Shown here: positions 1 to 64,000 of the stretch, piece after piece | Layout of the letters: each line of letters opens with the position of its first letter | How positions within the stretch are numbered: the stretch's first letter is position 1 | Assembly: GCF_964204645.1 (NCBI RefSeq) | Contig: NC_134032.1 | Location: 6,932,275-6,996,274, forward strand | Length of the DNA: 64,000 bases | Direction of reading: 5' to 3' | Source of the DNA: Tubulanus polymorphus | Lineage: Eukaryota; Animalia; Nemertea | Notes under the pieces: model-generated | What the model was told of the DNA's origin: nothing | Databases searched by the model: none | Seen by the model: only the letters and a program-made list of their open reading frames with translations | Translations under genes and position numbers: made by a program

Positions 1-1656
1 TTTATGTTGCAAATCACGCGTTTGGGCCATTCTTCTCAATTTCTCCCAGGAAACCTATTAATTGTGTATGTGTGTGTGTGAATAAAAAAATGAATCTTTC
101 GAACTTTCGAATTTGAAAAACGCCAAACACGATTAACTTCATTTTATCAAAATTAAAATTTATTATCATAAAATCACACAAGTAGCTGTGACGAGGCAGT
201 CAAATATATATTGAATGCAAAGTCATTTTAAGAAGACACTTTCTAGAATCCACATATACGCGTTTATCAAAGGGACGTCCTCCGAGATTTCAGAATGTAT
301 TTATTTCGTGAAATTTCGACCAAGATTGGGTCGTTGAATAGTTTAACAATGAACCGCGTCGATCGAACGAGTTCAAAATAGCTGAAATTCCCTTAGCAAC
401 GGGAGCGAATTCATGATAAACAAACCACGCGCCGGGGCCCGGTTCAGCCATCGCAGGCTCGAATCCCGGAGAATTACGCTCTCGCGCGCGCGTGCGACAG
501 TCAACCCCAGCCGCAGCGCTGGAATATGTAATCATTTATCAAATCTAATGACCCTAAAACTGCGATGAGTCGCGATGCCGTACGATTTGCTTAAAATTTC
601 ACGGCAGCTCGGCGGCCGGCGGATGGATCGGCACGGTCTCGCTCCGAGGAGCAGCGACATCGCTGTCGGCAAAAACATTAGTCTCCGCCCCCTTCTTTCA
701 CCAAATAAGGAATTCGGTACCGCTGGCCACGTGCACTATTAATTTTGAGCCGTAGATTCCCGGTACTCGACATTCCCCGAGAATTAGAAACAAATAAATA
801 TTTTTCGCGAGAGAAATCAATTTTTGTATTTGACATTTCAATTTTACTGCTGATAATTTATTCGATTTTTTTTCTGGCAGAAAAAAATTATGCGATTGAT
901 GCGTTTCAACGTGTCATTCATTTTTTCTCGTCTTCCTTTACTTTTCAAATGGAGCTCATTTCTAAATTAACACCAGGTCAAATTCTTCAATATTGCAAAC
1001 CGTCTCAGTTTCACCATAATGTCGGTTTTTACATTTCGGGTTTTACAAAGTGGTTTAAACCATTAAAAAATTCCTGATACAATCTAAATCGAAATAGTAA
1101 TCTTTTTAGCAGTGGTAAACCGACCTGCCCCGGGTAGCGAAAGACCAGTTTATATTTAGTTAAGAAATGGGTCAAGTTTTTTTCATAGAAAATTGAATTT
1201 CATTTGATCTACAGATCAAATGAACAGGTTCGTCATAATTTTCCTAATCAAAATATACGCCAAAATTTTCAATATCCAGAAATTAATCGAACCTTAAAGT
1301 TGAAGTTTCATCTTCTTTCTCCCACCACTTATGGCATTAGTTTTCATTTTTCCAAGCTTAACAATAAGAATTGATTTAATTTCTTCAATAATTTAATGCT
1401 CGGGGCCCAAATCTACAGAACAATTTCAATATCGAAATAAAATTCATAGTCTTCAAGAGTTTCTTTCCAGTTTCATTGACAAAAATTAATTATATCGGTG
1501 TTCCTTTAGTCAGTGACACTATTTTGAGTGTTTTTGTTACACTCCATACGTGAACGAGGTTGTTTTCGAATCGTTATGATTTCTTAATCTTAGTATGAAA
1601 AATTAAATCAAGCTGCAGTGACGAAGCGTCCGTCACTTAGATTTCATCTATTACAT

Positions 1657-1658
<2 letters not shown>

Positions 1659-1710
<52 letters not shown>
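1659..1710. repeat. (TAA)n microsatellite next to a HINE/Helentron-like end
   Basis: Pure TAA run; adjacent inverted pair TAGGGTT...AACCCTA (~1724-1753) resembles the element end at 25801 in reverse orientation. Confidence 0.85.
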
Positions 1711-1987
1711 CAACAGAATTACAATAGGGTTTCTACAATACAGCAGGAACCCTAAATATCAGACTAGAGGGGAAACATTTACCTATGGAGCAGTTTTCAC
1801 TGTTGTTAATCAAAATCTACCAATTATTGCAAGATTAAACTTATTGAAATATATAAAATCGTCTTAATTGTCAAAATTACTAGGACAAAATCAAAATCTA
1901 TTAATTATTGTTATATAAAACTAGAAGAAACATTAACATACCTTCTTACTAGGACAAAATCGAAATCTTATCAATTACATTCTACGC

Positions 1988-2300
1988 CAGCAGGGATTCG
2001 AACCTGATGGCATTGAGATTGCCACGGCACGGAACCCTGCCACACTAGACTGAGTGGGCAGAGTGCGCAGTTTAGATGATGTCATTATTAGCCAATCAGA
2101 TATTCCGTTTTATTTTAGTGCAGGTTTTTTCTCCATTATAGTTCTTCCTTGAAATTTCCCTTAGCGATTATACAGCAAGCAATCTGATAAGTGCCGCAAG
2201 TTTTCGTGCGGCAAAGCTGTGTGTGTGTACCTGTGCATCCGGTCTACTATGGCAAGGGTTCGTGCCGTGGCTGAGTGTAACGATGCTATCAGGTCGAATA
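1988..2300. repeat. Dispersed ~310-bp element with two divergent tRNA-like (B-box) modules, copy 1
   Basis: Reverse-complement match to 24000-24310; GCAGGGATTCGAACCTGATGGCA at left end, degenerate second module at right end. Confidence 0.7.
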
Positions 2301-2780
2301 TTGTTATACATAACTAGTAGAAACAGTCACGTCACACATCAGGCAGTTTTTACACAGACACATTTTCATCTAACAATTATTGCTATATCTAAGTAGTAGA
2401 AACAGTATTAAAACAAATAAGAAAGTTTTTTTTACAAATACACATAATCTTATCAATTATTGCTAAATTGAGGTAGTAGAAACAGTAACATATGAGGCAG
2501 TTTTTCAAATACATATCTATTTACCAAAATCTGATCAATTATTGCTATATTGAGGTAGTAGAAATAGTAACATGAGGCAGTTTTTCAAATACACATCTAA
2601 TTACTAAAATCTTATCAATTATTGCTATATTGAGGTAGTAGAAATAGAAACATGAGGCAGTTTTTCAAATACACATCTAATTACTAAGATTTTATCAATT
2701 ATTGCTATATTGAGGTAGTAGACATAGTGACATATGAGGCAGTTTTTACTTAAAGTACACATTAGTTATCAAAATATCAC
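2300..2780. repeat. 80-bp minisatellite
   Basis: CAATTATTGCTATATTGAGGTAGTAGA recurs at 2536, 2616, 2696. Confidence 0.9.
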
Positions 2781-3929
2781 ATGATTGCAATATTGGGCTA
2801 TTGTTATAAAACTAAACAAATAGAAACCTTAACATACTTAACTATCAATTGTAAATAAATTGCTCCTTGGCAAAGTGGTTTACCTCGAATAGTATTAGTT
2901 AGTTTGTTGACGATAGTTAGTCATTCACTTTTAATACAGACTCGCGTAAATGGGATAAATTGTTGTCACTCCTAATTAAGTGGATTCTTCAGTAAATACA
3001 TTTATACATAGTTGAATACATGGCAGTACGTACAAGCAAAAATTCATAAAGACTATTTTTGGTACAAGTTGTATTCAGTGGAGATAGGATTTAAATATGG
3101 AATACAGCAGGCGAGAATTTAATCAATTAACAACAAAGACACATCATTTGAATAGGATTTAATCAAATTAAAATTCAATAATTGTTGTCAAATATTGTGT
3201 CTTGGTGTGTTAATTTAGGAAATAAATATATGAAGTCTCAAATTTTTGGTTGTGCTGATGGTTGTCAAGGATACCATTTAGTAAAATAAGAAAAACATCT
3301 AGATTTTGTATAGAAACTAAATTTATTTATTACATATTTGAAAATAATACTTATCAAATTACAATATGTGATAAAATAACTCTGTTAACATTTTAAAAAT
3401 GAATAAATGCTTATACGTAAATACAGTGAATTGGCATTATAACGAGATTTGTCATATAACATTATGATTCGTTTAAAATGGATGACATCATCAGACGCGG
3501 AATGCTTGTTGATTAAATTGATTTCAATGTTTGGATGTAATCATATTACAGTGTATAAAATTGAAGTCGTCAAGTGTATAGAAGCAAAGACTTTAAAAAT
3601 ATAAAAGTTAAATATCTTAATGACATGATTAATTTGCATCATAGAATTAAAAATATTATGCATGAAATACAAACAATTGATAAATTAGGGGTCCATGTCC
3701 ACTTGGGGAGCGGTTTTAATGCTCAACCATTCAATTAGTGTCTGGGTGTCATATTGGCAGTGAATTACCATTATAAACTGATTGGTATATAACAATGCTT
3801 TGTTTAACATGGTTGATTAATACATGTTCACCAAAGTAATTTGTCAGAAGTTAATGTTTTTCTACAACTGCTCTTAGATGAATTATAAAGTAATTAATCA
3901 AAAAAAGTTGAATTATCAAACTTCAATGA

Positions 3930-4935
3930 AATTAAGATAAAATATTAGAAATGATTTAATAACACCAGTTGGACATAGATATTTTAATCTCGCAGGCTAG
4001 CGTCGGGATCAGTGTCCTCGTATTTGCATAAAATTAAGATATAATAACAGAAATGACATAGATATTAACAACGCAGACTAGCCTCGGAATTATTGTCCTC
4101 GTATTTGCATAAAATTAAGATATAATAACAGAAATGACATAGATATTAACAATGCAGGCTAGCGTCGGAATTATTGTCCTCGTATTTACATAAAATTAAG
4201 ATATAATAGCTGAAATGACATAGCTATTAATAACGCAGGCTAGCGTCGGAATTATTGTCCTCGTATTTGTATAAAAATTTAGATATAATAACTGAAATGA
4301 CATAGATATTAACAACGCAGGCTAGCGTTGGAATTATTGTCCTCGTATTTGCAAAAAATTAAGATATAATAGCTGAAATGACATAGATATTAATAACGCA
4401 GGCTAGCGTCGCAATTATTGTCCTCGTATTTGCATAAAATTAAGATATAATAACTGAAAAGCATAAAATTAAGATATAATAACAGAAATGACATAGAATA
4501 AAGAAATGACATAAAATTAAGATATAATAACAGAAATGACATAGATATTAATAACGCAGGCTAGCGTCGGAATTATTGTCCTCGTATTTGCATAAAATTA
4601 AGATATAATAACTGAAATGACATAGATATTAATAACGCAGGCTAGCGTCGGAATTATTGTCCTCGTATTTGCATAAAATTAAGATATAATAACTGAAATG
4701 ACATAGATATTAACAATGCAGGCTAGCGTCGGAATTATTGTCCTGGTATTTGCATAACATTCAGATATAATAACTGAAATAATTTGATAACACCTGTTGG
4801 ACATAGATATTTTAATCCTGCAGGCTAACATTGGACTCATCGTTGCGTACTGTTTGAAATTACGTCATAGTAACAGAAATGATTTGATAACACTAGTTGG
4901 ACATAGATATTCGAATCCAGCAGGCAGGCGTCAGA
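3930..4935. repeat. ~81-82-bp minisatellite
   Basis: Unit AATTAAGATATAAT...GCAGGCTAGCGTCGGAATTATTGTCCTCGTATTTGCATAA repeated about 10 times. Confidence 0.9.
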
Positions 4936-5734
4936 ATCTTCATCCTCATCCAGTAGACGGGCGTCAGGATCTTCATAAACATCGTTTTGAGTTGTGAGAT
5001 CTGGTTTGTTACTCCCTGCCAAATTAAGATATTTATTAGACCATTATTCACGTTGCCATGATAAATATGTTACCAGAAAGTTTTTGGGCATTAAGTGGTG
5101 GGGCATTATATGAGGGGATTTCATAGTAATTTGATTTAAAGTTATTTTGTTATCATGGAAGAAATTGCAGTGATTGGATTTTATGAAAATTTTATAACAA
5201 TGAGTATCAAAACATACTGAAAGTTTGTTACTAACTAATAATGAAGTGAATAAGTATATGTACACACAGGTTATTTTTGATGAACGGATTACATGCATTT
5301 GGTTTTAGACCTTGTACATATAGTTTAAATTGTTCAGAAGTTTGAGTTTATACTAAATTTTTGATTTAGCCAGCTATTAAATAATGATGTGTAATTTTTA
5401 AGGAGGAAATATAATTTACCAGAGGTGGAGGCTTTAGGCTGTTTTTGAAGCTCATTTCCTGCCAGACCTATGATGGAGTCACCTGTAAATATACATACAG
5501 TTATTTCATATTATATCCTACACATTTTGAAATCGATATTTAGTACAATAAATTAGAAGGTTCTGTCTATAGAGGTAATGGGGTTAGCAAATTTTAACTG
5601 TTACAGACAAATAGTTGGTTATATTTTGGTGAGCTTGCACACCTTGAACAGTACAAATAGGAAATTTATTTTAGCATATTAGGCAAAGTTTAATATATGT
5701 CAGGTATTGTTTTTATGAAAATCATTTAGAATAC

Positions 5735-7026
5735 CTAAAATCTTAGTTGAATTTGTCCAATTTCAGTTATGCATTCAATAACATCTCGTTCCATGTCTTG
5801 ATTTCCATTGAAATGGATTATTTGAAGAAGTAGGTTCTTTTCTACGGAATAAGTGGTAACTTCATCGTCTGTTGAAATTGATGATACATAGTAGAGTAGA
5901 AGAGTTGCTGATTCAATGCCTAGGAAGGTAACATTAGCGATTGTCACTTCAGGAGTTTTTAACTGAAAATAACATATGCAAATAACATGAAAATAAGATT
6001 TAGGTAGTGTCCCATTATATGGATAGAGTTTTTTAGGTCTTTTTAAAGGTTTTTCTGTGCATAAGTAGGGGCGTTATGAGAAATTTATTTTTGAAAATTA
6101 TCTTTTTGAATAGCTATCTTACTGTGATTTCTGTTTTGTAAGTTGATCTGAGTTGTTTGATATTATCTTTGGTTGTAGCAGTTCGCAGGTGTGTGATGGT
6201 AGTTCTGTCACCTAGTTTTATTGGAGATGAAGATTTGTCTGCCCACAAAACAACGTCAATATTGGCAGTTTTGTCTTCTACAACCATGTTTCTGAGTTTA
6301 ATGTTAGCACCAGTGGCTGTAATTTTAACATCCCTAGGTTCTTCGTCCTGGAAATACGGTAAAACAGAAATATTTGTAATTATTACAAGAAATATCTGCA
6401 ATAATATAGTGAATATGCCTGAAATCAGTATTTTTACAGTTGATAGCGATTAGTTTATATCTTGTCATGTGACTGAAACCCGGACTTGGAAATATTTTTA
6501 GGACATGAATGCTTTGTGGCATAATTACCACAAAGAAAGCTAAGATATTTATAGTTTATTTTCACATATGAATGCAGTATGGTAGCTATTCATAAATTAC
6601 AGAGGCACTGAGCACCATAAGTTAATTTCTTATGTACATAATGGTCTAATGTTTGTATACAAGTTTGAAAAGTGATTCTGGAGGTTATAAATTTACCTTT
6701 ACGATTCTTCCAGTTATACTGGAAAAAATGTCAGTATCATTGAACCTGATTTCGGCAATATCACGTGCCACTGGAGCTATTTCTATTGTTAAAGCTCTGG
6801 CTTCTTCAACTACGTTTTGTAGAACATTGATCATTTTTGTTTTGGTAATAACACACTTTTTTGATAGTAGCATATGTTTCTTTCCCATTTCGAAATTCCT
6901 TAGAAGCGCCAAGTCGCCTTCTTTTAATTTTTCTATAATGCAGTCTTCATAACTTGCACGTTCTTTCTTCATCGCAGATTGCATATTCATATTTGCTTGT
7001 ACGCTGGTTAAGTTGTTTAGCAGCAA
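5735..7026 (-). pseudogene. Spliced OB-fold (RPA-like ssDNA-binding) accessory gene of a Helitron/Helentron
   Basis: Three minus-strand ORF pieces (6685-7026, 6114-6401, 5735-5947); VEDKTANIDVVLWAD and KEGDLALLRNFEM are OB-fold-like; plausible CAG acceptor (~6348) and GTAAG donor (~6121); lies directly downstream of the Helentron endonuclease. Confidence 0.55.
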
Positions 7027-7224
7027 TCAGGACTTTCACAGGTTTGGTATAAAATTTGCTGTTGTTGAGCACTATGTGTCTTAGAGAAAGCATCTGTAAA
7101 AGAAAAAGAAGTAATTGGTCATAAGCATTTCAGATGATGTTTAGTGTTTTTTTATCATTTGCAGACAGGAAATCAATAATGCAGTGGTACAGATGTAGCC
7201 TATTCGAGTATAGTTTTACTGTAT

Positions 7225-7838
7225 TCAAAATAAAGAACAGTAAATCATACTGTGGTCTGACCAGTAGGTGTCAATAATTCCTACTTCAATGTTGGACACC
7301 GACACATTAGTGAAGATGAGGTCAAGTTTGCTTCCATGTTTAGTTGTTGGATGTTTTACAAGTTGGTGGCAATTAAACTTGTTTACAATGAACCCAGCTA
7401 ATATCTCATTGTAGTCAGTTGAATGAACGATGGATTTCATATTGAAATCTCCCATAATTACTAATGGGCTATGCAAGTCTAGGTGATTTGACAATGCATT
7501 CATAGAGCAGAATAGGGTTTCTAATGAACATTGTGGTGTATATTGCTTTTGTAGTATGCAATTAGGCCATGTGGTGGTCTAAATGCAGTAGTAAGATGTT
7601 GGGGCATGTCATTGCGAATGATTTTGTAGCCTGGCATGTCATGTTCAGTTTCTTGGTCAGAACAAATAAGTCTTGACTCAGAAAATCCACTTATGTCAGC
7701 AGCCTTGACGTTTGGGTTGTCTTTGATATCAAGATAATGTAATGAGTATGACCTAGCATTGCGATATATGATTTTTAATGCAAAAGGCAAAGTTGAATAC
7801 AGTGGTGTGTAACACAGCTGTAATTGTCTGTTTTGCAT
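7225..7838 (-). pseudogene. Apurinic-like (EEP) endonuclease domain, 3' end of a Helentron Rep-Hel-EN ORF; frameshifted and 5'-truncated
   Basis: Motifs NARS, FSESRL, IIRND, VIMGDFN, TTKHGSKLDLIFTN, YWSDHS; preceded by LQLCYTPLY linker; split at ~7510. Confidence 0.8.
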
Positions 7839-10079
7839 AAGCGGAAATTGAGAATGAGAAATTGAGCCCTAAAAAATATCATTATACCTCAACACATAGA
7901 CATATCAAACTCAATAAATGACGACAAAAAGTTGATGAAAAATGAGTGATGTCGGTTAAATGGTTCATCTGAGAGATTGTACGGAAAAACGATTTGAGCC
8001 ATAACGGCTATGTTATTTCAGCGACGTACTCACCACGGCCACGTATTTAGTGAAAATGTTCAGTACGCTTAATTTGATTTTCAATTCCCACAAATCAGTT
8101 ACTAGAGACAAAAATTGACTAATTAGGCCTAGACTCGTACATACAATGGGTAGAGACAGACACTTTCTCTCTCTTAACAAAGGCAGACAGTACGTTTCAT
8201 AATGTTCATGACGGCACCGCCATGATCGATGATCGCACGTGTCTATTACAAACCACGGCGTAGAATTCGCGAAATGAAAACTACACTTTGCATACCCTTA
8301 ATTACTTAGAATGACAAGCACGTGATTTTCGAAAGCTGTCATGGCCACAAGTAATGTAATTTCAACAGTTTATAGAAAGAAAGCTTGACTTACCGAGAGC
8401 GATGTAAACGACGTAGTTGATTGTGAAATACATGCGCATGAATCTGGCTTTATTGAATCCTTTTGTTTGGCCGATAAACCGCTTTCGAAAAATGATGACT
8501 TTTTCTTGATAATTCTATACGCCACCACAAAAAATGAACCAAGCTTTGATGTAACATATCAACAACTAGGCCAACATAATTCATTTTATAACGAACTATT
8601 TAATTGCGTCAGCTGAGTAAACTGCGTACGTGTGTCGGTCTAATGCCTTGCAGCAAAAACAGCCAATCATTCGCTCGTAGAGACGACGCCCCCCAATCGA
8701 GGTCATTGCAATTTTACACGCGAGAGCTAAGAATTTTCTCGCCAGAAACAGTTTATCGTAGAATTTTAACAAAGTTGACCATGTGCATCGACGGAGGTTC
8801 GTCATGTCTTCAAGCGCATCGATTATACGTCGTTTAATCCGAGAACCAATGAAACAAATGCTCACATAAAAAAACGTACCGCGATTTTACATGAAATTGG
8901 CTCAATGCCAACTTCATATCGCTGACAAAGGTAAACCAAAAATCCCTGGAAAGGCACATTTAGTGAAAAAGAAGAGTTTTGAAAAAGGATGTGGTTGAGG
9001 AAACTTCATCCTCGCTTGCCAGGGGTCCGGTATCGCTCCTTGAACTCGCTTCCACCAGCCCTGACCTGAAGACGCGTAATTTTATTACTGGCGCTGTTCC
9101 GCATTACATCATTTATCGATTTGCGGTAAATCGCTGATTGGTCCATTTAACGTGAATTCCAACAGAAGCCTTATGTCATTTGCTACAAGCCCTGTGATTG
9201 GTACGACCGGATTCTGGTCAGCTAGTAACGACTCTAACGACTTATGAGGTCAAGGGGTTTGGGAACAACTTCAGCTAATGGGTCCGAATCCCTTGATGGA
9301 TGAAGTTGAGGAAACTTATATCAACTGATTATCAAACATATTGAGCACATGTACTAACCACATATTGCTGGGAAAAAGGTTCAGCCTGCCGAAAATAGTT
9401 GTTTCCCAAATGTCCTCGTCCAGTTGAATTTCAGGGAAACAGCGTGCGTCTTGAAGTTTTCAAATATCCGGCACACTGTAAAACACCAAAAGCATTTACC
9501 TAAAATGATTCTAAATTGTACATGAATCATAAAATTATTGTGATAATTAAGAATTATTCTGATTGGAATAGTTTGTTTCTAACATTAAATTGGTAGTAGA
9601 ATCTACATGTCACTAGCATAACTGGATAGCATAGCTATTTTAAAAGAACAACGTTTCACTACATGTAATGTTATTATTGTTTCATGGAACAACTAATATC
9701 ACTCGTTTCAGTTTCCCCAAAATATGTAAGTAAAGGATGAAGGTGAGTGTATAATAATATTCTCTCATCTACCGAACACTTTTGGTTAGCATGTACATTT
9801 AAATTTATGTATAAACACATCAATTTCTATATGCTTTAACTTACCTTCTAGAATCTTTCCAGAAAACTGAGTGTCATTACTGGTGGCCAAGGTGGTGGCG
9901 ATATTGGGGTTGACGGTCGAAGTGAAGTTGATGTGCTAGGCCTAGGTGCTGGACTTGTCAAACGTCTTGAGGATTGCACTGGTGACCTAAAATGCGGTGG
10001 TGAAGGAGGCAACGCTAATGTTCTATTTTGCTTTTTCCTAATTTCAGCAATAAAGACCGTTCAATTTGATTTCCAACAC

Positions 10080-10400
10080 ATGTTATTAATGCATTTTGGG
10101 TAGCTTTTGAATGGTAGGTTCCATTTTTACCACAAGAATTGAAGTGTTCTTGCAGAACCTTATCCCCACTTTCACATCAGAATTTTAGCAGTGCCTGGAA
10201 ATTACCAGAGTTTTTACTTTCAATATGCCTTGCATCATCCCAGTTTCCACGAAGGGGTTTGTCCGCCACAGAGGATAACTGTGTCCAGAATTGACAGAAG
10301 TTTTTGGGGATTTTCTTTCGGTGACTATCCATTGCAACAGCAATTGAATCCTGTCATACTCTCATTATCATACTCTTCTCTGCTTCATTCTTTGGTGTGA
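10080..10400 (-). pseudogene. hAT transposase fragment (DUF4371 / ZMYM1-THAP12-like)
   Basis: Manual translation gives KLLSILDTVILCGGQ and GNFQALLKF*CESGDKVLQEHFNSCGKNGTYHSKATQNALI, with stops and frameshifts. Confidence 0.7.
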
Positions 10401-11203
10401 CTGTTCTCTCTACTACATAAGCGATATCGATTTGCTGCAGGGAATCGAAAAATGAAAATTAATTGAAATCAATGAAATTGATATTTTATGTTTTGATCAT
10501 TTTATAATTGCTCAGATATTAGTAATGGATATAGGGAAGGCCTGACACCAGAATCTAGATCAGAAGATATTACTCAATACAAAAATTTTCTAATGCTTAT
10601 AGATACAAAAACTGGGTTTTTCTTACCTGTTATATTGTTGAAATTCATATCTGCGTCTACTGACACCTCGGATTCATTCGCATTGAAGTCTAACACTGCA
10701 GACTCATTCTTATCTGATTGTGACACTTCTGACTCAGTCCTATCGGAGTATGATTCTTCAGTCTCTGTTCCGTTTATGGAGTCAAGGGTCTCCTCATTGC
10801 TTACGTTGCCACCGCTGATGTCTACGTAACCCTTTGTTGCATGAAGCACTTTTAGTACTCATATTGGCTTGCCTTTGCATGAGTGGGGTTGTTAGGAGTC
10901 CTTTAGGCAATATATCACAATTTTCTTTTCCAAATTTGCCAAAATCAACTCTGTGGCCCATGGTTACTCTAGTAACCATCATGCATCAGTAACGTTTGGC
11001 AATTTGAGTAACCAAAATAGGACACATGCATTCACAACAATTGTTCTCCTTTTTTTCAGTTAGAATAGCTCCATAAAAGATATAAAGGAAATAAAACTAA
11101 CTTTTTTCTAAATGAACTCAACAAATTCTTTTATTTCTTATTAGAAAATTTCATTCTGATGCTCACAAATTTACTCTCCATAACAGTGGTCCCTTGAACA
11201 TTT

Positions 11204-12743
11204 TTATTTCACATGAAAATGATAGAAAAAGTTAGTCAGTTTGTCAATGCATAAATAGATTCTACATTTCATGCACAGATACTTTGTACGTCTGTGGCAA
11301 CCAGGAAATTTGCACCATTTTGGGATTGAAGCTTCCTGATTGGGAAGGTGCATTCCGTGAAAGCGTACATAATCGGGGATATCAATAGCCCTAACAGAAG
11401 CGGTTTTCTGCAGGATTAGCAGGACCTTGATTTCCATTCTCCTCATTCAAATTACATGTACCTTCATCAGAAGTCATCAGGCAATTAGCTACATCTATTT
11501 TGAAGTACGCCAACTGCTTTACTTTTGGGACTTTAGCTCGAAGCAATGTCCAGGCATTACAAATACAGAGATCTATTAGATGGAATATAATCCTCTTATA
11601 CCACTTTCTTGTTTTGAGTTTCGTCCTATACAATGACATGAGCATATCACATCGATCAACCCCACCCATACATTTGTTGTAAGCTTATAATATATTAGGA
11701 CAGGGTATTTCAATATACTTCTTGTTCTTCTTATCTCATCTCTTAGAAACTTTCATCGGCTCTACAGATTGTTTGTTTGAGCCAACTGTTACCACTTTAT
11801 TATCAAACCATTTGCAAATTATAACTCCATCACTGCTTTTATAATCTACAGAGCCACGACCTAATTTTCGTAATTCTTTCTCAGATTTCAAAGGGCATTT
11901 CCCATCTCTACCTTTTCTGAGAGTACATGTACCATATGCGTTATGCGAACTCAACTCTAAAAGTAATTGCGGGGACGCAAAGTAGTTGTCAAAATAGAAA
12001 TAGGTTTCTGCTGGTAACCCTTTCACCGGATACAATACCACAGCTCCGCTTTTACCTACACCAGGTTGTGTCTCTAATTCAGGTACCTGATTATCCCCAT
12101 AAAAGTAGAACTTATGTATGAAACCGGATTGCCCGGCCAGGGCCCAGACTTTGTAACCCCATTGATTTGGTTTGTTTTTGTTGTATGTCTTCAATGAGCT
12201 TTGGACCTTGAAGGGTACAACCTGCTCATCTATCGAATAATGTGCCTCAAATCTTGCATATCTAGCAAATGATTTTGAACAAATGTCAAGTAATGGCTGC
12301 ACTTCGTAAAGCCTATCGTAACCTCGCTCACCTTTTTGCTTCTGCAGCTCGTTGTCGCTGACATGTAAAAGATACATAATCCGGTCAAACCGGTTTACGG
12401 ACATTGAATTTGAAACTACGGGTTGTTTGGTGTTTTTGGACCAATACATCCTCCTACGGGGGAGGTGAACCACGGACATATATAAAACTATTCCAAAAAA
12501 TCTTTTCATTTCTATTGGTGTAATACTTTTGATTTTCTGTTTGTCTAACTGAAACTTCAGACGGTTTGCCTCCTGAGCCAACAGTTCAAATGTTTTATTA
12601 CTGCCGACCATCAAAAAGAACATTTCAATGGCCATAACTGTAGTTGCTGCTTCATTTCTCGGTTCTAATTTGTTCTCAGTTGACACGTGTACACTCAAGT
12701 CAGCGTGCACGCATTTCCATTCTTTTCTACCATTGAAATCCAT
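11204..12743 (-). pseudogene. piggyBac (PGBD-like) transposase, frameshifted
   Basis: Catalytic motifs SIDEQVVPF, YFDNYF, MGGVDRCD; KNKPNQWGYKVW; C-terminal Cys-rich domain CKFPGC..C..C...LC...FH; split into three ORFs. Confidence 0.92.
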
Positions 12744-13064
12744 AAAAAAGACATTTAGTATTAGGTCAACCCCTTCAGTCTATGGGAGAAGCATCTACAT
12801 AAGTTTCCAATACTTTTGCCAGCAACAGTAATTCAAGGAGCCACTCAAATCCTGAAACCTGTAATATCTTACCTTTTTTTCGGAGTTTGTCTTTGCTTTT
12901 TCTTTGCTTTCCTTTCATAATTATCAGTTTACCCTAGAAACAGTGATTCATATACCAGAATTATCCTTCAAAATTGCCGAATTGACTGATTAGAATGTGT
13001 CGAATCTTTGAATTGGGAGCCCAAGCTATCATGACAAGTCCCTGTAGGTCTATTGCGTTTACTT

Positions 13065-13991
13065 TTAATCTGTTGGGGTACTTACCTTTAATTGGAAGAT
13101 TTCACCATTTCTTCCGTCGATAGTGTCAATGCCAATGTTGAGCCGATTTAATTCGGCCACAAGAGGTTCAAGAAAACCATTGATTGATCGTTTTTTTTTG
13201 ATGGTATGATGCCGAATACGTAAGTATTTTCGTATAATCTGCTTTCCGATAGTCTGAAGTTTGAAAAATATTGAGAAATGAATTACACAACTTGAACAAG
13301 AATAGTTCATTACTAGATCTATGAAACTTTGCAACTCCTAACTTAATCCACTTAATCCACCTAACTTAATTACAAGAAATCTCACATATTAGCATTAAGT
13401 AATGACATTACCTCCTCAATTAGGCTTCACTCCCTATTGACCTTTCGCCATCATTTTGTCATGCATACTGCGTCCCTCTTTCTCCCATATTGAAATATCT
13501 GAACTGCCCTGCATTTCAATTTACGTAGCTAGAGTAGAAACATAGCAAATTCAATAGGCTTTTCTATAGCTGTACACAATAAAATCCCATAAAAAACATC
13601 GACACTCGACACATTAGTTACATACAACCAATTACAAAATTGTCTCTGTCTGGTGAAATTCAAATTCCAATCAAGTGTAATCATTCTCTATCAAAAATAA
13701 AGGGTGCTGGGATGGAAGGTTAAATATTGAAATTTTCTCAATTTCTCATTTTAAGCATACCTCTTAGATATGGGATCAAAGGCATCCATGGAAAATCAGC
13801 GGATTCAATCCGCATTTTTGACAATTTTGTCTGTCTCTATTGTCATTCCGATACATTGTGCATCCTTTTACACAAACTTTCTCCCTGCGAAATCTACCAA
13901 ATATTTGCCTCTCTATGGTTTCAAGCAGTTTCACCGCGTAATGTTTGGTTGCAGTAAGATGTGATGAATAAAAATACAGTAATTTATTCAT
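13065..13991 (-). pseudogene. CACTA/EnSpm transposase fragments
   Basis: CVKGCTMYR...CQKCG (13776-13991) and NGFLEPLVAELNRL (13065-13334) resemble Transposase_21-family segments. Confidence 0.5.
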
Positions 13992-16347
13992 TGCGGTTTT
14001 TTATATTTTCTGTCCTTTCGCGTAAAAAGAAGATACCATTCTGACAAACTGTATTAATTTTACATCGGAACCTTTATAAATCATTTGTTCAAATCTTTCC
14101 TGCTGTCCATAAGAACCCTTCATCATTATCGCCATATTCTACATCATCCTAATCATCATCACCGTCGTCTCCATCTCCACCATCATCATCGTCGTCCCCA
14201 TCCCCACCTTTATGAAAATAAAGTGCAATTTAAGTGCACTAGTGCATTTTAAAGTGTGACTTATCTATAAAATCATTTAAAAAGTTAAAATTCTTTATGC
14301 GTCTCAAAGCAATGGGTTTGGTTTTTAGGATTTTTGGATACCGGGATATGCGCGGAAATTCTTACTCTAGGTAGTTCTACAGTTTAAAAACCTCGAGGAG
14401 GGAGGTTTCTACTTATCCAAAAGAGTTCATAACTCCCAAGAGTGGTCTTAGATTGACCATAGAACTAAGATGGTCTTAAGTCTAGGCCATGACTACGAAA
14501 CCGGTTCCTTTGCTGTGAGTTATGTCTGACGAAAAATTGATTAATTAGAATATGACATCTACATACATGTAGAAGGATTTTTCATTTTCAGCAAAATACA
14601 TGTATGAATTAAATTCTGAATCAATTGATTATTAAGATGTTTCATTCAATACAAGACACACTATAGTACGATAACTACACTCAAACGTGATGAACAGATA
14701 CTAAGATAAAACCCACTATTTAAAAATTAAAAGAATTCTAAAATCGACAATTTATTTATTGAACCGACCTAAAATATAAGAACACGACTTTTCGATCTCG
14801 CCATAGAGATCATCGCCTTCTTTTGATTTGTAGATAGTGGGTTTTTATCTTAAGTCACACTAGTTCTTGAAAATTAGATTAATGTATCTCGGAAAGTGCA
14901 ATTTGGGGTAATTGTTCCAGACTGCAAGACTTATCCACTATCAATTACCCAAGAATTCTCTTGGTAGAAAGTGTGGTTGATAAATTCAAGCTTCAGTCGT
15001 TATTCATGTGACTTTTCTTTTCATTAGGTGCACATGTAAGTATTGCCAAATATTAGAGACAGCGAGGGAATGTGTACGCTGCCAGGAGATGCCACAAGTG
15101 ACTGCCAAGATGCATGAGGCAGAGACGTTGACAGGAAAGGCTGAATCCAACAACATGTCTATCGCACTTCTGAGCCCAAATGTCTACTTTTACCTAGTAG
15201 CCACTTGAGAACAATAAGCAATAAACGATATCAGTTACTTTTCCAGTAGAAGTATACATTTCAAAACAGTCACTCTGAAATAGTATTCCTTTCAATTCGG
15301 TTGGTTTTCTATAGTGGCTGTTTCGAAGAGTCAACTATTGAAAAGTGACCATTTTGAAACATCTGGTTTCGATAGTGCACACTAGCAGTAGAGGTGACTG
15401 TTACACCACCCGCCTCAATCGAAAAATCAAACGAAATTTACCAACCAAATTAATAAATAACGGGGACAATCCCTATTTTAAGATCAAAACCACCCGCCTG
15501 TTAACAGTGACTTTGTGATAGTAACTCCTACCATAGCAGCTACTCTCAAAACACATCGTTTCTAAAAGTCAACCATTGAAAAGTGACCATTTTGAGATCG
15601 CTTGCCAGATTCCTTGTTACAAATACACTGTAGCAACATATGCTTCAGATTTTCAGTGATACGTGACATTATAAACATACTGAGAAACTCTACTCACGCT
15701 ATATGGCTATAGGGGTATGGTTCCATTAAGAGTGACTCAGTTAAGATCTGAAGATATTGTAGATACTCTTTGAGGATGTGAAATGTAATGAGCGATTCCC
15801 AACTCTAACCAATAAAAGTCGAGATTGGAGTTAAATTTGTTAAAATTGTCAATAGTTATGTAGTTTTAAGATAAATCGAAATTTCCTTCTTTTCATGGCG
15901 ATATAATTAATAAAGAATTAAATTAGAACAAATGCAGCTATTTTCAAGCATAGGTCTGCATTTATTTTTGATTTAAATTCTTAAAAGCGCAATCATAAAT
16001 TCAGGCTAACTGCTCATTATTGAAATGGTGGTTTATTTTCAACGGGGGCCTGGATGTCTTTGCATCTTAAATTAAGATGTGCATTTCGGAGTGTTCGAAT
16101 TTCCCTGAATTCTAATTTCGCGAAATCATTGATTTTTTTAAACAAAATATCCTATATATATGTGGATTTTAAACATTCTAAAGAAATCATCTAAATTGAG
16201 CCCATATTTGATCGAATTTAATAGAAGAAACGTTGTATGGTATTCAAGATTTCATTTGGATTACGGTAACGGCCTTTGGTGATCGTCCCTGGGGTCATGA
16301 ATGAAGAAATCCCGTAATAGAATTTTTTTAAGCAATTTGTTAAGATG

Positions 16348-16463
16348 AAACCGCAACGTTTCGACTGTTGACTAACAGCCATCATTAGGTGGAATGTAGA
16401 CATTCCTAGTGATAAGGGCTTTTAGTCAGATGGCTGTCAGTCAACAGCCGAAACGTTGTGGTT
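16348..16463. ncRNA. Inverted pair of degenerate Penelope-type minimal hammerhead ribozyme motifs (pLTR remnants)
   Basis: Minus strand CCAC-CTAATGA-TGGCTG..CAGTC-GAAAC-GTT-GCGG (16351-16392); plus strand GATGGCTG..CAGCC-GAAAC-GTT-GTGG (16429-16461); inverted repeat extends ~16298-16513. Confidence 0.6.
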
Positions 16464-16804
16464 TAACTTTAATAAATTTCATGGTACAAAATTCTATTGT
16501 GGAATTTCTTCATTTATCTACAGTCAACTCGATTTAGAGTATTTTATTCGACTTCTTCGGGTCCTGTAGTCGTTTAGATCGTAAATTATTTACTAATCGG
16601 CAAAGAAGGGATATACAACCGTGTTGGTCGCTATGAGAGGGATTCCCTGTAAATCTCCACCTTAAACCGGTACCTTTGTTGGTCCTAGCGGTTCAAGTCC
16701 AGTATAGCGTGGAATAGTTCCCCGCTCAAAGATACATTTTTAGAAAAGGAGTAATTCGGCAGCGTACTTATCAAGACATACCGACGAACCGACATACTCG
16801 TAGT

Positions 16805-17495
16805 CCCTCGATCCAGCCACGGGTAATCCACGGAAAACCCTGTCCCTCGATCCTAGCCACTTTATATAACGGTAATCCATGCACCACACAGCCCCTCGAT
16901 CCATGCACCACACAGCCCCTCGATCCCAGCCACTTTATACACGGGTAATCCATGCACCACACAGACCCTCGATCCCAGCCACTTTGTATAAGGGTAATCC
17001 ATGCACCACACAGCCCCTCGATCCCAGCCACTTTATACAAGGGTAATCCACGCACCACACAGCCCCTCGATCCTAGCCACTTTATATAAGGGTAATCCAC
17101 GCACCACACAACCCCTCGATCCCAGCCACTTTGTATAAGGGTAATCCATGCACCACACAGCCCCTCTATCCTAGCCACTTTATACAAGGGTAATCCACGC
17201 ACCACACAGCCCCTCGATCCTAGCCACTTTATATAAGGGTAATCCATGCACCACACAGCCCCTCGATCCCAGCCACTTTATACAAGGGTAATCCACGCGA
17301 CACACAGCACCTCGATCCCAGCCACTTTATATAAGGGTAATCCACGCACCACACAGCCCCTCGATCCTAGCCACTTTATATAAGGGTAATCCATGCACCA
17401 CACAGCCTCTCGATCCCAGCCAATTTATACAAGGGTAATCCATACATACCAAGCCCCTCGATCCCAGCCACTTTATATAAGGGTAATCCACGCAC
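16805..17495. repeat. 49-bp minisatellite flanked by inverted 8-bp (CCGACAAA/GTCGG) subrepeats
   Basis: Unit CAGCCACTTTATATAAGGGTAATCCATGCACCACACAGCCCCTCGATCC, about 14 copies. Confidence 0.93.
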
Positions 17496-18539
17496 GGATT
17501 TGTCGGTTCGTCTGTATGTCGGTTCGTCGGATTGTCGGTATGTCGGTTTGTCGGTTCTTCGGTTTGTCGGTATGTTCGCACGTCCCTATGGCGTAATGTC
17601 GTAAGATTCAATCAGTCCAATATTGGCGGATTAATTCCAAATACCAGTCCAATGTGATAAGTCTCTGCTGGAACTATTTAATGCTATAATGGACTTGAGC
17701 CGTTCTAGCCTGCATTCAATTCCAAATTCAAGTATTGGTAACGTTCGTTTACGATAATTTGAGAAAAAGAGTTTAGTTGGAGAAAACTGATAATTATCTT
17801 ATAATTCAGCGATTCATTGGTTCATCGATTCAGCGAAATTCAAACACCGTACAATTTGGCGTGTTATTATATTGGCACCTTGAAATAAAGTCTCATAGAG
17901 ATATTGCGGTGCTATGTTCATTTATATTAAGAGGTAATTACTTTTGGTTCGTGGCCTTTCGGTGGTCAGTGCAGTTTGTTCATTCATTCATCAATTACTG
18001 TCCAGTTAGCCAGTGTAATTGACTGATAGCTGCTGCTGGGTTTTTGATAACCTATATAAACAATTTACTCAACAAAGTAGGAAAGTATGTGAAACTAGAA
18101 TTACAGCCTATTGCATTTCTTTCACATCTTAAGCCAAAAGAAGTTTTCTCTATCAAATGAAATTGCTGATTTCAAAATTACGTGAACATCTCAACTCTGC
18201 ACTTTTATACACTAATCGTTTGATCTTTTATGATAAGTTGGCAATTTCATTTCAACCAAACTGTATAACTACGAAATAAGATTTTGATTATTGTATCACT
18301 TCTAGCGAGCGATAAAACGATTCAATATTCATTAAAGAACAAGCAGAGAACAGCGTGACATGGATTACTTAAAAATCGTTTGTATCGAAATAAACAATAA
18401 ATTCAAGGTTAATTCTAAGTATTTTAGATACATCTTTTTCGTAATTCATCTTTTGAACATATGATTTTATTTGTATATTCCTCTCTCATATACCCTTAAA
18501 ATCAAATTAAGCCTAAAAGACAAATTCATTCAAATTCAA

Positions 18540-19667
18540 GGGTGTTCGAACTTCGCTGAATCACTTAATCACTGAATCGCTGAACCGCTGATTATTATAT
18601 TAATTTCGCTGAATCATTGAATTTATTCTAATATACGCTGAATCTATGTAAATCTTACACATTCTAAAGACAATTAATTATTTGATCAATTAAATGAGAA
18701 ATTTCGTTACATATTCGAAAAAATTCCAGTTAGACGGACTACGGTAACGGACGTAGTATTTTGCGGTAACGGCCTTCGGCGATGAGCACCGGTACTTCGG
18801 GTCATGTAAACCATAGAATAGAAACTGATACAGGTACATGTACATCCCTGGCGTTCGAGCGGTGAGAACCATTTTCTGTGAAGAAAGGGCAATATTTAAT
18901 GTTATGGCTTGGACAGAAATGACCAGTTGAGATCCACAGCGAATTATACCAAAGACTGAGCAGCAGAGTACAGACATTCGTATGCTTTATTCAGCAGTTT
19001 GATAACTGAATTTGTGTTACAGTATTTCATATATATACATGACGTTACAGTAGATAAAACATTTTGGTTGAAGGAACACACCAGTATACCAATTGATAGT
19101 TAGAGGGTTGTGACATTAAGCAATAGTCGTATCGCCGATCGGTAGTGTTACATGTGATAAATTCAACAGAGGAATTCCCATTAAAAAAACAACTGTTTAA
19201 ACGAAAATGATCACGTATGATGCGCTCTGTGGACCCCCAGTCGGCTTATTCACCAGAGAATATTACCACGCATAAATATAATAACTCGTACGTGTAGTAC
19301 CAAGGCCGAACCAAATTTCCTAAACCTTCCAGCAAAAAAAAGACAGAAATACTAAAAAAAACTTTCAGGTGAATACAGGTACTTTATTTGGTAACATAGA
19401 ATTTTATTTTACCAGCAGAAATTAAATTGTTGACTGCTGTCCTGGCCCGCGTCCGCAAAGCGTTTTTATCTTGCTCTAAAAGCGTTACTATCGTCAAATA
19501 TGGCACCACTTATATGATTTATTATTTATTATACATTGTTCGTTTTACAATTGCTTGAAAAAATCAGTAAAATTAAAAGAAATGATAATTAACGAAAATT
19601 CAGGGTTTCAGTAATTCAGCGGTTCAGCGAATCAGCGATTCAGTGATTCAGCGAAGTTCGAACACCC
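18540..19667. mobile_element. MITE with GGGTGTTCGAACTTCGCTGAATCACT TIRs; related TIR pair at ~16090/17849
   Basis: 26-bp perfect inverted match plus 8-bp subterminal GCTGAATC repeats; no TSD resolved. Confidence 0.75.
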
Positions 19668-21054
19668 ATTTATGAACGCACCGGAATGTTTTATAATCGC
19701 AAATGTGAAACAAGAATCTTAGAATTCTAAGAATTCTAGGACTGGCACTATATTTTAGTATTTAATCCATGATGATGTTATATGAATCAATAGTTTTCAC
19801 TTTGTTGAGCGTAATATAATTAAGGGGATTCTTAGCAATTAAAAAACTTTCTATTTTCTATTCACAGAAAGAAAAAAACTCACAAAGCATACAGAGTTCT
19901 GTATACAAATCATATAGGATTTAACGGTACCTTTGAACCTGTCACGTATCACTGCAAATCTTTAACAGATGCTGCTATTTTGAACAGGAAATTACCAGGC
20001 CATCTCAAAATGGTCACGTTTCAATAGTCGACATTTAGAAACGATGTGTTTTGAGGGTAGCTGCTATGGTAGGAGTTACTATTACAAAGTCACTGTTAAC
20101 AGGCGGGTGGTTTTACAGTCACCTCAACTGCTAGTGTACACTCTCGAAACCAGATGTTTCAAAATGGTCACTTTTCAATAGTAGACTCTTGAAACAGCCA
20201 CTATAGAAAACCAACCGAATTGAAAGGAATACTATTCCAGAGTGACTGTTTTGAAATGTATACTACTGGAAAAGTGGCTGATATCGTTAATTATTTATTG
20301 TTCTCAAGTGGCTACTAAGTAAAAGTAGACATTTGGGCTCTAAAGTGCGATAGACATGTTCTTGGATTCAGCCTTTCAGATGTACTTCCACCATGTATTA
20401 CCCTGGAATTCAATGCTGTGTGCAACTATTGACCCATGGGGACTTCAATGTGCCTGGGTGGGGTCCAAACAGGGTATGGTGGTTAAGCTTTTAAAGCACC
20501 CAAACATGCCAAATAGACATATAGTGTACAGGCAGTTCGTCAGTTGCTGCTGGGTGTGTCTAGGAAGGAACATTCGTGTTGTTATCCCATCATGTTCCGT
20601 GTCGTGCACCTGCGTACGCTACCCTCCACGAGGAATAGAAGAACATTTTAATTTTACAGCTTCCTAATTTGAAATAGACAAAAAAAGTTTAAAATCAATA
20701 CAGTTTATTTACAAAATAATACATGCATGATTTGATAATTTGGGTTCTGTTTATATTCTAACAAATTGAAAATTCTTTCAAATATCTCGGTCTATTGTGT
20801 AAGATTTCTGAGAATCGATTCTTTTATTCAAGGCAAATGGTAAATCTTACAAATGAATAGTATGTATATGAAGCCGCACTGGATAATGCAGATATACTCA
20901 TGAATTGATGTGAATGGACGCAGTCAGCCTTAGTTCGCTCTCTAGCAGCCAGTGCACCCTCAAAAGTAGTCAGTACTGCAATCTCTGATAGCAGACGGTT
21001 AGGATTCATCTACCTCAAACAGCCAAAGACACTCCTTTTTACTGCGCATGGATC

Positions 21055-22008
21055 ATGAATTCAACTCAGATGCAGATCGGTCGAACTTATCTCAGTAACA
21101 TTGTTATCATGTCTGTGGGGAACAGATCTGCAATCTACCGCTCTTTGTCATTAGTCATTCTGCCTGTCTTGTTCCTGTTCGGATTCTTCGGTAATTCATC
21201 AACTTTCCTGATAATGTCAACCTGCAGATTCCGCTCTTTATCCTACGCTAATTATCTTATTGTTTTGTCTATTAGTGATGTTGTGGTCTGCATTAACTTT
21301 GCGTTGATGCCTGTTTTACAGTTTGTTCTCTTGCACATGGAGACAGGTCCAGCATATGTGATGAATTCACTGACCAGTTGTCAAATCTATGAATTTATAA
21401 TGGTACTTTGCGGCTGCAATAGTTCGTGGTTAATCGTTGCTATAACTCTGGAACGTTCGGCAATTGTGCTCTTCCCGTTCAGATCTCGTTTGATATGTAC
21501 ACCGAGATTCGCTAGATTTGTTATATTGATAATAACTGTAGTGAACGCATTGCTTGTATATCTCACACCTACGCTGTCAGCACATTTTCCCAATCAATCT
21601 CTTGGATGTGTCTATGAAATATTGGACCAAATTGCATACATCACCATGATTCTCATCCACATTTACACTATACCCTTAATTTGTATCCTTACAGCGAATT
21701 CTGTTATAATAATAATGATATTCAGAGGTTCAAAAAGTGTCTCCTCTGATCGGAAAACTACGAAATCAAAACGTACCACAATAATGCTTGTAACAGTTTC
21801 ACTCACATTTGCAATGTTTACACTGCCATCCGCTATTACAGCATTTTCAGCAATCTCTCGGGAAGAAAAAGAATTTCTATATGACATTTTCACACTCCTT
21901 CATCTTTGTAACTATGGGGTAAATTTCTACATATATCTTTTACTTGGACAAGAAATTCGTGAATATTTCTATGCAAAAATCTGTTGTAGGAATTCAGTGA
22001 AAAAGTGA
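21055..22008 (+). CDS. Intronless rhodopsin-family (class A) GPCR, peptide-receptor-like (FMRFamide-R/GPR139-like)
   Basis: Seven hydrophobic segments; GFFGN (TM1), LSISD (TM2), TLERS (E/DRY-like), TLP (TM6), NYGVNFYIY (TM7); true start may be the second Met. Confidence 0.9.
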   Translation: MNSTQMQIGRTYLSNIVIMSVGNRSAIYRSLSLVILPVLFLFGFFGNSSTFLIMSTCRFRSLSYANYLIVLSISDVVVCINFALMPVLQFVLLHMETGPAYVMNSLTSCQIYEFIMVLCGCNSSWLIVAITLERSAIVLFPFRSRLICTPRFARFVILIITVVNALLVYLTPTLSAHFPNQSLGCVYEILDQIAYITMILIHIYTIPLICILTANSVIIIMIFRGSKSVSSDRKTTKSKRTTIMLVTVSLTFAMFTLPSAITAFSAISREEKEFLYDIFTLLHLCNYGVNFYIYLLLGQEIREYFYAKICCRNSVKK

Positions 22009-22043
22009 ATAGTGATCGTTATCTCATGTTTCATCTGCTGATA

Positions 22044-22945
22044 CAGTGGAACCTCGTTCTAACGAACCGCTGGGGGAAAATAAAAAGTTCGTAATATACG
22101 GTAGTTTGTTAGATCCGTTTAACATCATTTATGAATGAAATGAGAACACCCCCGAATATGATGAGACACAAACCATCTGATTTCACTAGAGTAGGCCTAC
22201 TGTCTAAGTATAAATACTGTCAGCTAATTGCAAATTGACAACTATAAAATAAAATGTAAATGCAAATCATAAATTCAGATATGATCCCCGGTAACTTTGA
22301 GTAGCAAATAGTAATATAATGCATGTGTGTAGGGATAAATTCTATTTCAGAGCTTAGACCATGATTCTTACACCATGATTTCAGAATCTTAGACTACGAT
22401 AACAAGCTAACTGGTCGACTAAAGTGTATCATGCTTTTCGTTTGCGTCCCTACTCGGGAATGCGACGGAACAAGGAAATGCATATTATACAACGCTATAA
22501 CGTCAGAACTATTTCAAAACTTAAGAGCGTTTGGTCCCATTTTCAATTTCTCTGACCTGATCTCAATCAATTTGCAATGCACGTTTGTTGCCATCATTAA
22601 GCGAGTGTGAATATCACTGTATTGGAATTGAATTGTTAACGGCTGAAACAATGAGCGACTACTACAAATTGTAGCAAAACCCTTTAAATCGCTATTCTGT
22701 ATCACTAAGCTAAGATAAATATAGCACCACTGTCCATCGGTTTGAGCCTGATAATAAATAAACAAGTGTGATTGATCGTAATAGGACTCCAAAACTAAGG
22801 TCGTTATAACCGAAAGTTCATTAGAAATGTGGTCGTCGTTTCCGATGAAATTTAACTGTAAATGAGAAGAATTTGGTTAGGGTTTTTTCATTCGTAACAA
22901 GCGATGGTTCGTTAGTTCGGAGGTCGTTAGAAAAAGGTTCCACTG
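22044..22945. mobile_element. Tc1/pogo-type MITE
   Basis: TA-CAGTGGAACCT...AGGTTCCACTG-TG termini (right TA mutated). Confidence 0.75.
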
Positions 22946-23999
22946 TGCTTTAGTTTTATTTTTAGGATCAACTGAGTTGATCCTTATAGAATGGTTCTGC
23001 GAGTAACTTTCTGTTAGCTCTTGATGGCACAAATTGTAACCACTGAATATACATAGCTGTTATTTTGTCATTAGGAGGGAGATAGGTGTTGGAATCAATA
23101 TGGCGATTTCCGTCCATCAGCGCTAAGCTGTTAGGAATAACTGGGAGAAAATGTGCAAAGTTGAATTTGTCCCCATTTTACTAATCGATACTTGGCCTTG
23201 TTTCTTGATGATGATATCATAGGGAAAATCCTTCAGAAGGGTATCACTTGGAAAGCTCTTTAAAAGGGCTTTCCCAGTAACATCATTATCAAGAACCAGC
23301 TTGTGCTTTTAAAATATTTTATAGCCCAATTTCTGGGGGGGGGGGGGGGTGTTGAATAATGAAATTGTATGATTGTTTGGCATTTCAAACCACTTCCCAA
23401 GTGGGCGTGGTTGCATTCCCTTTCCAACAACTCTGGAAAATGTTGGGGAAGTAGAAATTCAGCACCGTTGGATATGGAATTAAGTTGCATGTGAACAAAA
23501 AAAGAAAAAATGTGTAGAAAATTTCTATTTATTATCATTGACATAGATTATCAATATATGAGATTTTGTTCCAATATTTAATGTTATTGTAGCAATCAGT
23601 GGTAAGAATGTCAAATAAGAAAAGAAGGGGGAACGATCAAAGTAAGTGCAGATTATTGATTTAGAGTTATGATCCATGTAGACCTTTACTACATGTTCCA
23701 GTGTACATTTATATGTGTTTAATGGGCTTAAAATTATAACCCTGTTGAACAGATGGATCTATGTAGGATTTAAATATTCCTTTTTAGGGGTCCAAACTTG
23801 AAGTGCAAGTTATGTTTGTTTACATCGCATTCGAAGTCTGGCATGATAGACCATCAAGTAGATAAGCATTTGAATGAATATATGGAAGAGATCGAAAATG
23901 ATAGGTCAGTGAAATTTTGCAATATCGTTCTTAACTCTTCAATTGATTTAACCTCATTAATCCTACATGCAAAATGTAAAGTTTTTCACATCCTCCCTC

Positions 24000-24328
24000 T
24001 GCAGGGACTCGAACCTGATGGCACCGCTACACTCAGCCACGGCACGAACCCCTGCATCAGTAGACCGGGTGCGCAGGTACACGCGCAGCTTTCCGAACGA
24101 AAACTGGCGGCACCAATCAGATTGCTCGTTGTATAAACGTTGAGGCAAATTTCAAGGAAGAACTATAAATGGGAAAACCCGGGCTAAAATAAAACGGGAT
24201 ATCTGATTGGCTAAAAATCACATCATCTGAACTGCGCATGCGCACACGGTCGATTATGGCAGGGTTTCGTGCCGTGGCAATCTCGATGCCATCAGGTTCG
24301 AATCCCTGCCGGGGGAGGATGAGTTTTT
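24000..24328. repeat. Dispersed element with two divergent tRNA-like modules, copy 2
   Basis: Minus module 24000-24056 and plus module 24258-24310, each a 7-bp closing stem with a GGTTCGA[A/G]TCC B-box; TTTTT at 24324-24328. Confidence 0.7.
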
Positions 24329-24329
24329 C

Positions 24330-24334
<5 letters not shown>

Positions 24335-24418
<84 letters not shown>

Positions 24419-24441
24419 CCTATATATATATATATATATAT
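24335..24441. repeat. (TA)n microsatellite
   Basis: Direct observation; interrupted once by GGCC. Confidence 0.97.
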
Positions 24442-27239
24442 CCACCCTATTTTTGGGGCAGAGCTATGTAAGTCGGCTATTGTTATAACAAGAAAATTAA
24501 CTTTAATAAATTATTTGACGCCTGCGAAAAAATGTAGAATTTCTGGTATATGCTAATGTGGAATTGCAAATTTGAAATCGAAGTTTTACGAAATTTCGGG
24601 AATTATGAGATTTGGCGATTGGGTAGATGATACAGTCTTCGACTGGTCTAATCAAAAAAAAATTGTCAACTTGTGACTTCGATTCACTTTTGCCTCTAAG
24701 CTGGTCTGCAACTTCATTGGCTCCATGGTTGAAGAAAGAGCTCTTCTGATGTCTGCTTCATCATGACTTTGAGCATATCGTGTAGCCAGCCAGCCCGGTC
24801 CTGGGGCCCGGTCTGGCTGTCACTTGATATCATAGACTTGAGTCTGGGTTGAAGAAGACATTGTCATTTAAATAACTTTTTCATGTTATTCTGTATGAAT
24901 TACCCGTGTGTCTTGTATTTTCTTATTTTAAAATTTGTAAATGTATTGATTTTTTGAATTTTATCACGGAATTTCAATGTAATAAGGATCAATAAAGTAT
25001 TGAATTGAATTGTCACCTTATACACATGCCATCAGTGGACGCGGAGCCGTATATGACAGCTATGCTATTGTAAATTGCTAATCTCAGGAAACCTGCAATA
25101 ACCCTAATATCGAACATACTTTCTAAAACATTTGAATATTGAAATTATATGTTTACACGTTTTTATATAGACCGCTTGTAGCCGCCGATGAAATTCACGC
25201 CGGCCCTACTCAGATCGTAGATAGCTTCGTCATTCCACTAGCAACCCCATGTCAGGGTCTGACTTTTATATCAGACTTCCAAATCGTGTATACATCCGCC
25301 ATTTAACCGAATAATCCGATTTACTTATCATTTCTATTTATCCCTGCCGCTCCTGGTATAATCATACATCCTTTACTATTACAATACGTCTTCTCATGAT
25401 ATTCGATGCGATATAACATTTCGACGTTCAAATATAGGTCATTATATAATCCCAGGGAGCCATTCTACATCTTTATCAATAATATTTTGCCAAATAGCTT
25501 GTATGTGTACACATAAACCTTTGACGTTTTGCACATCGATTTACGGTTGTCGTTTGTAAAACTGACGCTGAATGGTTATCATTGTTTAGGTTTCATAATG
25601 GTAACGTTTTATAAGGCGTCAAAAAATTGGATATTGCAGTGAAGCTGATACATCCCCCAGTAAAAACTCGCCAGAATACATTGATATCTCGACATCTGAT
25701 GAAGAAGATTTATCAAGGTAGGTTTCAACTTGTATATGAAAAAACTACTTTCATTCTTAGGTCTTAGGTAATTTGCTGCACTATTAGAAATTTATTATAA
25801 TTAGGGTTTTCTGTTATTTCACAGAAAACCCTATTGATATCCGCGTGATTATTATTAGGGTTTTCTGTTACATCACAGAAAACCCTATTGAGATTCGCGT
25901 GTTTCTTATTATTATTATTATTATTATTTTTTTCCACACATTTTTTGTCAAAAGTACATAGGCTTTTTTACATTACCGCTGTTGGCGATACAATTCGTCT
26001 GATATCATTCAGCTCAGTTCGATCTACAAATACTCCGTGCGAATTTTGAAGAATCAACGTTACAAAAGCACTGTCGGGCCGTAAACATCGAAAATTGAGC
26101 CCCATTCAAAGAGCCGACATGTTTTTCTAAGTCGTCTTTCCGAAATCTACCGCACGTTTCTGGTCACATCGATTATCAATTCAAGCATAAATGAACAAAT
26201 TTATTACCCAAAGATTGCACATTCTGTCGCGGTTTTTAAAAACTAATTTTAACAATAACCCATTTTCCTCATCAAATTATAATACCAATACACAGGAAAT
26301 TTACTACTTCAGATTTTAAAAGCACTGTCGAGCCGTAAACATCGACGAATCGACGTGTGTCACTACATCGTCGTTCCGGGAATCAGCTGCGAGTTTCTCC
26401 TCATTCTGAGAATCAAATCAAGTACAAATTAATTTATTACTACCAGTGATTTGGCTGCGGGCGTCAAGCAGTTAATTTAGCAATACCTATTTTTCTTTAC
26501 CAAATTTACCGTGTTTTTACTAAGATAAATCATAAGTGTACCGGGGAGTCGTAAGCCTAAACTAAACACGCCGAAGAGATATAGCGGAGAAAAGCTGTTA
26601 TGTCGACGAGGTATCAAAATAAAAGAATATATTACTTTATTCGGCCGCGGGCTTCAACCATTTATCAATACTCTATATTTCCTGCAGTACATACCGATCA
26701 TTGTCAAATCCACAAGGTATTTACTAAATACAAGTATATAACACACTCCTATCCGTATGCTGGACTCACACTTGACATTCGGAGTAAGCGTTCGCTGTGG
26801 GGGAAAGGGATCGTTCGCTGTGTCGCTTGAAGTGTTTATCGAGTTCGACGCGGCTTTAGGCCTACCGGTACTGAGCTTTACTCAAACAAACAAACACAGT
26901 ATAATTGTTGCGTTTATTAACGGACTCATTGGATTGAACTTCAAAACAAAATTTACGATATTTAGGTGAGTTGTTATTCAATAGGCCTACGACCAATCTG
27001 TCCGGATGTTAGGCCTACGCATATACATAGGCCTACATAGGCTAGTAGCCTCTAGTAGGTTAAGTGTTGGCTGTGGGGGAAAGGAGATCGTTCGCTGTGT
27101 CGCTTGAAGTGTTTATCGAGTTTTACGCGACCTTAAGGCTTTAGTATGGTGGCTGATAAGATAAAAAAACACGAATATGCAAATGAGGGCGACATAACGA
27201 CAAAACGACAAAACTAAAATAACGCGAGAAAACAATGAT

Positions 27240-28535
27240 TTTGATTTTGTCGCCCGTGACAATTCATTATTTTGGTTTTGTCACACGCGACAATTCAATA
27301 TTTTGGTTTTATCGCCCGCGACAATTCATTATTTTGGTTTTATCCCTTGCAACAATTCATTATTTTGGTTTTGTCGACCGCGAAAATTCAATATTTTGGT
27401 TTTATCGCCCACGACAATTCACTACTTTGGTTTTATCGCCAGCGACAATTCATGGTTTTGGTTTTGTCGCCCGCGACAATTCTTCTTTTTGGTTTTATCG
27501 CCCGCGACAATTCATTATTTTGGTTTTGTCGCCCCGACAATTCTTTTTTTGGTTTTGTCGCCCGCGACAATTCATTATTTTGGTTTTATCGCCCGCGACA
27601 ATTCAATATTTTGGTTTTATAGCCCGCTATAATTCATTATTTTGGTTTTATTGCCCGCGACAATTCATTATTTTGGTTTTGTCGACCGCGACAATTCTTC
27701 TTTTTGGTTTTGTCGCCCGCGACAATTCATTATTTTGGTTTTGTCGTCTGCGACAATTCACCATTTTGGTTTTGTCACCCGCGACAATTCATTATTTTGG
27801 TTTTGTCGCCTGCGACAATTCATTACTTTGGTTTTATCTCCAGCGACAATTCATTATTTTGGTTTCGTCACCCGCGACAATTCTTCTTTTTGGTTTTGTC
27901 GCCCGCGACAATTCATTATTTTGGTTTTATATTTTGTTTTAGTCGCCCGCGACAATTTTTTTTTGTGGTTTTGTCGCCCGCGACAATTCATTATTTTGGT
28001 TTAATCGCCCGCGACAATTCAATATTTTGGTTTTATCGCCCGCGATAATTCATTATTTTGGTTTTATTGCCCGCGACAATTCATTATTTTGGTTTTGTCG
28101 CCCGAGACAATTCATCATTTTGGTTTTGTCGCCTGGACAATTCACCATTTTGGTTTTGTCACCCGCGACAATTCATTATTTTTGTTTTGTTGCCCCCACA
28201 ATTCTTTTTTTGGTTTTGTTGCCCACGACAATTCATTAGTTTGGTTTTGTCGCCCGCGACAATTCATTACTTTGGTTTTATCTCCAGCGACAATTCATTA
28301 TTTTGGTTTTGTCGCCCGCGACAATTTTTTTTTTTGGTTTTGTCGCCCGCGACAATTCATTATTTTGGTTTTATCTCCCGCGACAATTCAATATTTTGGT
28401 TTTATAGCCCGCGATAATTCATTATTTTGGTTTTATTGCCCGCGACAATTTATTACTTTGGTTTTGTCGCACGAGACAATTCATTATTTTGGTTTTATCG
28501 CCCGCGACAATTCATTATTTTGGTTTTGTCGCCCG
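27240..28535. repeat. 31-bp satellite array (unit 1)
   Basis: Unit ATTTTGGTTTT(G/A)TCGCCCGCGACAATTCA(T/A)T with internal palindrome TTGTCGC-CC-GCGACAA. Confidence 0.95.
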
Positions 28536-28539
28536 AAGA

Positions 28540-29535
28540 AAATTTTGAAGACGCTTTGATCAATTACCTTGATCTTTCGTTTATATTTGAATCTACCAAA
28601 GGCCCATCAGCATAAGAAAATTGGGTCGATCTGACTCAAGATGGCCGTCCTATGACCTTTTTAGTGCCCAAAAATGTCAATTTTGGCCAGAATTCTAGGT
28701 CCTGTAGCTTCCTACTGGTTTGCCATTTCTCATTGCAATTGCTGATGGATATTCTTTAGAGAAGGATGTTTTATACCTGGGACAGGTATTTTTGATCAGC
28801 CAATTATGACGCAATTGGCGGCCATCTTGGTGTCATCAGTACTCATTCGTAGGTGGGAAAAAGTTTTTCCACAATTAATTGATACCTAAGCATATTGTGT
28901 TACTATATTCAATTGGAAAGTTGTAGCCCATAACGTGTTCTATGATTTTGGTGAGTTTCAAGGTCATTGGTTTTTGTATGTGGCCATCAGGGGGCGTTGA
29001 ATAATACAATAACTTAGTATCGCTATATTATATTTGTACCAAGGCATATTTTGTTACCATGATCAATGGCAAAGTTGTAGTTCATGACATCGTCTATGAT
29101 TGTGGTGAGTTTTTAAGGACATAAGTTATTCCATATAGTCACCAGGGGGTGCTGAATAGTAGAATGGCTTAGTATTTCCTTATTAGATTGGTACCTAGGC
29201 ATATTTTGTTACTATGATCAATTGCAAAGTTGTATTTCATGACATGTACTACGATTGTGGTGAGTTTTAAGGTCATTGGGTTTTGCATATGGTCACCAGG
29301 GGGCGTTGAATAGTAGAATAACTTAGTATTTCCATATTAAATTGGTAACGAGGCATATTTTGTTATCACAATCAATTACAAAATCATAGCTGCTCACATG
29401 TCCTATGATTGTGGTGGGTTTCAAGGTCATTGGTTTTTGTATATGGTCACTAGAGGGCGTTATGTACTGAAATTGTTAGATTGTTGAGCATTTGAAACCA
29501 CTGCCCAAGTGAGCATGGTGTCCCTGGACCCCTAG
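28540..29535 (+). mobile_element. 5'-truncated copy of the second HINE-like element (full copy at 53466-54753)
   Basis: Near-identical to 53758-54753; ends CCCAAGTGAGCATGGTGTCCCTGGACCCCTAGT. Confidence 0.8.
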
Positions 29536-29769
29536 TTTGGTTTTGTCGCCCGCGACAATTCGTTATTTTGGCTTTGTCGCACGCAACAATTCAATAGTTT
29601 TTTTTTGTCGTCCGCGACAATTCATTATTTTGGTTTTATCGGCCGCGCATATTCATTATTTTTATTTTTTTGCCCGTGACAATTCAATATTTTGGTTTTG
29701 TCACCCGCGACAATTCATAATGTTGGTTTTGTCGCCCGTGGTTTTGTCGGAACAGTGTGTTAAGGTTGT

Positions 29770-30060
29770 TTTGGAAATTTACTCGGTCTGGTATATTTTG
29801 GATTACTGTGTATGTCATTTGTGAGGACATTAAACAGAAGACGACTTAGGATACTACCTTGCGTGACTCCACTAGTTAGACCGTCTCACTCCAAGATGAG
29901 GCGTTCCGTTGATTTCGGTTACAAGTTTCCGTTCAGAGATAACTGCTGTGCCATTTGGGCGACCTATCATTGATACTGTTTCCTAATAGCCTGTTCAGTA
30001 ATGGCTGATGTTGAGCCTTATCAAATGCTTTGTTGAAATCCACCGTTGAACAGGATTCTA
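29770..30060 (-). pseudogene. LINE (CR1/L2-like) reverse transcriptase fragment captured in the HINE unit
   Basis: DFNKAFDK, KWHSSYL, SGVTQGSILSRLLFNVLTND; paralogues at 34300-34355 joined to 48183-48420, and at 55060-55365. Confidence 0.8.
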
Positions 30061-31424
30061 AGACTGTGCAGAAAAAACCCTTTATCGCTGCTTTGCAGCT
30101 ATATTTATTATTATTATTATTTTTTTCCACACATTTTTTGTCAAAAGTACATAGGCTTTTTTACCTTACCGCTGTTGCCGATACAATCCGTCTGATATCA
30201 TTCAGCTCAGTTCGATCTACAAATACTCCGTGCGAATTTTGAAGAATCAACGTTACAAAAGCAATGTCGGGCCGTAAACATCGAAAATTGAGCCCCATTC
30301 AAAGAGCCGACATGTTTTTCTAAGTCGTCTTTCCGAAATCTACCGCACGTTTCTTGTCACATCGATTATCAATTCAAGCATAAATTAACAAATCTATTAC
30401 CGAAAGATTGCACATTCTGTCGCGGTTTTTAAAAACTAATTTTAACAGTAACCCATTTTCCTCATGAAATTATATTACTGATACACAGGAAATTTACTAC
30501 TTTAGATTTTAAAAGCAGTGTCGAGGCTAAACATCGACAAATCGACGTGTGTCACTACATCGTCGTTCCGTGGCTGAGAATCAAATCGAGTACAAATTAA
30601 TTTATTACTACCAGTGATTTGGCTGCGGACGTTGAGCAGTTAATTTAGCAATACCTATTTTTCTTTACCAAAATTAACCGTGTATTTACTAAGATAAATC
30701 ATGAGTGTACCGGGGAGTCGTAGGCCTAAACGAAACACGCCGAAGAGATATAGCGGAGAAAAGCTGTTATGTCGACGAGGTATCAAAATAAAATAATATA
30801 TTACTTTATTCGGCCGCGGGCTTCAACCTCTATATCAATACCATCAATACTCTATATTTCCTACAGTACATACCGATCATTGTCAAATGCACAAGGTATT
30901 TACTAAATACAAGTATATAACACACTCCTTTCCGTATGCTGGAGTCACACTTGAAATTTGGAGTAAGCGTTCGCTGTGGGGGAAAGGAGATCGTTCGCTT
31001 TGTCGCTTGAAGTGTTTATCGAGTTTGACGCGGCTTTAGGCCTACCGGTACTGAGCTTTACTGTCTCAAACAAACACAGTATAATTGTTGCGTTTATTAA
31101 CGGACTCATTGGATTGAACTTCAAAACAAAATTTACGATATTTAGGTGGGTTGTTATTCAATAGGCCTACGACCAATCTGTCCGAATGTTAGGCCTACGC
31201 ATATACATAGGCTTACATAGGCTAGTAGCCTCTACTAGGTTAAGCGTTCGCTGTGGGGGAAAGGAGATCGTTCGATGTGTCGCTTGAAATGTGTATCGAG
31301 TTTTACGCGACCTTAAGGCTTTAGTATGGTGGCTGATAAGGGCCATGCGTAAAAAAAACACGTATATGCAAATGAGGGCGACATTATGACAAAATGACAA
31401 AACTAAAATAACGCGACAAAACAA

Positions 31425-32780
31425 TAATTTTGGTTTTGTCGCCCGCGACAATTCATTATTCTGGTTTTATCGCCCGCGACAATTTATTATTTCGGTTTTA
31501 TCACCCGCGACAATTCATTAATTTGGTTTTAGTCACCCGCGACAAATCAATATTTTGGTTTTGTCGCCCACGACAATTCAATATTTTGGTTTTATCGCCC
31601 GCGACAATTCATTATTTTGGTTTTATCGCCCGCGACAATTCATTATTTTGGTGTTGTCGCACGCGACAATTCATTATTTTGGTTTTATCGCCCGCGACAG
31701 TTTATTTTTTTTTGTCGCGGTTTTATGGCCTGCGACAATTCAATATTTTGGTTTTATCGCCCACGACAATTCATTATTTTGGTTTTATCGGCCGCGACAA
31801 TTCATTAGTTTGGTTTTGTCGCCCGCGACAATTCAATATTTTGGTTTTGTCCCACACGACAATTCATTATTTTGGTTTTATCGCCTGTGACAGTTCAATA
31901 TTTTGGTTTTGTCGCCCGCGACAATTCATTATTTTGGTTATATCGCCCGCGACAATTCATTATTTTGGTTTTGTCGCACGCGACAATTCATTATTTTTGT
32001 TTTATCGCCCGCGACACTTCAATATTTTGGTTTTATCACCTGCGACAATTCAATATTTTGGTTTTATCGCCAGCGACAATTCATTATTTTTGTTTTATCG
32101 CCCGCGACAATTCATTATTTTGGTTTTATTGCCAGCGACAACTCATTAGTTTGGTTTTGTCGCCCGCGACAATTCAATATTTTGGTTTTGTCCCACGCGA
32201 CAATTCAATATTTTGGTTTTATCGCCCGCGACAATTCATTAGTTTGGTTTTGTCGCCCGCGACAATTCAATATTTTGGTTATGTCGCCCGCGACAATTCA
32301 ATATTTTGGTTTTATCGCCCGCGACAATTCAATATTTTGGTTTTATCGCCCGCGACAATTATTTTTTGGTTTTGTCGCCCACTTTATTAGCTTTTGAATA
32401 ATTAGGCCAATTAATAACGTAATAAAGACTTATGCTTTCGCCTATTTTGAAGTCGATTAATCTGATATAGTACGGAAGCGATAAAGGGCCTCGAGTTGTC
32501 GCGACAATTCATTAGTTTGGTTTTGTACCACGCGACAATTCAATATTTTGGTTTTATCGCCCGCGACAATTCATTAGTTTGGTTTTGTCGCCCGCGACAA
32601 TTCAATATTTTGGTTTTGTCGCCCGCGACAATTCAAGATTTTGGTTTTATCGCCCGCGACAATTCATTTTTTTGGTTTTGTCGCCGGCGACAATTCAATA
32701 TTTTGGTTTTATCGCCAGCGACAATTGATTATTTTGTTTTTATTGCCCGCGACAACTATTTTTTTGGTTTTGTCGCCCAC
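31425..32780. repeat. 31-bp satellite array (unit 2)
   Basis: Same unit as 27240-28535; interrupted at ~32385-32495. Confidence 0.93.
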
Positions 32781-34355
32781 TTTATTAGCTTTTGAATAAT
32801 TAGGCCAATTAATAACGTAATAAAGACTTATGCTTTCGCCTATTTTGAAGTCGATTAATCTGATATAGTACGGAAGCGATAAAGGGCCTCGAGTTGTCGC
32901 GTTCAAACTCGACAAGTCGCCATATTTATGTCGATATATCGCGATATATCGCGTCAAGTCCACATGAATATGTCTACAATCGTGACGTTTTCACAACAAA
33001 TTTCGCTTTTTTGCTCATTTTCCACGGGACAAGCCGTCATTTGAAGACATGTCTAAATGTAAGATGAGGGCGCTAGTAATATGACGACTGAGTTTCAAGT
33101 CGTCATGAATATGTCGACTTGTCGCGAGAAAAATGGTCGAGAAAACGAAATATGTCGTCAAAACGTCACAATATATCGACATATTCATGTCGACTTGACG
33201 CAATATATCGCGGTATGTCGACATAAATATGGCGACTTGTCGAGTTGGAACGCGACATCTCGAGGCCCCTTATCGCTTCTTTAGCTTTTGAATAATTAGG
33301 CCAATTAATAACGTAATAAAGACTTATGCTTTCGCCTATTTTGAAGTCGATTAATCTGATATAGTACGGAAGTGATAAAGGGCCTCGAGTTGTCGCGTTC
33401 AAACTCGACAAGTCGCCATATTTATGTCGATATATCGCGATATGTCGCATCAAGTCAACATAAATATGTTGACATATCGTGCTGTTTGACGACTTGAAAC
33501 TCAGTCGTCATATCACTGGCGTCCTCATCTTTCAGCAACGCCAGTCACATGGAGTCGCACGTGTTCTACTTTCTGCGACGCGACACGACTGTCACAACCA
33601 ACCGACGCGCTCTTGCGACTGGCAGAAACTATTTGCACACAATCGTATTGCAACCGACTTGCACCGAAACTTGCGGTGCAACGCAAGGATCGCCTCGTGT
33701 CACAAGACCAACTTACGTCTGGATTTAAGTTACTGCGGAGCACCAGAAATATTTTTTTTTTCGTTCAAAAGACCTTTCGCTTGAAAATTCTTTCGTCGGA
33801 ACAAAATTTATTTCGTTCGAACCAATAATATTCTATACGATTGAACCAATTTGAAAAAATCGTAAGAACAAAGTTGAACAAACTTTTTTTTGTCCAAACG
33901 AAAGGTTTTTCGTTCGAACAATCGTTCAATTGAACAGAATCTTTTTTAATTTGAACAGAATTTTCTTGTCAGAACATTAAGTTTTTCGTTCGAACAAGTA
34001 TATTGAAAAAAGTTTTTTCTCCGAACCGAAAGTATGAACTATTTCGTTCAATCGAACAGAATTGTTTTCATTCAAACATTCGTTTGAAAAAATTGTTTTC
34101 GCTCGACCAAATTTTTTTGCCGGGACTAAAAATTTTTCATTTCAACTATAACATAGCTTTTTATTTGAACACATTTTTTGTCAGAATGAAGAAAATTTTT
34201 GGTTCAAGCAAAAAGCGTATTGTTCGATCAAACAGAATTAGTTTCATTCGAACAAGATTTTCTTGTTGGAACATTAAGTTTTTTGGTCGAACAGCGTGTT
34301 AAGGTCGATTTGGAAATTTACTCGGTCTGGTATATGTTGGATTACTGTGTATGTT

Positions 34356-34474
34356 AGTAATTAGAAGATGGCGTTTTCATACCAGAGGACGAGAGGACGA
34401 GACACCACTCATCACCACAAGTAATTTTTGTTTTCCTACTCATCACCACAAGTAATTTTTTTTCCTTATAAATG
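34356..34474 (+). repeat. Left terminal inverted repeat
   Basis: Outer 74 bp identical to the reverse complement of 48103-48176; similarity continues to the pPolB ATG; two copies of ACTCATCACCACAAGTAATTTTT. Confidence 0.95.
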
Positions 34475-36915
34475 GGGGAGAATGAACACCAACCAGAAAA
34501 CAATAATGTCAATAAAAATCAATATTATTGTCAATATTGTAAAAAATACATCGATACATCTAATAAAACACGACATGAAAAAACTGCAAATCATATAAAA
34601 AATGTAATAGATTTTGAAACTCCAGAAAATTCCAATGAAAGAAAAGAACGATTAGAAAATATGAATGTGAATGAAATAAAATGTGAAGTTTGTGATGAAT
34701 TTATAACAAAAAGGAATTATAATAGACATCTCGAAACAGAAAAACACCATCAAAATTTGAGAAATAATGTTTTAGGAATAGATTATTTTGATGATAAACC
34801 TCAACAAGTAAAAGAATCAACTTCAAAAACTAAATCCATTTCAAATAAACCTTACATGGAAAATGTTAGAAATTATATTGATTCACTAGAAATAAAAGAT
34901 ACAATTGAAATCTTAGAAACATTACATAGTAACGTTGGTCCTGCAGCTATTATATTTAGATTTTTTAAAGGTACAACAATAGAAGATTATAGTAAATTTA
35001 ATGAAATAATAGAAAAAATACTAGATTTGATAACAGATGTTGAATATCCAAAAATTAGTATCTCTGGGAAAGTAAGTTTTTTAAAGTCAGAAGAAAAAAT
35101 GAATTATAATATTCAAACACACTCTGAAGAAATAATTTCAAAAACACAAATAAAAGAGAAGTTAGAAAAAATATTAAATGAATTTAAACGTCATATTGAA
35201 GAAAGATATTTTGAGGGTTCTGGCTTAACATTGAATGAAATTATATATTTAGATTTAAATGTTTATAATACAAAAAGGAATAAAACATCAAAAAGTAATA
35301 AAATGTTTAAAAATGATTCAAACTTTACAACAGAAAAGGATATGAAAGCATCAAGTTATATCAAATTACCGTTTACAACAAAAGCAGTAATAAATATTCA
35401 AAATGAAGATAATAAATGTTTTCTATGGTCAATTATTAGTTGTTTACACCAAACAGAAGATATGACGCATAGTTTTAGAATAACAAATTACCGGAAATAT
35501 GAAACATTATATAAAATTGATCAATATCCAGTAACTATAAAAATGATTCCTAAAATAGAAAAAATTAATAATTTAAAAATAAATGTATTCGAATTAATGC
35601 AATTACCAAAGACAAAAGGTGAAAATATTAAAGATTATACATTGGAAGCTTTATATTTAACAGAATATTATGATGACGAAAATGCTATAGATTTGTTATA
35701 TTATAAAAAAGATGAAAATGAACATTATATGTGGTTAAAACAAATTGATTTATTCTTTAGAACAGAAAGTGATTTTAACAACCATAAAATTTATCTATGT
35801 AGAAAATGTTTATCTAAATTTAGAACTGAGAATGCGTTACTAAAACATAAAGAATTATGTGATATTAAAGATTTTTGTAAATTAATAATGCCAGCAGAAA
35901 AAGATTATAAATTGAAATTTACTAATCATAAATTTAAAAATATTGTTCCATTTGTAATTTATGGGGATTTTGAATCATGGATGTTATGAAATCATCAGCA
36001 GTTTATAGAATACTTGTAAATAATCCTAAAGATTTTGCTATAGAATATAATGATGAATTCTATATTCATGCAATAGTGAAAAGTAATACTTCAACTAAAG
36101 AAAAAATAGTACCAGATTATATATTAAATTCAGAATATAATCTTAGAAAATGGTTCTTCATTGGGTTCTACGCAGCCGATGGTACTAAAAAATTTATAAA
36201 GAATAAAACGATAACCTTTGCACAGAAAGGAAAATGTGCAATAAGTGGGTTAAATGTGTTATGCAGTTCATTAGGCTTCAATATGAATATTGGATTGATT
36301 AAATCTAAACCAAATTGCTTTAATTTAAGGCATGTAGAAAAAGATTTAACTGAAGAAGTTAAAGATTTATTTGAAATATATAACCCAACTGACTATGTTT
36401 ATGATTTATCAACAGATGATGGAACATTCAATTCTGGGTTCCCATTAATCCAAAAAAATACTGACGCCTACATACTAAAAATCAAGACAAATGACATAAC
36501 AAAAGACTTAAAAACATTAAAACATTATTTTGATTTTAGCAATTATCCTAAAGATCATGAACTATTTAGCAATGATAATAAAAAGATTCCTGGTAAGTTT
36601 AAAGATGAATTAGGAGGTGATGAAATGATTGAATTTGTTGGGATAAGAAGTAAAATGTATAGTTACAGAACAAAAGATCATGAAGCTAAAAAGTTAAAAG
36701 GAATAACAAAACATGTGGTTGATAAACATATAGAATTTCAAGATTATATAAAGTGTTTATATAAATCAATTGTAATGAAACACAAGATGAATTGTTTAAG
36801 ATCAGAAGATCATGAGATGTACATTAATGAAGTTGAAAAAACTAGTTTAAATCCATTTGATGATAAAAGGCATATTTCAGATGATGGTATAAAAACATTA
36901 CCTTATGGTTATTAA
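34472..36915 (+). pseudogene. Protein-primed DNA polymerase B (pPolB) with a large internal deletion
   Basis: N part: two C2H2-type Zn fingers, EGSG, NEDNKCFLWSI...HY (OTU-like protease module), Exo I YGDFES. C part: TDAYIL (motif C half), GKFKDE, RSKMY, KLKGI, LNPFDDKR, TLPYGY. Most of the exonuclease and motifs A and B are missing; junction at ~35975. Confidence 0.92.
35974..36459 (+). mobile_element. C-terminal half of an intein with a LAGLIDADG homing endonuclease, inserted in pPolB motif C
   Basis: FFIGFYAADG (36154-36183), block F YVYDLST, terminal LIQKN (Asn codon 36457-36459) followed by +1 Thr-Asp. Confidence 0.85.
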
Positions 36916-38209
36916 AATGGATCTATATCATCAAACTCGAAATCACTATTGGCTTCTTCATTTTCATTTAATTGTTCAGGTTCTTCTTCCATTCCATTTT
37001 TCTCATTTAAATAAAGTTCTATCTTGTTCCACATTTCATCTCGCTCTCTTTGTTTCTTTTTGTTTGTTAATTCATCAAATGGAATTATAATATCTAGGTT
37101 TAAATAATTTACAATCTTATTTAAAAAGAATTCATAATTTATTGAATCTGTTATTCTATTTTCCAAATAATACATAAATATTTGTTTAAATATTTTTTTT
37201 ATATTTTCCATATCTTCTTCTGTTAATTTAGGTTTTTCATAATAATCGTTAGATAATAAATATAAATACATTTTCTTTTGTTTTGTGTTAAATGTTGGTG
37301 GAATAATTGTTTTTATAATATCTTTTTTAGTTATTTCACCATTTTTATTTTCTATTATTTTCATTTTTTCAAGCCATTGCATATATTCTGGTGTATGATC
37401 TTCTATAGAAAATATTTTAAAAATTTCATCTAGATAATTTAATTTTGGTTCTATGAGAAAATCTCTAGTTTTTTCTTCACCCCATAAATTCTTTTGCCAT
37501 CCACATTCAACACAAAATAACACAGTACCTTCTTGCCTTAAGGTCGCATAACTACATTGTGGGCATTTTTGTTTATAATTTCTTGGTAATAGATCTTCAT
37601 TAAGCTCTTGGTATTTTCTTACGTTTTCTTTATGTTTTATTGTTCTATTATGTAGATTTGAATTACTTGTTGTAATAATCAATTTACAATATTTACAATA
37701 ATATGTTTTTCTTGTTAATTCATTATATTGTTTTTCTAACTTTTCAACTGTTTCTTTATTATCTGGTAACGTTTTCTCATATTTTATTTTTTCTAATAAA
37801 TTATTTTTTCTTTCATTGAATTCAGTTTCAAATTTATTAGAAATTTTATCTATATGTGCTTTACGAAATTGATGATTCTCCCAATCTTCTATATTTTCAG
37901 GGCTATATTTTACTTGACAAGGCTCACAGAATGATCTTTTATATTATCCTTATCATAGAATAAGAAAGGTCTTTTCCAAATAACTTCAGGTTCAACTTCA
38001 GCAGAATTACTATCAACATTAGCCGTTGCGCCATTAATTCTACACTTCTCTGAATGTTTTTTAACATAATTTCTTGAGAATAATTTATTACATTTTGGAC
38101 AGTTTATTTTAGGGGGTTTATAATTTTCATCATGTTTTTTCATATGTCGAGCCATATTACTTTTTCTTAGAAGTTCACCACAAATTTCGCATGCTATCTT
38201 CTCATCCAT
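36912..38209 (-). pseudogene. Multi-Zn-finger protein with a C-terminal poxvirus VLTF3 (A2)-like domain; one 1-nt frameshift at ~37944
   Basis: ORFs 37910-38209 and 36912-37682 join because the second frame is open up to 37943; four C2H2-type fingers, then Zn ribbon CPQC-x13-CVEC, PKLNYLDEIF, IKKIFKQIFMYYLEN...SINYEFFLNKI, EMWNKI. Confidence 0.75.
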
Positions 38210-38277
38210 TTATTAAGGAAAAATTTTATTAAAATTAATTTTTAGTGATGAGCGGTAATTTTTTTATGTTATAAATA

Positions 38278-39030
38278 ATGGTAGAATTAAAAGAATACAG
38301 AATATTTGTTGATTCTAGAAAACTTACAAATTATAAATCTCATAATTTACTAGTACAATTAGATAGAGAATTCAAGAATTGTGTAGATTTAAAATTAGTT
38401 AATATAAGTTTATGTAATTCTTTTTATAATATATCGGATAAAAGTCTAGAACATTTAATTTTTTCAATCTTTTACAAAAAAAGGAATAAATGGTTTTTTA
38501 TATACTTAAAACCAGGATTATATCATTTAGATACATTAACACAAGAAATTAATAGAAAAGCTCGAGCTAAATTAGGAAGTGATTCCGGATTTAGTATTAG
38601 AATTTTAAAAAGTGCTAGTTCTAATAAAATAAAGATTAGGTTAGCTAATGACGAACAATTTAAATTTACAATAGCTAAACTATTAGGAATTGCACCAGAT
38701 ACCGTTACAGCATACGCAGAAGGTAACTCAAACTCAAATATAATACCTTTTACACACTTTTATATTTATTGCAATTTAATCGATCCTACAAAAACATTTG
38801 AAGCAACTAAAGATACAATTTGTAATTCTGGTTTATTAAATATTTTACCATTAAAAAATGTCAAACAATTTGGAACTCAAATAAATTATAATTTAACTGA
38901 ATGTGATTTCAAACCTTGTATTCCACATTTCAATAATTCTAAATTAGAAATAAGAAATCATAATGGTTATTTAATTGATTTGAATAACTTTCCTGTAATT
39001 TATGAATTAGTTATAAGATGTAAAGAGTAA
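38278..39030 (+). CDS. Minor capsid (penton, single jelly-roll) protein
   Basis: IFVDSR N-terminus, LKPGLY, FYIYCNLI, LLNILP, LEIRNHNGYLIDLNNFPVIYELVIR, typical of Polinton minor capsid proteins. Confidence 0.8.
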   Translation: MVELKEYRIFVDSRKLTNYKSHNLLVQLDREFKNCVDLKLVNISLCNSFYNISDKSLEHLIFSIFYKKRNKWFFIYLKPGLYHLDTLTQEINRKARAKLGSDSGFSIRILKSASSNKIKIRLANDEQFKFTIAKLLGIAPDTVTAYAEGNSNSNIIPFTHFYIYCNLIDPTKTFEATKDTICNSGLLNILPLKNVKQFGTQINYNLTECDFKPCIPHFNNSKLEIRNHNGYLIDLNNFPVIYELVIRCKE

Positions 39031-39046
39031 TTTTTCACCTATATAA

Positions 39047-39386
39047 ATGAATATAACTGTTGGACCGAGTATATGTTTTGGATTTGATTTTAAACATGGT
39101 AAAGAAATGAGAATTAAACTAAATGACGTAATTACTGATATAAAAAGTAAATCATTTAACAATGTGTCAATGATTGATAAAGAAAAGTATAATATAGAAA
39201 AAGTAATTGATTTAATTAAATCACCTTTTGGAATATTATGAATTAAATGAAGATGGAATTATTGATGATATCAAAAACATATTAACCAAAATATATGATA
39301 ATCATAAAACTAGTAATGAAATAAATGTTGAATTAATCATAAATAAGTTAACTAAATATTTTGAAGATAGTAATTTTTTTGATTAA
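39047..39386 (+). pseudogene. Hypothetical protein, probable frameshift at ~39230
   Basis: ORF 39047-39241 continues in another frame (EYYELNEDGIIDD...) to TAA at 39384-39386; ATAAATG start. Confidence 0.55.
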
Positions 39387-39389
39387 TAA

Positions 39390-39611
39390 ATGAGTGATAA
39401 TAAGTGGATAATAACTGGATTATATAATGGCGCATTACTATCAGTTGGAACTGTTGGTTATTCAATGGTATTAAAAAAAGTATTCAAAATGGGAAGTGTT
39501 AATGTTGATAGATTTGATATAAATGATATTCTAAAATTAACATTAGCAGTTACTTTATCGAATTTAACTATTGATTATTTGGAAAAACAAAAATATATTC
39601 CTCCCATATAA
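39390..39611 (+). CDS. Small hydrophobic (membrane) protein
   Basis: 73 aa, two hydrophobic helices, ATAAATG start. Confidence 0.7.
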   Translation: MSDNKWIITGLYNGALLSVGTVGYSMVLKKVFKMGSVNVDRFDINDILKLTLAVTLSNLTIDYLEKQKYIPPI

Positions 39612-39635
39612 ATACATAATTATTTTACTAAATAA

Positions 39636-40058
39636 ATGGCTTCTGCAATTATAACTATTATAGGATCAGCAATTGTTAACGCTTTAGCATTTACTGGTGG
39701 TGGTTATTTATTTAAACATATTGATAAAAATAGTTCATTAGGAGAACAAAGAAGACATAACTTAGCATTAGAGAAATACAATAAAGCTGCAGAAGAATAT
39801 AGAGAAAAGAGACAAAACTATATGGATTACATCAATAAAGAATTATATGATCAGAAGATTTCACACAGAGATTTTCAATCAGTTGATGATGCAATGAGTT
39901 TATATAACGCAGTAACAAATAAAGAAAAATTACATCTATACAAACCTAAATTATCAGATTATTATACCCCGAGTAAAGAACAACAGAAATATGAAATAAT
40001 ATGGATTTTAGGTGGAACTGTTATTGTTATATTTGTTGCTTATAAGTTTACTAATTAG
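39636..40058 (+). CDS. Membrane protein (N-terminal Gly/Ala hydrophobic helix, coiled coil, C-terminal TM)
   Basis: MASAIITIIGSAIVNALAFTGGG...IIWILGGTVIVIFVAYKF. Confidence 0.75.
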   Translation: MASAIITIIGSAIVNALAFTGGGYLFKHIDKNSSLGEQRRHNLALEKYNKAAEEYREKRQNYMDYINKELYDQKISHRDFQSVDDAMSLYNAVTNKEKLHLYKPKLSDYYTPSKEQQKYEIIWILGGTVIVIFVAYKFTN

Positions 40059-40077
40059 TAATTTTTATTCTAAATAA

Positions 40078-40512
40078 ATGGAAGATAAAGTTGATAGTAT
40101 TGATATTATTCCTCATGATATAAATAAAACTAAATTAAAAACATATTTAGAAAAACAAATATTAGAATTTGAAAGTGACTTAAAGATAAAAAAGAAAAAA
40201 TATTTAAAAAGTAAAATTATATATTATTTGATTATAAGTAGTTCGGTTACAATTAGTTCTGTAATAACATTTCTAGCAATATTCAGCCCATTAACACCTT
40301 TAGCTATATCAATTGGTGTGTTAGGATTAAGTTCAAGTGTTTTAACTGGTATAAGTTCAAAATTAAATATAAAAAGTAATAAAGAAAAAATCAAAACTAA
40401 TATAAAAGAAATTAATAAATTAAAGAATACACTAGATTATATAATAAGTTTAAATGGTCATATAACAGTTGAAGAACAAGATGAATTATTAAAAGAATTA
40501 ATAAATTATTAA
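40078..40512 (+). CDS. Two-TM coiled-coil protein
   Basis: Hydrophobic hairpin IIYYLII...AIFSPLTPLAISIGVLGL. Confidence 0.7.
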   Translation: MEDKVDSIDIIPHDINKTKLKTYLEKQILEFESDLKIKKKKYLKSKIIYYLIISSSVTISSVITFLAIFSPLTPLAISIGVLGLSSSVLTGISSKLNIKSNKEKIKTNIKEINKLKNTLDYIISLNGHITVEEQDELLKELINY

Positions 40513-40528
40513 TTTTTTAATTATATAA

Positions 40529-41917
40529 ATGGTAGATAGGTTTCCAAAAGCTTTCCGATATAATAAATCAATTAAATATAATATTCCAGCAATAGATTTT
40601 AATAAAGATATTACATATAGAAATGAAGTTTTAGATTCATTAACTAATTTAGAAATTTATGTTACTGAAACTAATAATTTTAATGCAAAGATGGAAAATA
40701 TATTTCATATATATTTAATTAATTTTAAAAAATTGAAAGATGAAAAACAATGGTTATTAAAATCTAATATGAAGTATTGGCAGAACCAATTAAATTTTGC
40801 TTTTTATTGTGCAACAACAGGATGTGGAATTAGTTGGAATGATCATTTGAATAATTCTAAATATAAATTAATTCAAAGTTTATTTAGATTTCATACATAC
40901 TTTCAAATAAGAATAATATTAAATGAATTAGAGTGCGCTTTACCAGGATCTAGGTATTTCAAAGAATTAGATAATAATATTAATTTATCAAAGTTTTATA
41001 AAATTTGCAATGAATTTAATATAGATATAAATAATTCTGATTTTAGAACAAAAATTGGAACAATAAGATCACTTCCATGCCCTAGAAAGATTGCAGAATA
41101 TTGTGCACTTCCCATACCATCTAATAGCTTTTATAATATCTATAATAAAAAATTAGGTTATGGTAAAATAGAAACAAAAGATTTAGAAACATTAAATTTC
41201 AATAAATTACCAAAATTTTATGATAATTTAAAACAAGAAAACAATAATGGTTGGGTATATTTTATTTTAGAAAATAGTGAAGGTTTTACTAAATCAGGTA
41301 TAGAAAGAATAAATCAATCTATTGGAACTTATTTGATATGTATTCTAGGATCACAAGTTGAAACAAGATCACCGATAATTGGAAATTTGAATACATCATT
41401 TGATACACAAAAACAATTTAAAGTTTTATTTGAAGATTCAATTCATAATGATAAAAATAGATCGATTCCAGAAAACATTATAAGATATCAAAATTATTTA
41501 GATAAATCACATATTAGATTAAATTATTGTATAGGCCCTAATCTATTAATTATTTCTAATGATTTAGTATTAAAGATGGGAAATATAATTGGTTATAATA
41601 ATCTAATTAAAACTGCGACAATAAATAATTCATTTGGATTAAATGATATAAATAAAAAGATTATTACTGCTCCAAAATTAATGGAAGGTGAAAAAAATAA
41701 AAAACACATTCAATCAACTGAAACTAAAACTAAGAATATTAAATTGGATAATGATTTCAAAATAAAAGATTACAATACATCAGAAAATAATAGAACTGAT
41801 AAAATTCAACATGATATAATTAAACTAAATGATGATAATAAATCCCATGAAAATACTAAATTAGCTATAACTTGTATAGGAATTGTAATCGGAGAAATAT
41901 TATATTTTAAATTTTAA
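40529..41917 (+). CDS. Hypothetical 462-aa protein with C-terminal hydrophobic anchor
   Basis: Long intact ORF; motif YWQNQLNFAFYCATTGCGISW; function not recognised. Confidence 0.75.
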   Translation: MVDRFPKAFRYNKSIKYNIPAIDFNKDITYRNEVLDSLTNLEIYVTETNNFNAKMENIFHIYLINFKKLKDEKQWLLKSNMKYWQNQLNFAFYCATTGCGISWNDHLNNSKYKLIQSLFRFHTYFQIRIILNELECALPGSRYFKELDNNINLSKFYKICNEFNIDINNSDFRTKIGTIRSLPCPRKIAEYCALPIPSNSFYNIYNKKLGYGKIETKDLETLNFNKLPKFYDNLKQENNNGWVYFILENSEGFTKSGIERINQSIGTYLICILGSQVETRSPIIGNLNTSFDTQKQFKVLFEDSIHNDKNRSIPENIIRYQNYLDKSHIRLNYCIGPNLLIISNDLVLKMGNIIGYNNLIKTATINNSFGLNDINKKIITAPKLMEGEKNKKHIQSTETKTKNIKLDNDFKIKDYNTSENNRTDKIQHDIIKLNDDNKSHENTKLAITCIGIVIGEILYFKF

Positions 41918-41933
41918 TTTTTTTATTATATAA

Positions 41934-43373
41934 ATGGATGTAGAAGGTGTAGAAGATATTGGAATGGATCCTTTTGATGAACCTGGTATAACTGATGAAC
42001 AACCACCTGATTTTGATGAAACAAGTTTTAATGATGGTAATGAAACAGCATATAATTCTAATTTAACTACACCCCAATTTATTGACAAAGCACGTTCAAA
42101 GATAAGTATTGAAAATGAAGTACCAGAAATAACAGAAAAAGAATACAATTATAATGAAATTATTCATGATTTTAAACCAATGTTAAAAAAATCTGGTTTC
42201 AATATATCAAATAAAGGTATGGATCATTTAGTAGAAGATTTGAAATATTTAAATGGTGAATATTATTGGAAATTGAAAGGTGACTATTATTTTAAGATTT
42301 CAAATCTTAAAAGTAGTGATAAAATAATAACACAATCAACTTTTAATTTATTAGAACAATCTAGAATTAAGAAAATCAATAATGATGTTATAACTGATGT
42401 TACAGAAAAAGAAAGATCTGATAATTTAAAAGAATTTAAACAAAGAAATGCTAAATTTTTTAAGATAATTAATGAAAATTTAGAAACAGAAACAACTTCT
42501 GAACAGAATATAATTTCCAAAACTAGTAAACTTAAATCAAATAAAGTTCCAATTGAAAAACTTTTACCGAATGGATTAATTGATGCAACAGATCAAGAAT
42601 TAGAAGATTTAGATATATTTTCTGATAAAGCAATTAGAGAAATTATTAGTATAAGACTTGCATCTAATAAAATTGCGCATGATAAAAGTATAAGAGATTT
42701 TAAAATTAGAACTTTAGAAAAAGAATTAACTGATAAAAATAAAGAAATAGAACAATTAAAGTCTGATTTAGATCATCAAGCAATTGATGAAATAGAATAT
42801 AGGCAAAAAGAGTTACGTTTAGAAAAAGAAAAAGATGATTTAGAATATAACATAGAATTACAAAAAGAAGAAATTAAATTATTGTTAAAATCATATGATT
42901 ATAATATTAATAGATTAAAAGTTATTTTTAAAGATTTGTTGATTAAACCAAATTCTGAAATATCATTAAAAGATAGAATAAAGTTATTATTTAAATTAGA
43001 AGGAATAACAATTCTTTCAATTCTAACAGCTGTAACTATGTTATTTACAACAATAGGTTTAGCTATATCAAATTCACTGAAATCTACTCCTACTCCAAAT
43101 AAACCAGATAAACCTCCAGGCAATAATTCTATACAAGATAAAGTTAAGGATGGTTTAAAGAAATTAGCAAAATATTTATGGGAACTATCTAAAAAATCTG
43201 CTGCAGCATTGCCAGGAGTTATTGCATCAATTGTTGGTTTTATATTGAAATCTGCAGGTAATATTCTTAACTTTGCTGCTGAACATATAATTTTATTTTT
43301 AATCACAGTTGTAAGTGCTATTATTTTCGGGTTAGTAAATATGATATCAAAAAGATATCAAGAAAAAAAATAA
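41934..43373 (+). CDS. Coiled-coil membrane protein (acidic N-terminus, multi-helix hydrophobic C-terminus)
   Basis: 479-aa intact ORF; heptad region then GITILSILTAV...LPGVIASIVGFIL...IILFLITVVSAIIFGL. Confidence 0.75.
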   Translation: MDVEGVEDIGMDPFDEPGITDEQPPDFDETSFNDGNETAYNSNLTTPQFIDKARSKISIENEVPEITEKEYNYNEIIHDFKPMLKKSGFNISNKGMDHLVEDLKYLNGEYYWKLKGDYYFKISNLKSSDKIITQSTFNLLEQSRIKKINNDVITDVTEKERSDNLKEFKQRNAKFFKIINENLETETTSEQNIISKTSKLKSNKVPIEKLLPNGLIDATDQELEDLDIFSDKAIREIISIRLASNKIAHDKSIRDFKIRTLEKELTDKNKEIEQLKSDLDHQAIDEIEYRQKELRLEKEKDDLEYNIELQKEEIKLLLKSYDYNINRLKVIFKDLLIKPNSEISLKDRIKLLFKLEGITILSILTAVTMLFTTIGLAISNSLKSTPTPNKPDKPPGNNSIQDKVKDGLKKLAKYLWELSKKSAAALPGVIASIVGFILKSAGNILNFAAEHIILFLITVVSAIIFGLVNMISKRYQEKK

Positions 43374-43407
43374 TAAAAAATAAATAATTAATTTTTTTGT
43401 TTAATAA

Positions 43408-44655
43408 ATGAGTGGGAGTTATAGAAGTCCTTCAAAGATTTCTAGAATATCTAATGCTATTAAAGCAGAAAGATCACATCATATAATTACTCATAACCCT
43501 TCAAATATTAATCCCGATGAAACTTTATATGTTAGAATCCCTCGATTAACACAAAATACTTTTTATGTTCCAAATAGTATTTATTTATCAGCTGATATAA
43601 AAGTAACTGGCCATGATAACAATTATGTTGTTGATAATGTTGGAAGATATTTGATTAAAAAATTAACTATAAAGATTGGTCCGGAAACAGTTTTCTCATT
43701 AGATGATTATAATTTATTTATGTATTATAAAGATTTATGGTTAACTAAAGAAAATAGAAATAATATGATATTTCAAGGCATCCAATCGGAAAACCATAAT
43801 AAATTAAGATCTGAAGCCAATAATGCAGTAGTAACTCGTGCCACAGATAATTTGATTAAAAAGATTTATGGAAGCAAATATAAAATTCCATTAGACTTTG
43901 AATTGATAAATAATAATGCACCTTTATATAAATACGCAATTCAAGAAGATATTATATTTGAGATAACATTTGCTCCTGTAAATGAAATTGTATTATCTAG
44001 CGTTGTTAAAGATATGGGTTATAAATTATCGAATATATGTTTAGAATATAACACAGTAACTAATGAAAATATTGCTAGCACAATTCAAACTCAATACAAT
44101 CAAGGATCTTCATTATTATATGATTATATTGATAAATTTAAAACTGTAACTATTAATGCAAATGATGAAATAATTAATGAGAATATTAACTTTCCTAGAA
44201 GATCTATTAAAGGTATATTAATATTTTTTACTATTGCAACATATTCTAATGGCGCAATAAATGTTGATAATTATTATAATCCTGAAATAACAAAAGTAGA
44301 AATAACTATCGAAGGAATAGCAAATAAAATATTTTGCCAAGGAATGAGAATGATAAACCAATGGCCAGAAATTAGAAAACATTTTATGAATGAAAAAGTA
44401 AAATCATTTGAAAATTGTAACATTAATCAAATTGATTATTATACCGGTAATAAATATGCATTATGGTTAGATTTTAGAACAACAGAGGATAATTCATTAC
44501 ATGGTTCTGGGAAAAAACTACAAAATACAAAAGATGGAATACAATTATTCATGAAAAAGAAAAAAGGAAGCTTAAATTTTAAAATGCATATTTATATTAT
44601 ATCTGACGCACAATTAAATATTGTAAATTCTCAATTAGATAGTATTCAATATTAG
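43408..44655 (+). CDS. Major capsid protein (double jelly-roll)
   Basis: 415 aa, beta-rich; NPSNINPDETLYVRIP, KYKIPLDF, IIFEITFA, NINFPRRSIKGILIFF, YALWLDFRT; size and position fit an MCP. Confidence 0.8.
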   Translation: MSGSYRSPSKISRISNAIKAERSHHIITHNPSNINPDETLYVRIPRLTQNTFYVPNSIYLSADIKVTGHDNNYVVDNVGRYLIKKLTIKIGPETVFSLDDYNLFMYYKDLWLTKENRNNMIFQGIQSENHNKLRSEANNAVVTRATDNLIKKIYGSKYKIPLDFELINNNAPLYKYAIQEDIIFEITFAPVNEIVLSSVVKDMGYKLSNICLEYNTVTNENIASTIQTQYNQGSSLLYDYIDKFKTVTINANDEIINENINFPRRSIKGILIFFTIATYSNGAINVDNYYNPEITKVEITIEGIANKIFCQGMRMINQWPEIRKHFMNEKVKSFENCNINQIDYYTGNKYALWLDFRTTEDNSLHGSGKKLQNTKDGIQLFMKKKKGSLNFKMHIYIISDAQLNIVNSQLDSIQY

Positions 44656-44685
44656 AAATATAAAGTTAAAATTAAGGATATATAA

Positions 44686-45813
44686 ATGAGTGGTAAAAAA
44701 ACTCCTAATACTAAAGAACAATATTTAAGAAATTTATATTACAACCCTGAGAGTTCGGTTGCTTATTCTTCTACTAAAAATATATGGCGTAAAGTAAAAC
44801 AAGATAAATTAGATAAGATAATCCCACAAAATTTAGTTAAATATAAAGATATAAATGAATTTATGTTAGAACAACCAACGTATACAACACATAAAAAAAT
44901 TGTTAGAAAATATAAAACTCGTAAAACTATGGTAAGTTATGTAGATCAACAGTGGCAAGGAGATTTAATTGATATGAAAAATGTTAAGAAAGATAATGAT
45001 GATTATTGGTGGTTATTGAATATAATTGATATTTTTAGTCGTTATGTATGGAGTTTCCCACTTTATAGAAAAGATGCTGTACAAACATCAAATGTTTTAA
45101 GAAAATTTCTTTCAGGTGGTAAACTAAAACCAGAAAAAATTCAATTTGATGATGGAAAAGAATTTGATAATTCATTAGTTCATGGACTTTTAGATTTTCA
45201 TAATATTAAATATTTTTCGACAAAATCGGATAAAAAAGCAGCAGTTGTTGAACGATTTAATAGAACATTGAGAACAAGAATGTCAAAATATTTCACAGCA
45301 AATAATACTTATAAATGGATTGATGTTTTACCAAAATTTATAGAAGGATATAATAATTCTTATCATTCTTCTATTGGAATGAAACCTATTGATGCTAGAA
45401 AACCTGAAAATGCTGAAATTGTTTGGAATAATTTATATGGAGCATTTCTTGTTGATGATTTTGGTGAACCTAAATTTAAAGTTGGTCAAAATGTTAGAAT
45501 TTCTAAGTATAAAAAGATATTTGACAAAGGATACGATCGAAATTTTACTAGAGAAATATACAAAATAAAAAAGGTAATAACAACAAAACCATATGTCTAT
45601 AAATTAGAAGATTTAGATGGTGAAGAAGTTGATGGCTACTTTTACGAAGAAGAATTAAGTTTAACTACTGAAAATCTAGAACAAGAATATAAAATTGAAA
45701 AAGTACTAAAAACAAAAACTGTTAAAAGAAAAAAATATTCTTTAGTGAAATGGGTTGGATGGCCAGATAAATTCAATGAATGGATATTATCAAGTAAAAT
45801 TAAAAATATATAA
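44686..45813 (+). CDS. Retroviral-like (rve) integrase with C-terminal chromodomain
   Basis: WQGDLIDM, IDIFSRY, QFDDGKEF, VERFNRT (DDE); YKIEKVL...VKWVGWPDKFNEWI. Confidence 0.95.
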   Translation: MSGKKTPNTKEQYLRNLYYNPESSVAYSSTKNIWRKVKQDKLDKIIPQNLVKYKDINEFMLEQPTYTTHKKIVRKYKTRKTMVSYVDQQWQGDLIDMKNVKKDNDDYWWLLNIIDIFSRYVWSFPLYRKDAVQTSNVLRKFLSGGKLKPEKIQFDDGKEFDNSLVHGLLDFHNIKYFSTKSDKKAAVVERFNRTLRTRMSKYFTANNTYKWIDVLPKFIEGYNNSYHSSIGMKPIDARKPENAEIVWNNLYGAFLVDDFGEPKFKVGQNVRISKYKKIFDKGYDRNFTREIYKIKKVITTKPYVYKLEDLDGEEVDGYFYEEELSLTTENLEQEYKIEKVLKTKTVKRKKYSLVKWVGWPDKFNEWILSSKIKNI

Positions 45814-46418
45814 ATGAATAAGGAATTATTTATATTTGAGCCTCATAATATGTTAATTTCTGGTGTAACAAATTGTGGAAAAACTTATTTTATATTAAAT
45901 TTATTAGAAACTGTTTATGAAAACTATTTTGATAATATAGTATTATTTTGTCCAACATATGAATTTAATCAAACTTATGATAGAAATATTACTAGAAATA
46001 ATAAATTTATTATATTAGATCCTAAAACAGTAAAAGAAAATTTAGATAATTGTATAAAAATAGCAATTGATATTTATAAAGGATCAAATACATTATTTAT
46101 CATAGATGATTGTGCAAATTTACATGATTCTAAAATTAGAGAAAGCGAGTTATGTTATTTAGCTTTCTCTGGAAGACATTTTGGGATAACAACTTGGGTT
46201 TTAAATCAAAAATATAATTCAATTGTTAAAGATTTTAGAGAAAACATTAGATTTCTAGTTTTATTCTACAATATAGAAAATCGATGAAAAATGCACTTGA
46301 GGAAAATGATATTATTCCATATGATTTACATAATGAATATATGGATAAGTTGAAAAATATTAAAAGATCAAAATTACTATTTAGATTACAACACCCATTT
46401 AAATATGAATTTATTTAA
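45814..46418 (+). pseudogene. A32/FtsK-like genome packaging ATPase; frameshift near 46270
   Basis: Walker A GVTNCGKT, Walker B FIIDD, SGRH, NQKY; an alternative frame (RKSMKNALEEND...) runs to TAA at 46416-46418. Confidence 0.9.
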
Positions 46419-46419
46419 A

Positions 46420-46681
46420 TTCAACTAGCTTGTTAATCTAATTGAATTCTAGTTGAATTCTAGTTATTGGTAGTTGTAACAAAAATCAAATAGATTTAAC
46501 AATATTTTAACTAGCTTGTTAATCTAGTTTAATTCTAGTTATATTCTAGTTGAATTCTAGTTGTTAGTAGTTGAAACAAAAATCAACTAGATTTAACAAG
46601 AAATAAACAAAAAACAACAATATTTCAACTAGCTTGTTAATCAATTTGAATTCTAGTTACATTCTAGTTAAATTCTAGTTG
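46420..46681. repeat. Internal non-coding iteron-like repeat block
   Basis: AACTAGCTTGTTAATC three times (46423, 46509, 46627), each followed by 11-bp-spaced ATTCTAGTT subrepeats. Confidence 0.8.
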
Positions 46682-46714
46682 CAACATCACACAATTAATT
46701 TTTTTGTTATATAA

Positions 46715-47319
46715 ATGGGAGGTGAAAAGAAAATAAAATCTAAAAATGGTGATGTTCCAATTGAAAAAACTTTAGATGATTTAGGAATAACAGAAACAAA
46801 ATTAACTCCAGATGATGGTGCTTTAAATATTGTTACAACAAATAATAATTATGAATATTATCTTTATTGTAAACATCAATTAGAAATATTAATAGCATCT
46901 GGAAAATGTAAAAATTTTATCGGTAAAAATTTAACTTATAATGAATTAGACACAATGAAATCAGATGAAATTATTAGATTATTTAAGATTTATGAAGCCG
47001 CGAGAACAGCTAAAATCAATGACGCGATATCAGAAAATGTAGTAAAAGGTTATAGTAAATTATGTAATTATATACTACCAATTGAAGATGAAAATAGATT
47101 ATATTCCGAATTAAAAAATGATTATTTAGTTATGACTGAATTAAATAAGTGGATTGGATATTTATCATTCAATTAGGTGGATTTATGACATTATTATCAA
47201 CCGGGGTTATAACATTTTCAAATATTGAAAGTAAAAATATTTCTATAATAAATGAGCGAAGTGAAAGAAGTGAAGGAATTAACTGTGAAGAAAAAACCGA
47301 GAACTCAGAAACAAATTGA
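46715..47319 (+). pseudogene. Conserved hypothetical protein (homologue of 62776-63378); 1-nt deletion at ~47170
   Basis: Shares IEKTLDDLGI, YEYYLYCKH, LKNDYLVMTEL; restoring TTT CAA TTA GGT gives ~201 aa, matching the 200-aa homologue. Confidence 0.85.
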
Positions 47320-47623
47320 ATGGTCTCGACAATTAGGAATTAAATCACAAGAATATAAAAAAGCTGTAAAAGAAAAAATAAGTAATAAAAATGTTAATAA
47401 AAATGGTGAAAATATTGTTATTTCTACTCCTTCTGATAGTAGAATATTTGATAAATATCTATATTTTACAGTTGGATTTGTAATTGTATTCATTTTGATT
47501 GGGTGTAATTGGTATAAGAAATCAAATAAAATTCATGATAGTAATAATTCTGAAACAACTGCTATCAAAAATGAAAATACTTCTGAAATTCCAAAATTGA
47601 TAAAAATATTTTTTTTAAATTAA
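47252..47623 (+). CDS. Basic N-terminus / single-TM protein (homologue of 63371-63769)
   Basis: KKKPRTQKQIEWSRQLG vs KKKARSEKQIKWARELG; central TM. Confidence 0.8.
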   Translation: MSEVKEVKELTVKKKPRTQKQIEWSRQLGIKSQEYKKAVKEKISNKNVNKNGENIVISTPSDSRIFDKYLYFTVGFVIVFILIGCNWYKKSNKIHDSNNSETTAIKNENTSEIPKLIKIFFLN

Positions 47624-47626
47624 TTG

Positions 47627-47691
47627 AATATCTCACTACTTTTGTCTATCTATGTGGAGCAATTAAATTGTCCAGATAAGTCATTTCGGAT
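47627..47691. ncRNA. Conserved structured non-coding element (copy 1)
   Basis: Near-identical to the reverse complement of 62461-62529 except in the hairpin region, which shows a compensatory change. Confidence 0.55.
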
Positions 47692-47733
47692 TCTAGATAT
47701 TCATTATTTCTATTAATTTATTTTTTTTAAAAT

Positions 47734-48060
47734 TTAATCAACAATTTCTAAATCATGATGACCGTCTTCATTTTTCCCATGATATATTATTTTAAATCCT
47801 ACTAAATCTTTCAATTCCTCCGTACTCAATGAAACCCATTTATCGGGTAAAAACACTTTAAATTCTCGCGATGTACTAACATTACAGTAGCTTAAATTAG
47901 CTAATACTTTCTCTCCATATTTAGTTTTTATCTTTTCTAATTTCAATATTTTATGTTCAATTTCTTTTGTAACATCAACTAACTTTTTTATTTCAAATTG
48001 TTTTTTTGCTGGTTTTATTCTGTTATTTATTGTTGCTAAGAATGCTTTTCTATCTCCCAT
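47734..48060 (-). CDS. Small protein starting inside the right TIR, possibly an OB-fold ssDNA-binding protein
   Basis: 108 aa; KTKYGEKVL...KVFLP; ATAAATG start; function is inference. Confidence 0.65.
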   Translation of the reverse strand: MGDRKAFLATINNRIKPAKKQFEIKKLVDVTKEIEHKILKLEKIKTKYGEKVLANLSYCNVSTSREFKVFLPDKWVSLSTEELKDLVGFKIIYHGKNEDGHHDLEIVD

Positions 48061-48176
48061 TTATTAGGAAAAAAAATTACTTGTGGTGATGAGTGTTAGG
48101 AAAAAAATTACTTGTGGTGATGAGTGGTGTCTCGTCCTCTCGTCCTCTGGTATGAAAACGCCATCTTCTAATTACT
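48058..48176 (-). repeat. Right terminal inverted repeat
   Basis: Reverse complement of 34356-34474. Confidence 0.95.
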
Positions 48177-49509
48177 TATGTTATTTGTCAGGACATTAAA
48201 CAGAAGACAACTTAGGATAGACCTTGCGTGACTCCACTAGTCCGACTTATTCCAAGATGAGGCGTTCCGTTGATTTCGGTTACAAGTTTCCGTTCAGAGA
48301 TAACTGCTGAGCCATTTGGGCGACTTATCATTGATACTGTTTCCTTAATAGCCTGTTTAGTAATGGCTGATGTTGTGCCTTATCAAATGCTTCGTCGAAA
48401 TCCACCGTTGAACAGGATTCTAAGACTGTGCAGAAAACCCGTTATCGCTGCTTTGCAGCTATATTTATTATTATTTTCTTCCACACTATTTTTACCAAAA
48501 GAACATAGGCTTTGTTACATTACCGCTGTTTCATATACAATCCATTTAATATCGTTCAGCTCACTGAGATCTACAAATAGCCCGCGTGTTTTTTCACGAA
48601 TCATCGTTACAAAAGCGCTGTCGGGCCGTAAACATCGAAAATTTAACCCCATTTAATGGGGCGACATGTTTTTCGAGTCGTCATCCCGAAATCAACCCGT
48701 AGGCCGACTGTCACTTCGATTATCAATTCAAGTATAAATGAACTAATTTATTGCCGCAGACTTCACATTCAGTCGCGGTCTTCAAACAGTGATTTTAACA
48801 ATAGCCCATTTTCCTCATCAAATCATATTACCGATACACTGGAAATTTACTACTTTAGATTTTAAAAGCACTGTCGAGCCGTAAACATCGACGAATCGAC
48901 GTGTGTTACTACATCGTCGTTCCGGGGATCAGCTGCGAGTTTCTCCTCACCATGAGAATCAAATCGAGTACAAATTAATTTATAACTACCAGTGATTTGG
49001 CTGCGGGCGTCAAGCAGTTAGTTTAGCAATACCTATTTTTCTTTACCAAATTAACCGTGTATTTACTAAGATAAATCATAAGTGTAACGGGGAGTCGTAG
49101 GCCTAAACTAAACAAGAGATATAACGGAGAAAAGCTGTTATGTCGACGAGGTATCAAAATAAAGAAATATATTACTTTATTCGGCCGCGGGCTTCAACCT
49201 CTATATCAATACCATCAATACTCTGTATTTCCTACAGTACATACCGATCATTGTCAAATCCACAAGGTATTTACTAAATACAAGTATACAACACACTCCT
49301 ATCCGTAGGCTGGACTCACACTTGACATTCGGAGTAAGCGTTCGCTGCGGAGGAAAGGAGATCGTTCGCTGTGTCGCTTGAAGTGTTTATCGAGTTTTAC
49401 GCGACCTTAAGGCTTAAGTATGGTGGCTGATACGATAAAAAACACGAATATGCAAATGAGGGCGACATTACGACAAAACGACAAAACTAAAATAACGCGA
49501 GAAAACAAT

Positions 49510-52500
49510 GATTTTGATTTTGTCGCCCGCGACAATTCAATATTTTGGTTTTGTCGCCCACGAAAAATTCAATATTTTGGTTTTATCGCCCACGACAATT
49601 CATTACTTTGGTTTTATAGCCAGCGACAATTCATTATTTTGGTTTTGTCGCCCGCGACAATTCATTATTTTGGTTTTATATTTTTTTTTTGTTGCCCGCG
49701 ACAATTTTTTGTGTGGTTTTGTCGCCCGCGACAATTCAATATTTTGGTTTTATCGCCCGCAATAATTCATTATTTTGGTTTCATCGCCCGAGACAATTCA
49801 TTATTTTGGTTTTATCACCCGCGACAATTCATTATTTTGGTTTTGTCGCCCCGACAATTCTTTTTTGGTTTTGTCGCCCCGACAATTCTTTTTTGGTTTT
49901 GTCGCCCGCGACAATTCATTAGTTTGGTTTTGTCGCCCGCGACAGTTCAATATTTTGGTTTTATCGCCCGCAAAAATTCGTTACTTTGGTTTTATCTCCA
50001 GCAACAATTCATTATTTTGGTTTTGTCGCCCGCGACAATTCTACTTTTTGGTTTTGTCGCCCGAGACAATTCATTATTTTTTTTAAATATTTTTTTTTTA
50101 TCGTCCGCGACAATTTTTTTGGGTTTTGTCGCCCGCGAAAAATTCAATATTTTGGTTTTATCGCCTACGACAATTCATTACTTTGGTTTTATCGCCAGTG
50201 ACAATTCATTATTTTGGTTTTGTCGCCCGCAACAATCCTTCTTTTTAGTTTTGTCGCCCGCGACAATTCATTATTTTGGTTTTATATTTTGTTTTTGTCG
50301 CCCGCGACAATTTTTTTTTGGTTTTGTGGCCCGCGACAATTCAATATTTTGGTTTTATCGCCTGCAACAATTCAATATTTTGGTTTTATCGCCCGCGATA
50401 ATTCATTATTTTGGTTTTGTCGCCCGCGACAATTCATTATTTTGGTTTTGTCGCACGAGACAATTCATTATTTTGGTTTTATCGCCCGCAACAATTCATT
50501 ATGTTGGTTTTGTTGCCCGCGACAATTCATTATTTTGGTTTTGTCGCACGTGACAATTCAATATTTTGTTTTTCTCGCCCGCGACAATTCATTATTTTGG
50601 TTTTGTCGCCCGCGACAATTCACCATTTTGGTTTTGTCGCCCGCGACAATTCACCATTTTGGTTTTGTCGGCCGCGACAATTCATTATTTTGGTTTTATC
50701 GCCCGCGACAATTCATTATTTTGGTTTTATCACCCGCGACAATTCATTATTTTGGTTTTGTCGCCCCGACAATTCTTTTTTGGTTTTGTCGCCCGCGACA
50801 ATTCATTAGTTTGGTTTTGTCGCCCGCGACAATTCAATATTTTGGTTTTATCGCCCGAGACAATTCATTATTTTTTTTAAATATTTTGTTTTTATCGTTA
50901 CTTTGGTTTTATCTCCAGCAACAATTCATTATTTTGGTTTTGTCGCCCGCGACAATTCTACTTTTTGGTTTTGTCGCCCGAGACAATTCATTATTTTTTT
51001 TAAATATTTTGTTTTTATTATTACAATTCATTATTTTGGTTTTATATTTTGTTTTTGTCGCCCGCGACAATTTTTTTTTGGTTTTGTGGCCCGCGACAAT
51101 TCAATATTTTGGTTTTATCGCCTGCAACAATTCAATATTTTGGTTTTATCGCCCGCGACAATTCATTATTTTGGTTTTGTCGCACGAGACAATTCATTAT
51201 TTTGGTTTTATCGCCCGCAACAATTCATTATGTTGGTTTTGTTGCCCGCGACAATTCATTATTTTGGTTTTGTCGCACGTGACAATTCAATATTTTGGTT
51301 TTGTCGCCCGAGACAATTCATTATTTTGGTTTTATCGCCCACGACAATTCATTACTTTGGTTTTATCGCCAGCGACAATTCATTATTTTGGTTTTATATT
51401 TTGTTTTTGTCGCCCGCGACAATTTTTTTTGTGGTTTTATCGCCCGCGACAATTCAATATTTTGTTTTTATCGTCCGCGACAATTCATTATTTTGGTTTT
51501 GTCGCCCGAGACAATTCATTATTTTGGTTTTATCGCCCGCGACAATTAATGATTTTGGTTTTGTCGCCCGCGACAATTCATTATTTTGGTTTTATCGCCC
51601 GCGACAATTCATTATTTTGGTTTTATCGCCCGCGACAATTCAATATTTTGGTTTTGTCGCCCGCGATAATTCATTATTTTGGTTTTGTCGCCCGAGACAA
51701 TTCATTATTTTGGTTTTATCGCCCGCGACAATTCAATATTTTGGTTTTGTTGCCCGCGAAAAATTCAATATTTTGGTTTTATCGCCTACGACAATTCATT
51801 ACTTTGGTTTTATCGCCAGCGACAATTCATTATTTTGGTTTTATCGCCCACGACAATTCATTACTTTGGTTTTATCGCCAGCGACAATTCATTATTTTGG
51901 TTTTGTGGCCCGCGACAATTCAATATTTTGGTTTTATCGCCTGCAACAATTCAATATTTTGGTTTTATCGCCCGCGACAATTCATTATTTTGGTTTTGTC
52001 GCACGAGACAATTCATTATTTTGGTTTTATCACCCGCAACAATTCATTATGTTGGTTTTGTTGCCCGCGACAATTCATTATTTTGGTTTTGTCGCACGTG
52101 ACAATTCAATATTTTGTTTTTGTCGCCCGAGACAATTCATTATTTTGGTTTTATCGCCCACGACAATTCATTACTTTGGTTTTATCGCCAGCGACAATTC
52201 ATTATTTTGGTTTTATATTTTGTTTTTGTCGCCCGCGACAATTTTTTTTGTGGTTTTATCGCCCGCGACAATTCAATATTTTGTTTTTATCGTCCGCGAC
52301 AATTCATTATTTTGGTTTTGTCGCCCGAGACAATTCATTATTTTGGTTTTATCGCCCGCGACAATTAATTATTTTGGTTTTGTCGCCCGCGACAATTCAT
52401 TATTTTGGTTTTATCGCCCGCGACAATTCATTATTTTGGTTTTATCGCCCGCGACAATTCAATATTTTGGTTTTGTCGCCCGCGATAATTCATTATTTTG

Positions 52501-53465
52501 GTTTTGTCGCCCGAGACAATTCATTATTTTGGTTTTATCGCCCGCGACAATTCAATATTTTGGTTTTGTTGCCCGCGAAAAATTCAATATTTTGGTTTTA
52601 TCGCCTACGACAATTCATTACTTTGGTTTTATCGCCAGCGACAATTCATTATTTTGGTTTTATCGCCCACGACAATTCATTACTTTGGTTTTATCGCCAG
52701 CGACAATTCATTATTTTGGTTTTGTCGCACGTGACAATTCAATATTTTGTTTTTGTCGCCCGAGACAATTCATTATTTTGGTTTTGTCGCCCGCGACAAT
52801 TCATTATTTTGGTTTTATTGCCCGCGACAATTCATTATTTTGGTTTTATCGCCCGCGACAATTCAATATTTTGGTTTTGTCGCCCGCGATAATTCATTAT
52901 TTTGGTTTTATCGCCAGCGACAATTCATTATTTTGGTTTTATCGCCCACGACAATTCATTACTTTGGTTTTATCGCCAGCGACAATTCATTATTTTGGTT
53001 TTGTCGCACGTGACAATTCAATATTTTGTTTTTGTCGCCCGAGACAAATCATTATTTTGGTTTTATCGCCCACGACAATTCATTACTTTGGTTTTAACGC
53101 CCGGGGACAATTCATTATTTTGGTTTTATATTTTGTTTTTGTCGCCCGCGACAATTTTTTTGTGGTTTTATCGCCCGCGACAATTCAATATTTTGTTTTT
53201 ATCGTCCGCGACAATTCATTATTTTGGTTTTGTCGCCCGAGACAATTCATTATTTTGGTTTTATCGCCCGCGACAATGAATTATTTTGGTTTTGTCGCCC
53301 GCGACAATTCATTATTTTGGTTTTATCGCCCGCGACAATTCATTATTTTGGTTTTATCACACGCGACAATTCAATATTTTTGTTTTATCGCCCGTGACAA
53401 TTCATTAGTTTGGTTTTATCGCCCGCGACAATTCATTAGTTTGGTTTTGTCGCCCGACAATTCTT
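49510..53465. repeat. 31-bp satellite array (unit 3, expanded, with higher-order repeat)
   Basis: Same unit; variant patterns recur at an 819-bp offset (51295/52114, 51679/52498). Confidence 0.95.
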
Positions 53466-54753
53466 TTTCAGTCCACTTGGGACTTAAGTCCCAGCGGGCT
53501 ATTGTGTTCACTTTTCGTCCGTCCGTCCGTCCGTCCGTCCGTCCGTCCGTCCGTCCGTCCATAGACGGAATCCAGTTATTTTTGGAAGTTTTGAAGACGC
53601 TTCAAGGTAATGTCTTGATATTTGGTTTATACATGTATCTACCCTAGACACATCGTCAGCCCAAAAACTGGCCTTGTCAGATTCAAGATGGCCGACTGGC
53701 AGCCATTGTTGTTTGCCAAAATCAGCACTTTTTAAACATTTTCGAAGTTTTCGTGGGAAATTTTGAAGACGCTTTGATCAATTACCTTGATCTTTCGTTT
53801 ATATTTGAATCTACCAAAGGCCCATCAGCATAAGAAAATTGGGTCGATCTGACTCAAGATGGCCATCCTATGACCTTTTTAGTGCCCAAAAATGTAAATT
53901 TTGGCCAGAATTCTAGGTCCTGTAGCTTCCTACTGGTTTGCCATTTCTCATTGCAATTGCTGATGGGTATTCCTTAGAGAGGGATGTTTTATACCTGGGA
54001 CAGGTATTTTTGATCAGCCAATTATGACGCAATTGGCGGCCATCTTGGTGTCATCAGTACTCATTCGTAGGTGGGAAAAAGTTTTTCCACATTAAATCGA
54101 TACCTAAGTATATTGTGTTACTATATTCAATTGGAAAGTTGTAGCCCATAACGTGTTCTATGATTTTGGTGAGTTTCAAGGTCATTGGTTTTAGTATGTG
54201 GCCATCAGGGGGCGTTGAATAATACAATAACTTAGTATTGCTATATTATATTTGTACCAAGGCATATTTTGTTACCATGATCAATTGCGAAGTTGTAGTT
54301 CATGACATCGTCTATGATTGTGGTGAGTTTTTAAGGACATTAGTTATTCCATATAGTCACCAGGGGGCGTTGAATAGTAGAATGGCTTAGTATTTCCTTA
54401 TTAGATTGGTACCTAGGCATATTTTGCTACTATGATCGATTGCAAAGTTGTATTTCATGACATGTACTACAATTGTGGTGAGTTTTAAGGTCATTGGGTT
54501 TTGCATATGGTCACCAGGGGCGTTGAATAATAGAATAACTTAGTATTTCCATATTAAATTGGTAACGAGGCATATTTTGTTATCACAATCAATTACAAAA
54601 TCATAGCTGCTCCCATGTTCTATGATTGTGGTGGGTTTCAAGGTCATTGGTTTTTGTATATGGTCACTAGAGGGCGTTATGTATTGAAATTGTTAGATTG
54701 TTGAGCATTTGAAACCACTTCCCAAGTGAGCATGGTGTCCCTGGACCCCTAGT
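53466..54753 (+). mobile_element. HINE/DINE-1-like non-autonomous Helentron inserted in the satellite
   Basis: 5' CACTTGGGAC-TTAA-GTCCCA, (GTCC)n at 53517-53560, internal ~160-bp repeats, 3' CCCAAGTG subTIR, T-rich target. Confidence 0.8.
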
Positions 54754-55450
54754 TTGGTTTTGTCGCCCGCGACAATTCATTATTCTGGTTTTGTCGCACG
54801 CAAAAATTCAATATTTTGTTTTTGTCGTCCGCGACAATTCAATATTTTGGTTTTAACGCCCACGACAATTCATTATTGTGGTTTTAACGCCCGCGACAAT
54901 TCATTATTTTGGTTTTATCGCCCGCGACAATTCATTATTTTTGTTTTGTCGCCCGTGACAATTCAATATTTTGGTTTTGTCACCCGCGACAATTCATAAT
55001 TTTGGTTTTGTCGCCCGTGGTTTTGTCGAAACATTAAGTTTTTTGGTCGAACAGTGTGTTAAGGTCGTTTTGGAAATTTACTCGGTCTGGTATATTTTGG
55101 ATTACTGTGTATGTCATTTGTCAGGACATTAAACAGAAGACGACTTAGGATACTACCTTGCGTGACTCCACTAGTTAGACCGTCTCATTCCAAGATGAGG
55201 CGTTCCGTTGATTTCGGTTACAAGTTTCCGTTCAGAGATAACTGCTGAGCCATTTGGGCGACCTATCATTGATACTGTTTCCTAATAGCCTCTTTAGTAA
55301 TGGCTGATGTTGAGCCTTATCAAATGCTTTGTTGAAATCCACCGTTGAACAGGATTCTAAGACTGTGCAGAAAACCCGTTATCGCTGCTTTTTTCATAGT
55401 AAGCCTCCTAGAATTATTGTATCAGCTGAAAATTCTGAATCTGATGAACT

Positions 55451-55819
<369 letters not shown>

Positions 55820-55852
55820 TAAGTTGGTCCCTTGAGCAAAAGAAATGGAAAA

Positions 55853-57460
55853 ATGTCGGATTTGGAAAGTTTGAAAGCTATAAGGACTGCTCAGCGCAAA
55901 GTCTTGACAAGGTACGTGAATGATGCAAAAGTGATTCTTTCTATCAATAACCCTGAAGACGTTCAAAAACTGTCGAATATAGCCGATAAAATACGGTCGA
56001 AATTACATGTGTTTTCAACGAACCACGATGAAATTATTCCGTTGTTGTCTGCAGTAGACATCGAAAAAGTATTCGAGGAACACGACCGATACGAAGTGAA
56101 TGCTGAAAGTACTCTTTACGAAATTTCTGGTTTTTCAAGTCGCCAGTCTCAGTCGAATCTCAGTATATCAGAATTTAAACACGTACAATTACCGAAACTT
56201 CAATTACCCAAATTTAATGGTAACGTTCTCGATTGGAATAATTTCTGGGATTCATTTGATTGTGTCGTCCACAAACGTCATGACTTATCAGAGGTTGATA
56301 AGTTCACCTATTTGAAATCATGTTTGATAGGACCAGCGTTGTCTAGTATTGCAGGATTGTCGTCGTCCGGCGGCGGAACGTATTCTCATGCCGTTAAAAT
56401 CCTTCAAGATCGTTTTGGTCAATCCAGACGATTGATTCATGCGTATATGGAAGCAATGTTAGAAATTAATAAACCATCGTATACCGCTGCTAGTCTTAGA
56501 TTGTTCTATGATAATATGAATATGTATGTGCGCTCACTTGATACATTGGGTAAAAAATCCGAATCGTACGGGGATATGCTAGTTCCGGTAATTTTGAAGA
56601 ACTTACCACTACCTGTAGTTCAAAATATTTCTCGAGGTCGCTCGGTCAAAGACTGGACTCTAGACGAATTATTACTGTCCTATCTAATGAGCTCGATTTA
56701 CTGGAGCTGTATTCTAATAATTCTACTGAATCACAAGATGTCCAATTTTCTACATTTTTGACAAAAACCCAGTCAGGAGTAAATTCTGGTAGTAAATTCA
56801 ATAGATTCAGTAAATATCCTCGTACGAGTCGTAATTGTGTATATTGTTGCGAAAATCACGCGTCCGTGAACTGTCAGAAGTATTCAACAGTCGAGGACAG
56901 ATTTAAGTTTGTGAGCGATAATCGTTTATGTCGTAACTGTTTACGTTCTGATCATTTTGTCATTTTTTGTAAATCTGAGATTCGATGTAAGATATGTCAC
57001 GGAAAACATCATATAAGTTTATGTTTGAAAGAATTGGCCATTAGTTCTCCGAAAGGTTCGAACTTACACTCGGGTAAACCTATGATTGCTTCACACCTCA
57101 GCGATCGCGCGCAATCATGTGATTCGCCAACTAGGAATTCGCCCACTAACCGTCATTCACATGCTACTAGCGATTTGCCTTTAACACCATTGAAAAGAGT
57201 TTCTGATTTACCGCAGAAACGTATTGAGTCTACAACAACTGTTATTCAGAGCCAATCGAATTGTATTTTGCTCAAAACTGCGGTACTTCATGTTTCTGGT
57301 GATAACGGTATATCGTCTGAAATGAATGCATTGTTCGATGACGGTTCACATCGTACTTTTATATCAAAGAATTTTGCTGAATTTTTGGATCTAAAACCAA
57401 TACGTACCGAAGTTGTTAATATTTCTGGTTTCGGTAGTAGTGATGAAAACAATTCTGATC
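55853..57460 (+). pseudogene. BEL/Pao Gag-protease, frameshifted and truncated by a Gypsy insertion
   Basis: LPKLQLPKFNGNVLDWNNFWDSF (DUF1759-like); three Cys/His knuckles; protease ALFDDGSHRTFI. Confidence 0.9.
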
Positions 57461-58749
57461 GTCGTTTAGGATCACTAGATATTGATCCACAGCTAGATTT
57501 TCGTAGTATTTGAAAATGTTTCGTAGTATTTAGAAATGTTCTTAATGTTGTTTCCGTATGCGTGGGGGTTACGTTAAAGCCGTCAGACAAGAACGTACTA
57601 GTAGTAAGAATTACGAAAGTTCTTGTTTGATGCTTTCATCTACCAACTCAAACCATAAATCAGTCTATAAACAACAATTCTTTCTCGGTTCTTCTGCTGT
57701 GAGATCTGTGGCAAACATTCAGAAAATCTTTATATAAAACTTTTAAATAGTTGGAACCGTATTTGGTTGGGTCGGAACAATGGAGTGTATTTATAATGAG
57801 GCTCGTGAAGGGATCACGCTGATACTTGATGATATTCCCGGCTACGTTCCGTAAAAGGAAAAACCGGAAGTTTAGGAAGATGTGGTTGTTTTGCTTATCC
57901 TGTATTAAAATAGAATTAGTTAAATTGTAGATAAAATAATTATATAAGTATTTCAAATAATTTAAGAATTGATAATCAATCACAATGTATTCCGAATCGT
58001 AGTTAATTATAATAATTAAAAAAGAAACAATGAATTTGTACTGTAATTAGAAAAGAAAACAAAGTTTTGAAAAGATATTTAATTTGAGTAATCTAGATGT
58101 TGTTTAAGAACAAATTGTTAATAATCGTTAATGTTTTAGAAAAATTAATTTGAGGTTAAATGTTAAAACTAGCTGTCTGAAGTTTCTGTTGTCTGTATGC
58201 GCTCGTTGGTTATTCACAGACAATAGCTGCTCTCTCAACAACGACTAGCAAGGAGTGAGTAAATCACAACGCGTCATGACAGGAGGGTTGGAAGAAAAAG
58301 TTTATATCAGCATATCAGTTTCTAAAAAACCTTTAGATCAGCAAATCAGTAGGGCTAAATTTTCCGTAACTAAAAACGGTCATGACAGTTGGGTAGCTGC
58401 TCCTTGCCAAAAAGCGGAAGACCCTGCGTGGGAGAATCGGAATTCTGAGAATGCCGGTTCTTTCTACAAAAGGGGGCTGCTATCGAGAGAGAGGAGAGAA
58501 TCTGTACCTTAGTAAGACGAGTGTCGACAGCAGGACAGGAGAAGCTTCGGAACGATAGGGATTCATATACAATAGGGATTAGGAAAATCATTCTTTGTTC
58601 AAGGTAAATAAAATATATTATCTTCAATATTATCATCCGGTATTTCAATTTATTCATTCGGATTTGTGCACGGACACGTTCTCTCGCCAGGGCCTTACTC
58701 AAGTATTTTATAGATAACGATTAAAGAGAGGATTGTGACCGGTGTATCA
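57456..58749 (+). repeat. Probable 5' LTR of a Ty3/Gypsy element (start uncertain: 57456 or 57820)
   Basis: Ends TGTATCA one base before the PBS; BEL coding stops at ~57460; candidate starts TGAT (57456) and TGATAC (57820). Confidence 0.5.
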
Positions 58750-58750
58750 C

Positions 58751-58769
58751 TGGTGCCGAAACCCGGGAT
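58751..58769 (+). promoter_or_regulatory. Primer-binding site complementary to the tRNA-Phe 3' end
   Basis: TGGTGCCGAAACCCGGGAT; partial second copy at 58783-58796. Confidence 0.85.
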
Positions 58770-59375
58770 ATCGGTGTATCACTGGTGCCGAAACCCATAC
58801 TGTTTAGTTCAGTTGTGCCGGAAACTTTTGCATTAGTAATTAATTGTTGTTCAAATGGTACACATTTTTATATGCTCACATTGTGGTGCGAAGAACGCAT
58901 TTTCTAAGAAGCGCCGCGCTACAACCAGCCCGACATTCGAAAAGCTACTGTGGGAGTCGAACCCACCTCAAACGAAACCATTTGAAATTCCGGTGGAGTT
59001 TTGGGAACCATTGTGGGATTCGAACCTACTGCCAACTCCGGTCGTCCCTGTTGAGACATTGCGGGATTCGAACCCGCTAAGTGCACGACCATTTGAGATT
59101 CCGGAGGAACTTCGAGAGCCGTCGTGGGATTCGAACCCACCACTGCACGCTCATGTACCGGAGGAGTGTCGGGGACCTCTGTGGGATTCTAGCCCACTCG
59201 CCATGCAGGTCGACACCGATGGGGCTGCACTACAGCCATTGAGGGGTTCGAACCCTCCGCCTTTTGAATTGCCAAAACCGTCCAGCCAGGATTGGGAATC
59301 GAACCTACATCTGTTTTTTTGAGTTGGACATTTTTAAAATGTTATTTTAGATTAGTATTCGATTAAAGATATACA

Positions 59376-60009
59376 ATGTCGACTGGAGGGGAGACGACGT
59401 ACGGTGCGGGTGGCTCACGGGAGCGATCCGCTGTAAGCAACGACACTGTTCTGCAGGCCCTCTCTGGCCTTCGCGAACAGGTGGACACAGCCACGGCGTT
59501 CATGAATTTCTCTTTGCTCCCTAAATTTACGGGACGAGACGACCAGTGCGTCTCTGATTGGTTCAAAGGATTTGACCGTTTGGCCGATCTAAGAGGTTGG
59601 AACGATGACGCTAAAAAGAAACAGTTGTATTGGTTTTTGGCTGGCCCGGCCCTAATCTTATTTAATGATCTTCGCATTGATCAGGGAACCGATGCGGCCG
59701 GTGGCAAAGTTGTCACTCCCTGGGTAAATATTGTCCGTGCGTTTTGCGCGCAATTTAGCCCCACCTCGTGGGCTTTGGTCAAGGAGTCGGCTTTGACGAC
59801 GATGCGACAGGGGGAGACACAACCGGTCGATAGGTTTGCGGAAGAGATTGATCGTGTGGCCTCGAGTTTGAAATTTTCGGACCACCAGAAAAAGATGTTA
59901 CTAATTAACAACTCTCGCCCTGACATCTCTGTCTACCTGTTGTCACAGCGTCCGACGACATTTAGGGATGCATGGGAGGCAGCCAGAATGGCGGAGCATA
60001 TCGAACAAC
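59376..60009 (+). pseudogene. Ty3/Gypsy Gag (capsid), truncated by element 2
   Basis: LPKFTG...DWFKGFDRLA..GW...LAGPA, RQGETQPVDRF (MHR-like), PTTFRDAWEAARMAE; the stop codon comes from the inserted AGTAA. Confidence 0.85.
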
Positions 60010-60278
60010 AGTAATAGGGATAATAGGCTTTCAAGCCAAAGGTCGAACGGTCGAGCTCGTAAAAAATGAAAAAACATAAAAATAATTACAATTTCTACTT
60101 GAATTACTCGCGAAACTCATAAAAATGAAAAATTAATTCTCACACGCTCGAATTAATTTTTCATTTTTATGAGTTTCACTCCTAATTCAAGTAGAAATTG
60201 TAATTATTTTTATGTTTTTTCATTTTTACTCACCCGCCCGTTCAACCTTTAGCTTGAAAGCCTATTATCCCTATTACT
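60010..60278. repeat. 269-bp imperfect palindrome at the element-2 terminus
   Basis: Arms 60010-60139 and 60150-60278, 10-nt loop, two internal bubbles. Confidence 0.93.
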
Positions 60279-60358
60279 CTTAAAATATTCATATATATGA
60301 ATAACATTTAAATCATTGAACTTCTAAAATCAATTTTAATAAAAAATATAGTATTAAA

Positions 60359-60685
60359 ATGGAAGCAAATAAGTACTACTGCCCAACATGTAATATCGAT
60401 ATAGATAAATCCCAAAAAGCAAGACACAATAAAACTAGAACACATTTAGAGAATAAATTGAAACTAGAATATTTACAGTTATATTCAGAACAGTTAACAA
60501 AGGGAAAGAAATTTATTGAATTATAGAATAATGATCCAAATAATGAACAATACGTTGAGGAATTTGATATCAAGGAATCGAAACAACTTATCAAAAGCAG
60601 CGAGGAATGAAAAAGGATGACGTTGGTCGAAGAAATGGAAGAGGATTCTAAAATGTTAACCAATTTAGTAAAAAAATACGTATAA
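60359..60685 (+). pseudogene. C2H2 Zn-finger protein with two in-frame stops
   Basis: YYCPTCNIDIDKSQKARHNKTRTH, similar to the first finger of element-1 pPolB. Confidence 0.65.
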
Positions 60686-60688
60686 TAA

Positions 60689-61339
60689 ATGGAACCAGAA
60701 CAACCACAAATTATCAATATTACAAATAACACTGGCGTTATAAACATATACTACAAGAAGTGTTCTAAATGTGAATTAGATAAATCATTAACAGAATTTA
60801 GTAAGCGTAAGATTAGCAAAGATGGTTTTCAATATTGCTGTAAAACTTGTTTTAAACTATACACCAAACAATACCGAGAAGATAATATAGAACATTATAA
60901 TTATTATATGGCAGAATATATGAGAGAAAGATATCAAACAGATCTTAATTTTAGATTGAAACAATGTTTACGGTCTAGATTAACACAATTATTCAATAAA
61001 GAAACACATTCAGAAACATTATCTAATTTATTGGGTTGTTCAGATGAATTTCTCATATCATGGATAATATATCAATTCGATGATAAAATGAATATAGATA
61101 ATTATGAGGAATACTTTCATATTGATCATGTGTTGCCGATTTCTAAATTTAACATGAATGATGAATACAATAAAAAACTTATTTGGGGTTGGAGAAATTT
61201 AAGGCCTCTTGAAAAGAAAGAAAACATAATTAAATCTAATAAACTAGATATACAGTTATATTTAGATCAACTGGATAAAGCAAAGACATTTGTTGAATTA
61301 TGGAATTCAACACATAATGAAAAATACGTTGAATGTTAA
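60689..61339 (+). CDS. HNH-family endonuclease (giant-virus type) with N-terminal Zn ribbon
   Basis: KKCSKC...KDG...CKTC; FHIDHVLPIS...WRNLRPL...NIIKSNK. Confidence 0.8.
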   Translation: MEPEQPQIINITNNTGVINIYYKKCSKCELDKSLTEFSKRKISKDGFQYCCKTCFKLYTKQYREDNIEHYNYYMAEYMRERYQTDLNFRLKQCLRSRLTQLFNKETHSETLSNLLGCSDEFLISWIIYQFDDKMNIDNYEEYFHIDHVLPISKFNMNDEYNKKLIWGWRNLRPLEKKENIIKSNKLDIQLYLDQLDKAKTFVELWNSTHNEKYVEC

Positions 61340-61733
61340 ACGCTTAGAAAACCGGTTACTCTCGATCTATGTCAAACCGCCTATATTTAATTGTATTAGG
61401 TTGTTTACAAAAACATCTGCGCCGTATTTCATATTCAGTTGAATGGGGCGCACCTCATTTGAATATTGATCGAACGTGCTATTTCAGTTGAAAAGGATTA
61501 ATCAATTATATTACAAAAGAAGGAACATCTGTTGCACCAGATGGTGTTAAGCTAGTGAATAACTACCAGTTATAAACGCGCAGCACATAAGCATAGGAAC
61601 GTATTGGATATTCTCTCTCAAAACACAGTTTACAGTTCTAAATCTAAATGTAAGTAAATATATTATGAAGTAGGGAAACCTTTAAACATATTTAAGTACA
61701 GTAATTCATTTTCACGATATCTTTTAGATTAAA

Positions 61734-62006
61734 ATGGAACACAAAGATCGACCAGAAATTCTAAGCCAACCAACGTATGAGGAACCAGAAACGATAGATA
61801 GTGAAACTCAGGAATCAATAGAAATGGAGGATGAAACTCTCGTAATTGACGAACAAACTTCACAAACATTACAAGAACATTTGGACTATCATCAAGAAAT
61901 GGTGAAAATTCTGAGTGATGTAATACATAATAAACAATTACCGCGCGAACTACAATTACCAAAATTACCAGCAACGCGACTTAAATTGCTGTTGGGACTC
62001 AAATAA
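61734..62006 (+). CDS. Hypothetical acidic protein
   Basis: 90-aa ORF with TTAAAATG start, inside element 2. Confidence 0.4.
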   Translation: MEHKDRPEILSQPTYEEPETIDSETQESIEMEDETLVIDEQTSQTLQEHLDYHQEMVKILSDVIHNKQLPRELQLPKLPATRLKLLLGLK

Positions 62007-62460
62007 TCGAGAACTAAGAAAAAGAACATAGATATCAGTGCCGGTTTTGAAAGAAAACTGAGAAGAGTAGGTAGATTAATAAAATATGAAAAATTCAAAA
62101 TATTAGGATTAGCATTTAGTGAAGTAGTAAGACATTTACCAGAAATTGAAGAAATGATTGGAAACAATCCAGTAATTAAAGAATTCTGGACAAAATTATA
62201 AATTATAATACTGAAGGTCTTTGTAATATAGATATCAAAAAATGTAATCTCGATTGTATATATCTGTTTTAATATTGTATTGTTTACTGTTAACTAAGTA
62301 TTGCGCAATAACCGGTCCGATTGAACCGCTTTTCTATTGTTCTCCATTGTTCTATTATCGATCGCTAAAATTTACATAATAAATATATGTGTTTATGAAA
62401 TTAGATTTCCACCAGTCGTTTCTTTGAATTTATTTTCAGTTTGAGGATTTATTATCGAGG

Positions 62461-62529
62461 ATCCGAAATGACTTATCTGGACAGTTATAATTACTGCTCC
62501 TAATAGATAGACAATAGTAGTGAGATATT
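62461..62529. ncRNA. Conserved structured non-coding element (copy 2)
   Basis: Reverse-complement match to 47627-47691. Confidence 0.55.
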
Positions 62530-62775
62530 AAATCCTAATTTAAATAAAATATAATAAAAAAACAATAACTTCAACTAGCTAGTCAATTCTATTATATTTT
62601 CAATATTTTCTTTTGGTAATTCTAATTGACATTAGATTGAATAGATTTTGAATAGATTTGAATAGAAATTCTTTAACTTTAACTAACCTAGTCAATTTAG
62701 TATTAACCTAAAGAGATACTAGTATCATTTGAAGAATATTTATAATATTTTTTTTGCTTTTTTCCTCTAATATAA

Positions 62776-63378
62776 ATGTCAAAGAAATCTAATAAGAATA
62801 GTATTGATATTGAAAAAACATTAGATGATTTGGGTATTAGTGATAATAAAGATACAGTTGTTTCTAATTCTATTCAAGTTAATAACAATATAGATTATGA
62901 ATACTATTTATATTGTAAGCATCATATAGAACTATTGATTGCGAGTGGAAAAACTAAAGAGTTTATTGGTAAAACAATAACTTTTCAAGAATTAGATAAT
63001 ATGAATAAAGAAAAAGTAATAAAATATTTTAAGATTTATGAAGAAGCTCGATTAGCTAGAATAAATGATTCTATTTCAGATGGTATTGTAAAATGTTATT
63101 CTAAGTTATGTAACCAGTTAATACCAATTGATAATGAAAATAAATTATATAGTGATTTGAAAAATGACTACTTAGTTATGACTGAATTACAAAAATGGGT
63201 TGGATATGCTTCATTTCAATTAGGATCGGTTATGACATTGATTTCTACTGGCGTCATAACATTTTCGAATATCAAGCCTATGGAATATAAATCAGGTAAG
63301 AACGAAACAGATGTACTACAACCAAACAGTGAAACAGAAAATGAATCAGAACAAAAATTAACTAAAATAAATGAGTGA
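62776..63378 (+). CDS. Conserved hypothetical protein (homologue of 46715-47319)
   Basis: Intact 200-aa ORF with extensive identity to the element-1 gene; T-run plus TATAAATG start. Confidence 0.85.
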   Translation: MSKKSNKNSIDIEKTLDDLGISDNKDTVVSNSIQVNNNIDYEYYLYCKHHIELLIASGKTKEFIGKTITFQELDNMNKEKVIKYFKIYEEARLARINDSISDGIVKCYSKLCNQLIPIDNENKLYSDLKNDYLVMTELQKWVGYASFQLGSVMTLISTGVITFSNIKPMEYKSGKNETDVLQPNSETENESEQKLTKINE

Positions 63379-63769
63379 TGGAGTTAAGAAAAAGGCTAGA
63401 TCCGAGAAACAAATTAAATGGGCAAGAGAATTAGGTAAAAGATCATCAGAATTAAAAAAAGCTAAGAAAAAGAAATTAACTGATATAAATGAATCACAGA
63501 CTTTATCTGATGGTGCCGTACAGCACCCACACGGTGGTATTGATTCAAATAATAATCCATCTAATTCTTCTAATGCTGGAAGTAATTATAAATTATATAT
63601 TACAATTGGATTAGTAACAGTTATTATATTATCCGGTGTAATATATAAATCAAAATTCAAATCTGATGATAAAGATGATTCCAATGACAATCGGAAACAT
63701 ATTATACCAGAAAATAAGTCAAATCATAAAGTCATTGAAACTAAATCTAAATTATTATTAATGGATTAA
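63371..63769 (+). CDS. Basic N-terminus / single-TM protein (homologue of 47252-47623)
   Basis: RSEKQIKWARELG; TM LYITIGLVTVIILSGVIY. Confidence 0.8.
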   Translation: MSDGVKKKARSEKQIKWARELGKRSSELKKAKKKKLTDINESQTLSDGAVQHPHGGIDSNNNPSNSSNAGSNYKLYITIGLVTVIILSGVIYKSKFKSDDKDDSNDNRKHIIPENKSNHKVIETKSKLLLMD

Positions 63770-63775
63770 AATAAG

Positions 63776-64000
63776 ATGAAAAAAGAACAATATTTAAGAG
63801 ATTTATATTATAACCCAGAAAGTGAAGTATCATATTCTAACGTTTCAGAATTATGGAATAAAATTAAATCTGATAAAGAAAAAATAAAATATAGTGAATT
63901 AAAATCATGGTTACAAAATCAACCCACATATCAAATTCATAAAAAGATGGATAAAAAATATTTAACAAGAAAAGTAATGGTTTCATATATTGATCAACAA
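63776..64000 (+). CDS. rve integrase, N-terminal part (runs off the window)
   Basis: MKKEQYLRDLYYNPES...QPTYQIHK...TRKVMVSYIDQQ matches the 44686 integrase (KEQYLRNLYYNPES...TRKTMVSYVDQQ). Confidence 0.9.
   Translation, partial: MKKEQYLRDLYYNPESEVSYSNVSELWNKIKSDKEKIKYSELKSWLQNQPTYQIHKKMDKKYLTRKVMVSYIDQQ

Follow-up and report, generated by a model that had tools for sequence, protein, structure and literature searches.

Virophages and Gezel-14T carry the promoter motifs of their helper viruses, and among the EMALEs only those with CroV-like late promoters reactivate. Animal Polintons are usually assumed to use host RNA polymerase II (Pol II). In the available portions of two sources (PMC11131425; bioRxiv 10.64898/2026.06.19.733378), VLTF3 and SLATT cargo was reported in polinton-like elements, and no promoter analysis of animal Polintons or PLVs was found. 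As described in PMC11131425, VLTF3-bearing polintoviruses were already known from stony corals, and the original prediction that an integrated VLTF3-bearing family would be new in non-insect invertebrates did not hold. What is new at the present locus is that the protein-primed DNA polymerase (pPolB) of the element contains one half of a LAGLIDADG intein, inserted at the pol-c site, with its nearest relatives in the DNA polymerases of non-pox giant viruses.

The window, i.e. the whole 64-kb stretch of DNA analysed, contained a Polinton-like provirus of 13,821 bp (34356-48176) with exact boundaries (Table 1). The TIRs (124 nt, 94% identity) ended in AG...CT and were flanked on both sides by the 6-bp TSD TATGTT, which is the end structure of the Polintons/Mavericks (Polintoviricetes). 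An empty-site joint (34349->48177), skipping the element and one TSD, was present in 2,392 raw DNA reads with the same species label, and the raw reads also showed multiple copies of the family in the host genome. The GC content of the element was 23.6%, versus approximately 30-45% across most of the remaining window. The host is an animal, as a class A GPCR gene was identified by Pfam at 21055-22008 of the same window. The gene set was also that of a Polinton/Maverick, with a pPolB (broken here), an rve integrase, a double jelly roll (DJR) MCP and an A32 ATPase. Thus, the bounded, AT-rich Polinton-type virus of the original prediction was confirmed, as was a related second element about 12 kb away (73% nucleotide identity over 468 bp; integrase 52%). 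The predicted absence of introns was concordant with ORF continuity, and the penton call was backed by a weak DUF5901 match.

Table 1. Coordinates of the features of the provirus and its flanks in the window
Feature	Position	Strand	Evidence or remark
Left TSD, 6 bp	34350..34355	+	Sequence; empty-site joint
Left TIR, AG end	34356..34479	+	Contains pPolB start codon and promoter-like motif
pPolB N-terminal piece	34472..35989	+	Ends right after exonuclease I motif; 33% to P0160 residues 1-423, E 1e-68
LAGLIDADG intein, C-terminal half only, pol-c site	35974..36459	+	Ends in Asn, then Thr of motif C
pPolB C-terminal extein	36460..36915	+	
Zinc-finger and VLTF3-like gene	36912..38209 (two broken frames, 37910-38209 and 36912-37943)	-	Pox_VLTF3
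Candidate minor capsid (penton) protein	38278..39030	+	Weak: DUF5901 E 0.013; 43% homologue in L005
64-aa ORF	39047..39241	+	TAAATG start; homologue in L005
73-aa hydrophobic ORF	39390..39611	+	Family-conserved
140-aa ORF, both ends hydrophobic	39636..40058	+	Family-conserved
SLATT-like two-TM protein	40078..40512	+	NCBIfam SLATT_4 E 3.8e-5, below cut-off
462-aa family-core protein	40529..41917	+	No Pfam match; homologues 27-68% in family loci
479-aa coiled-coil protein, hydrophobic C-terminus	41934..43373	+	Family core
MCP gene	43408..44655	+	Structure model and structure matches
rve integrase with C-terminal chromodomain	44686..45813	+	PF00665 E 8e-9, over cut-off
A32 packaging ATPase, interrupted, two frames	45814..46418	+	Pox_A32 E 6e-13; intact 204-aa homologues in L001, L004, L005
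Non-coding stretch	46419..46680	none	11-bp and 86-bp tandem repeats
153-aa family-core ORF	46715..47176	+	Truncated versus 200-218-aa homologues
123-aa ORF	47252..47623	+	Hydrophobic segment
108-aa ORF	47734..48060	-	Start and promoter-like motif inside right TIR
Right TIR, CT end	48053..48176	-	
Right TSD	48177..48182	+	
Second related element, partial, runs off window	60300..64000 (left end not resolved)	+	HNH-like ORF, homologues of 153-aa and 123-aa ORFs, integrase start

The modelled MCP (pLDDT 88) was a double jelly roll that matched the PBCV-1 capsid at E 8e-17. Its best BFVD matches were NCLDV-type capsids at 8-16% identity, the first adintovirus entry being at rank 24, and a scan of IMG/VR for MCP relatives returned none. 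The capsid is not of the virophage type (Lavidaviridae/Virophaviricetes), as the element had no Sputnik_MCP Pfam match, in contrast to locus L084, which matched at E 9e-92. The family appears to lack the capsid maturation protease of Polintons/Mavericks, since no adenain/Ulp1-type or cysteine protease was detected in the 17 element ORFs or in 61 family-ORF representatives. The search of NCBIfam yielded sub-threshold SLATT matches and nothing else. The copy in the window is defective, as its polymerase lacks about 950 aa and its VLTF3-like, ATPase and 153-aa genes are all broken; these defects were absent from the original prediction. This copy cannot replicate itself.

As predicted, nearly every gene of the element started with ATAAATG (14/15), the remaining one, that of the candidate minor capsid protein, having TAAATA-ATG. 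Only 20 of the 302 other plus-strand ATGs of the element were preceded by TAA. Across the family, the motif was confined to one MCP clade (15 of the 66 rows of a quick MCP tree, SH-aLRT 99), where it was present at 62/73 starts, versus 6/357 in 64 outside loci. As this clade arose only once on the tree and includes several near-duplicate loci, Fisher P values overstate the evidence. AT-richness was rejected as a cause of the motif, which was used at 19/22 starts in clade loci with at least 30% GC and at 1/59 in outside loci below 37% GC. In eukaryotes, the Kozak context has a purine at -3 as its core. The position -3 was T in all 62 AAATG starts of the clade and in only 1 of 27 among the AT-rich outsiders, whose starts showed AAAATG. 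Motif use in the clade (85%) was higher than in the samples of poxviruses and giant viruses (33-67%), a level that a simple translation signal could also give.

Upstream of the start codon, the clade sequences had an A-rich -18/-17, a T peak at -13/-12 and then ATAAATG; T accounted for 88% of the ninth and 76% of the tenth positions upstream of TAAAT (n = 66). In the vaccinia late promoter, as described in the available parts of the two sources, a conserved T is located about 10 nt upstream of TAAAT in a T-rich core (PMC11980589), and transcription starts inside AAA (PMC5294985). By sequence, the clade starts present both components of a poxvirus late promoter, namely TAAAT(G) over the start codon and a T-rich core with a T about 10 nt upstream. 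The T at -3 also fits initiation within AAA, as this is where the vaccinia late start was described. These data support the view that the start motif is not an artefact of AT content or of the Kozak context; it is a trait of one clade, with the two-part layout of poxvirus post-replicative promoters. This layout points to transcription by the polymerase of a cytoplasmic large DNA virus.

Depletion of TTTTTNT was considered and rejected as a poxvirus-specific sign. The sequence occurred 18 times in the clade coding strands versus 51 expected by codon shuffling (outsiders, 38 versus 42), a shortfall that counts in favour of a viral polymerase. However, T6 was depleted too, as were A5 runs (634 versus 788 expected), so that the signal is partly a general avoidance of homopolymers; in addition, the orthopoxvirus and giant-virus controls were too small. 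AATAAA in coding strands was uninformative (200 versus 203 expected, with outsiders alike).

The motif might instead be a translation device, in which an in-frame stop right before the ATG favours termination and re-initiation on long read-through RNAs, with no promoter involved. TAA and ATG share one reading frame in every case, and most genes are co-oriented and tightly packed. However, stop-start coupling was rejected as a cause of the motif, because just 2 of the 62 motifs had a TAA that closed an upstream ORF. Divergent genes, and the first genes within the two TIRs, start with the motif as well, and such a device would not account for the phased peaks of A at -18 and of T at -12. This explanation is thus very unlikely.

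A less remote explanation, although still an unlikely one, is an autonomous nuclear element transcribed by host Pol II, in which the motif serves this clade as a TATA/initiator or as a translation signal, similar to poxvirus promoters by convergence or as a relic of a helper era. Nuclear access is needed, as the host genome carries multiple copies of the family. Hallmark genes were expressed in about half of 49 coral polintoviruses in the available text of PMC11131425, which names no helper, and this counts against a helper. ATAAA resembles a TATA box, and AATAAA was located within 40 nt of 18/68 clade ORF ends versus 7/317 outside, although these hexamers were largely part of the motif of the next gene. 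On the other hand, a TATA box belongs 25-30 nt upstream of the start site and not on the start codon, and T at -3 is anti-Kozak, whereas the AT-rich outsiders have the expected AAAATG. Several intergenic gaps of 16-34 nt leave scant room for Pol II promoters, but the outsiders were equally compact (median gap 14 nt).

The polymerase might also be provided by a sister element and not by a virus. The yeast plasmid pGKL2, which is linear and cytoplasmic, encodes its own RNA polymerase, and the mRNAs of pPolB-bearing cytoplasmic plasmids start at a poxvirus-like initiator. Such plasmids are polinton relatives, according to the available text of PMC11161782. A larger element of this kind is nevertheless a highly improbable source, as neither the element nor any of the clade ORFs scanned had an RNA polymerase gene; since the clade loci are mostly fragments, this does not prove its absence from the clade.

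We consider it probable, on the basis of the motif and the intein, that the provirus is a defective copy of a multi-copy Polinton-like virus whose clade is helper-dependent and virophage-like, being transcribed by the RNA polymerase of a co-infecting nucleocytovirus. Intact copies would stay largely silent in the chromosome. A single RNA run, presumed to be relevant to this host, had almost no reads on the element, which speaks neither for nor against transcription. Upon infection by the helper, transcripts would be initiated within the AAA of TAAAT by the late machinery of the helper, and the element would be replicated by its own pPolB at or close to the viral factory, be packaged by its own MCP and ATPase, and re-integrate by means of its rve integrase. 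The intein, the VLTF3-like cargo and a deoxynucleoside-kinase-type cargo (dNK, E 1.7e-31 in clade member L005) would be relics of sharing a viral compartment.

The original prediction went further, to a poxvirus-like (Chitovirales) helper and an element that brings its own late factor A2. The promoter layout, in which TAAATG overlaps the start codon and T peaks some 10 nt further upstream, is indeed that of a textbook poxvirus late promoter, and polinton-like viruses were found in entomopoxvirus occlusion bodies (PMC11296320). Among 53 IMG/VR loci pulled by the promoter pattern, orthopoxviruses were the largest identifiable group (six, assigned by gene order, one of them checked by Pfam, with the motif at 4 of 6-7 starts each). 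However, TAAATG also opened 8/20 and 6/18 unselected ORFs in two non-pox giant-virus bins (G001 and G002) and 4 of 5-6 starts of a Sputnik-type virophage, and is therefore not diagnostic of poxviruses alone. The VLTF3 of G001 was nearest to Marseillevirus, Pithovirus and iridovirus entries, with cowpox at rank 32, and one of the two bins is likely a member of the Pimascovirales. No pox RNA polymerase subunit or pox-specific family was found among the window ORFs, the 61 sequences chosen to represent 135 unmatched family ORFs, or another 20 ORFs of the clade. Within the helper explanation, a poxvirus-like helper is a tentative choice, and a helper from the Megaviricetes, e.g. of the Pimascovirales type, is about equally likely.

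The predicted VLTF3/A2-like gene was only partly substantiated. The piece in the window matched Pox_VLTF3 (PF04947) at E 1.9e-6 and 28.1 bits (cut-off 25) and was 46% identical to P0165, and the Atlas score of 0.82 was taken as a lead only. None of four close relatives matched at E of 0.05 or less, and alignment of the profile with giant-virus VLTF3 (hhalign) gave a probability of 50.7%, so that the assignment is weak. None of 2,538 candidates was matched when the 343-aa frame was used in a word-indexed search, and an IMG/VR scan with the VLTF3 piece found no relatives. The co-occurrence of VLTF3 and TAAATG that had been expected was contradicted, as VLTF3-like ORFs were present in three relatives (L045, L046 and L062) with TAAATG at 0/33 starts; a coupling of the two was rejected, and the finding weighs against a poxvirus-only helper.

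The predicted pPolB was borne out, but the intein fragment had been overlooked. An intact, PF03175-bearing relative of 1,693 aa (P0160) was matched by the two pPolB pieces, at residues 1-423 and 1378-1689. Read depth approximately doubled at the boundary of intein and C-extein (36460). The intein was 63% identical to that of P0160, and 39% and 31% identical to inteins of the viral PolBs P0161 and P0164. The P0160 intein is complete, with a Hint splicing domain (PF14890, E 4.5e-7; its 30.2 bits fall short of the cut-off of 35.8), a LAGLIDADG_3 match over the cut-off, terminal Ser and Asn, and a +1 nucleophile in a conserved host motif, whereas the window retains only the C-terminal half of the intein. 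The penultimate His is replaced by Lys in the window and by Ser in P0160. In the nine other family pPolBs of the loci the site was empty (9/9). The insertion shares its motif-C site with the inteins of Pol-delta-like viral PolBs, and by sequence P0161 and P0164 are to be placed with such PolBs and not with pox-like polymerases. All intein relatives found were in Pol-delta-like PolBs or topoisomerase II and none in a pox-like polymerase, which again argues against a poxvirus-only helper. G001 was rejected as the donor, since the element intein grouped with P0160, nearest to the P0164 group, in a weak quick tree of 10 rows, three of them shortened. IMG/VR scans with P0160 and P0161 gave no relatives, and a PDB sequence search with the C piece of pPolB gave 0 matches. 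In the available text of PMC11161782, homing-endonuclease insertions in pPolBs were merely suggested to derive from intein invasions. Independently of the motif, the intein provides evidence of DNA exchange between an animal provirus and the polymerase genes of giant viruses, but as inteins move far, a single one is no proof of a present-day helper.

A bolder reading would be that of a germline virophage-like animal Polinton clade that gave up transcription by host Pol II, adopted the late promoter of a pox-like cytoplasmic invertebrate virus yet to be discovered, and acquired an intein and cargo from the virus world, its many copies acting as an inherited, infection-triggered antiviral defence. 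We regard this as quite unlikely. The sharp, clade-restricted switch to a promoter of nucleocytovirus type provides a natural contrast between a clade that bears the motif and sister clades that lack it but share its core genes, and the promoter-like unit of 30 bp is directly testable. If helper dependence is true, virophage-like hyperparasitism would reach from protists and free insect PLVs to germline-integrated animal elements, and the motif would serve as a fingerprint by which large cytoplasmic DNA viruses still to be discovered in these hosts could be predicted.

Compared with known systems, the element shares TIRs, a 6-bp TSD, pPolB, rve, A32 ATPase and DJR MCP with the animal Polintons and PLVs outside the Maverick MCP groups, including the VLTF3-bearing coral polintoviruses, whereas the strict TAAATG motif in one clade and the pol-c intein belong to the present family. 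This intein has the Ser start, Asn end, Thr at +1, LAGLIDADG and motif-C site of the pol-c inteins of nucleocytovirus family B DNA polymerases (31-37% identity), but is located in a protein-primed PolB of an animal provirus. The entomopoxvirus-associated PLVs (Barth et al. 2024, PMC11296320) are likewise small DJR animal viruses and proposed poxvirus parasites. They encode a cysteine protease, have a tyrosine recombinase or no integrase in place of rve, and came from occlusion bodies, while the present element has rve, no protease found, and is multi-copy in the host genome; promoter, TAAAT and VLTF3 have 0 mentions in that paper. Mavirus/EMALEs, Gezel-14T and the Tetraselmis PLVs would be similar in being integrated with a helper-type promoter motif before their genes. 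They are, however, helper-dependent viruses of protists, whereas the present element has an animal host and a non-Sputnik-type MCP.

The Polinton-like element of Tubulanus polymorphus (GC 23.6%) was bounded by inverted arms of 124 nt with 94% identity, and had AG...CT ends and identical 6-mer flanks on both sides. The empty-site joint (34349 to 48177, one TSD kept) was present in 2,392 raw DNA reads of identical species label; because a high-copy host repeat surrounds the element, these reads may stem from other repeat copies besides empty alleles. The TIRs, ends, 6-bp TSD and empty-site reads bear out the original prediction of a bounded, AT-rich Polinton-type element. At a likeness threshold of 88%, 1.93 Gb of reads gave a summed depth of about 120-1,000 over the element (depth and empty-site reads were from run X6, about 12% of which was scanned). 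From this we infer that any genome larger than 100 Mb would contain at least 10 copies, and the element is termed only multi-copy, as the figure depends on genome size.

Pfam supported an rve integrase with chromodomain, an A32 ATPase and a VLTF3-like domain, and no protease gene was found among the element ORFs. The structural model of the 415-aa ORF (pLDDT 88) is a double jelly roll and matches the PBCV-1 capsid (E 8e-17, TM 0.66). Integrase, ATPase, MCP and pPolB (in two pieces) of the predicted gene set were thus recovered, and the candidate penton gave a weak profile match only. In the TIRs, the T-rich core of the promoter-like motif is part of a duplicated unit, and one promoter design would thus be common to both terminal genes. 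The non-coding repeat stretch directly ahead of the 153/200-aa gene, seen in both elements of the window, is possibly an origin or packaging signal. Pfam matches of nearby ORFs to class A GPCR, piggyBac, BEL/Pao and gag mark the host as an animal. The element is embedded in high-copy repeat.

Coordinates of features in the window and in related metagenome or IMG/VR loci (L handles)
Feature	Coordinates	Strand	Sequence
Polinton-like element	34356-48176		window
MCP (415-aa ORF)	43408-44655	+	window
Intein half in pPolB	35974-36459		window
Duplicated 31-bp unit in TIRs	34400-34465; 48064-48126		window
Repeat stretch ahead of 153/200-aa gene	46419-46680; ~62580-62730		window
Host repeats (31-bp, 154-bp and other tandem arrays, kilobase-scale duplicated blocks)	25900-33500; 48400-55400		window
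piggyBac-type transposase piece	11736-12743	-	window
Class A GPCR, intronless	21055-22008	+	window
BEL/Pao DUF1759 ORF	55853-56761	+	window
Retrotransposon gag fragment	59376-60014	+	window
Long AT-rich palindromic stretch	60060-60270		window
Second, related element	onset near 60,300, continues past window end		window
Zinc-finger/HNH-like nuclease ORF	60689-61339		window
Zinc-finger/HNH-like nuclease ORF	5568-6083		L001
Deoxynucleoside kinase, intact	10340-10981	-	L005
SF1-type helicase ORF	9967-13596	-	L053
SF1-type helicase ORF	8794-11034	-	L043

ATAAATG was found at 14/15 gene starts of the element, in agreement with the claim that almost every gene opens with it, and TAA preceded 20 of the 302 other + strand ATGs. 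This control is weak, because TAA cannot precede an in-frame internal ATG, and relatives were therefore used. The best 80 of 199 MCP relatives from a metagenome scan were kept, and shared a core of MCP, ATPase and the 140-, 153-, 462- and 479-aa genes. In a quick IQ-TREE run on 66 of 81 MCP sequences (15 with fewer than 250 aligned residues were left out), the motif-bearing loci among these best 80 formed a single clade of 15 rows (SH-aLRT 99). Counted at the first ATGs of ORFs of at least 100 aa, TAAATG starts numbered 62/73 in the clade versus 6/357 in 64 outside loci of the same 80 (51 in the tree and 13 assigned by low MCP identity), counts which are not independent because the motif has a single origin on the MCP tree and some loci are near-duplicates. 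The 62 clade starts thus amount to a single well-conserved event. Two loci absent from the tree and set aside (L024 and L075) had it at 4/6 starts.

Base composition does not account for the motif: where clade loci had 30% GC or more, it stood at 19/22 starts, versus 1/59 in outside loci below 37% GC. AAATG occurred at 27/59 starts of these AT-rich outsiders, almost never with T at -3, and T at -3 was present in 62/62 clade AAATG starts. Upstream of 66 motifs, A prevailed at -18/-17 (82%, 71%), T at -13/-12 (76%, 88%) and A at -4 (86%). The TAA closed a preceding ORF in just 2/62 cases. That the motif is a translation signal appears quite improbable. Passages of PMC11980589 and PMC5294985 describe the vaccinia late promoter as a TAAAT(G) that overlaps the start codon and is preceded, ten bases before it, by a conserved T, and the intermediate promoter as TAAA plus an AT-rich stretch 15-19 nt upstream. 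The clade's T peak at -13/-12, 9-10 nt ahead of TAAAT, agrees with the late-promoter description. Coding-strand T-runs in the clade were fewer than expected from codon shuffles (T5NT 18 versus 51, T6 15 versus 44; T5NT in outsiders 38 versus 42; L002 and two near-duplicate outsiders excluded), a depletion that is only suggestive because A5 runs were reduced as well (634 versus 788).

The lineage had been predicted to bring its own late factor, co-occurring with the motif. The VLTF3-like piece of the element scored above the Pfam cut-off, and VLTF3 clusters ranked first for it in the Atlas (0.82, a lead only). An exhaustive search with the gene gave 3 relatives; the proteins P0165/P0176, with 95-98% at the N-terminus, come from the L005-type element, where a deoxynucleoside kinase is encoded as well. 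In L005, a clade member, this kinase (E 1.7e-31) adjoins the VLTF3-like gene. The Pox_VLTF3 profile matched 0/4 relatives of the gene at E <= 0.05. VLTF3-like ORFs below cut-off (19.9-24 bits) were found in L045, L046 and L062, outside the clade and free of the motif, and the expected co-occurrence failed there. Given both results, the gene is likely, on sequence grounds, a divergent cargo of VLTF3 derivation, and as far as sequence goes it does not track the motif. Nor is a VLTF3-bearing animal polinton family new, being reported in passages of PMC11131425 (citing Krupovic and Koonin 2016), PMC8502044 and bioRxiv 10.64898/2026.06.19.733378.

A promoter-shaped pattern search of IMG/VR gave 53 loci, most with 0-2 such starts and likely chance matches. 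Six were orthopoxvirus-like by gene order (L082 confirmed by Pfam), with the motif at 4 of 6-7 starts. Three loci (L084, L124, L126) of a Sputnik-type virophage, G003, had ATAAATG at 4 of 5-6 starts, and its giant-virus helper therefore likely uses the motif too. Giant-virus bin loci had 7/13 (L118), 6/12 (L128), 4/7 (L097) and 3/8 (L094) motif starts; in giant-virus and virophage loci alike, one start each was selected by the search itself. In unselected 20-kb stretches, TAAATG stood at 8/20 starts in bin G001 (L136, L118; about 40 of 419 kb covered), with a T-rich zone at -15 to -11, and at 6/18 in G002 (L137, L128; 32 of 244 kb), where the zone was not clear. The gene content of these bins includes PCNA, a cellular-type Rpb2 and genes of Megaviricetes type. 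TAAATG is not pox-diagnostic. Its share of sampled starts in the non-pox bins (G001, G002, L094 and L097) was 33-57%; it is a candidate late promoter there, absent from the passages of related literature consulted. For a model of the G001 VLTF3 (pLDDT 66), the closest entries were Marseillevirus LCMAC101 (29%), pithoviruses and iridoviruses, and cowpox came at rank 32 (14%), for which reason G001 likely belongs to Pimascovirales. Its Rpb2 frame of 2,174 aa suggests further inteins.

The copy in the window is defective. What remains of its pPolB is two pieces that align with residues 1-423 and 1378-1689 of P0160, an intact relative of 1,693 aa; about 950 aa are gone. At this break 149 reads continued past the 5' piece and 73 entered the 3' piece from other sequence, which means that other copies are different at this point. 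Interruptions were also seen in the VLTF3-like gene, ATPase and 153-aa gene; these lesions look copy-specific, since most family reads disagree with this copy at two of the breaks. The predicted related element about 12 kb away was found, with TAAATG at 3/6 listed starts. The palindromic stretch that separates this second element from the gag fragment may represent a rearranged TIR or a terminal hairpin. The nuclease ORF, with weak HNH matches only, recurs at varying positions in clade members (also L007, L008, L013 and L024).

The pPolB also held the C-terminal half of a LAGLIDADG intein, unseen in the original prediction, its last residue Asn being followed by Thr of polymerase motif C. Five of 260 candidate proteins matched: P0160 (63%), the RNA-primed PolBs P0161 (39%, on a 361,911-bp contig) and P0164 (31%), and two topoisomerase II proteins (33-34%). 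P0161 and P0164 were Pol-delta-like, and no pox polymerase ranked high among their PDB matches. A homologue of the intein (32% over 396 aa) occupies this site in the G001 PolB as well; a small intein tree did not single out G001 as donor. The site was empty in 9/9 other family pPolBs detected in loci, clade member L008 included, and read depth about doubled at the intein-extein boundary, consistent with an intein that some but not all element copies of the host contain. Homing requires both DNAs in one compartment, and poxviruses are not known to have inteins.

The observations of the original prediction were confirmed and its interpretation partly supported. We consider it reasonably probable that the clade depends on a helper. 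As a provirus it would be largely or wholly silent; upon co-infection, the polymerase of a cytoplasmic nucleocytovirus would transcribe it, and for replication, packaging and re-integration it would rely on its own pPolB, capsid and rve. Anatomy, motif statistics and intein kinship are established; every step of the cycle we infer. Transcription by host Pol II, or a motif that is a relic state, seems rather unlikely, and transcription of the clade by a sister element with a polymerase of its own quite improbable. As to the helper, a poxvirus had been proposed, and the pox-like promoter layout favours it; the motif in non-pox giant viruses and the intein kin in Pol-delta-like PolBs speak against it, and the intein and G001 favour a Megaviricetes helper. 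No pox RNA polymerase subunit turned up among the ORFs scanned in the family loci. We regard the two kinds of helper as about equally likely.

In the literature searched, which lacks most subscription papers, no report described polintons with a TAAATG motif or with a pol-c intein of Hint type, though supplementary annotations may mention either; one listed paper contains a single 'taaatg'. Helper promoters in small viruses are treated in parts of 10.1101/2022.07.28.501842 and 10.1101/2025.10.09.676808, and the available text of PMC11296320, on pox-associated PLVs, nowhere mentions promoters; further related literature, likewise in part, comprises 10.1101/2024.03.23.586382, PMC3671162, 10.64898/2026.10.13.758929, PMC11161782, PMC12220804, 10.64898/2026.10.09.758095 and 10.1101/2025.04.19.649669. 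Within the family, L053 and L043, outside the clade, encode a large SF1-type helicase (AAA_30, AAA_19), possibly a replication-module swap. An MCP in the clade's identity range (P0045, 55%), filed under a Bartonella name in NCBI/UniRef, is likely host-derived contamination of that assembly. Elements of Octocorallia, Hydrozoa and Bivalvia outside the Maverick groups are described in part of bioRxiv 10.64898/2026.06.19.733378. The element would work like an integrated virophage, as predicted, but fails the virophage MCP test, and unlike Mavericks it is without the protease that is part of their type; for these reasons it is best filed, from its sequence, as an animal Polinton-like virus of an unplaced group.

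Follow-up and report, generated by a model that had tools for sequence, protein, structure and literature searches.

Among the closest described systems to the element reported here are integrating polinton-like elements of protists, namely Mavirus and the EMALEs, found with CroV, and Gezel-14T (PgVV), found with PgV. Their helpers are of mimivirus type, and the genes of these virophages are described as carrying the promoter motif of the helper (TCTA, AAAATTGA), which makes promoter mimicry an already known trait of protist virophages (PMC8547959; bioRxiv 2022.07.28.501842). In insects, Polinton-like PLVs have been reported from the occlusion bodies of entomopoxviruses and proposed to be parasites of poxviruses (Barth et al. 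2024, PMC11296320); their capsids are divergent, two of them are described there without a detected integrase, and the words promoter, motif, TAAAT and upstream do not occur in the main text of that paper. The animal Polintons/Mavericks (adintoviruses), including the VLTF3-bearing coral polintoviruses (PMC11131425, PMC8502044), have in common with the present element (element 1) the TIRs, the 6-bp duplication, the protein-primed PolB (pPolB), the rve integrase, the A32 ATPase, putative capsid genes and a VLTF3-like gene; neither main text contains the word promoter or the sequence TAAAT. A literature search returned no report of a TAAATG start motif in animal Polintons.

As regards poxvirus transcription, the late promoters of vaccinia are described as a T-containing core followed, after 5-7 bp, by TAAAT(G/A) (PMC5294985), with TAAATG over the start codon and, ten nucleotides upstream, a conserved T (PMC11980589). 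The viral polymerase itself is reported to recognise the TAAA initiator (PMC12917281), a strict TAAATG that takes in the start codon is described as the hallmark of chordopoxviruses (PMC4542343), and vaccinia A32L is assigned to the intermediate class (PMC11980589). A further likeness is offered by the yeast pGKL virus-like elements, described as having a TAAAN initiator, 5' poly(A) leaders made by slippage and cytoplasmic transcription; unlike element 1, they are described with a polymerase and a capping enzyme of their own and an early-type upstream element, and without capsid or integrase (PMC6211774).

Element 1 lies in a window of 64,000 nucleotides of the nemertean Tubulanus polymorphus. 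It differs from Mavirus and Gezel-14T in its animal host, in being a canonical Polinton with pPolB and integrase, and in its poxvirus-type motif. The features of the window are the following, where motif stands for an A/T core, a short spacer and TAAATG at the start codon:

34356..48176, no strand: Polinton element 1, 13,821 bp, GC 23.6%, a defective copy of a multicopy family
34350..34355, + strand: 6-bp target-site duplication TATGTT, second copy at 48177-48182
34356..34479, + strand: left TIR, 124 nt, first letters AG, holding the pPolB start motif
34453..36915, + strand: motif and pPolB (ATG 34472), with a large deletion inside the gene near 35,980
36912..38228, - strand: motif and zinc-finger/VLTF3-like gene (ATG 38209), with a frameshift near 37,910-37,943 in element 1
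38256..39030, + strand: variant motif TAAATA, then ATG 38278, and putative penton (related-ORF profile match 2e-6)
39028..39241, + strand: motif and ORF 39047, 64 aa (about 127 aa in the related locus L001)
39371..39611, + strand: motif and small conserved ORF 39390
39617..40058, + strand: motif and conserved ORF 39636
40059..40512, + strand: motif and SLATT-like two-helix membrane ORF 40078 (weak match, E 0.001)
40510..41917, + strand: motif and conserved ORF 40529
41915..43373, + strand: motif and conserved ORF 41934
43389..44655, + strand: motif (T-rich core) and major capsid protein, MCP (ATG 43408), weak Capsid_N match
44667..45813, + strand: motif (A-rich core) and rve integrase with chromodomain (ATG 44686)
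45795..46287, + strand: motif (A-rich core) and A32-like packaging ATPase (ATG 45814), early stop, 157 aa against about 205
46696..47176, + strand: motif and conserved ORF 46715, early stop, 153 aa against about 200-219
47232..47623, + strand: motif (A-rich core, TAA at -20) and ORF 47252
47734..48079, - strand: motif and 108-aa ORF (ATG 48060)
48053..48176, - strand: right TIR, holding the start motif for ATG 48060
60300..64000, + strand: element 2, a decayed relative cut off by the window end, left boundary approximate

The empty-site joint from 34349 to 48177 skips 13,827 bp, that is, 13,821 + 6, and the GC content of the element compares with around 37% in the host background. Host WGS reads 90-99% alike span 30 of 30 bins of element 1, which is thus multicopy. 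Five more contig runs of the same species, of uncertain kind, yielded 0-5 short pieces apiece and count neither for nor against. Besides the TIRs and the target-site duplication, the Polinton/Maverick traits present are the integrase (PF00665, E 8e-9), the A32-like ATPase (PF04665, E 6e-13) and the pPolB, whose two pieces can both be aligned with pPolB-like frames from related loci and whose 3' piece has an intein-like remnant ahead of the Pol C motif. The MCP, with its weak Capsid_N match (E 0.008), has 921 homologs, found in Polinton-like gene sets. The 156-aa piece of the VLTF3-like gene matches PF04947 (E 1.9e-6) and both parts form a single ORF in the relative P0160; a word-index search gave no relatives of it, a PDB sequence search gave weak zinc-finger matches only, and a single-sequence fold (pLDDT 42) was set aside. 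The penton label is taken from the original prediction and is putative, and the 108-aa ORF is possibly a phi29-type SSB (score 0.88, below the 0.9 line of the tool). Among the 17 ORFs of element 1 scanned against Pfam there was no RNA polymerase or capping family and no protease family at all, hence none of the adenain maturation type, a protease whose presence varies within the Polinton/Maverick family.

The sequence ATAAATG is found at 14 of the 15 gene starts and at 9 of the 504 other ATGs of both strands (Fisher p 1e-20; 8/301 on the + strand only), so that the proposed start motif withstood the comparison with internal ATGs. All 14 starts listed in the original prediction were confirmed at their coordinates; the penton, with its start at 38278, has ATAAATAATG there. 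As the starts at 34472 and 48060 are one sequence carried in the two TIR arms, 13 of the 14 are independent. The spacing is fixed, with T at -19 in 13/14 starts, A at -18 and -17 in 14/14, an A/T-only core from -18 to -11, a short spacer and then TAAATG. A T-run had also been claimed upstream of most starts. TAATTTTT occurs within -40..-5 at 10/15 starts, against 7/504 other ATGs; four starts (38209, 44686, 45814 and 47252) open the core with TAAAA instead. Repetition of the motif in element 2 is true of the three starts cited (60689, in an HNH-like ORF, 62776 and 63371), but six candidate starts were examined there, and the other three differ: TAAAATG stands at 60359 and 61734, and TAAGATG at the integrase start, 63776.

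Two side arguments do not discriminate. Short intergenic gaps were thought to leave little room for nuclear promoters; the same-strand gaps are 16, 148, 24, 19, 16, 16, 34, 30, 0, 427 and 75 bp, the long ones coming after early-stopping ORFs, but gaps are equally short in L022, a sister locus without the motif. As for TTTTTNT, the poxvirus early terminator, its depletion in coding DNA (O/E 0.44-0.49) is mostly a general avoidance of homopolymers (T5 0.57, A6 0.66, A7 0.36) and is shared by the sister group (0.44); it lies within 60 nt of 4/12 gene ends, where it is mostly the T-run of the next gene. Coding DNA shows no avoidance of AATAAA (52 in 10,974 bp, O/E 1.07), and neither does the AT-rich outgroup (0.97), so that this measure does not separate the groups.

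The motif is a trait of one capsid clade and not of its sister lineages. It is present at 66/79 ORF starts in 17 loci of this clade (GC 20-44%) and at 6/348 starts in a set of 66 other Polinton loci that takes in AT-rich ones; these counts are not independent across loci because the loci share ancestry. The expectation that other Polinton lineages would be nearly free of it was thus borne out. Nine clade loci of higher GC (30-44%) keep it at 24/28 starts, whereas six AT-rich outside loci (GC 26-33%) have it at 1/21. The MCP clade (15 rows) has an SH-aLRT of 98 in a quick tree, and L080, placed outside it by MCP identity, has TAAATG at 2/2 starts. Over 68 motif starts T occupies -12 in 60 and -13 in 55, against 32 and 36 of the 107 non-start TAAATG copies in 14 loci; the G+C share amounts to 0-6% over -18..-12 and to 34% at -9/-8. 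The base at -3 is T in 59/67 clade starts, replacing the usual purine, which is found in the other four groups at 10/14, 42/51, 71/102 and 65/96 starts. The core is A-rich in 5/5 ATPase starts and T-rich in 10/12 MCP starts. The sister loci L014, L016 and L022 have TATA within 20 nt of the ATG at 10/14 starts, against 43/497.

When these starts are set beside the published description of vaccinia, TAAAT(G) overlapping the start codon is present, and so is a T some ten nucleotides ahead of TAAAT, in a T-rich run with a short spacer. The T peak falls at the 9th-10th nucleotide before TAAAT and the A-rich variant stands on the ATPase gene, a likeness judged against text descriptions. The putative Polinton promoter differs in that TAA at -19 and A at -4 are common and in that it is carried by almost all genes, those for replication among them, of an integrated 14-kb element that has no polymerase. 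The original interpretation, with the motif read as of poxvirus late type, is partly supported.

A fixed-spaced motif matching poxvirus late promoters, restricted to one lineage, makes it likely that the transcription machinery of a co-infecting virus is used. The A/T core with TAAATG is probably a post-replicative promoter of poxvirus type, and element 1 probably a virophage-like parasite of a co-infecting pox-like virus, as is also suggested by its having no RNA polymerase gene. The provirus would be largely silent in the nucleus. On infection by the helper, DNA of the element would reach the viral factory in the cytoplasm, where the intermediate/late factors and polymerase of the helper would read the core and TAAAT. 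RNA would start on the A's and slippage would add a 5' poly(A) leader, leaving no templated 5' UTR, so that the T at -3 would be absent from the mRNA. Timing may differ with the core, the A-rich ones (ATPase, 47252) being perhaps used at the intermediate stage and the T-rich ones (capsid) late. Intact members of the family would then be replicated by pPolB, packaged by their own capsid and ATPase, and re-integrated by the integrase. To our knowledge, no poxvirus has been recorded from nemerteans.

A and T make up most of the motif, which carries little information, and several giant-virus MAG fragments carry an A/T core with TATAAATG at single genes; because of these similar starts, the family of the helper is not fixed. 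The same mechanism could operate with a cytoplasmic nucleocytovirus lineage outside Poxviridae, whose late initiator reads TAAATG. Large DNA viruses of the cytoplasm generally have a bipartite arrangement of A/T core and initiator, ASFV being so described (PMC5294985), the TAAAN initiator is reported from yeast virus-like elements too (PMC6211774), and the TATA starts of the sister loci suggest that helpers have been switched. Such a helper is nevertheless unlikely, given that strict TAAATG joined to the start codon is described as the chordopoxvirus hallmark (PMC4542343), that the T peak lies at the vaccinia position and that no large-virus locus examined in IMG/VR has the motif on most genes. 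In IMG/VR, a search with the motif pattern produced 53 isolated matches and no enriched contig, and 13 loci were retrieved with the kinase and HNH-like genes of the clade. Neither set contained a large virus whose genes mostly carry the motif, and among the 13 loci the highest share of TAAATG starts (5/20) was that of a bacterial-looking one. Scans of IMG/VR with the MCP, the MCP alignment, the VLTF3-like frame and the ATPase alignment found no relatives.

Slightly less likely still is a signal peculiar to the element, either a compact promoter for the Pol II of the host in the nucleus or a translation cue for its ribosomes, perhaps with the zinc-finger/VLTF3-like protein of the element taking part, the poxvirus likeness then being due to convergence or left over from a former helper. 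The element is indeed multicopy and integrated in nuclear DNA, it encodes a VLTF3-like protein, and 8/14 starts in the window read TATAAATG, a TATA-like word. However, a TATA box at the position of the motif would put the transcription start about 25-30 nt inside the ORF, whereas the N-termini of homologs begin at the motif ATGs; the T at -3 runs counter to the purine preference of each of the four other groups, and L022 has the VLTF3-like gene without TAAATG. Stop-start coupling does not explain the motif, since its TAA is the stop of the upstream gene at only 1/14 starts; Kozak context and TATA box do not fit it either, nor does TAAG, the late motif of baculoviruses. Finally, it is highly improbable that the motif merely reflects the composition of an element with 76% A+T. 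TAAATG is common in such DNA, as the non-start copies attest, but the motif stands at 1.8% of the other ATGs of element 1, is kept at GC 30-44%, is absent in AT-rich outgroups and is fixed in phase; the counts at internal ATGs and in clade versus outgroup refute this explanation.

These results bear on how animal Polintons are expressed, that is, as autonomous nuclear viruses or in dependence on a helper. The clade-wide motif is a clue, at the level of the sequence, that at least one lineage of canonical integrated Polintons in animals relies on a large DNA virus of the cytoplasm, and start-codon motifs could serve as a fingerprint of the helper of each Polinton lineage. It is quite possible, without being probable, that this germline lineage consists of endogenous virophages of poxvirus-like viruses, with a two-class poxvirus promoter code (intermediate-like and late-like), which are woken by infection like mavirus in protists, may defend their invertebrate hosts and point to marine invertebrate pox-like viruses yet to be discovered, the sister lineages with TATA using other helper families. 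If this were true, inducible endogenous virophages would extend from protists to animals, and a pox-like virus would be predicted in the host group.

Element 1 (34356-48176; 13,821 bp) has a GC content of 23.6%, in surroundings near 37%, and TATGTT is found at both of its flanks. In a WGS run of the same species, more than 2,000 reads join 34349 directly to 48177 and skip 13,827 bp (the element plus 6 bp); from this skip and the flanking TATGTT it follows that the element is integrated with a 6-bp target duplication. The whole of it is covered in a same-species run by reads 90-99% alike, which makes it a member of a multicopy family. The integrase, ATPase, capsid protein and polymerase listed here identify it as a Polinton.

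Main features of element 1
both ends: inverted repeats (TIRs), 124 nt each
within element 1: rve integrase
within element 1: A32-like ATPase
within element 1: capsid protein, 921 homologs
within element 1: protein-primed PolB (pPolB)

The window copy is defective. A large internal part of its pPolB is deleted, the gene at 38209(-) carries a frameshift, and three ORFs end sooner than in the related locus L001. Among the 17 element 1 ORFs scanned there was no match to RNA polymerase or capping families. The pPolB also holds an intein-like remnant (35977-36460, +) with a weak LAGLIDADG match (E 0.0025) and no match to intein family models; homology to other pPolBs restarts after this stretch, exactly inside the YxD/TD motif. 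Between the ATPase and ORF 46715 lies a repeated A+T-rich stretch (46420-46690), a possible cis element, with related sequence near 47,606-47,700 and at 62,453-62,552 in element 2 (a decayed relative). The insertion site is a high-copy host repeat, and long 31-bp tandem arrays, part of a larger repeated unit, occupy 27100-33000 and 49400-54700. A piggyBac-type transposase (11736-12743, -), a DUF1759 ORF (55853-56761) and a retrotransposon gag ORF (59376-60014) are ordinary host transposons. A GPCR gene in the host DNA of the window has just two matches at E 1e-20 or better, 63% and 42% identical and both of Tubulanus polymorphus, a ribbon worm, which makes a nemertean host likely.

The original prediction of ATAAATG on 14 of 15 genes is borne out: ATAA directly precedes ATG at 14/15 starts and is rare at the other ATGs of element 1 (9/504; p 1e-20). 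Starts 34472 and 48060 sit in the two TIR arms, so the independent motif starts are 13/14. At the fifteenth start (38278) TAAAT is placed three bases further upstream. The motif starts are also phased, with T at -19 in 13/14, A at -18 and -17 in all 14, and T at -14, -13 and -12 in 13, 13 and 12 of the 14. The TAA at -19 is the stop codon of the preceding gene at three junctions and is present also where no gene ends, in the TIRs. In element 2, ATAAATG recurs at three of six candidate starts. A further sequence, CTCATCAC, occurs five times in element 1 (34408 and 34439, +; 38245, 48086 and 48117, -), with two copies in each TIR and a single copy in the divergent stretch ahead of the VLTF3-like gene; it lies 33-43 nt upstream of pPolB, ORF 48060 and that gene, and is possibly a second regulatory site.

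For the comparison among lineages, called for with the original prediction, an alignment search was based on 40 capsid proteins, one from the window and 39 from among 120 listed matches; it retrieved the 80 best of 141 metagenome loci together with two loci from genome contigs. In a quick ML tree of 57 capsid ORFs of at least 300 aa, the window capsid falls within a 15-row clade (SH-aLRT 98); two further loci (L021 and L063), with capsids of insufficient length for the tree, were assigned to the clade by their identity (49-58%). When ORFs of at least 100 aa were counted in all 83 loci, the 17 clade loci had TAA|ATG at 66/79 starts; in the 66 others it was near-absent (6/348). Clade loci of GC 30-44% had it at 24/28 starts, and outside loci of GC 26-33% at 1/21. 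These counts indicate that the motif follows descent rather than base composition; the exceptions are L015 in the clade (0/2) and L080 outside it (2/2). A second count (ORFs of at least 120 aa; 14 clade loci, without L015 and the near-duplicates L003 and L011, and 42 of the 66 loci outside it) found TAA|ATG at 58/67 clade starts versus 0/14, 3/51, 0/102 and 2/96 in other groups, several of the nine clade misses being TAAATA variants or internal pieces of broken genes. The start motif is a real, clade-wide feature.

Other observations concern the content of these loci. In the clade member L001, a deoxynucleoside kinase gene (10340-10981, -; PF01712, E 2e-31) stands under the TAAATG motif. An ORF family with a conserved DHVLP, which we take to be HNH-like and which had no match in Pfam, is found at 60689-61339 and in four loci of the clade (L002, L007, L008, L021), each with TAA|ATG. 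Several assemblies labelled Bartonella sp. contain capsids 55% identical to the window's (P0045 cluster), on contigs 0.5-1.6 kb long; these contigs are probably animal DNA, which hints that the clade extends to terrestrial hosts. The sister loci L014, L016 and L022 have no TAAATG; at 10/14 of their starts, vs 43/497, a TATA stands no more than 20 nt from the ATG, reminiscent of the ASFV late initiator (described in PMC5294985). An AT-rich outgroup (L020, L025, L056, L081 and related) has AAA|ATG at 25/51 starts vs 104/2232, which would be either the Kozak context of invertebrates or an initiator of the TAAAA type.

The anatomy of the motif was drawn from 68 motif-bearing starts (ORFs of at least 60 aa, 14 clade loci). 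G+C is 0-6% at -18..-12, 34% at -9/-8 and 3% at -6..-4, and T peaks at -12 (60/68) and -13 (55/68) vs 32 and 36 of 107 non-start TAAATG. Poxvirus late promoters consist of a T-containing core, 5-7 bp and TAAAT(G/A) (PMC5294985); in vaccinia TAAAT(G) lies over the start codon and the 10th nucleotide upstream is a conserved T (PMC11980589), and position -13 of the clade is the 10th nucleotide before TAAAT. TAAAT is described as the start element and template for the 5' poly(A) leader (PMC4542343), and TAAA as read directly by the viral polymerase (PMC12917281). Base -3 is T in 59/67 clade starts, as expected if that T is absent from the mRNA; in the four other groups, 68-82% of starts have a purine there. 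The core is A-rich for the ATPase (5/5) and ORF 47252 (5/6), and T-rich for the MCP (10/12), ORF 46715 (5/6) and ORF 39390 (4/4). Vaccinia intermediate promoters prefer A upstream and A32L belongs to that class (PMC11980589), as the A-rich ATPase core recalls. This resemblance to intermediate and late classes is suggestive only, because orthologues have a common ancestry and because in two loci the ATPase motif overlaps with the end of the integrase gene.

Promoter mimicry of a poxvirus-type helper seems the most likely reading of the motif, and is held with moderate confidence; helper dependence of either kind, on a poxvirus or another nucleocytovirus, is probable. Beyond the sequence pattern itself we infer every step: a cytoplasmic large DNA virus would provide polymerase and post-replicative factors, and the integrated element would then be transcribed. 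In a comparable way, mavirus-type EMALEs bear the CroV late motif (PMC8547959) and Gezel-14T bears the PgV early motif (bioRxiv 2022.07.28.501842).

Several lines of evidence do not help the poxvirus reading. Short intergenic gaps, offered earlier as an argument, occur also in L022, which has no motif. Depletion of TTTTTNT, the poxvirus early terminator (O/E 0.44-0.49), likewise fails as support, being shared with T5, A6, A7 and the sister group (0.44). Coding DNA shows no avoidance of AATAAA, either in the window (52 sites, O/E 1.07) or in the AT-rich outgroup (0.97). Some giant-virus fragments have a similar start shape on single genes, and an IMG/VR search found no helper genome. The VLTF3-like gene matches PF04947 on a 156-aa piece (E 1.9e-6), with no match reported at 1e-3 on the 343-aa frame; an Atlas search, a lead only, gave VLTF3 clusters as best matches (0.80), and the protein entry P0160 is an intact relative of the frameshifted window gene. 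Such a gene is already known in coral polintoviruses (PMC11131425). It is present in the motif-less L022 as well (E 3.6e-5) and does not support a poxvirus-type reading.

A literature search on Polintons with TAAATG or poxvirus late promoters gave, judging by the entries listed, nothing on animal Polintons, and a prior mention is possible. Term searches of main texts showed that promoters are not discussed in PMC11296320 (Barth et al.), PMC11131425, PMC8502044, PMC11161782, bioRxiv 2026.10.13.758929, the egovirus preprint or the nematode Polinton preprint. Virophage-type promoter mimicry is already known; what would be new here is an animal Polinton with a poxvirus-type signal.

Follow-up and report, generated by a model that had tools for sequence, protein, structure and literature searches.

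An integrated Polinton was found to encode a VLTF3-type late transcription factor that is extended at its N-terminus by four zinc fingers. It lies within a 64,000-nt window of Tubulanus polymorphus DNA, the whole stretch analysed here. Because a poxvirus-type VLTF3 is combined with a late-promoter signature at 14 of the 15 genes, the element is likely to use the RNA polymerase of a poxvirus-like helper, much as virophages use that of giant viruses. With such a helper co-infecting the cell, the finger-extended VLTF3 may serve its polymerase as a late initiation factor supplied by the element, a reading to which we assign just short of an even chance.

The 13.8-kb element has the features of Polinton/Maverick elements, namely terminal inverted repeats (left, 34356..34479, plus strand; right, 48053..48176, minus strand), a 6-bp target duplication (TATGTT at 34350-34355 and at 48177-48182), an rve integrase and an A32-type packaging ATPase. 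The empty site lies within a host repeat and was recovered in 2,237 reads joining 34349 to 48177. Many chromosomal copies of the element are present, by a count uncalibrated against a single-copy reference stretch. On the plus strand, a putative major capsid protein gene (43408..44655; Capsid_N E 0.0077, below cut-off) is followed by the gene for a retroviral-type integrase with a chromodomain (44686..45813; rve above cut-off, Chromo E 2e-4) and by the ATPase gene (45814..46287; Pox_A32 E 6e-13), the frame of which ends early in the window's copy. The VLTF3 gene and a putative gene for a protein-primed DNA polymerase (34472..36915, plus strand) converge at their 3' ends; the latter is split in two and has a large internal deletion and a homing-endonuclease/intein-like remnant. 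Its two pieces obtained no Pfam call; they showed 66% and 82% identity to a 1336-aa ORF of the relative L206, which, from its motifs, we take to be probably a family B polymerase. The VLTF3 gene, the layout and the promoters are all kept in L206. No Pfam match to an adenovirus-type maturation protease was obtained among 17 frames of the element, in a search that also missed the whole frames of VLTF3 and the polymerase, and a 462-aa ORF had no Atlas match. RNA polymerase, VLTF1 and VLTF2 were not recognised in the element, and we know of no animal Polinton with an RNA polymerase. Three further contig runs gave next to no cover of the element and have no bearing on its expression.

The zinc-finger-VLTF3 gene (36912..38209, minus strand, about 430 codons) is interrupted in the window's copy by a single frameshift somewhere in 37910-37943, the overlap of two minus-strand frames in the ORF list. 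The 5' piece has 99 aa with its ATG at 38209, and the 3' piece has 343 aa from stop to stop and ends at 36912. The first-pass annotation had joined these pieces into a single gene, in agreement with both the raw reads and the independent homologues P0030 and P0031, which carry the two pieces in one frame; in P0030 they align, in order, to one ORF. The possibility of two separate genes was ruled out by the same evidence. In run X5, a length difference of one base in the overlap zone was seen in 159 of 220 raw reads when 85% likeness was required and in 144 of 187 at 90%, and the contig depth with a length difference at the break was 74.9 of 74.9 in X2, 211 of 229 in X3 and 4,659 of 13,332 in X1. 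The break is present in the window's sequence, as had been noted, and the majority of the species' copies have another length at that place; the reads, however, point to another spot within the overlap zone than the proposed position of ~37944.

The gene is dead by frameshift in the window's genomic copy, and most sister copies are unbroken at that place. The break in the window's copy may be a mutation or an assembly error, and the other damage to this copy (further private indels, the shortened ATPase frame and the large polymerase deletion) fits decay. The 22 best-supported copy differences in the gene, from 40 listed of 171, were spread evenly over the codon positions (6/8/8), a count uninformative about selection among copies. 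The fusion of fingers and VLTF3 is kept in P0030, P0034 and P0035 (46% identity) and in P0031 (34%), and the ribbon cysteines and core helices are retained across these homologues of 34-46% identity. P0032 is a relative without fingers.

The C-terminal 216 aa are identified from their sequence as VLTF3. They follow the architecture of that family, with a C4 zinc ribbon (37503..37565, minus strand; C-x2-C-x13-C-x2-C, spacing as in poxvirus A2) and then a helical domain (36990..37454, minus strand) for which the same fold, cyclin-like, is predicted (model pLDDT 85.9). The motifs quoted in the first-pass annotation are all present in the translation, and the Pfam check it had proposed returned PF04947 at 27.4 bits on the 216 aa (cut-off 25) and at 31.4 bits on an 87-aa piece, while the Pfam scan missed the model on the 343-aa piece and on whole P0030-P0032. 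Matches to VLTF3 made up 28 of 30 in the Atlas. A fold search of the model likewise ranked poxvirus VLTF3s near the top: the best match was an unnamed 278-aa viral protein, ranks 2-4 were cowpox VLTF3 (TM 0.69) and two entomopoxvirus VLTF3s, and ASFV B385R was at rank 24, a ranking possibly biased by the 18 poxvirus rows among the 36 in the alignment behind the model. With an alignment-free model of poor quality (pLDDT 48), three poxvirus VLTF3s came first among VLTF3s, non-significantly. TFIIB chains headed the list of solved structures (Z 7.3, rmsd 3.3, 94 aligned), a middling score (Z <8) that cyclins attain alike.

Other searches were negative. No match at E 0.001 was obtained in PDB sequence searches or by Foldseek against the PDB, NCBIfam gave no useful match, and word-indexed homologue searches that used the window's protein retained none of their 878 and 142 candidates. 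Nothing was found by tblastn against phages, in the prokaryote genomes searched, or when viral contigs were scanned for the VLTF3 domain, capsid, integrase and P0035. A motif scan yielded 120 loci, mostly out-of-frame chance matches, of which the poxvirus A2 frames alone were retained.

A match in order and spacing to vaccinia A2, proposed in the first-pass annotation, was upheld with real A2 sequences, which gave equal ribbon spacing and collinear blocks. By profile, all 28 poxvirus rows scored 30-53 bits (median 49.6) against the family formed by the window's gene and its homologues, versus 3-39 bits (median 14) for 26 rows of giant-virus VLTF3. These scores support a family nearer to chordopoxvirus A2 than to the sampled giant-virus VLTF3. 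AU tests rejected a grouping of the family with each of the three giant-virus sets tested (p 0.004-0.019) and with the divergent poxvirus L245 (p 0.013). The poxvirus rows, chordopoxviruses together with L245, lay on one side of a branch with support of 100/99, and the family branched outside the sampled poxviruses. Thus, of the suggested poxvirus link, the nearness to A2 by profile was retained, but membership inside Poxviridae was not. By path, giant-virus rows lay closest to the family (4.2) in a 23-row tree and poxvirus rows in a 41-row tree; both trees were thinned from 58 rows, P0032 being omitted from the smaller as a long branch. These trees are unrooted with long branches meeting, and entomopoxvirus, asfarvirus, egovirus and PLV VLTF3s are absent from them. 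The HH probability of the family was 97.6 and 95.2 against the two groups, versus 32.0 for poxvirus against giant-virus, and the A2L zinc-ribbon model PF08792 had no match in the window's protein at E up to 10, compared with 51.6 bits for vaccinia A2. Among VLTF3s the family appears to form a third and strongly diverged branch, which by profile links poxvirus A2 with the giant-virus VLTF3s. It speaks for a TFIIB-like architecture of this core factor, which is still poorly understood.

The start of the VLTF3 gene is of the late type (38207..38235, minus strand), with a T run and then TAAATG over the start codon. TAAATG was found at 14 of the 15 gene starts of the element versus 29 of 504 other ATGs, and T at -10 of TAAAT at 14 of 15 versus 177 of 504. 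Both features, TAAAT and the upstream T, are given for vaccinia late promoters (PMC11980589). When a mechanical rule on ORFs set the starts, the combination of TAAATG and T-10 was present at 10 of 14 in the element, 32 of 234 in poxvirus loci, 5 of 85 in AT-rich giant-virus loci and 0 of 15 in the host flanks. TAAATG also stands at all 3 starts in L206 and L207. Stop-start coupling was rejected as its source, as it applies only to integrase-ATPase among the 14. The element's genes thus share a late promoter motif with a class of large virus, as in virophages, where such sharing is an accepted sign of helper transcription (PMC10945749). The promoters give independent support to the use of a helper polymerase. 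Since its own start is late-type, the VLTF3 gene would be unable to start the cascade. The box CTCATCAC (38245..38252, minus strand) lies upstream of the VLTF3 gene; the other four of its five matches in the 64 kb (0.99 expected) all fall in the terminal repeats, and none was found upstream of the L206 polymerase gene.

Four fingers ahead of the C4 ribbon had been described, and all were found in the translation with measurable spacings (all on the minus strand). Finger 1 (38132..38191) is a classical C2H2 finger (C-x2-C-x12-H-x3-H; zf-C2H2 E 5.5e-5, below cut-off) and finger 2 (38042..38101) is C2HC (C-x2-C-x11-H-x3-C); P0030 is 48% identical over these two. Finger 3 (37854..37928; C-x2-C-x14-H-x5-H) is a C2H2 finger with H-x5-H of the matrin/JAZ type, the P0031 counterpart of which matched zf-C2H2_jaz above cut-off, and finger 4 (37632..37697; C-x2-C-x11-H-x5-H) is of the U1/matrin type (zf-U1 E 7.4e-7, above cut-off). 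Fingers 3-4 belong to the U1/JAZ type, a class known for RNA binding (ZFa likeness E 0.0019), and lie 52 residues apart. The adjacency of a Kruppel-type array was seen in fingers 1-2 only; the wide spacing and the type of fingers 3-4 speak against a tandem C2H2 DNA-reading array. The N-terminus of the element's polymerase bears fingers of the same type as finger 4, which showed 41% identity to a polymerase finger over 39 aa and 72% DNA likeness over 47 nt.

In the mechanism that we propose, the element would stay unexpressed as long as no helper has set up its factory. Its promoters, that of the VLTF3 gene among them, would at first be read by the late machinery of the helper. The ribbon and the cyclin-like domain may then take the position of A2 in the helper's complex for late initiation and act there like TFIIB, and the fingers, which share their stock with those of the end-bound polymerase, might hold this factor on the element's nucleic acid. 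The helper polymerase would thereby be drawn to the element's genes in a feed-forward manner, at the helper's expense. It may be, more tentatively, that a family of integrated animal Polintons are endogenous poxvirus virophages, dormant in the chromosome, switched on by the helper's late machinery through poxvirus late promoters across their whole genomes, and equipped with a finger-tethered late initiation factor of their own that draws the helper polymerase to their genes. If so, they would be an animal counterpart of the inducible antiviral defence by EMALEs, and the first such parasite to bring along a subunit of the helper's initiation complex that has been re-targeted. The near-uniform poxvirus late start and the poxvirus-like late factor name a candidate helper class, which makes it testable how animal Polintons express their genes and whether a helper is needed.

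A helper-dependent element might instead use the protein as a decoy or dominant negative on the helper's late factors or RNAs, shutting the helper's late genes and protecting the host cell population. The strong divergence from A2, an acidic tail where A2 has its C-terminus and the RNA-binding type of the fingers are in keeping with this, and virophages do lower helper output (PMC10945749). However, all the element's genes start late-type and would themselves be silenced if late initiation were blocked in general, and the ribbon cysteines and core helices are kept in homologues at 34-46% identity; we regard the decoy as unlikely. Still less likely, a large cytoplasmic DNA virus other than a poxvirus, unsampled so far but with late starts of a similar kind, could be the helper, and the Polinton lineage would have inherited VLTF3 from early on instead of capturing it from Poxviridae. 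In favour of this, PLV clusters are reported to contain VLTF3 (10.64898/2026.06.19.733378), the family falls outside the sampled poxviruses at roughly equal path distances, its profile likeness to each group exceeds that between the groups, and the top fold match is the unnamed viral protein. Against this, profile scores and fold ranks favour poxviruses, and the start motif agrees with the vaccinia late consensus in both features. Least probable is an autonomous nuclear element whose TFIIB-like VLTF3 works with host RNA polymerase II, the motif being a relic or AT-rich convergence: the integrase, the many chromosomal copies, the predicted fold and a TAAATG share of 18% in AT-rich giant-virus loci (though these are not poxviruses) accord with it, but TAAATG stands at 79-93% of the element's starts, and a promoter over the start codon, which leaves no room for a templated 5' leader, is characteristic of poxvirus late genes but unusual with polymerase II.

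A Polinton putatively served by a poxvirus-like helper and its own VLTF3 can be compared with several known systems. Vaccinia A2/VLTF-3 (PF04947, PF08792) is alike in ribbon spacing, collinear helical domain and predicted fold. The window's protein differs from it by four extra N-terminal fingers, the acidic tail, an identity of 19-22% over the whole 216 aa, the unmatched PF08792 and a position outside the sampled poxvirus clade; its gene sits in a 13.8-kb integrated element and has a late-type start, and A2L is classed as an intermediate gene (PMC11980589). That VLTF3 is outside the usual Polinton gene set, as annotated, holds true, and a subgroup of animal polintoviruses with VLTF3 has been reported (PMC11131425). 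Polintoviruses of stony corals, MELD viruses and PLV clusters (PMC11131425; PMC8502044; 10.64898/2026.06.19.733378) similarly carry a VLTF3 homologue in a Polinton-type genome, with the VLTF described as mimivirus-like in PMC8502044; unlike here, no finger fusion, poxvirus affinity or promoter motif is mentioned in the available portions of these sources. VLTF3 in Polintons is therefore already known, and what appears new is the finger fusion and the pox-type promoters, for which no published case was found. Entomopoxvirus occlusion bodies contain PLVs, which are likewise small Polinton-like genomes and proposed poxvirus parasites in animals, but these have a protease and, instead of an rve integrase, a tyrosine recombinase or none (PMC11296320); 'promoter', 'TAAAT' and 'transcription factor' are absent from the main text of that paper in the form available. 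Mavirus and the endogenous EMALEs of Cafeteria (PMC10945749) are also integrated, carry an rve integrase and have a late promoter in common with a large cytoplasmic virus. Reactivation is shown for EMALE04 (PMC10945749), whereas the window's element is known from sequence; it differs from them further in its animal host, its poxvirus-type motif and a late factor of its own.

The gene fusing the VLTF3 domain to four zinc fingers (36912-38209, minus strand) is read in two minus-strand frames that overlap at 37910-37943. A one-base length difference in this zone was carried by 159 of 220 raw reads, which came from another sample under the same species label (144 of 187 at stricter likeness), and the gene's other length differences between copies came to whole codons (15, 12 and 3 bases). 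A HMMER search of 1.84 billion representatives at E 0.001 returned four proteins, namely P0030 (697 aa, 49% to the window protein), P0031 (446 aa, 38%), P0032 (281 aa, 31%) and the giant-virus-type fragment P0033. With the 5' and 3' pieces always analysed separately, the former aligned to residues 10-65 and 186-205 of P0030 and the latter to 210-548. In P0031 a single frame runs through all four fingers, the ribbon and the helical domain, and P0032 is without fingers. The first-pass annotation of one gene broken by a frameshift is borne out by the reads' length difference and the one-frame homologues, and these together with a match to the VLTF3 model PF04947 confirm the fusion to fingers. Depth jumped about threefold at 38277-38400, where a 250-aa gene starts; 343 reads showed other sequence upstream of 38277 and 108 diverged at 36887. 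In related subfamilies, the place of the VLTF3 gene may be taken by another gene or by a more diverged one. P0031 (243-1583 of its contig) has two in-frame copies of one short peptide repeat, the first in the linker that precedes finger 4 and the second close to the C-terminus; the repeat may be a small insertion.

PF04947 matched the last 216 aa with 27.4 bits (cut-off 25, E 3.2e-6), and the 343-aa frame as a whole gave no match to it; the A2L zinc-ribbon model PF08792 did not match the window protein. VLTF3 clusters made up 28 of 30 Atlas matches (best 0.96), at a low recognition value of 1926. A degenerate pattern based on ten of the window protein's residues retrieved genes for poxvirus A2, the VLTF-3 of vaccinia, from IMG/VR; these aligned with it end to end at 19-22% identity with the ribbon spacing kept, and named chordopoxvirus VLTF-3 proteins were subsequently retrieved. 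A structure model built from 36 rows (pLDDT 85.9) gave eight matches in a fold search at E 0.001, of which the top was an unnamed viral protein, followed by cowpox VLTF3 (TM 0.69), two entomopoxvirus VLTF3s and then giant-virus proteins. The best solved chain was yeast TFIIB, at Z 7.3 with 94 residues aligned; other cyclin folds came next, and the TFIIB likeness of the modelled domain is middling. The PF04947 score, Atlas, A2 alignments and fold matches all uphold homology to VLTF3.

A profile built from the window's VLTF3 domain together with three homologues scored a median of 49.6 bits against 28 poxvirus rows and 14.0 bits (best 38.6) against 26 giant-virus rows; the reverse scores for the window domain were 41.8 (poxvirus) and 21.9 (giant virus), with shuffles at 7.7 or less. 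In the trees, the branch that parts giant-virus rows from poxvirus rows left the family with the latter (100/96, 100/97). AU tests rejected its union with the giant-virus rows L124 (p 0.019), P0033 (p 0.004) and L125 plus P0033 (p 0.005), and with the divergent poxvirus row L245 (p 0.013). Path lengths from the family to the poxvirus and giant-virus groups were alike. The earlier likeness to poxvirus A2 stood in the profile scores and fold ranks, but not as grouping within the sampled poxvirus rows, since the family fell outside them (99/98, 100/99). The trees, in which long branches meet, were computed without entomopox, asfar, egovirus and PLV rows, and, as unrooted trees of three groups, do not identify a donor. 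The family is thus poxvirus-leaning, and its derivation from poxviruses is no more than a possibility.

The window is of animal origin, as a rhodopsin-family receptor and piggyBac and Bel/Pao remnants were found in it by Pfam. The element is a Polinton/Maverick, forming a low-GC island of 13.8 kb (23.6% against 36% in the flanks) with terminal inverted repeats of 124 nt each (34356-34479 and 48053-48176, 94% complementary) and a 6-bp target duplication (TATGTT). The empty site, within a host repeat, was seen in 2,237 reads joining both flanks directly. Among its genes Pfam matched an integrase of the rve type with a chromodomain, an ATPase of the A32 type and, below cut-off, a capsid-like protein. 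A gene in two pieces, 66% and 82% identical to an intact 1336-aa ORF of L206 (the contig of P0030), is presumably the polymerase, a label that rests on sequence motifs and on which Pfam made no call. In L206, the VLTF3 gene and the intact polymerase lie tail to tail, next to a terminal sequence that over 28 nt is 93% like the terminal repeat of the window's element. At 35977-36460 (plus strand), some 160 residues that the L206 polymerase lacks, with a LAGLIDADG-like domain (E 0.0096), immediately precede the renewed match to it at the catalytic motif. They probably make up an intein's 3' half, and such insertions in Polinton polymerases have been noted (PMC11161782). The window's copy is in decay: it has the polymerase deletion, a shortened ATPase frame and several indels of its own. 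A 462-aa gene (40529-41917, plus strand) had no match in Pfam, NCBIfam or Atlas. In the host flank (32873-33534), clustered inverted repeats 50-120 nt long are likely small foldback elements. A second low-GC Polinton-like element runs off the window end (60300-64000, plus strand) with a small finger ORF, an HNH-like ORF, an integrase start and a 200-aa ORF 61% identical to 46715-47176 of the first element.

Finger 1 is a classical C2H2, finger 2 a C2HC, and fingers 3 and 4 have H-x5-H spacing. Finger 4 matched zf-U1 above cut-off and RNA-binding protein ZFa (E 0.0019). In the element's own polymerase, the first finger was 41% identical to finger 4, with likeness at the DNA level too, and the second was 40% identical to finger 1. 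The fingers are thus of element stock rather than a Kruppel array. An 8-base box, present twice per terminal repeat and once upstream of the VLTF3 gene with no further copy in the 64 kb window, is a candidate site for them; the polymerase gene of L206 showed no such box upstream.

Gene starts were taken as the first ATG per frame of at least 60 aa; the internal piece of the polymerase and a nested antisense frame were not counted. TAAATG was found at 14 of 15 starts against 29 of the element's 504 other ATGs, a T ten bases upstream of TAAAT at 14/15 against 177/504, and TAAATG together with a T5 run at 10/15 against 1/504. Vaccinia late promoters are described as having both TAAATG and this upstream T (PMC11980589). 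A single mechanical rule, TAAATG with T at that position, was satisfied by 10 of the element's 14 starts, by 2 of 4 in the second element (TAAATG itself at three of four long ORFs), 2 of 3 in the contigs of P0030 and P0031, and 0 of 15 in the host flanks; in the viral sets, whose rows are mutually related, it was satisfied by 32 of 234 in poxvirus loci, all promoter classes mixed, and by 5 of 182 in giant-virus loci, all five among the 85 starts of the AT-rich loci. RNA polymerase, VLTF1 and VLTF2 were not recognised by Pfam in 17 element frames, a weak miss in that VLTF3 was also missed on its whole frame. TTTTTNT, the poxvirus early termination signal, occurred 5 times on coding strands against 63 on opposite strands of eight long frames (34472-45813), a skew that coding-strand A richness may explain.

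Where virophage promoters match those of a giant virus, the virophage has been understood to use that virus's late machinery (PMC10945749), and by this analogy the element would depend on a helper, a co-infecting large DNA virus, for transcription. Added to the observed fused gene, family, fold and start motif, the proposal is that the VLTF3 domain would enter the helper's late complex and the fingers would tether the factor. This whole chain has slightly less than an even chance of holding; helper-type transcription by itself, from a poxvirus or an unsampled relative, is fairly probable.

VLTF3 in polintoviruses is already in print, and a 2016 paper by Krupovic and Koonin is reportedly cited for it. 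The factor is described in polintoviruses of stony corals (PMC11131425), MELD viruses (PMC8502044) and PLV clusters (10.64898/2026.06.19.733378), and VLTF2/3 are still treated as diagnostic of Nucleocytoviricota (PMC11253617). Among the matches listed in searches on the promoter and on the fusion to fingers, titles and abstracts held no pox-type promoters in animal Polintons, and the annotation tables of studies on corals, adintoviruses and entomopoxviruses may be relevant here. Poxvirus-associated PLVs have been described, in a main text from which promoter analysis is absent (PMC11296320), and transfer from a large virus to a Polinton has been reported for KilA (10.1101/2024.03.23.586382).
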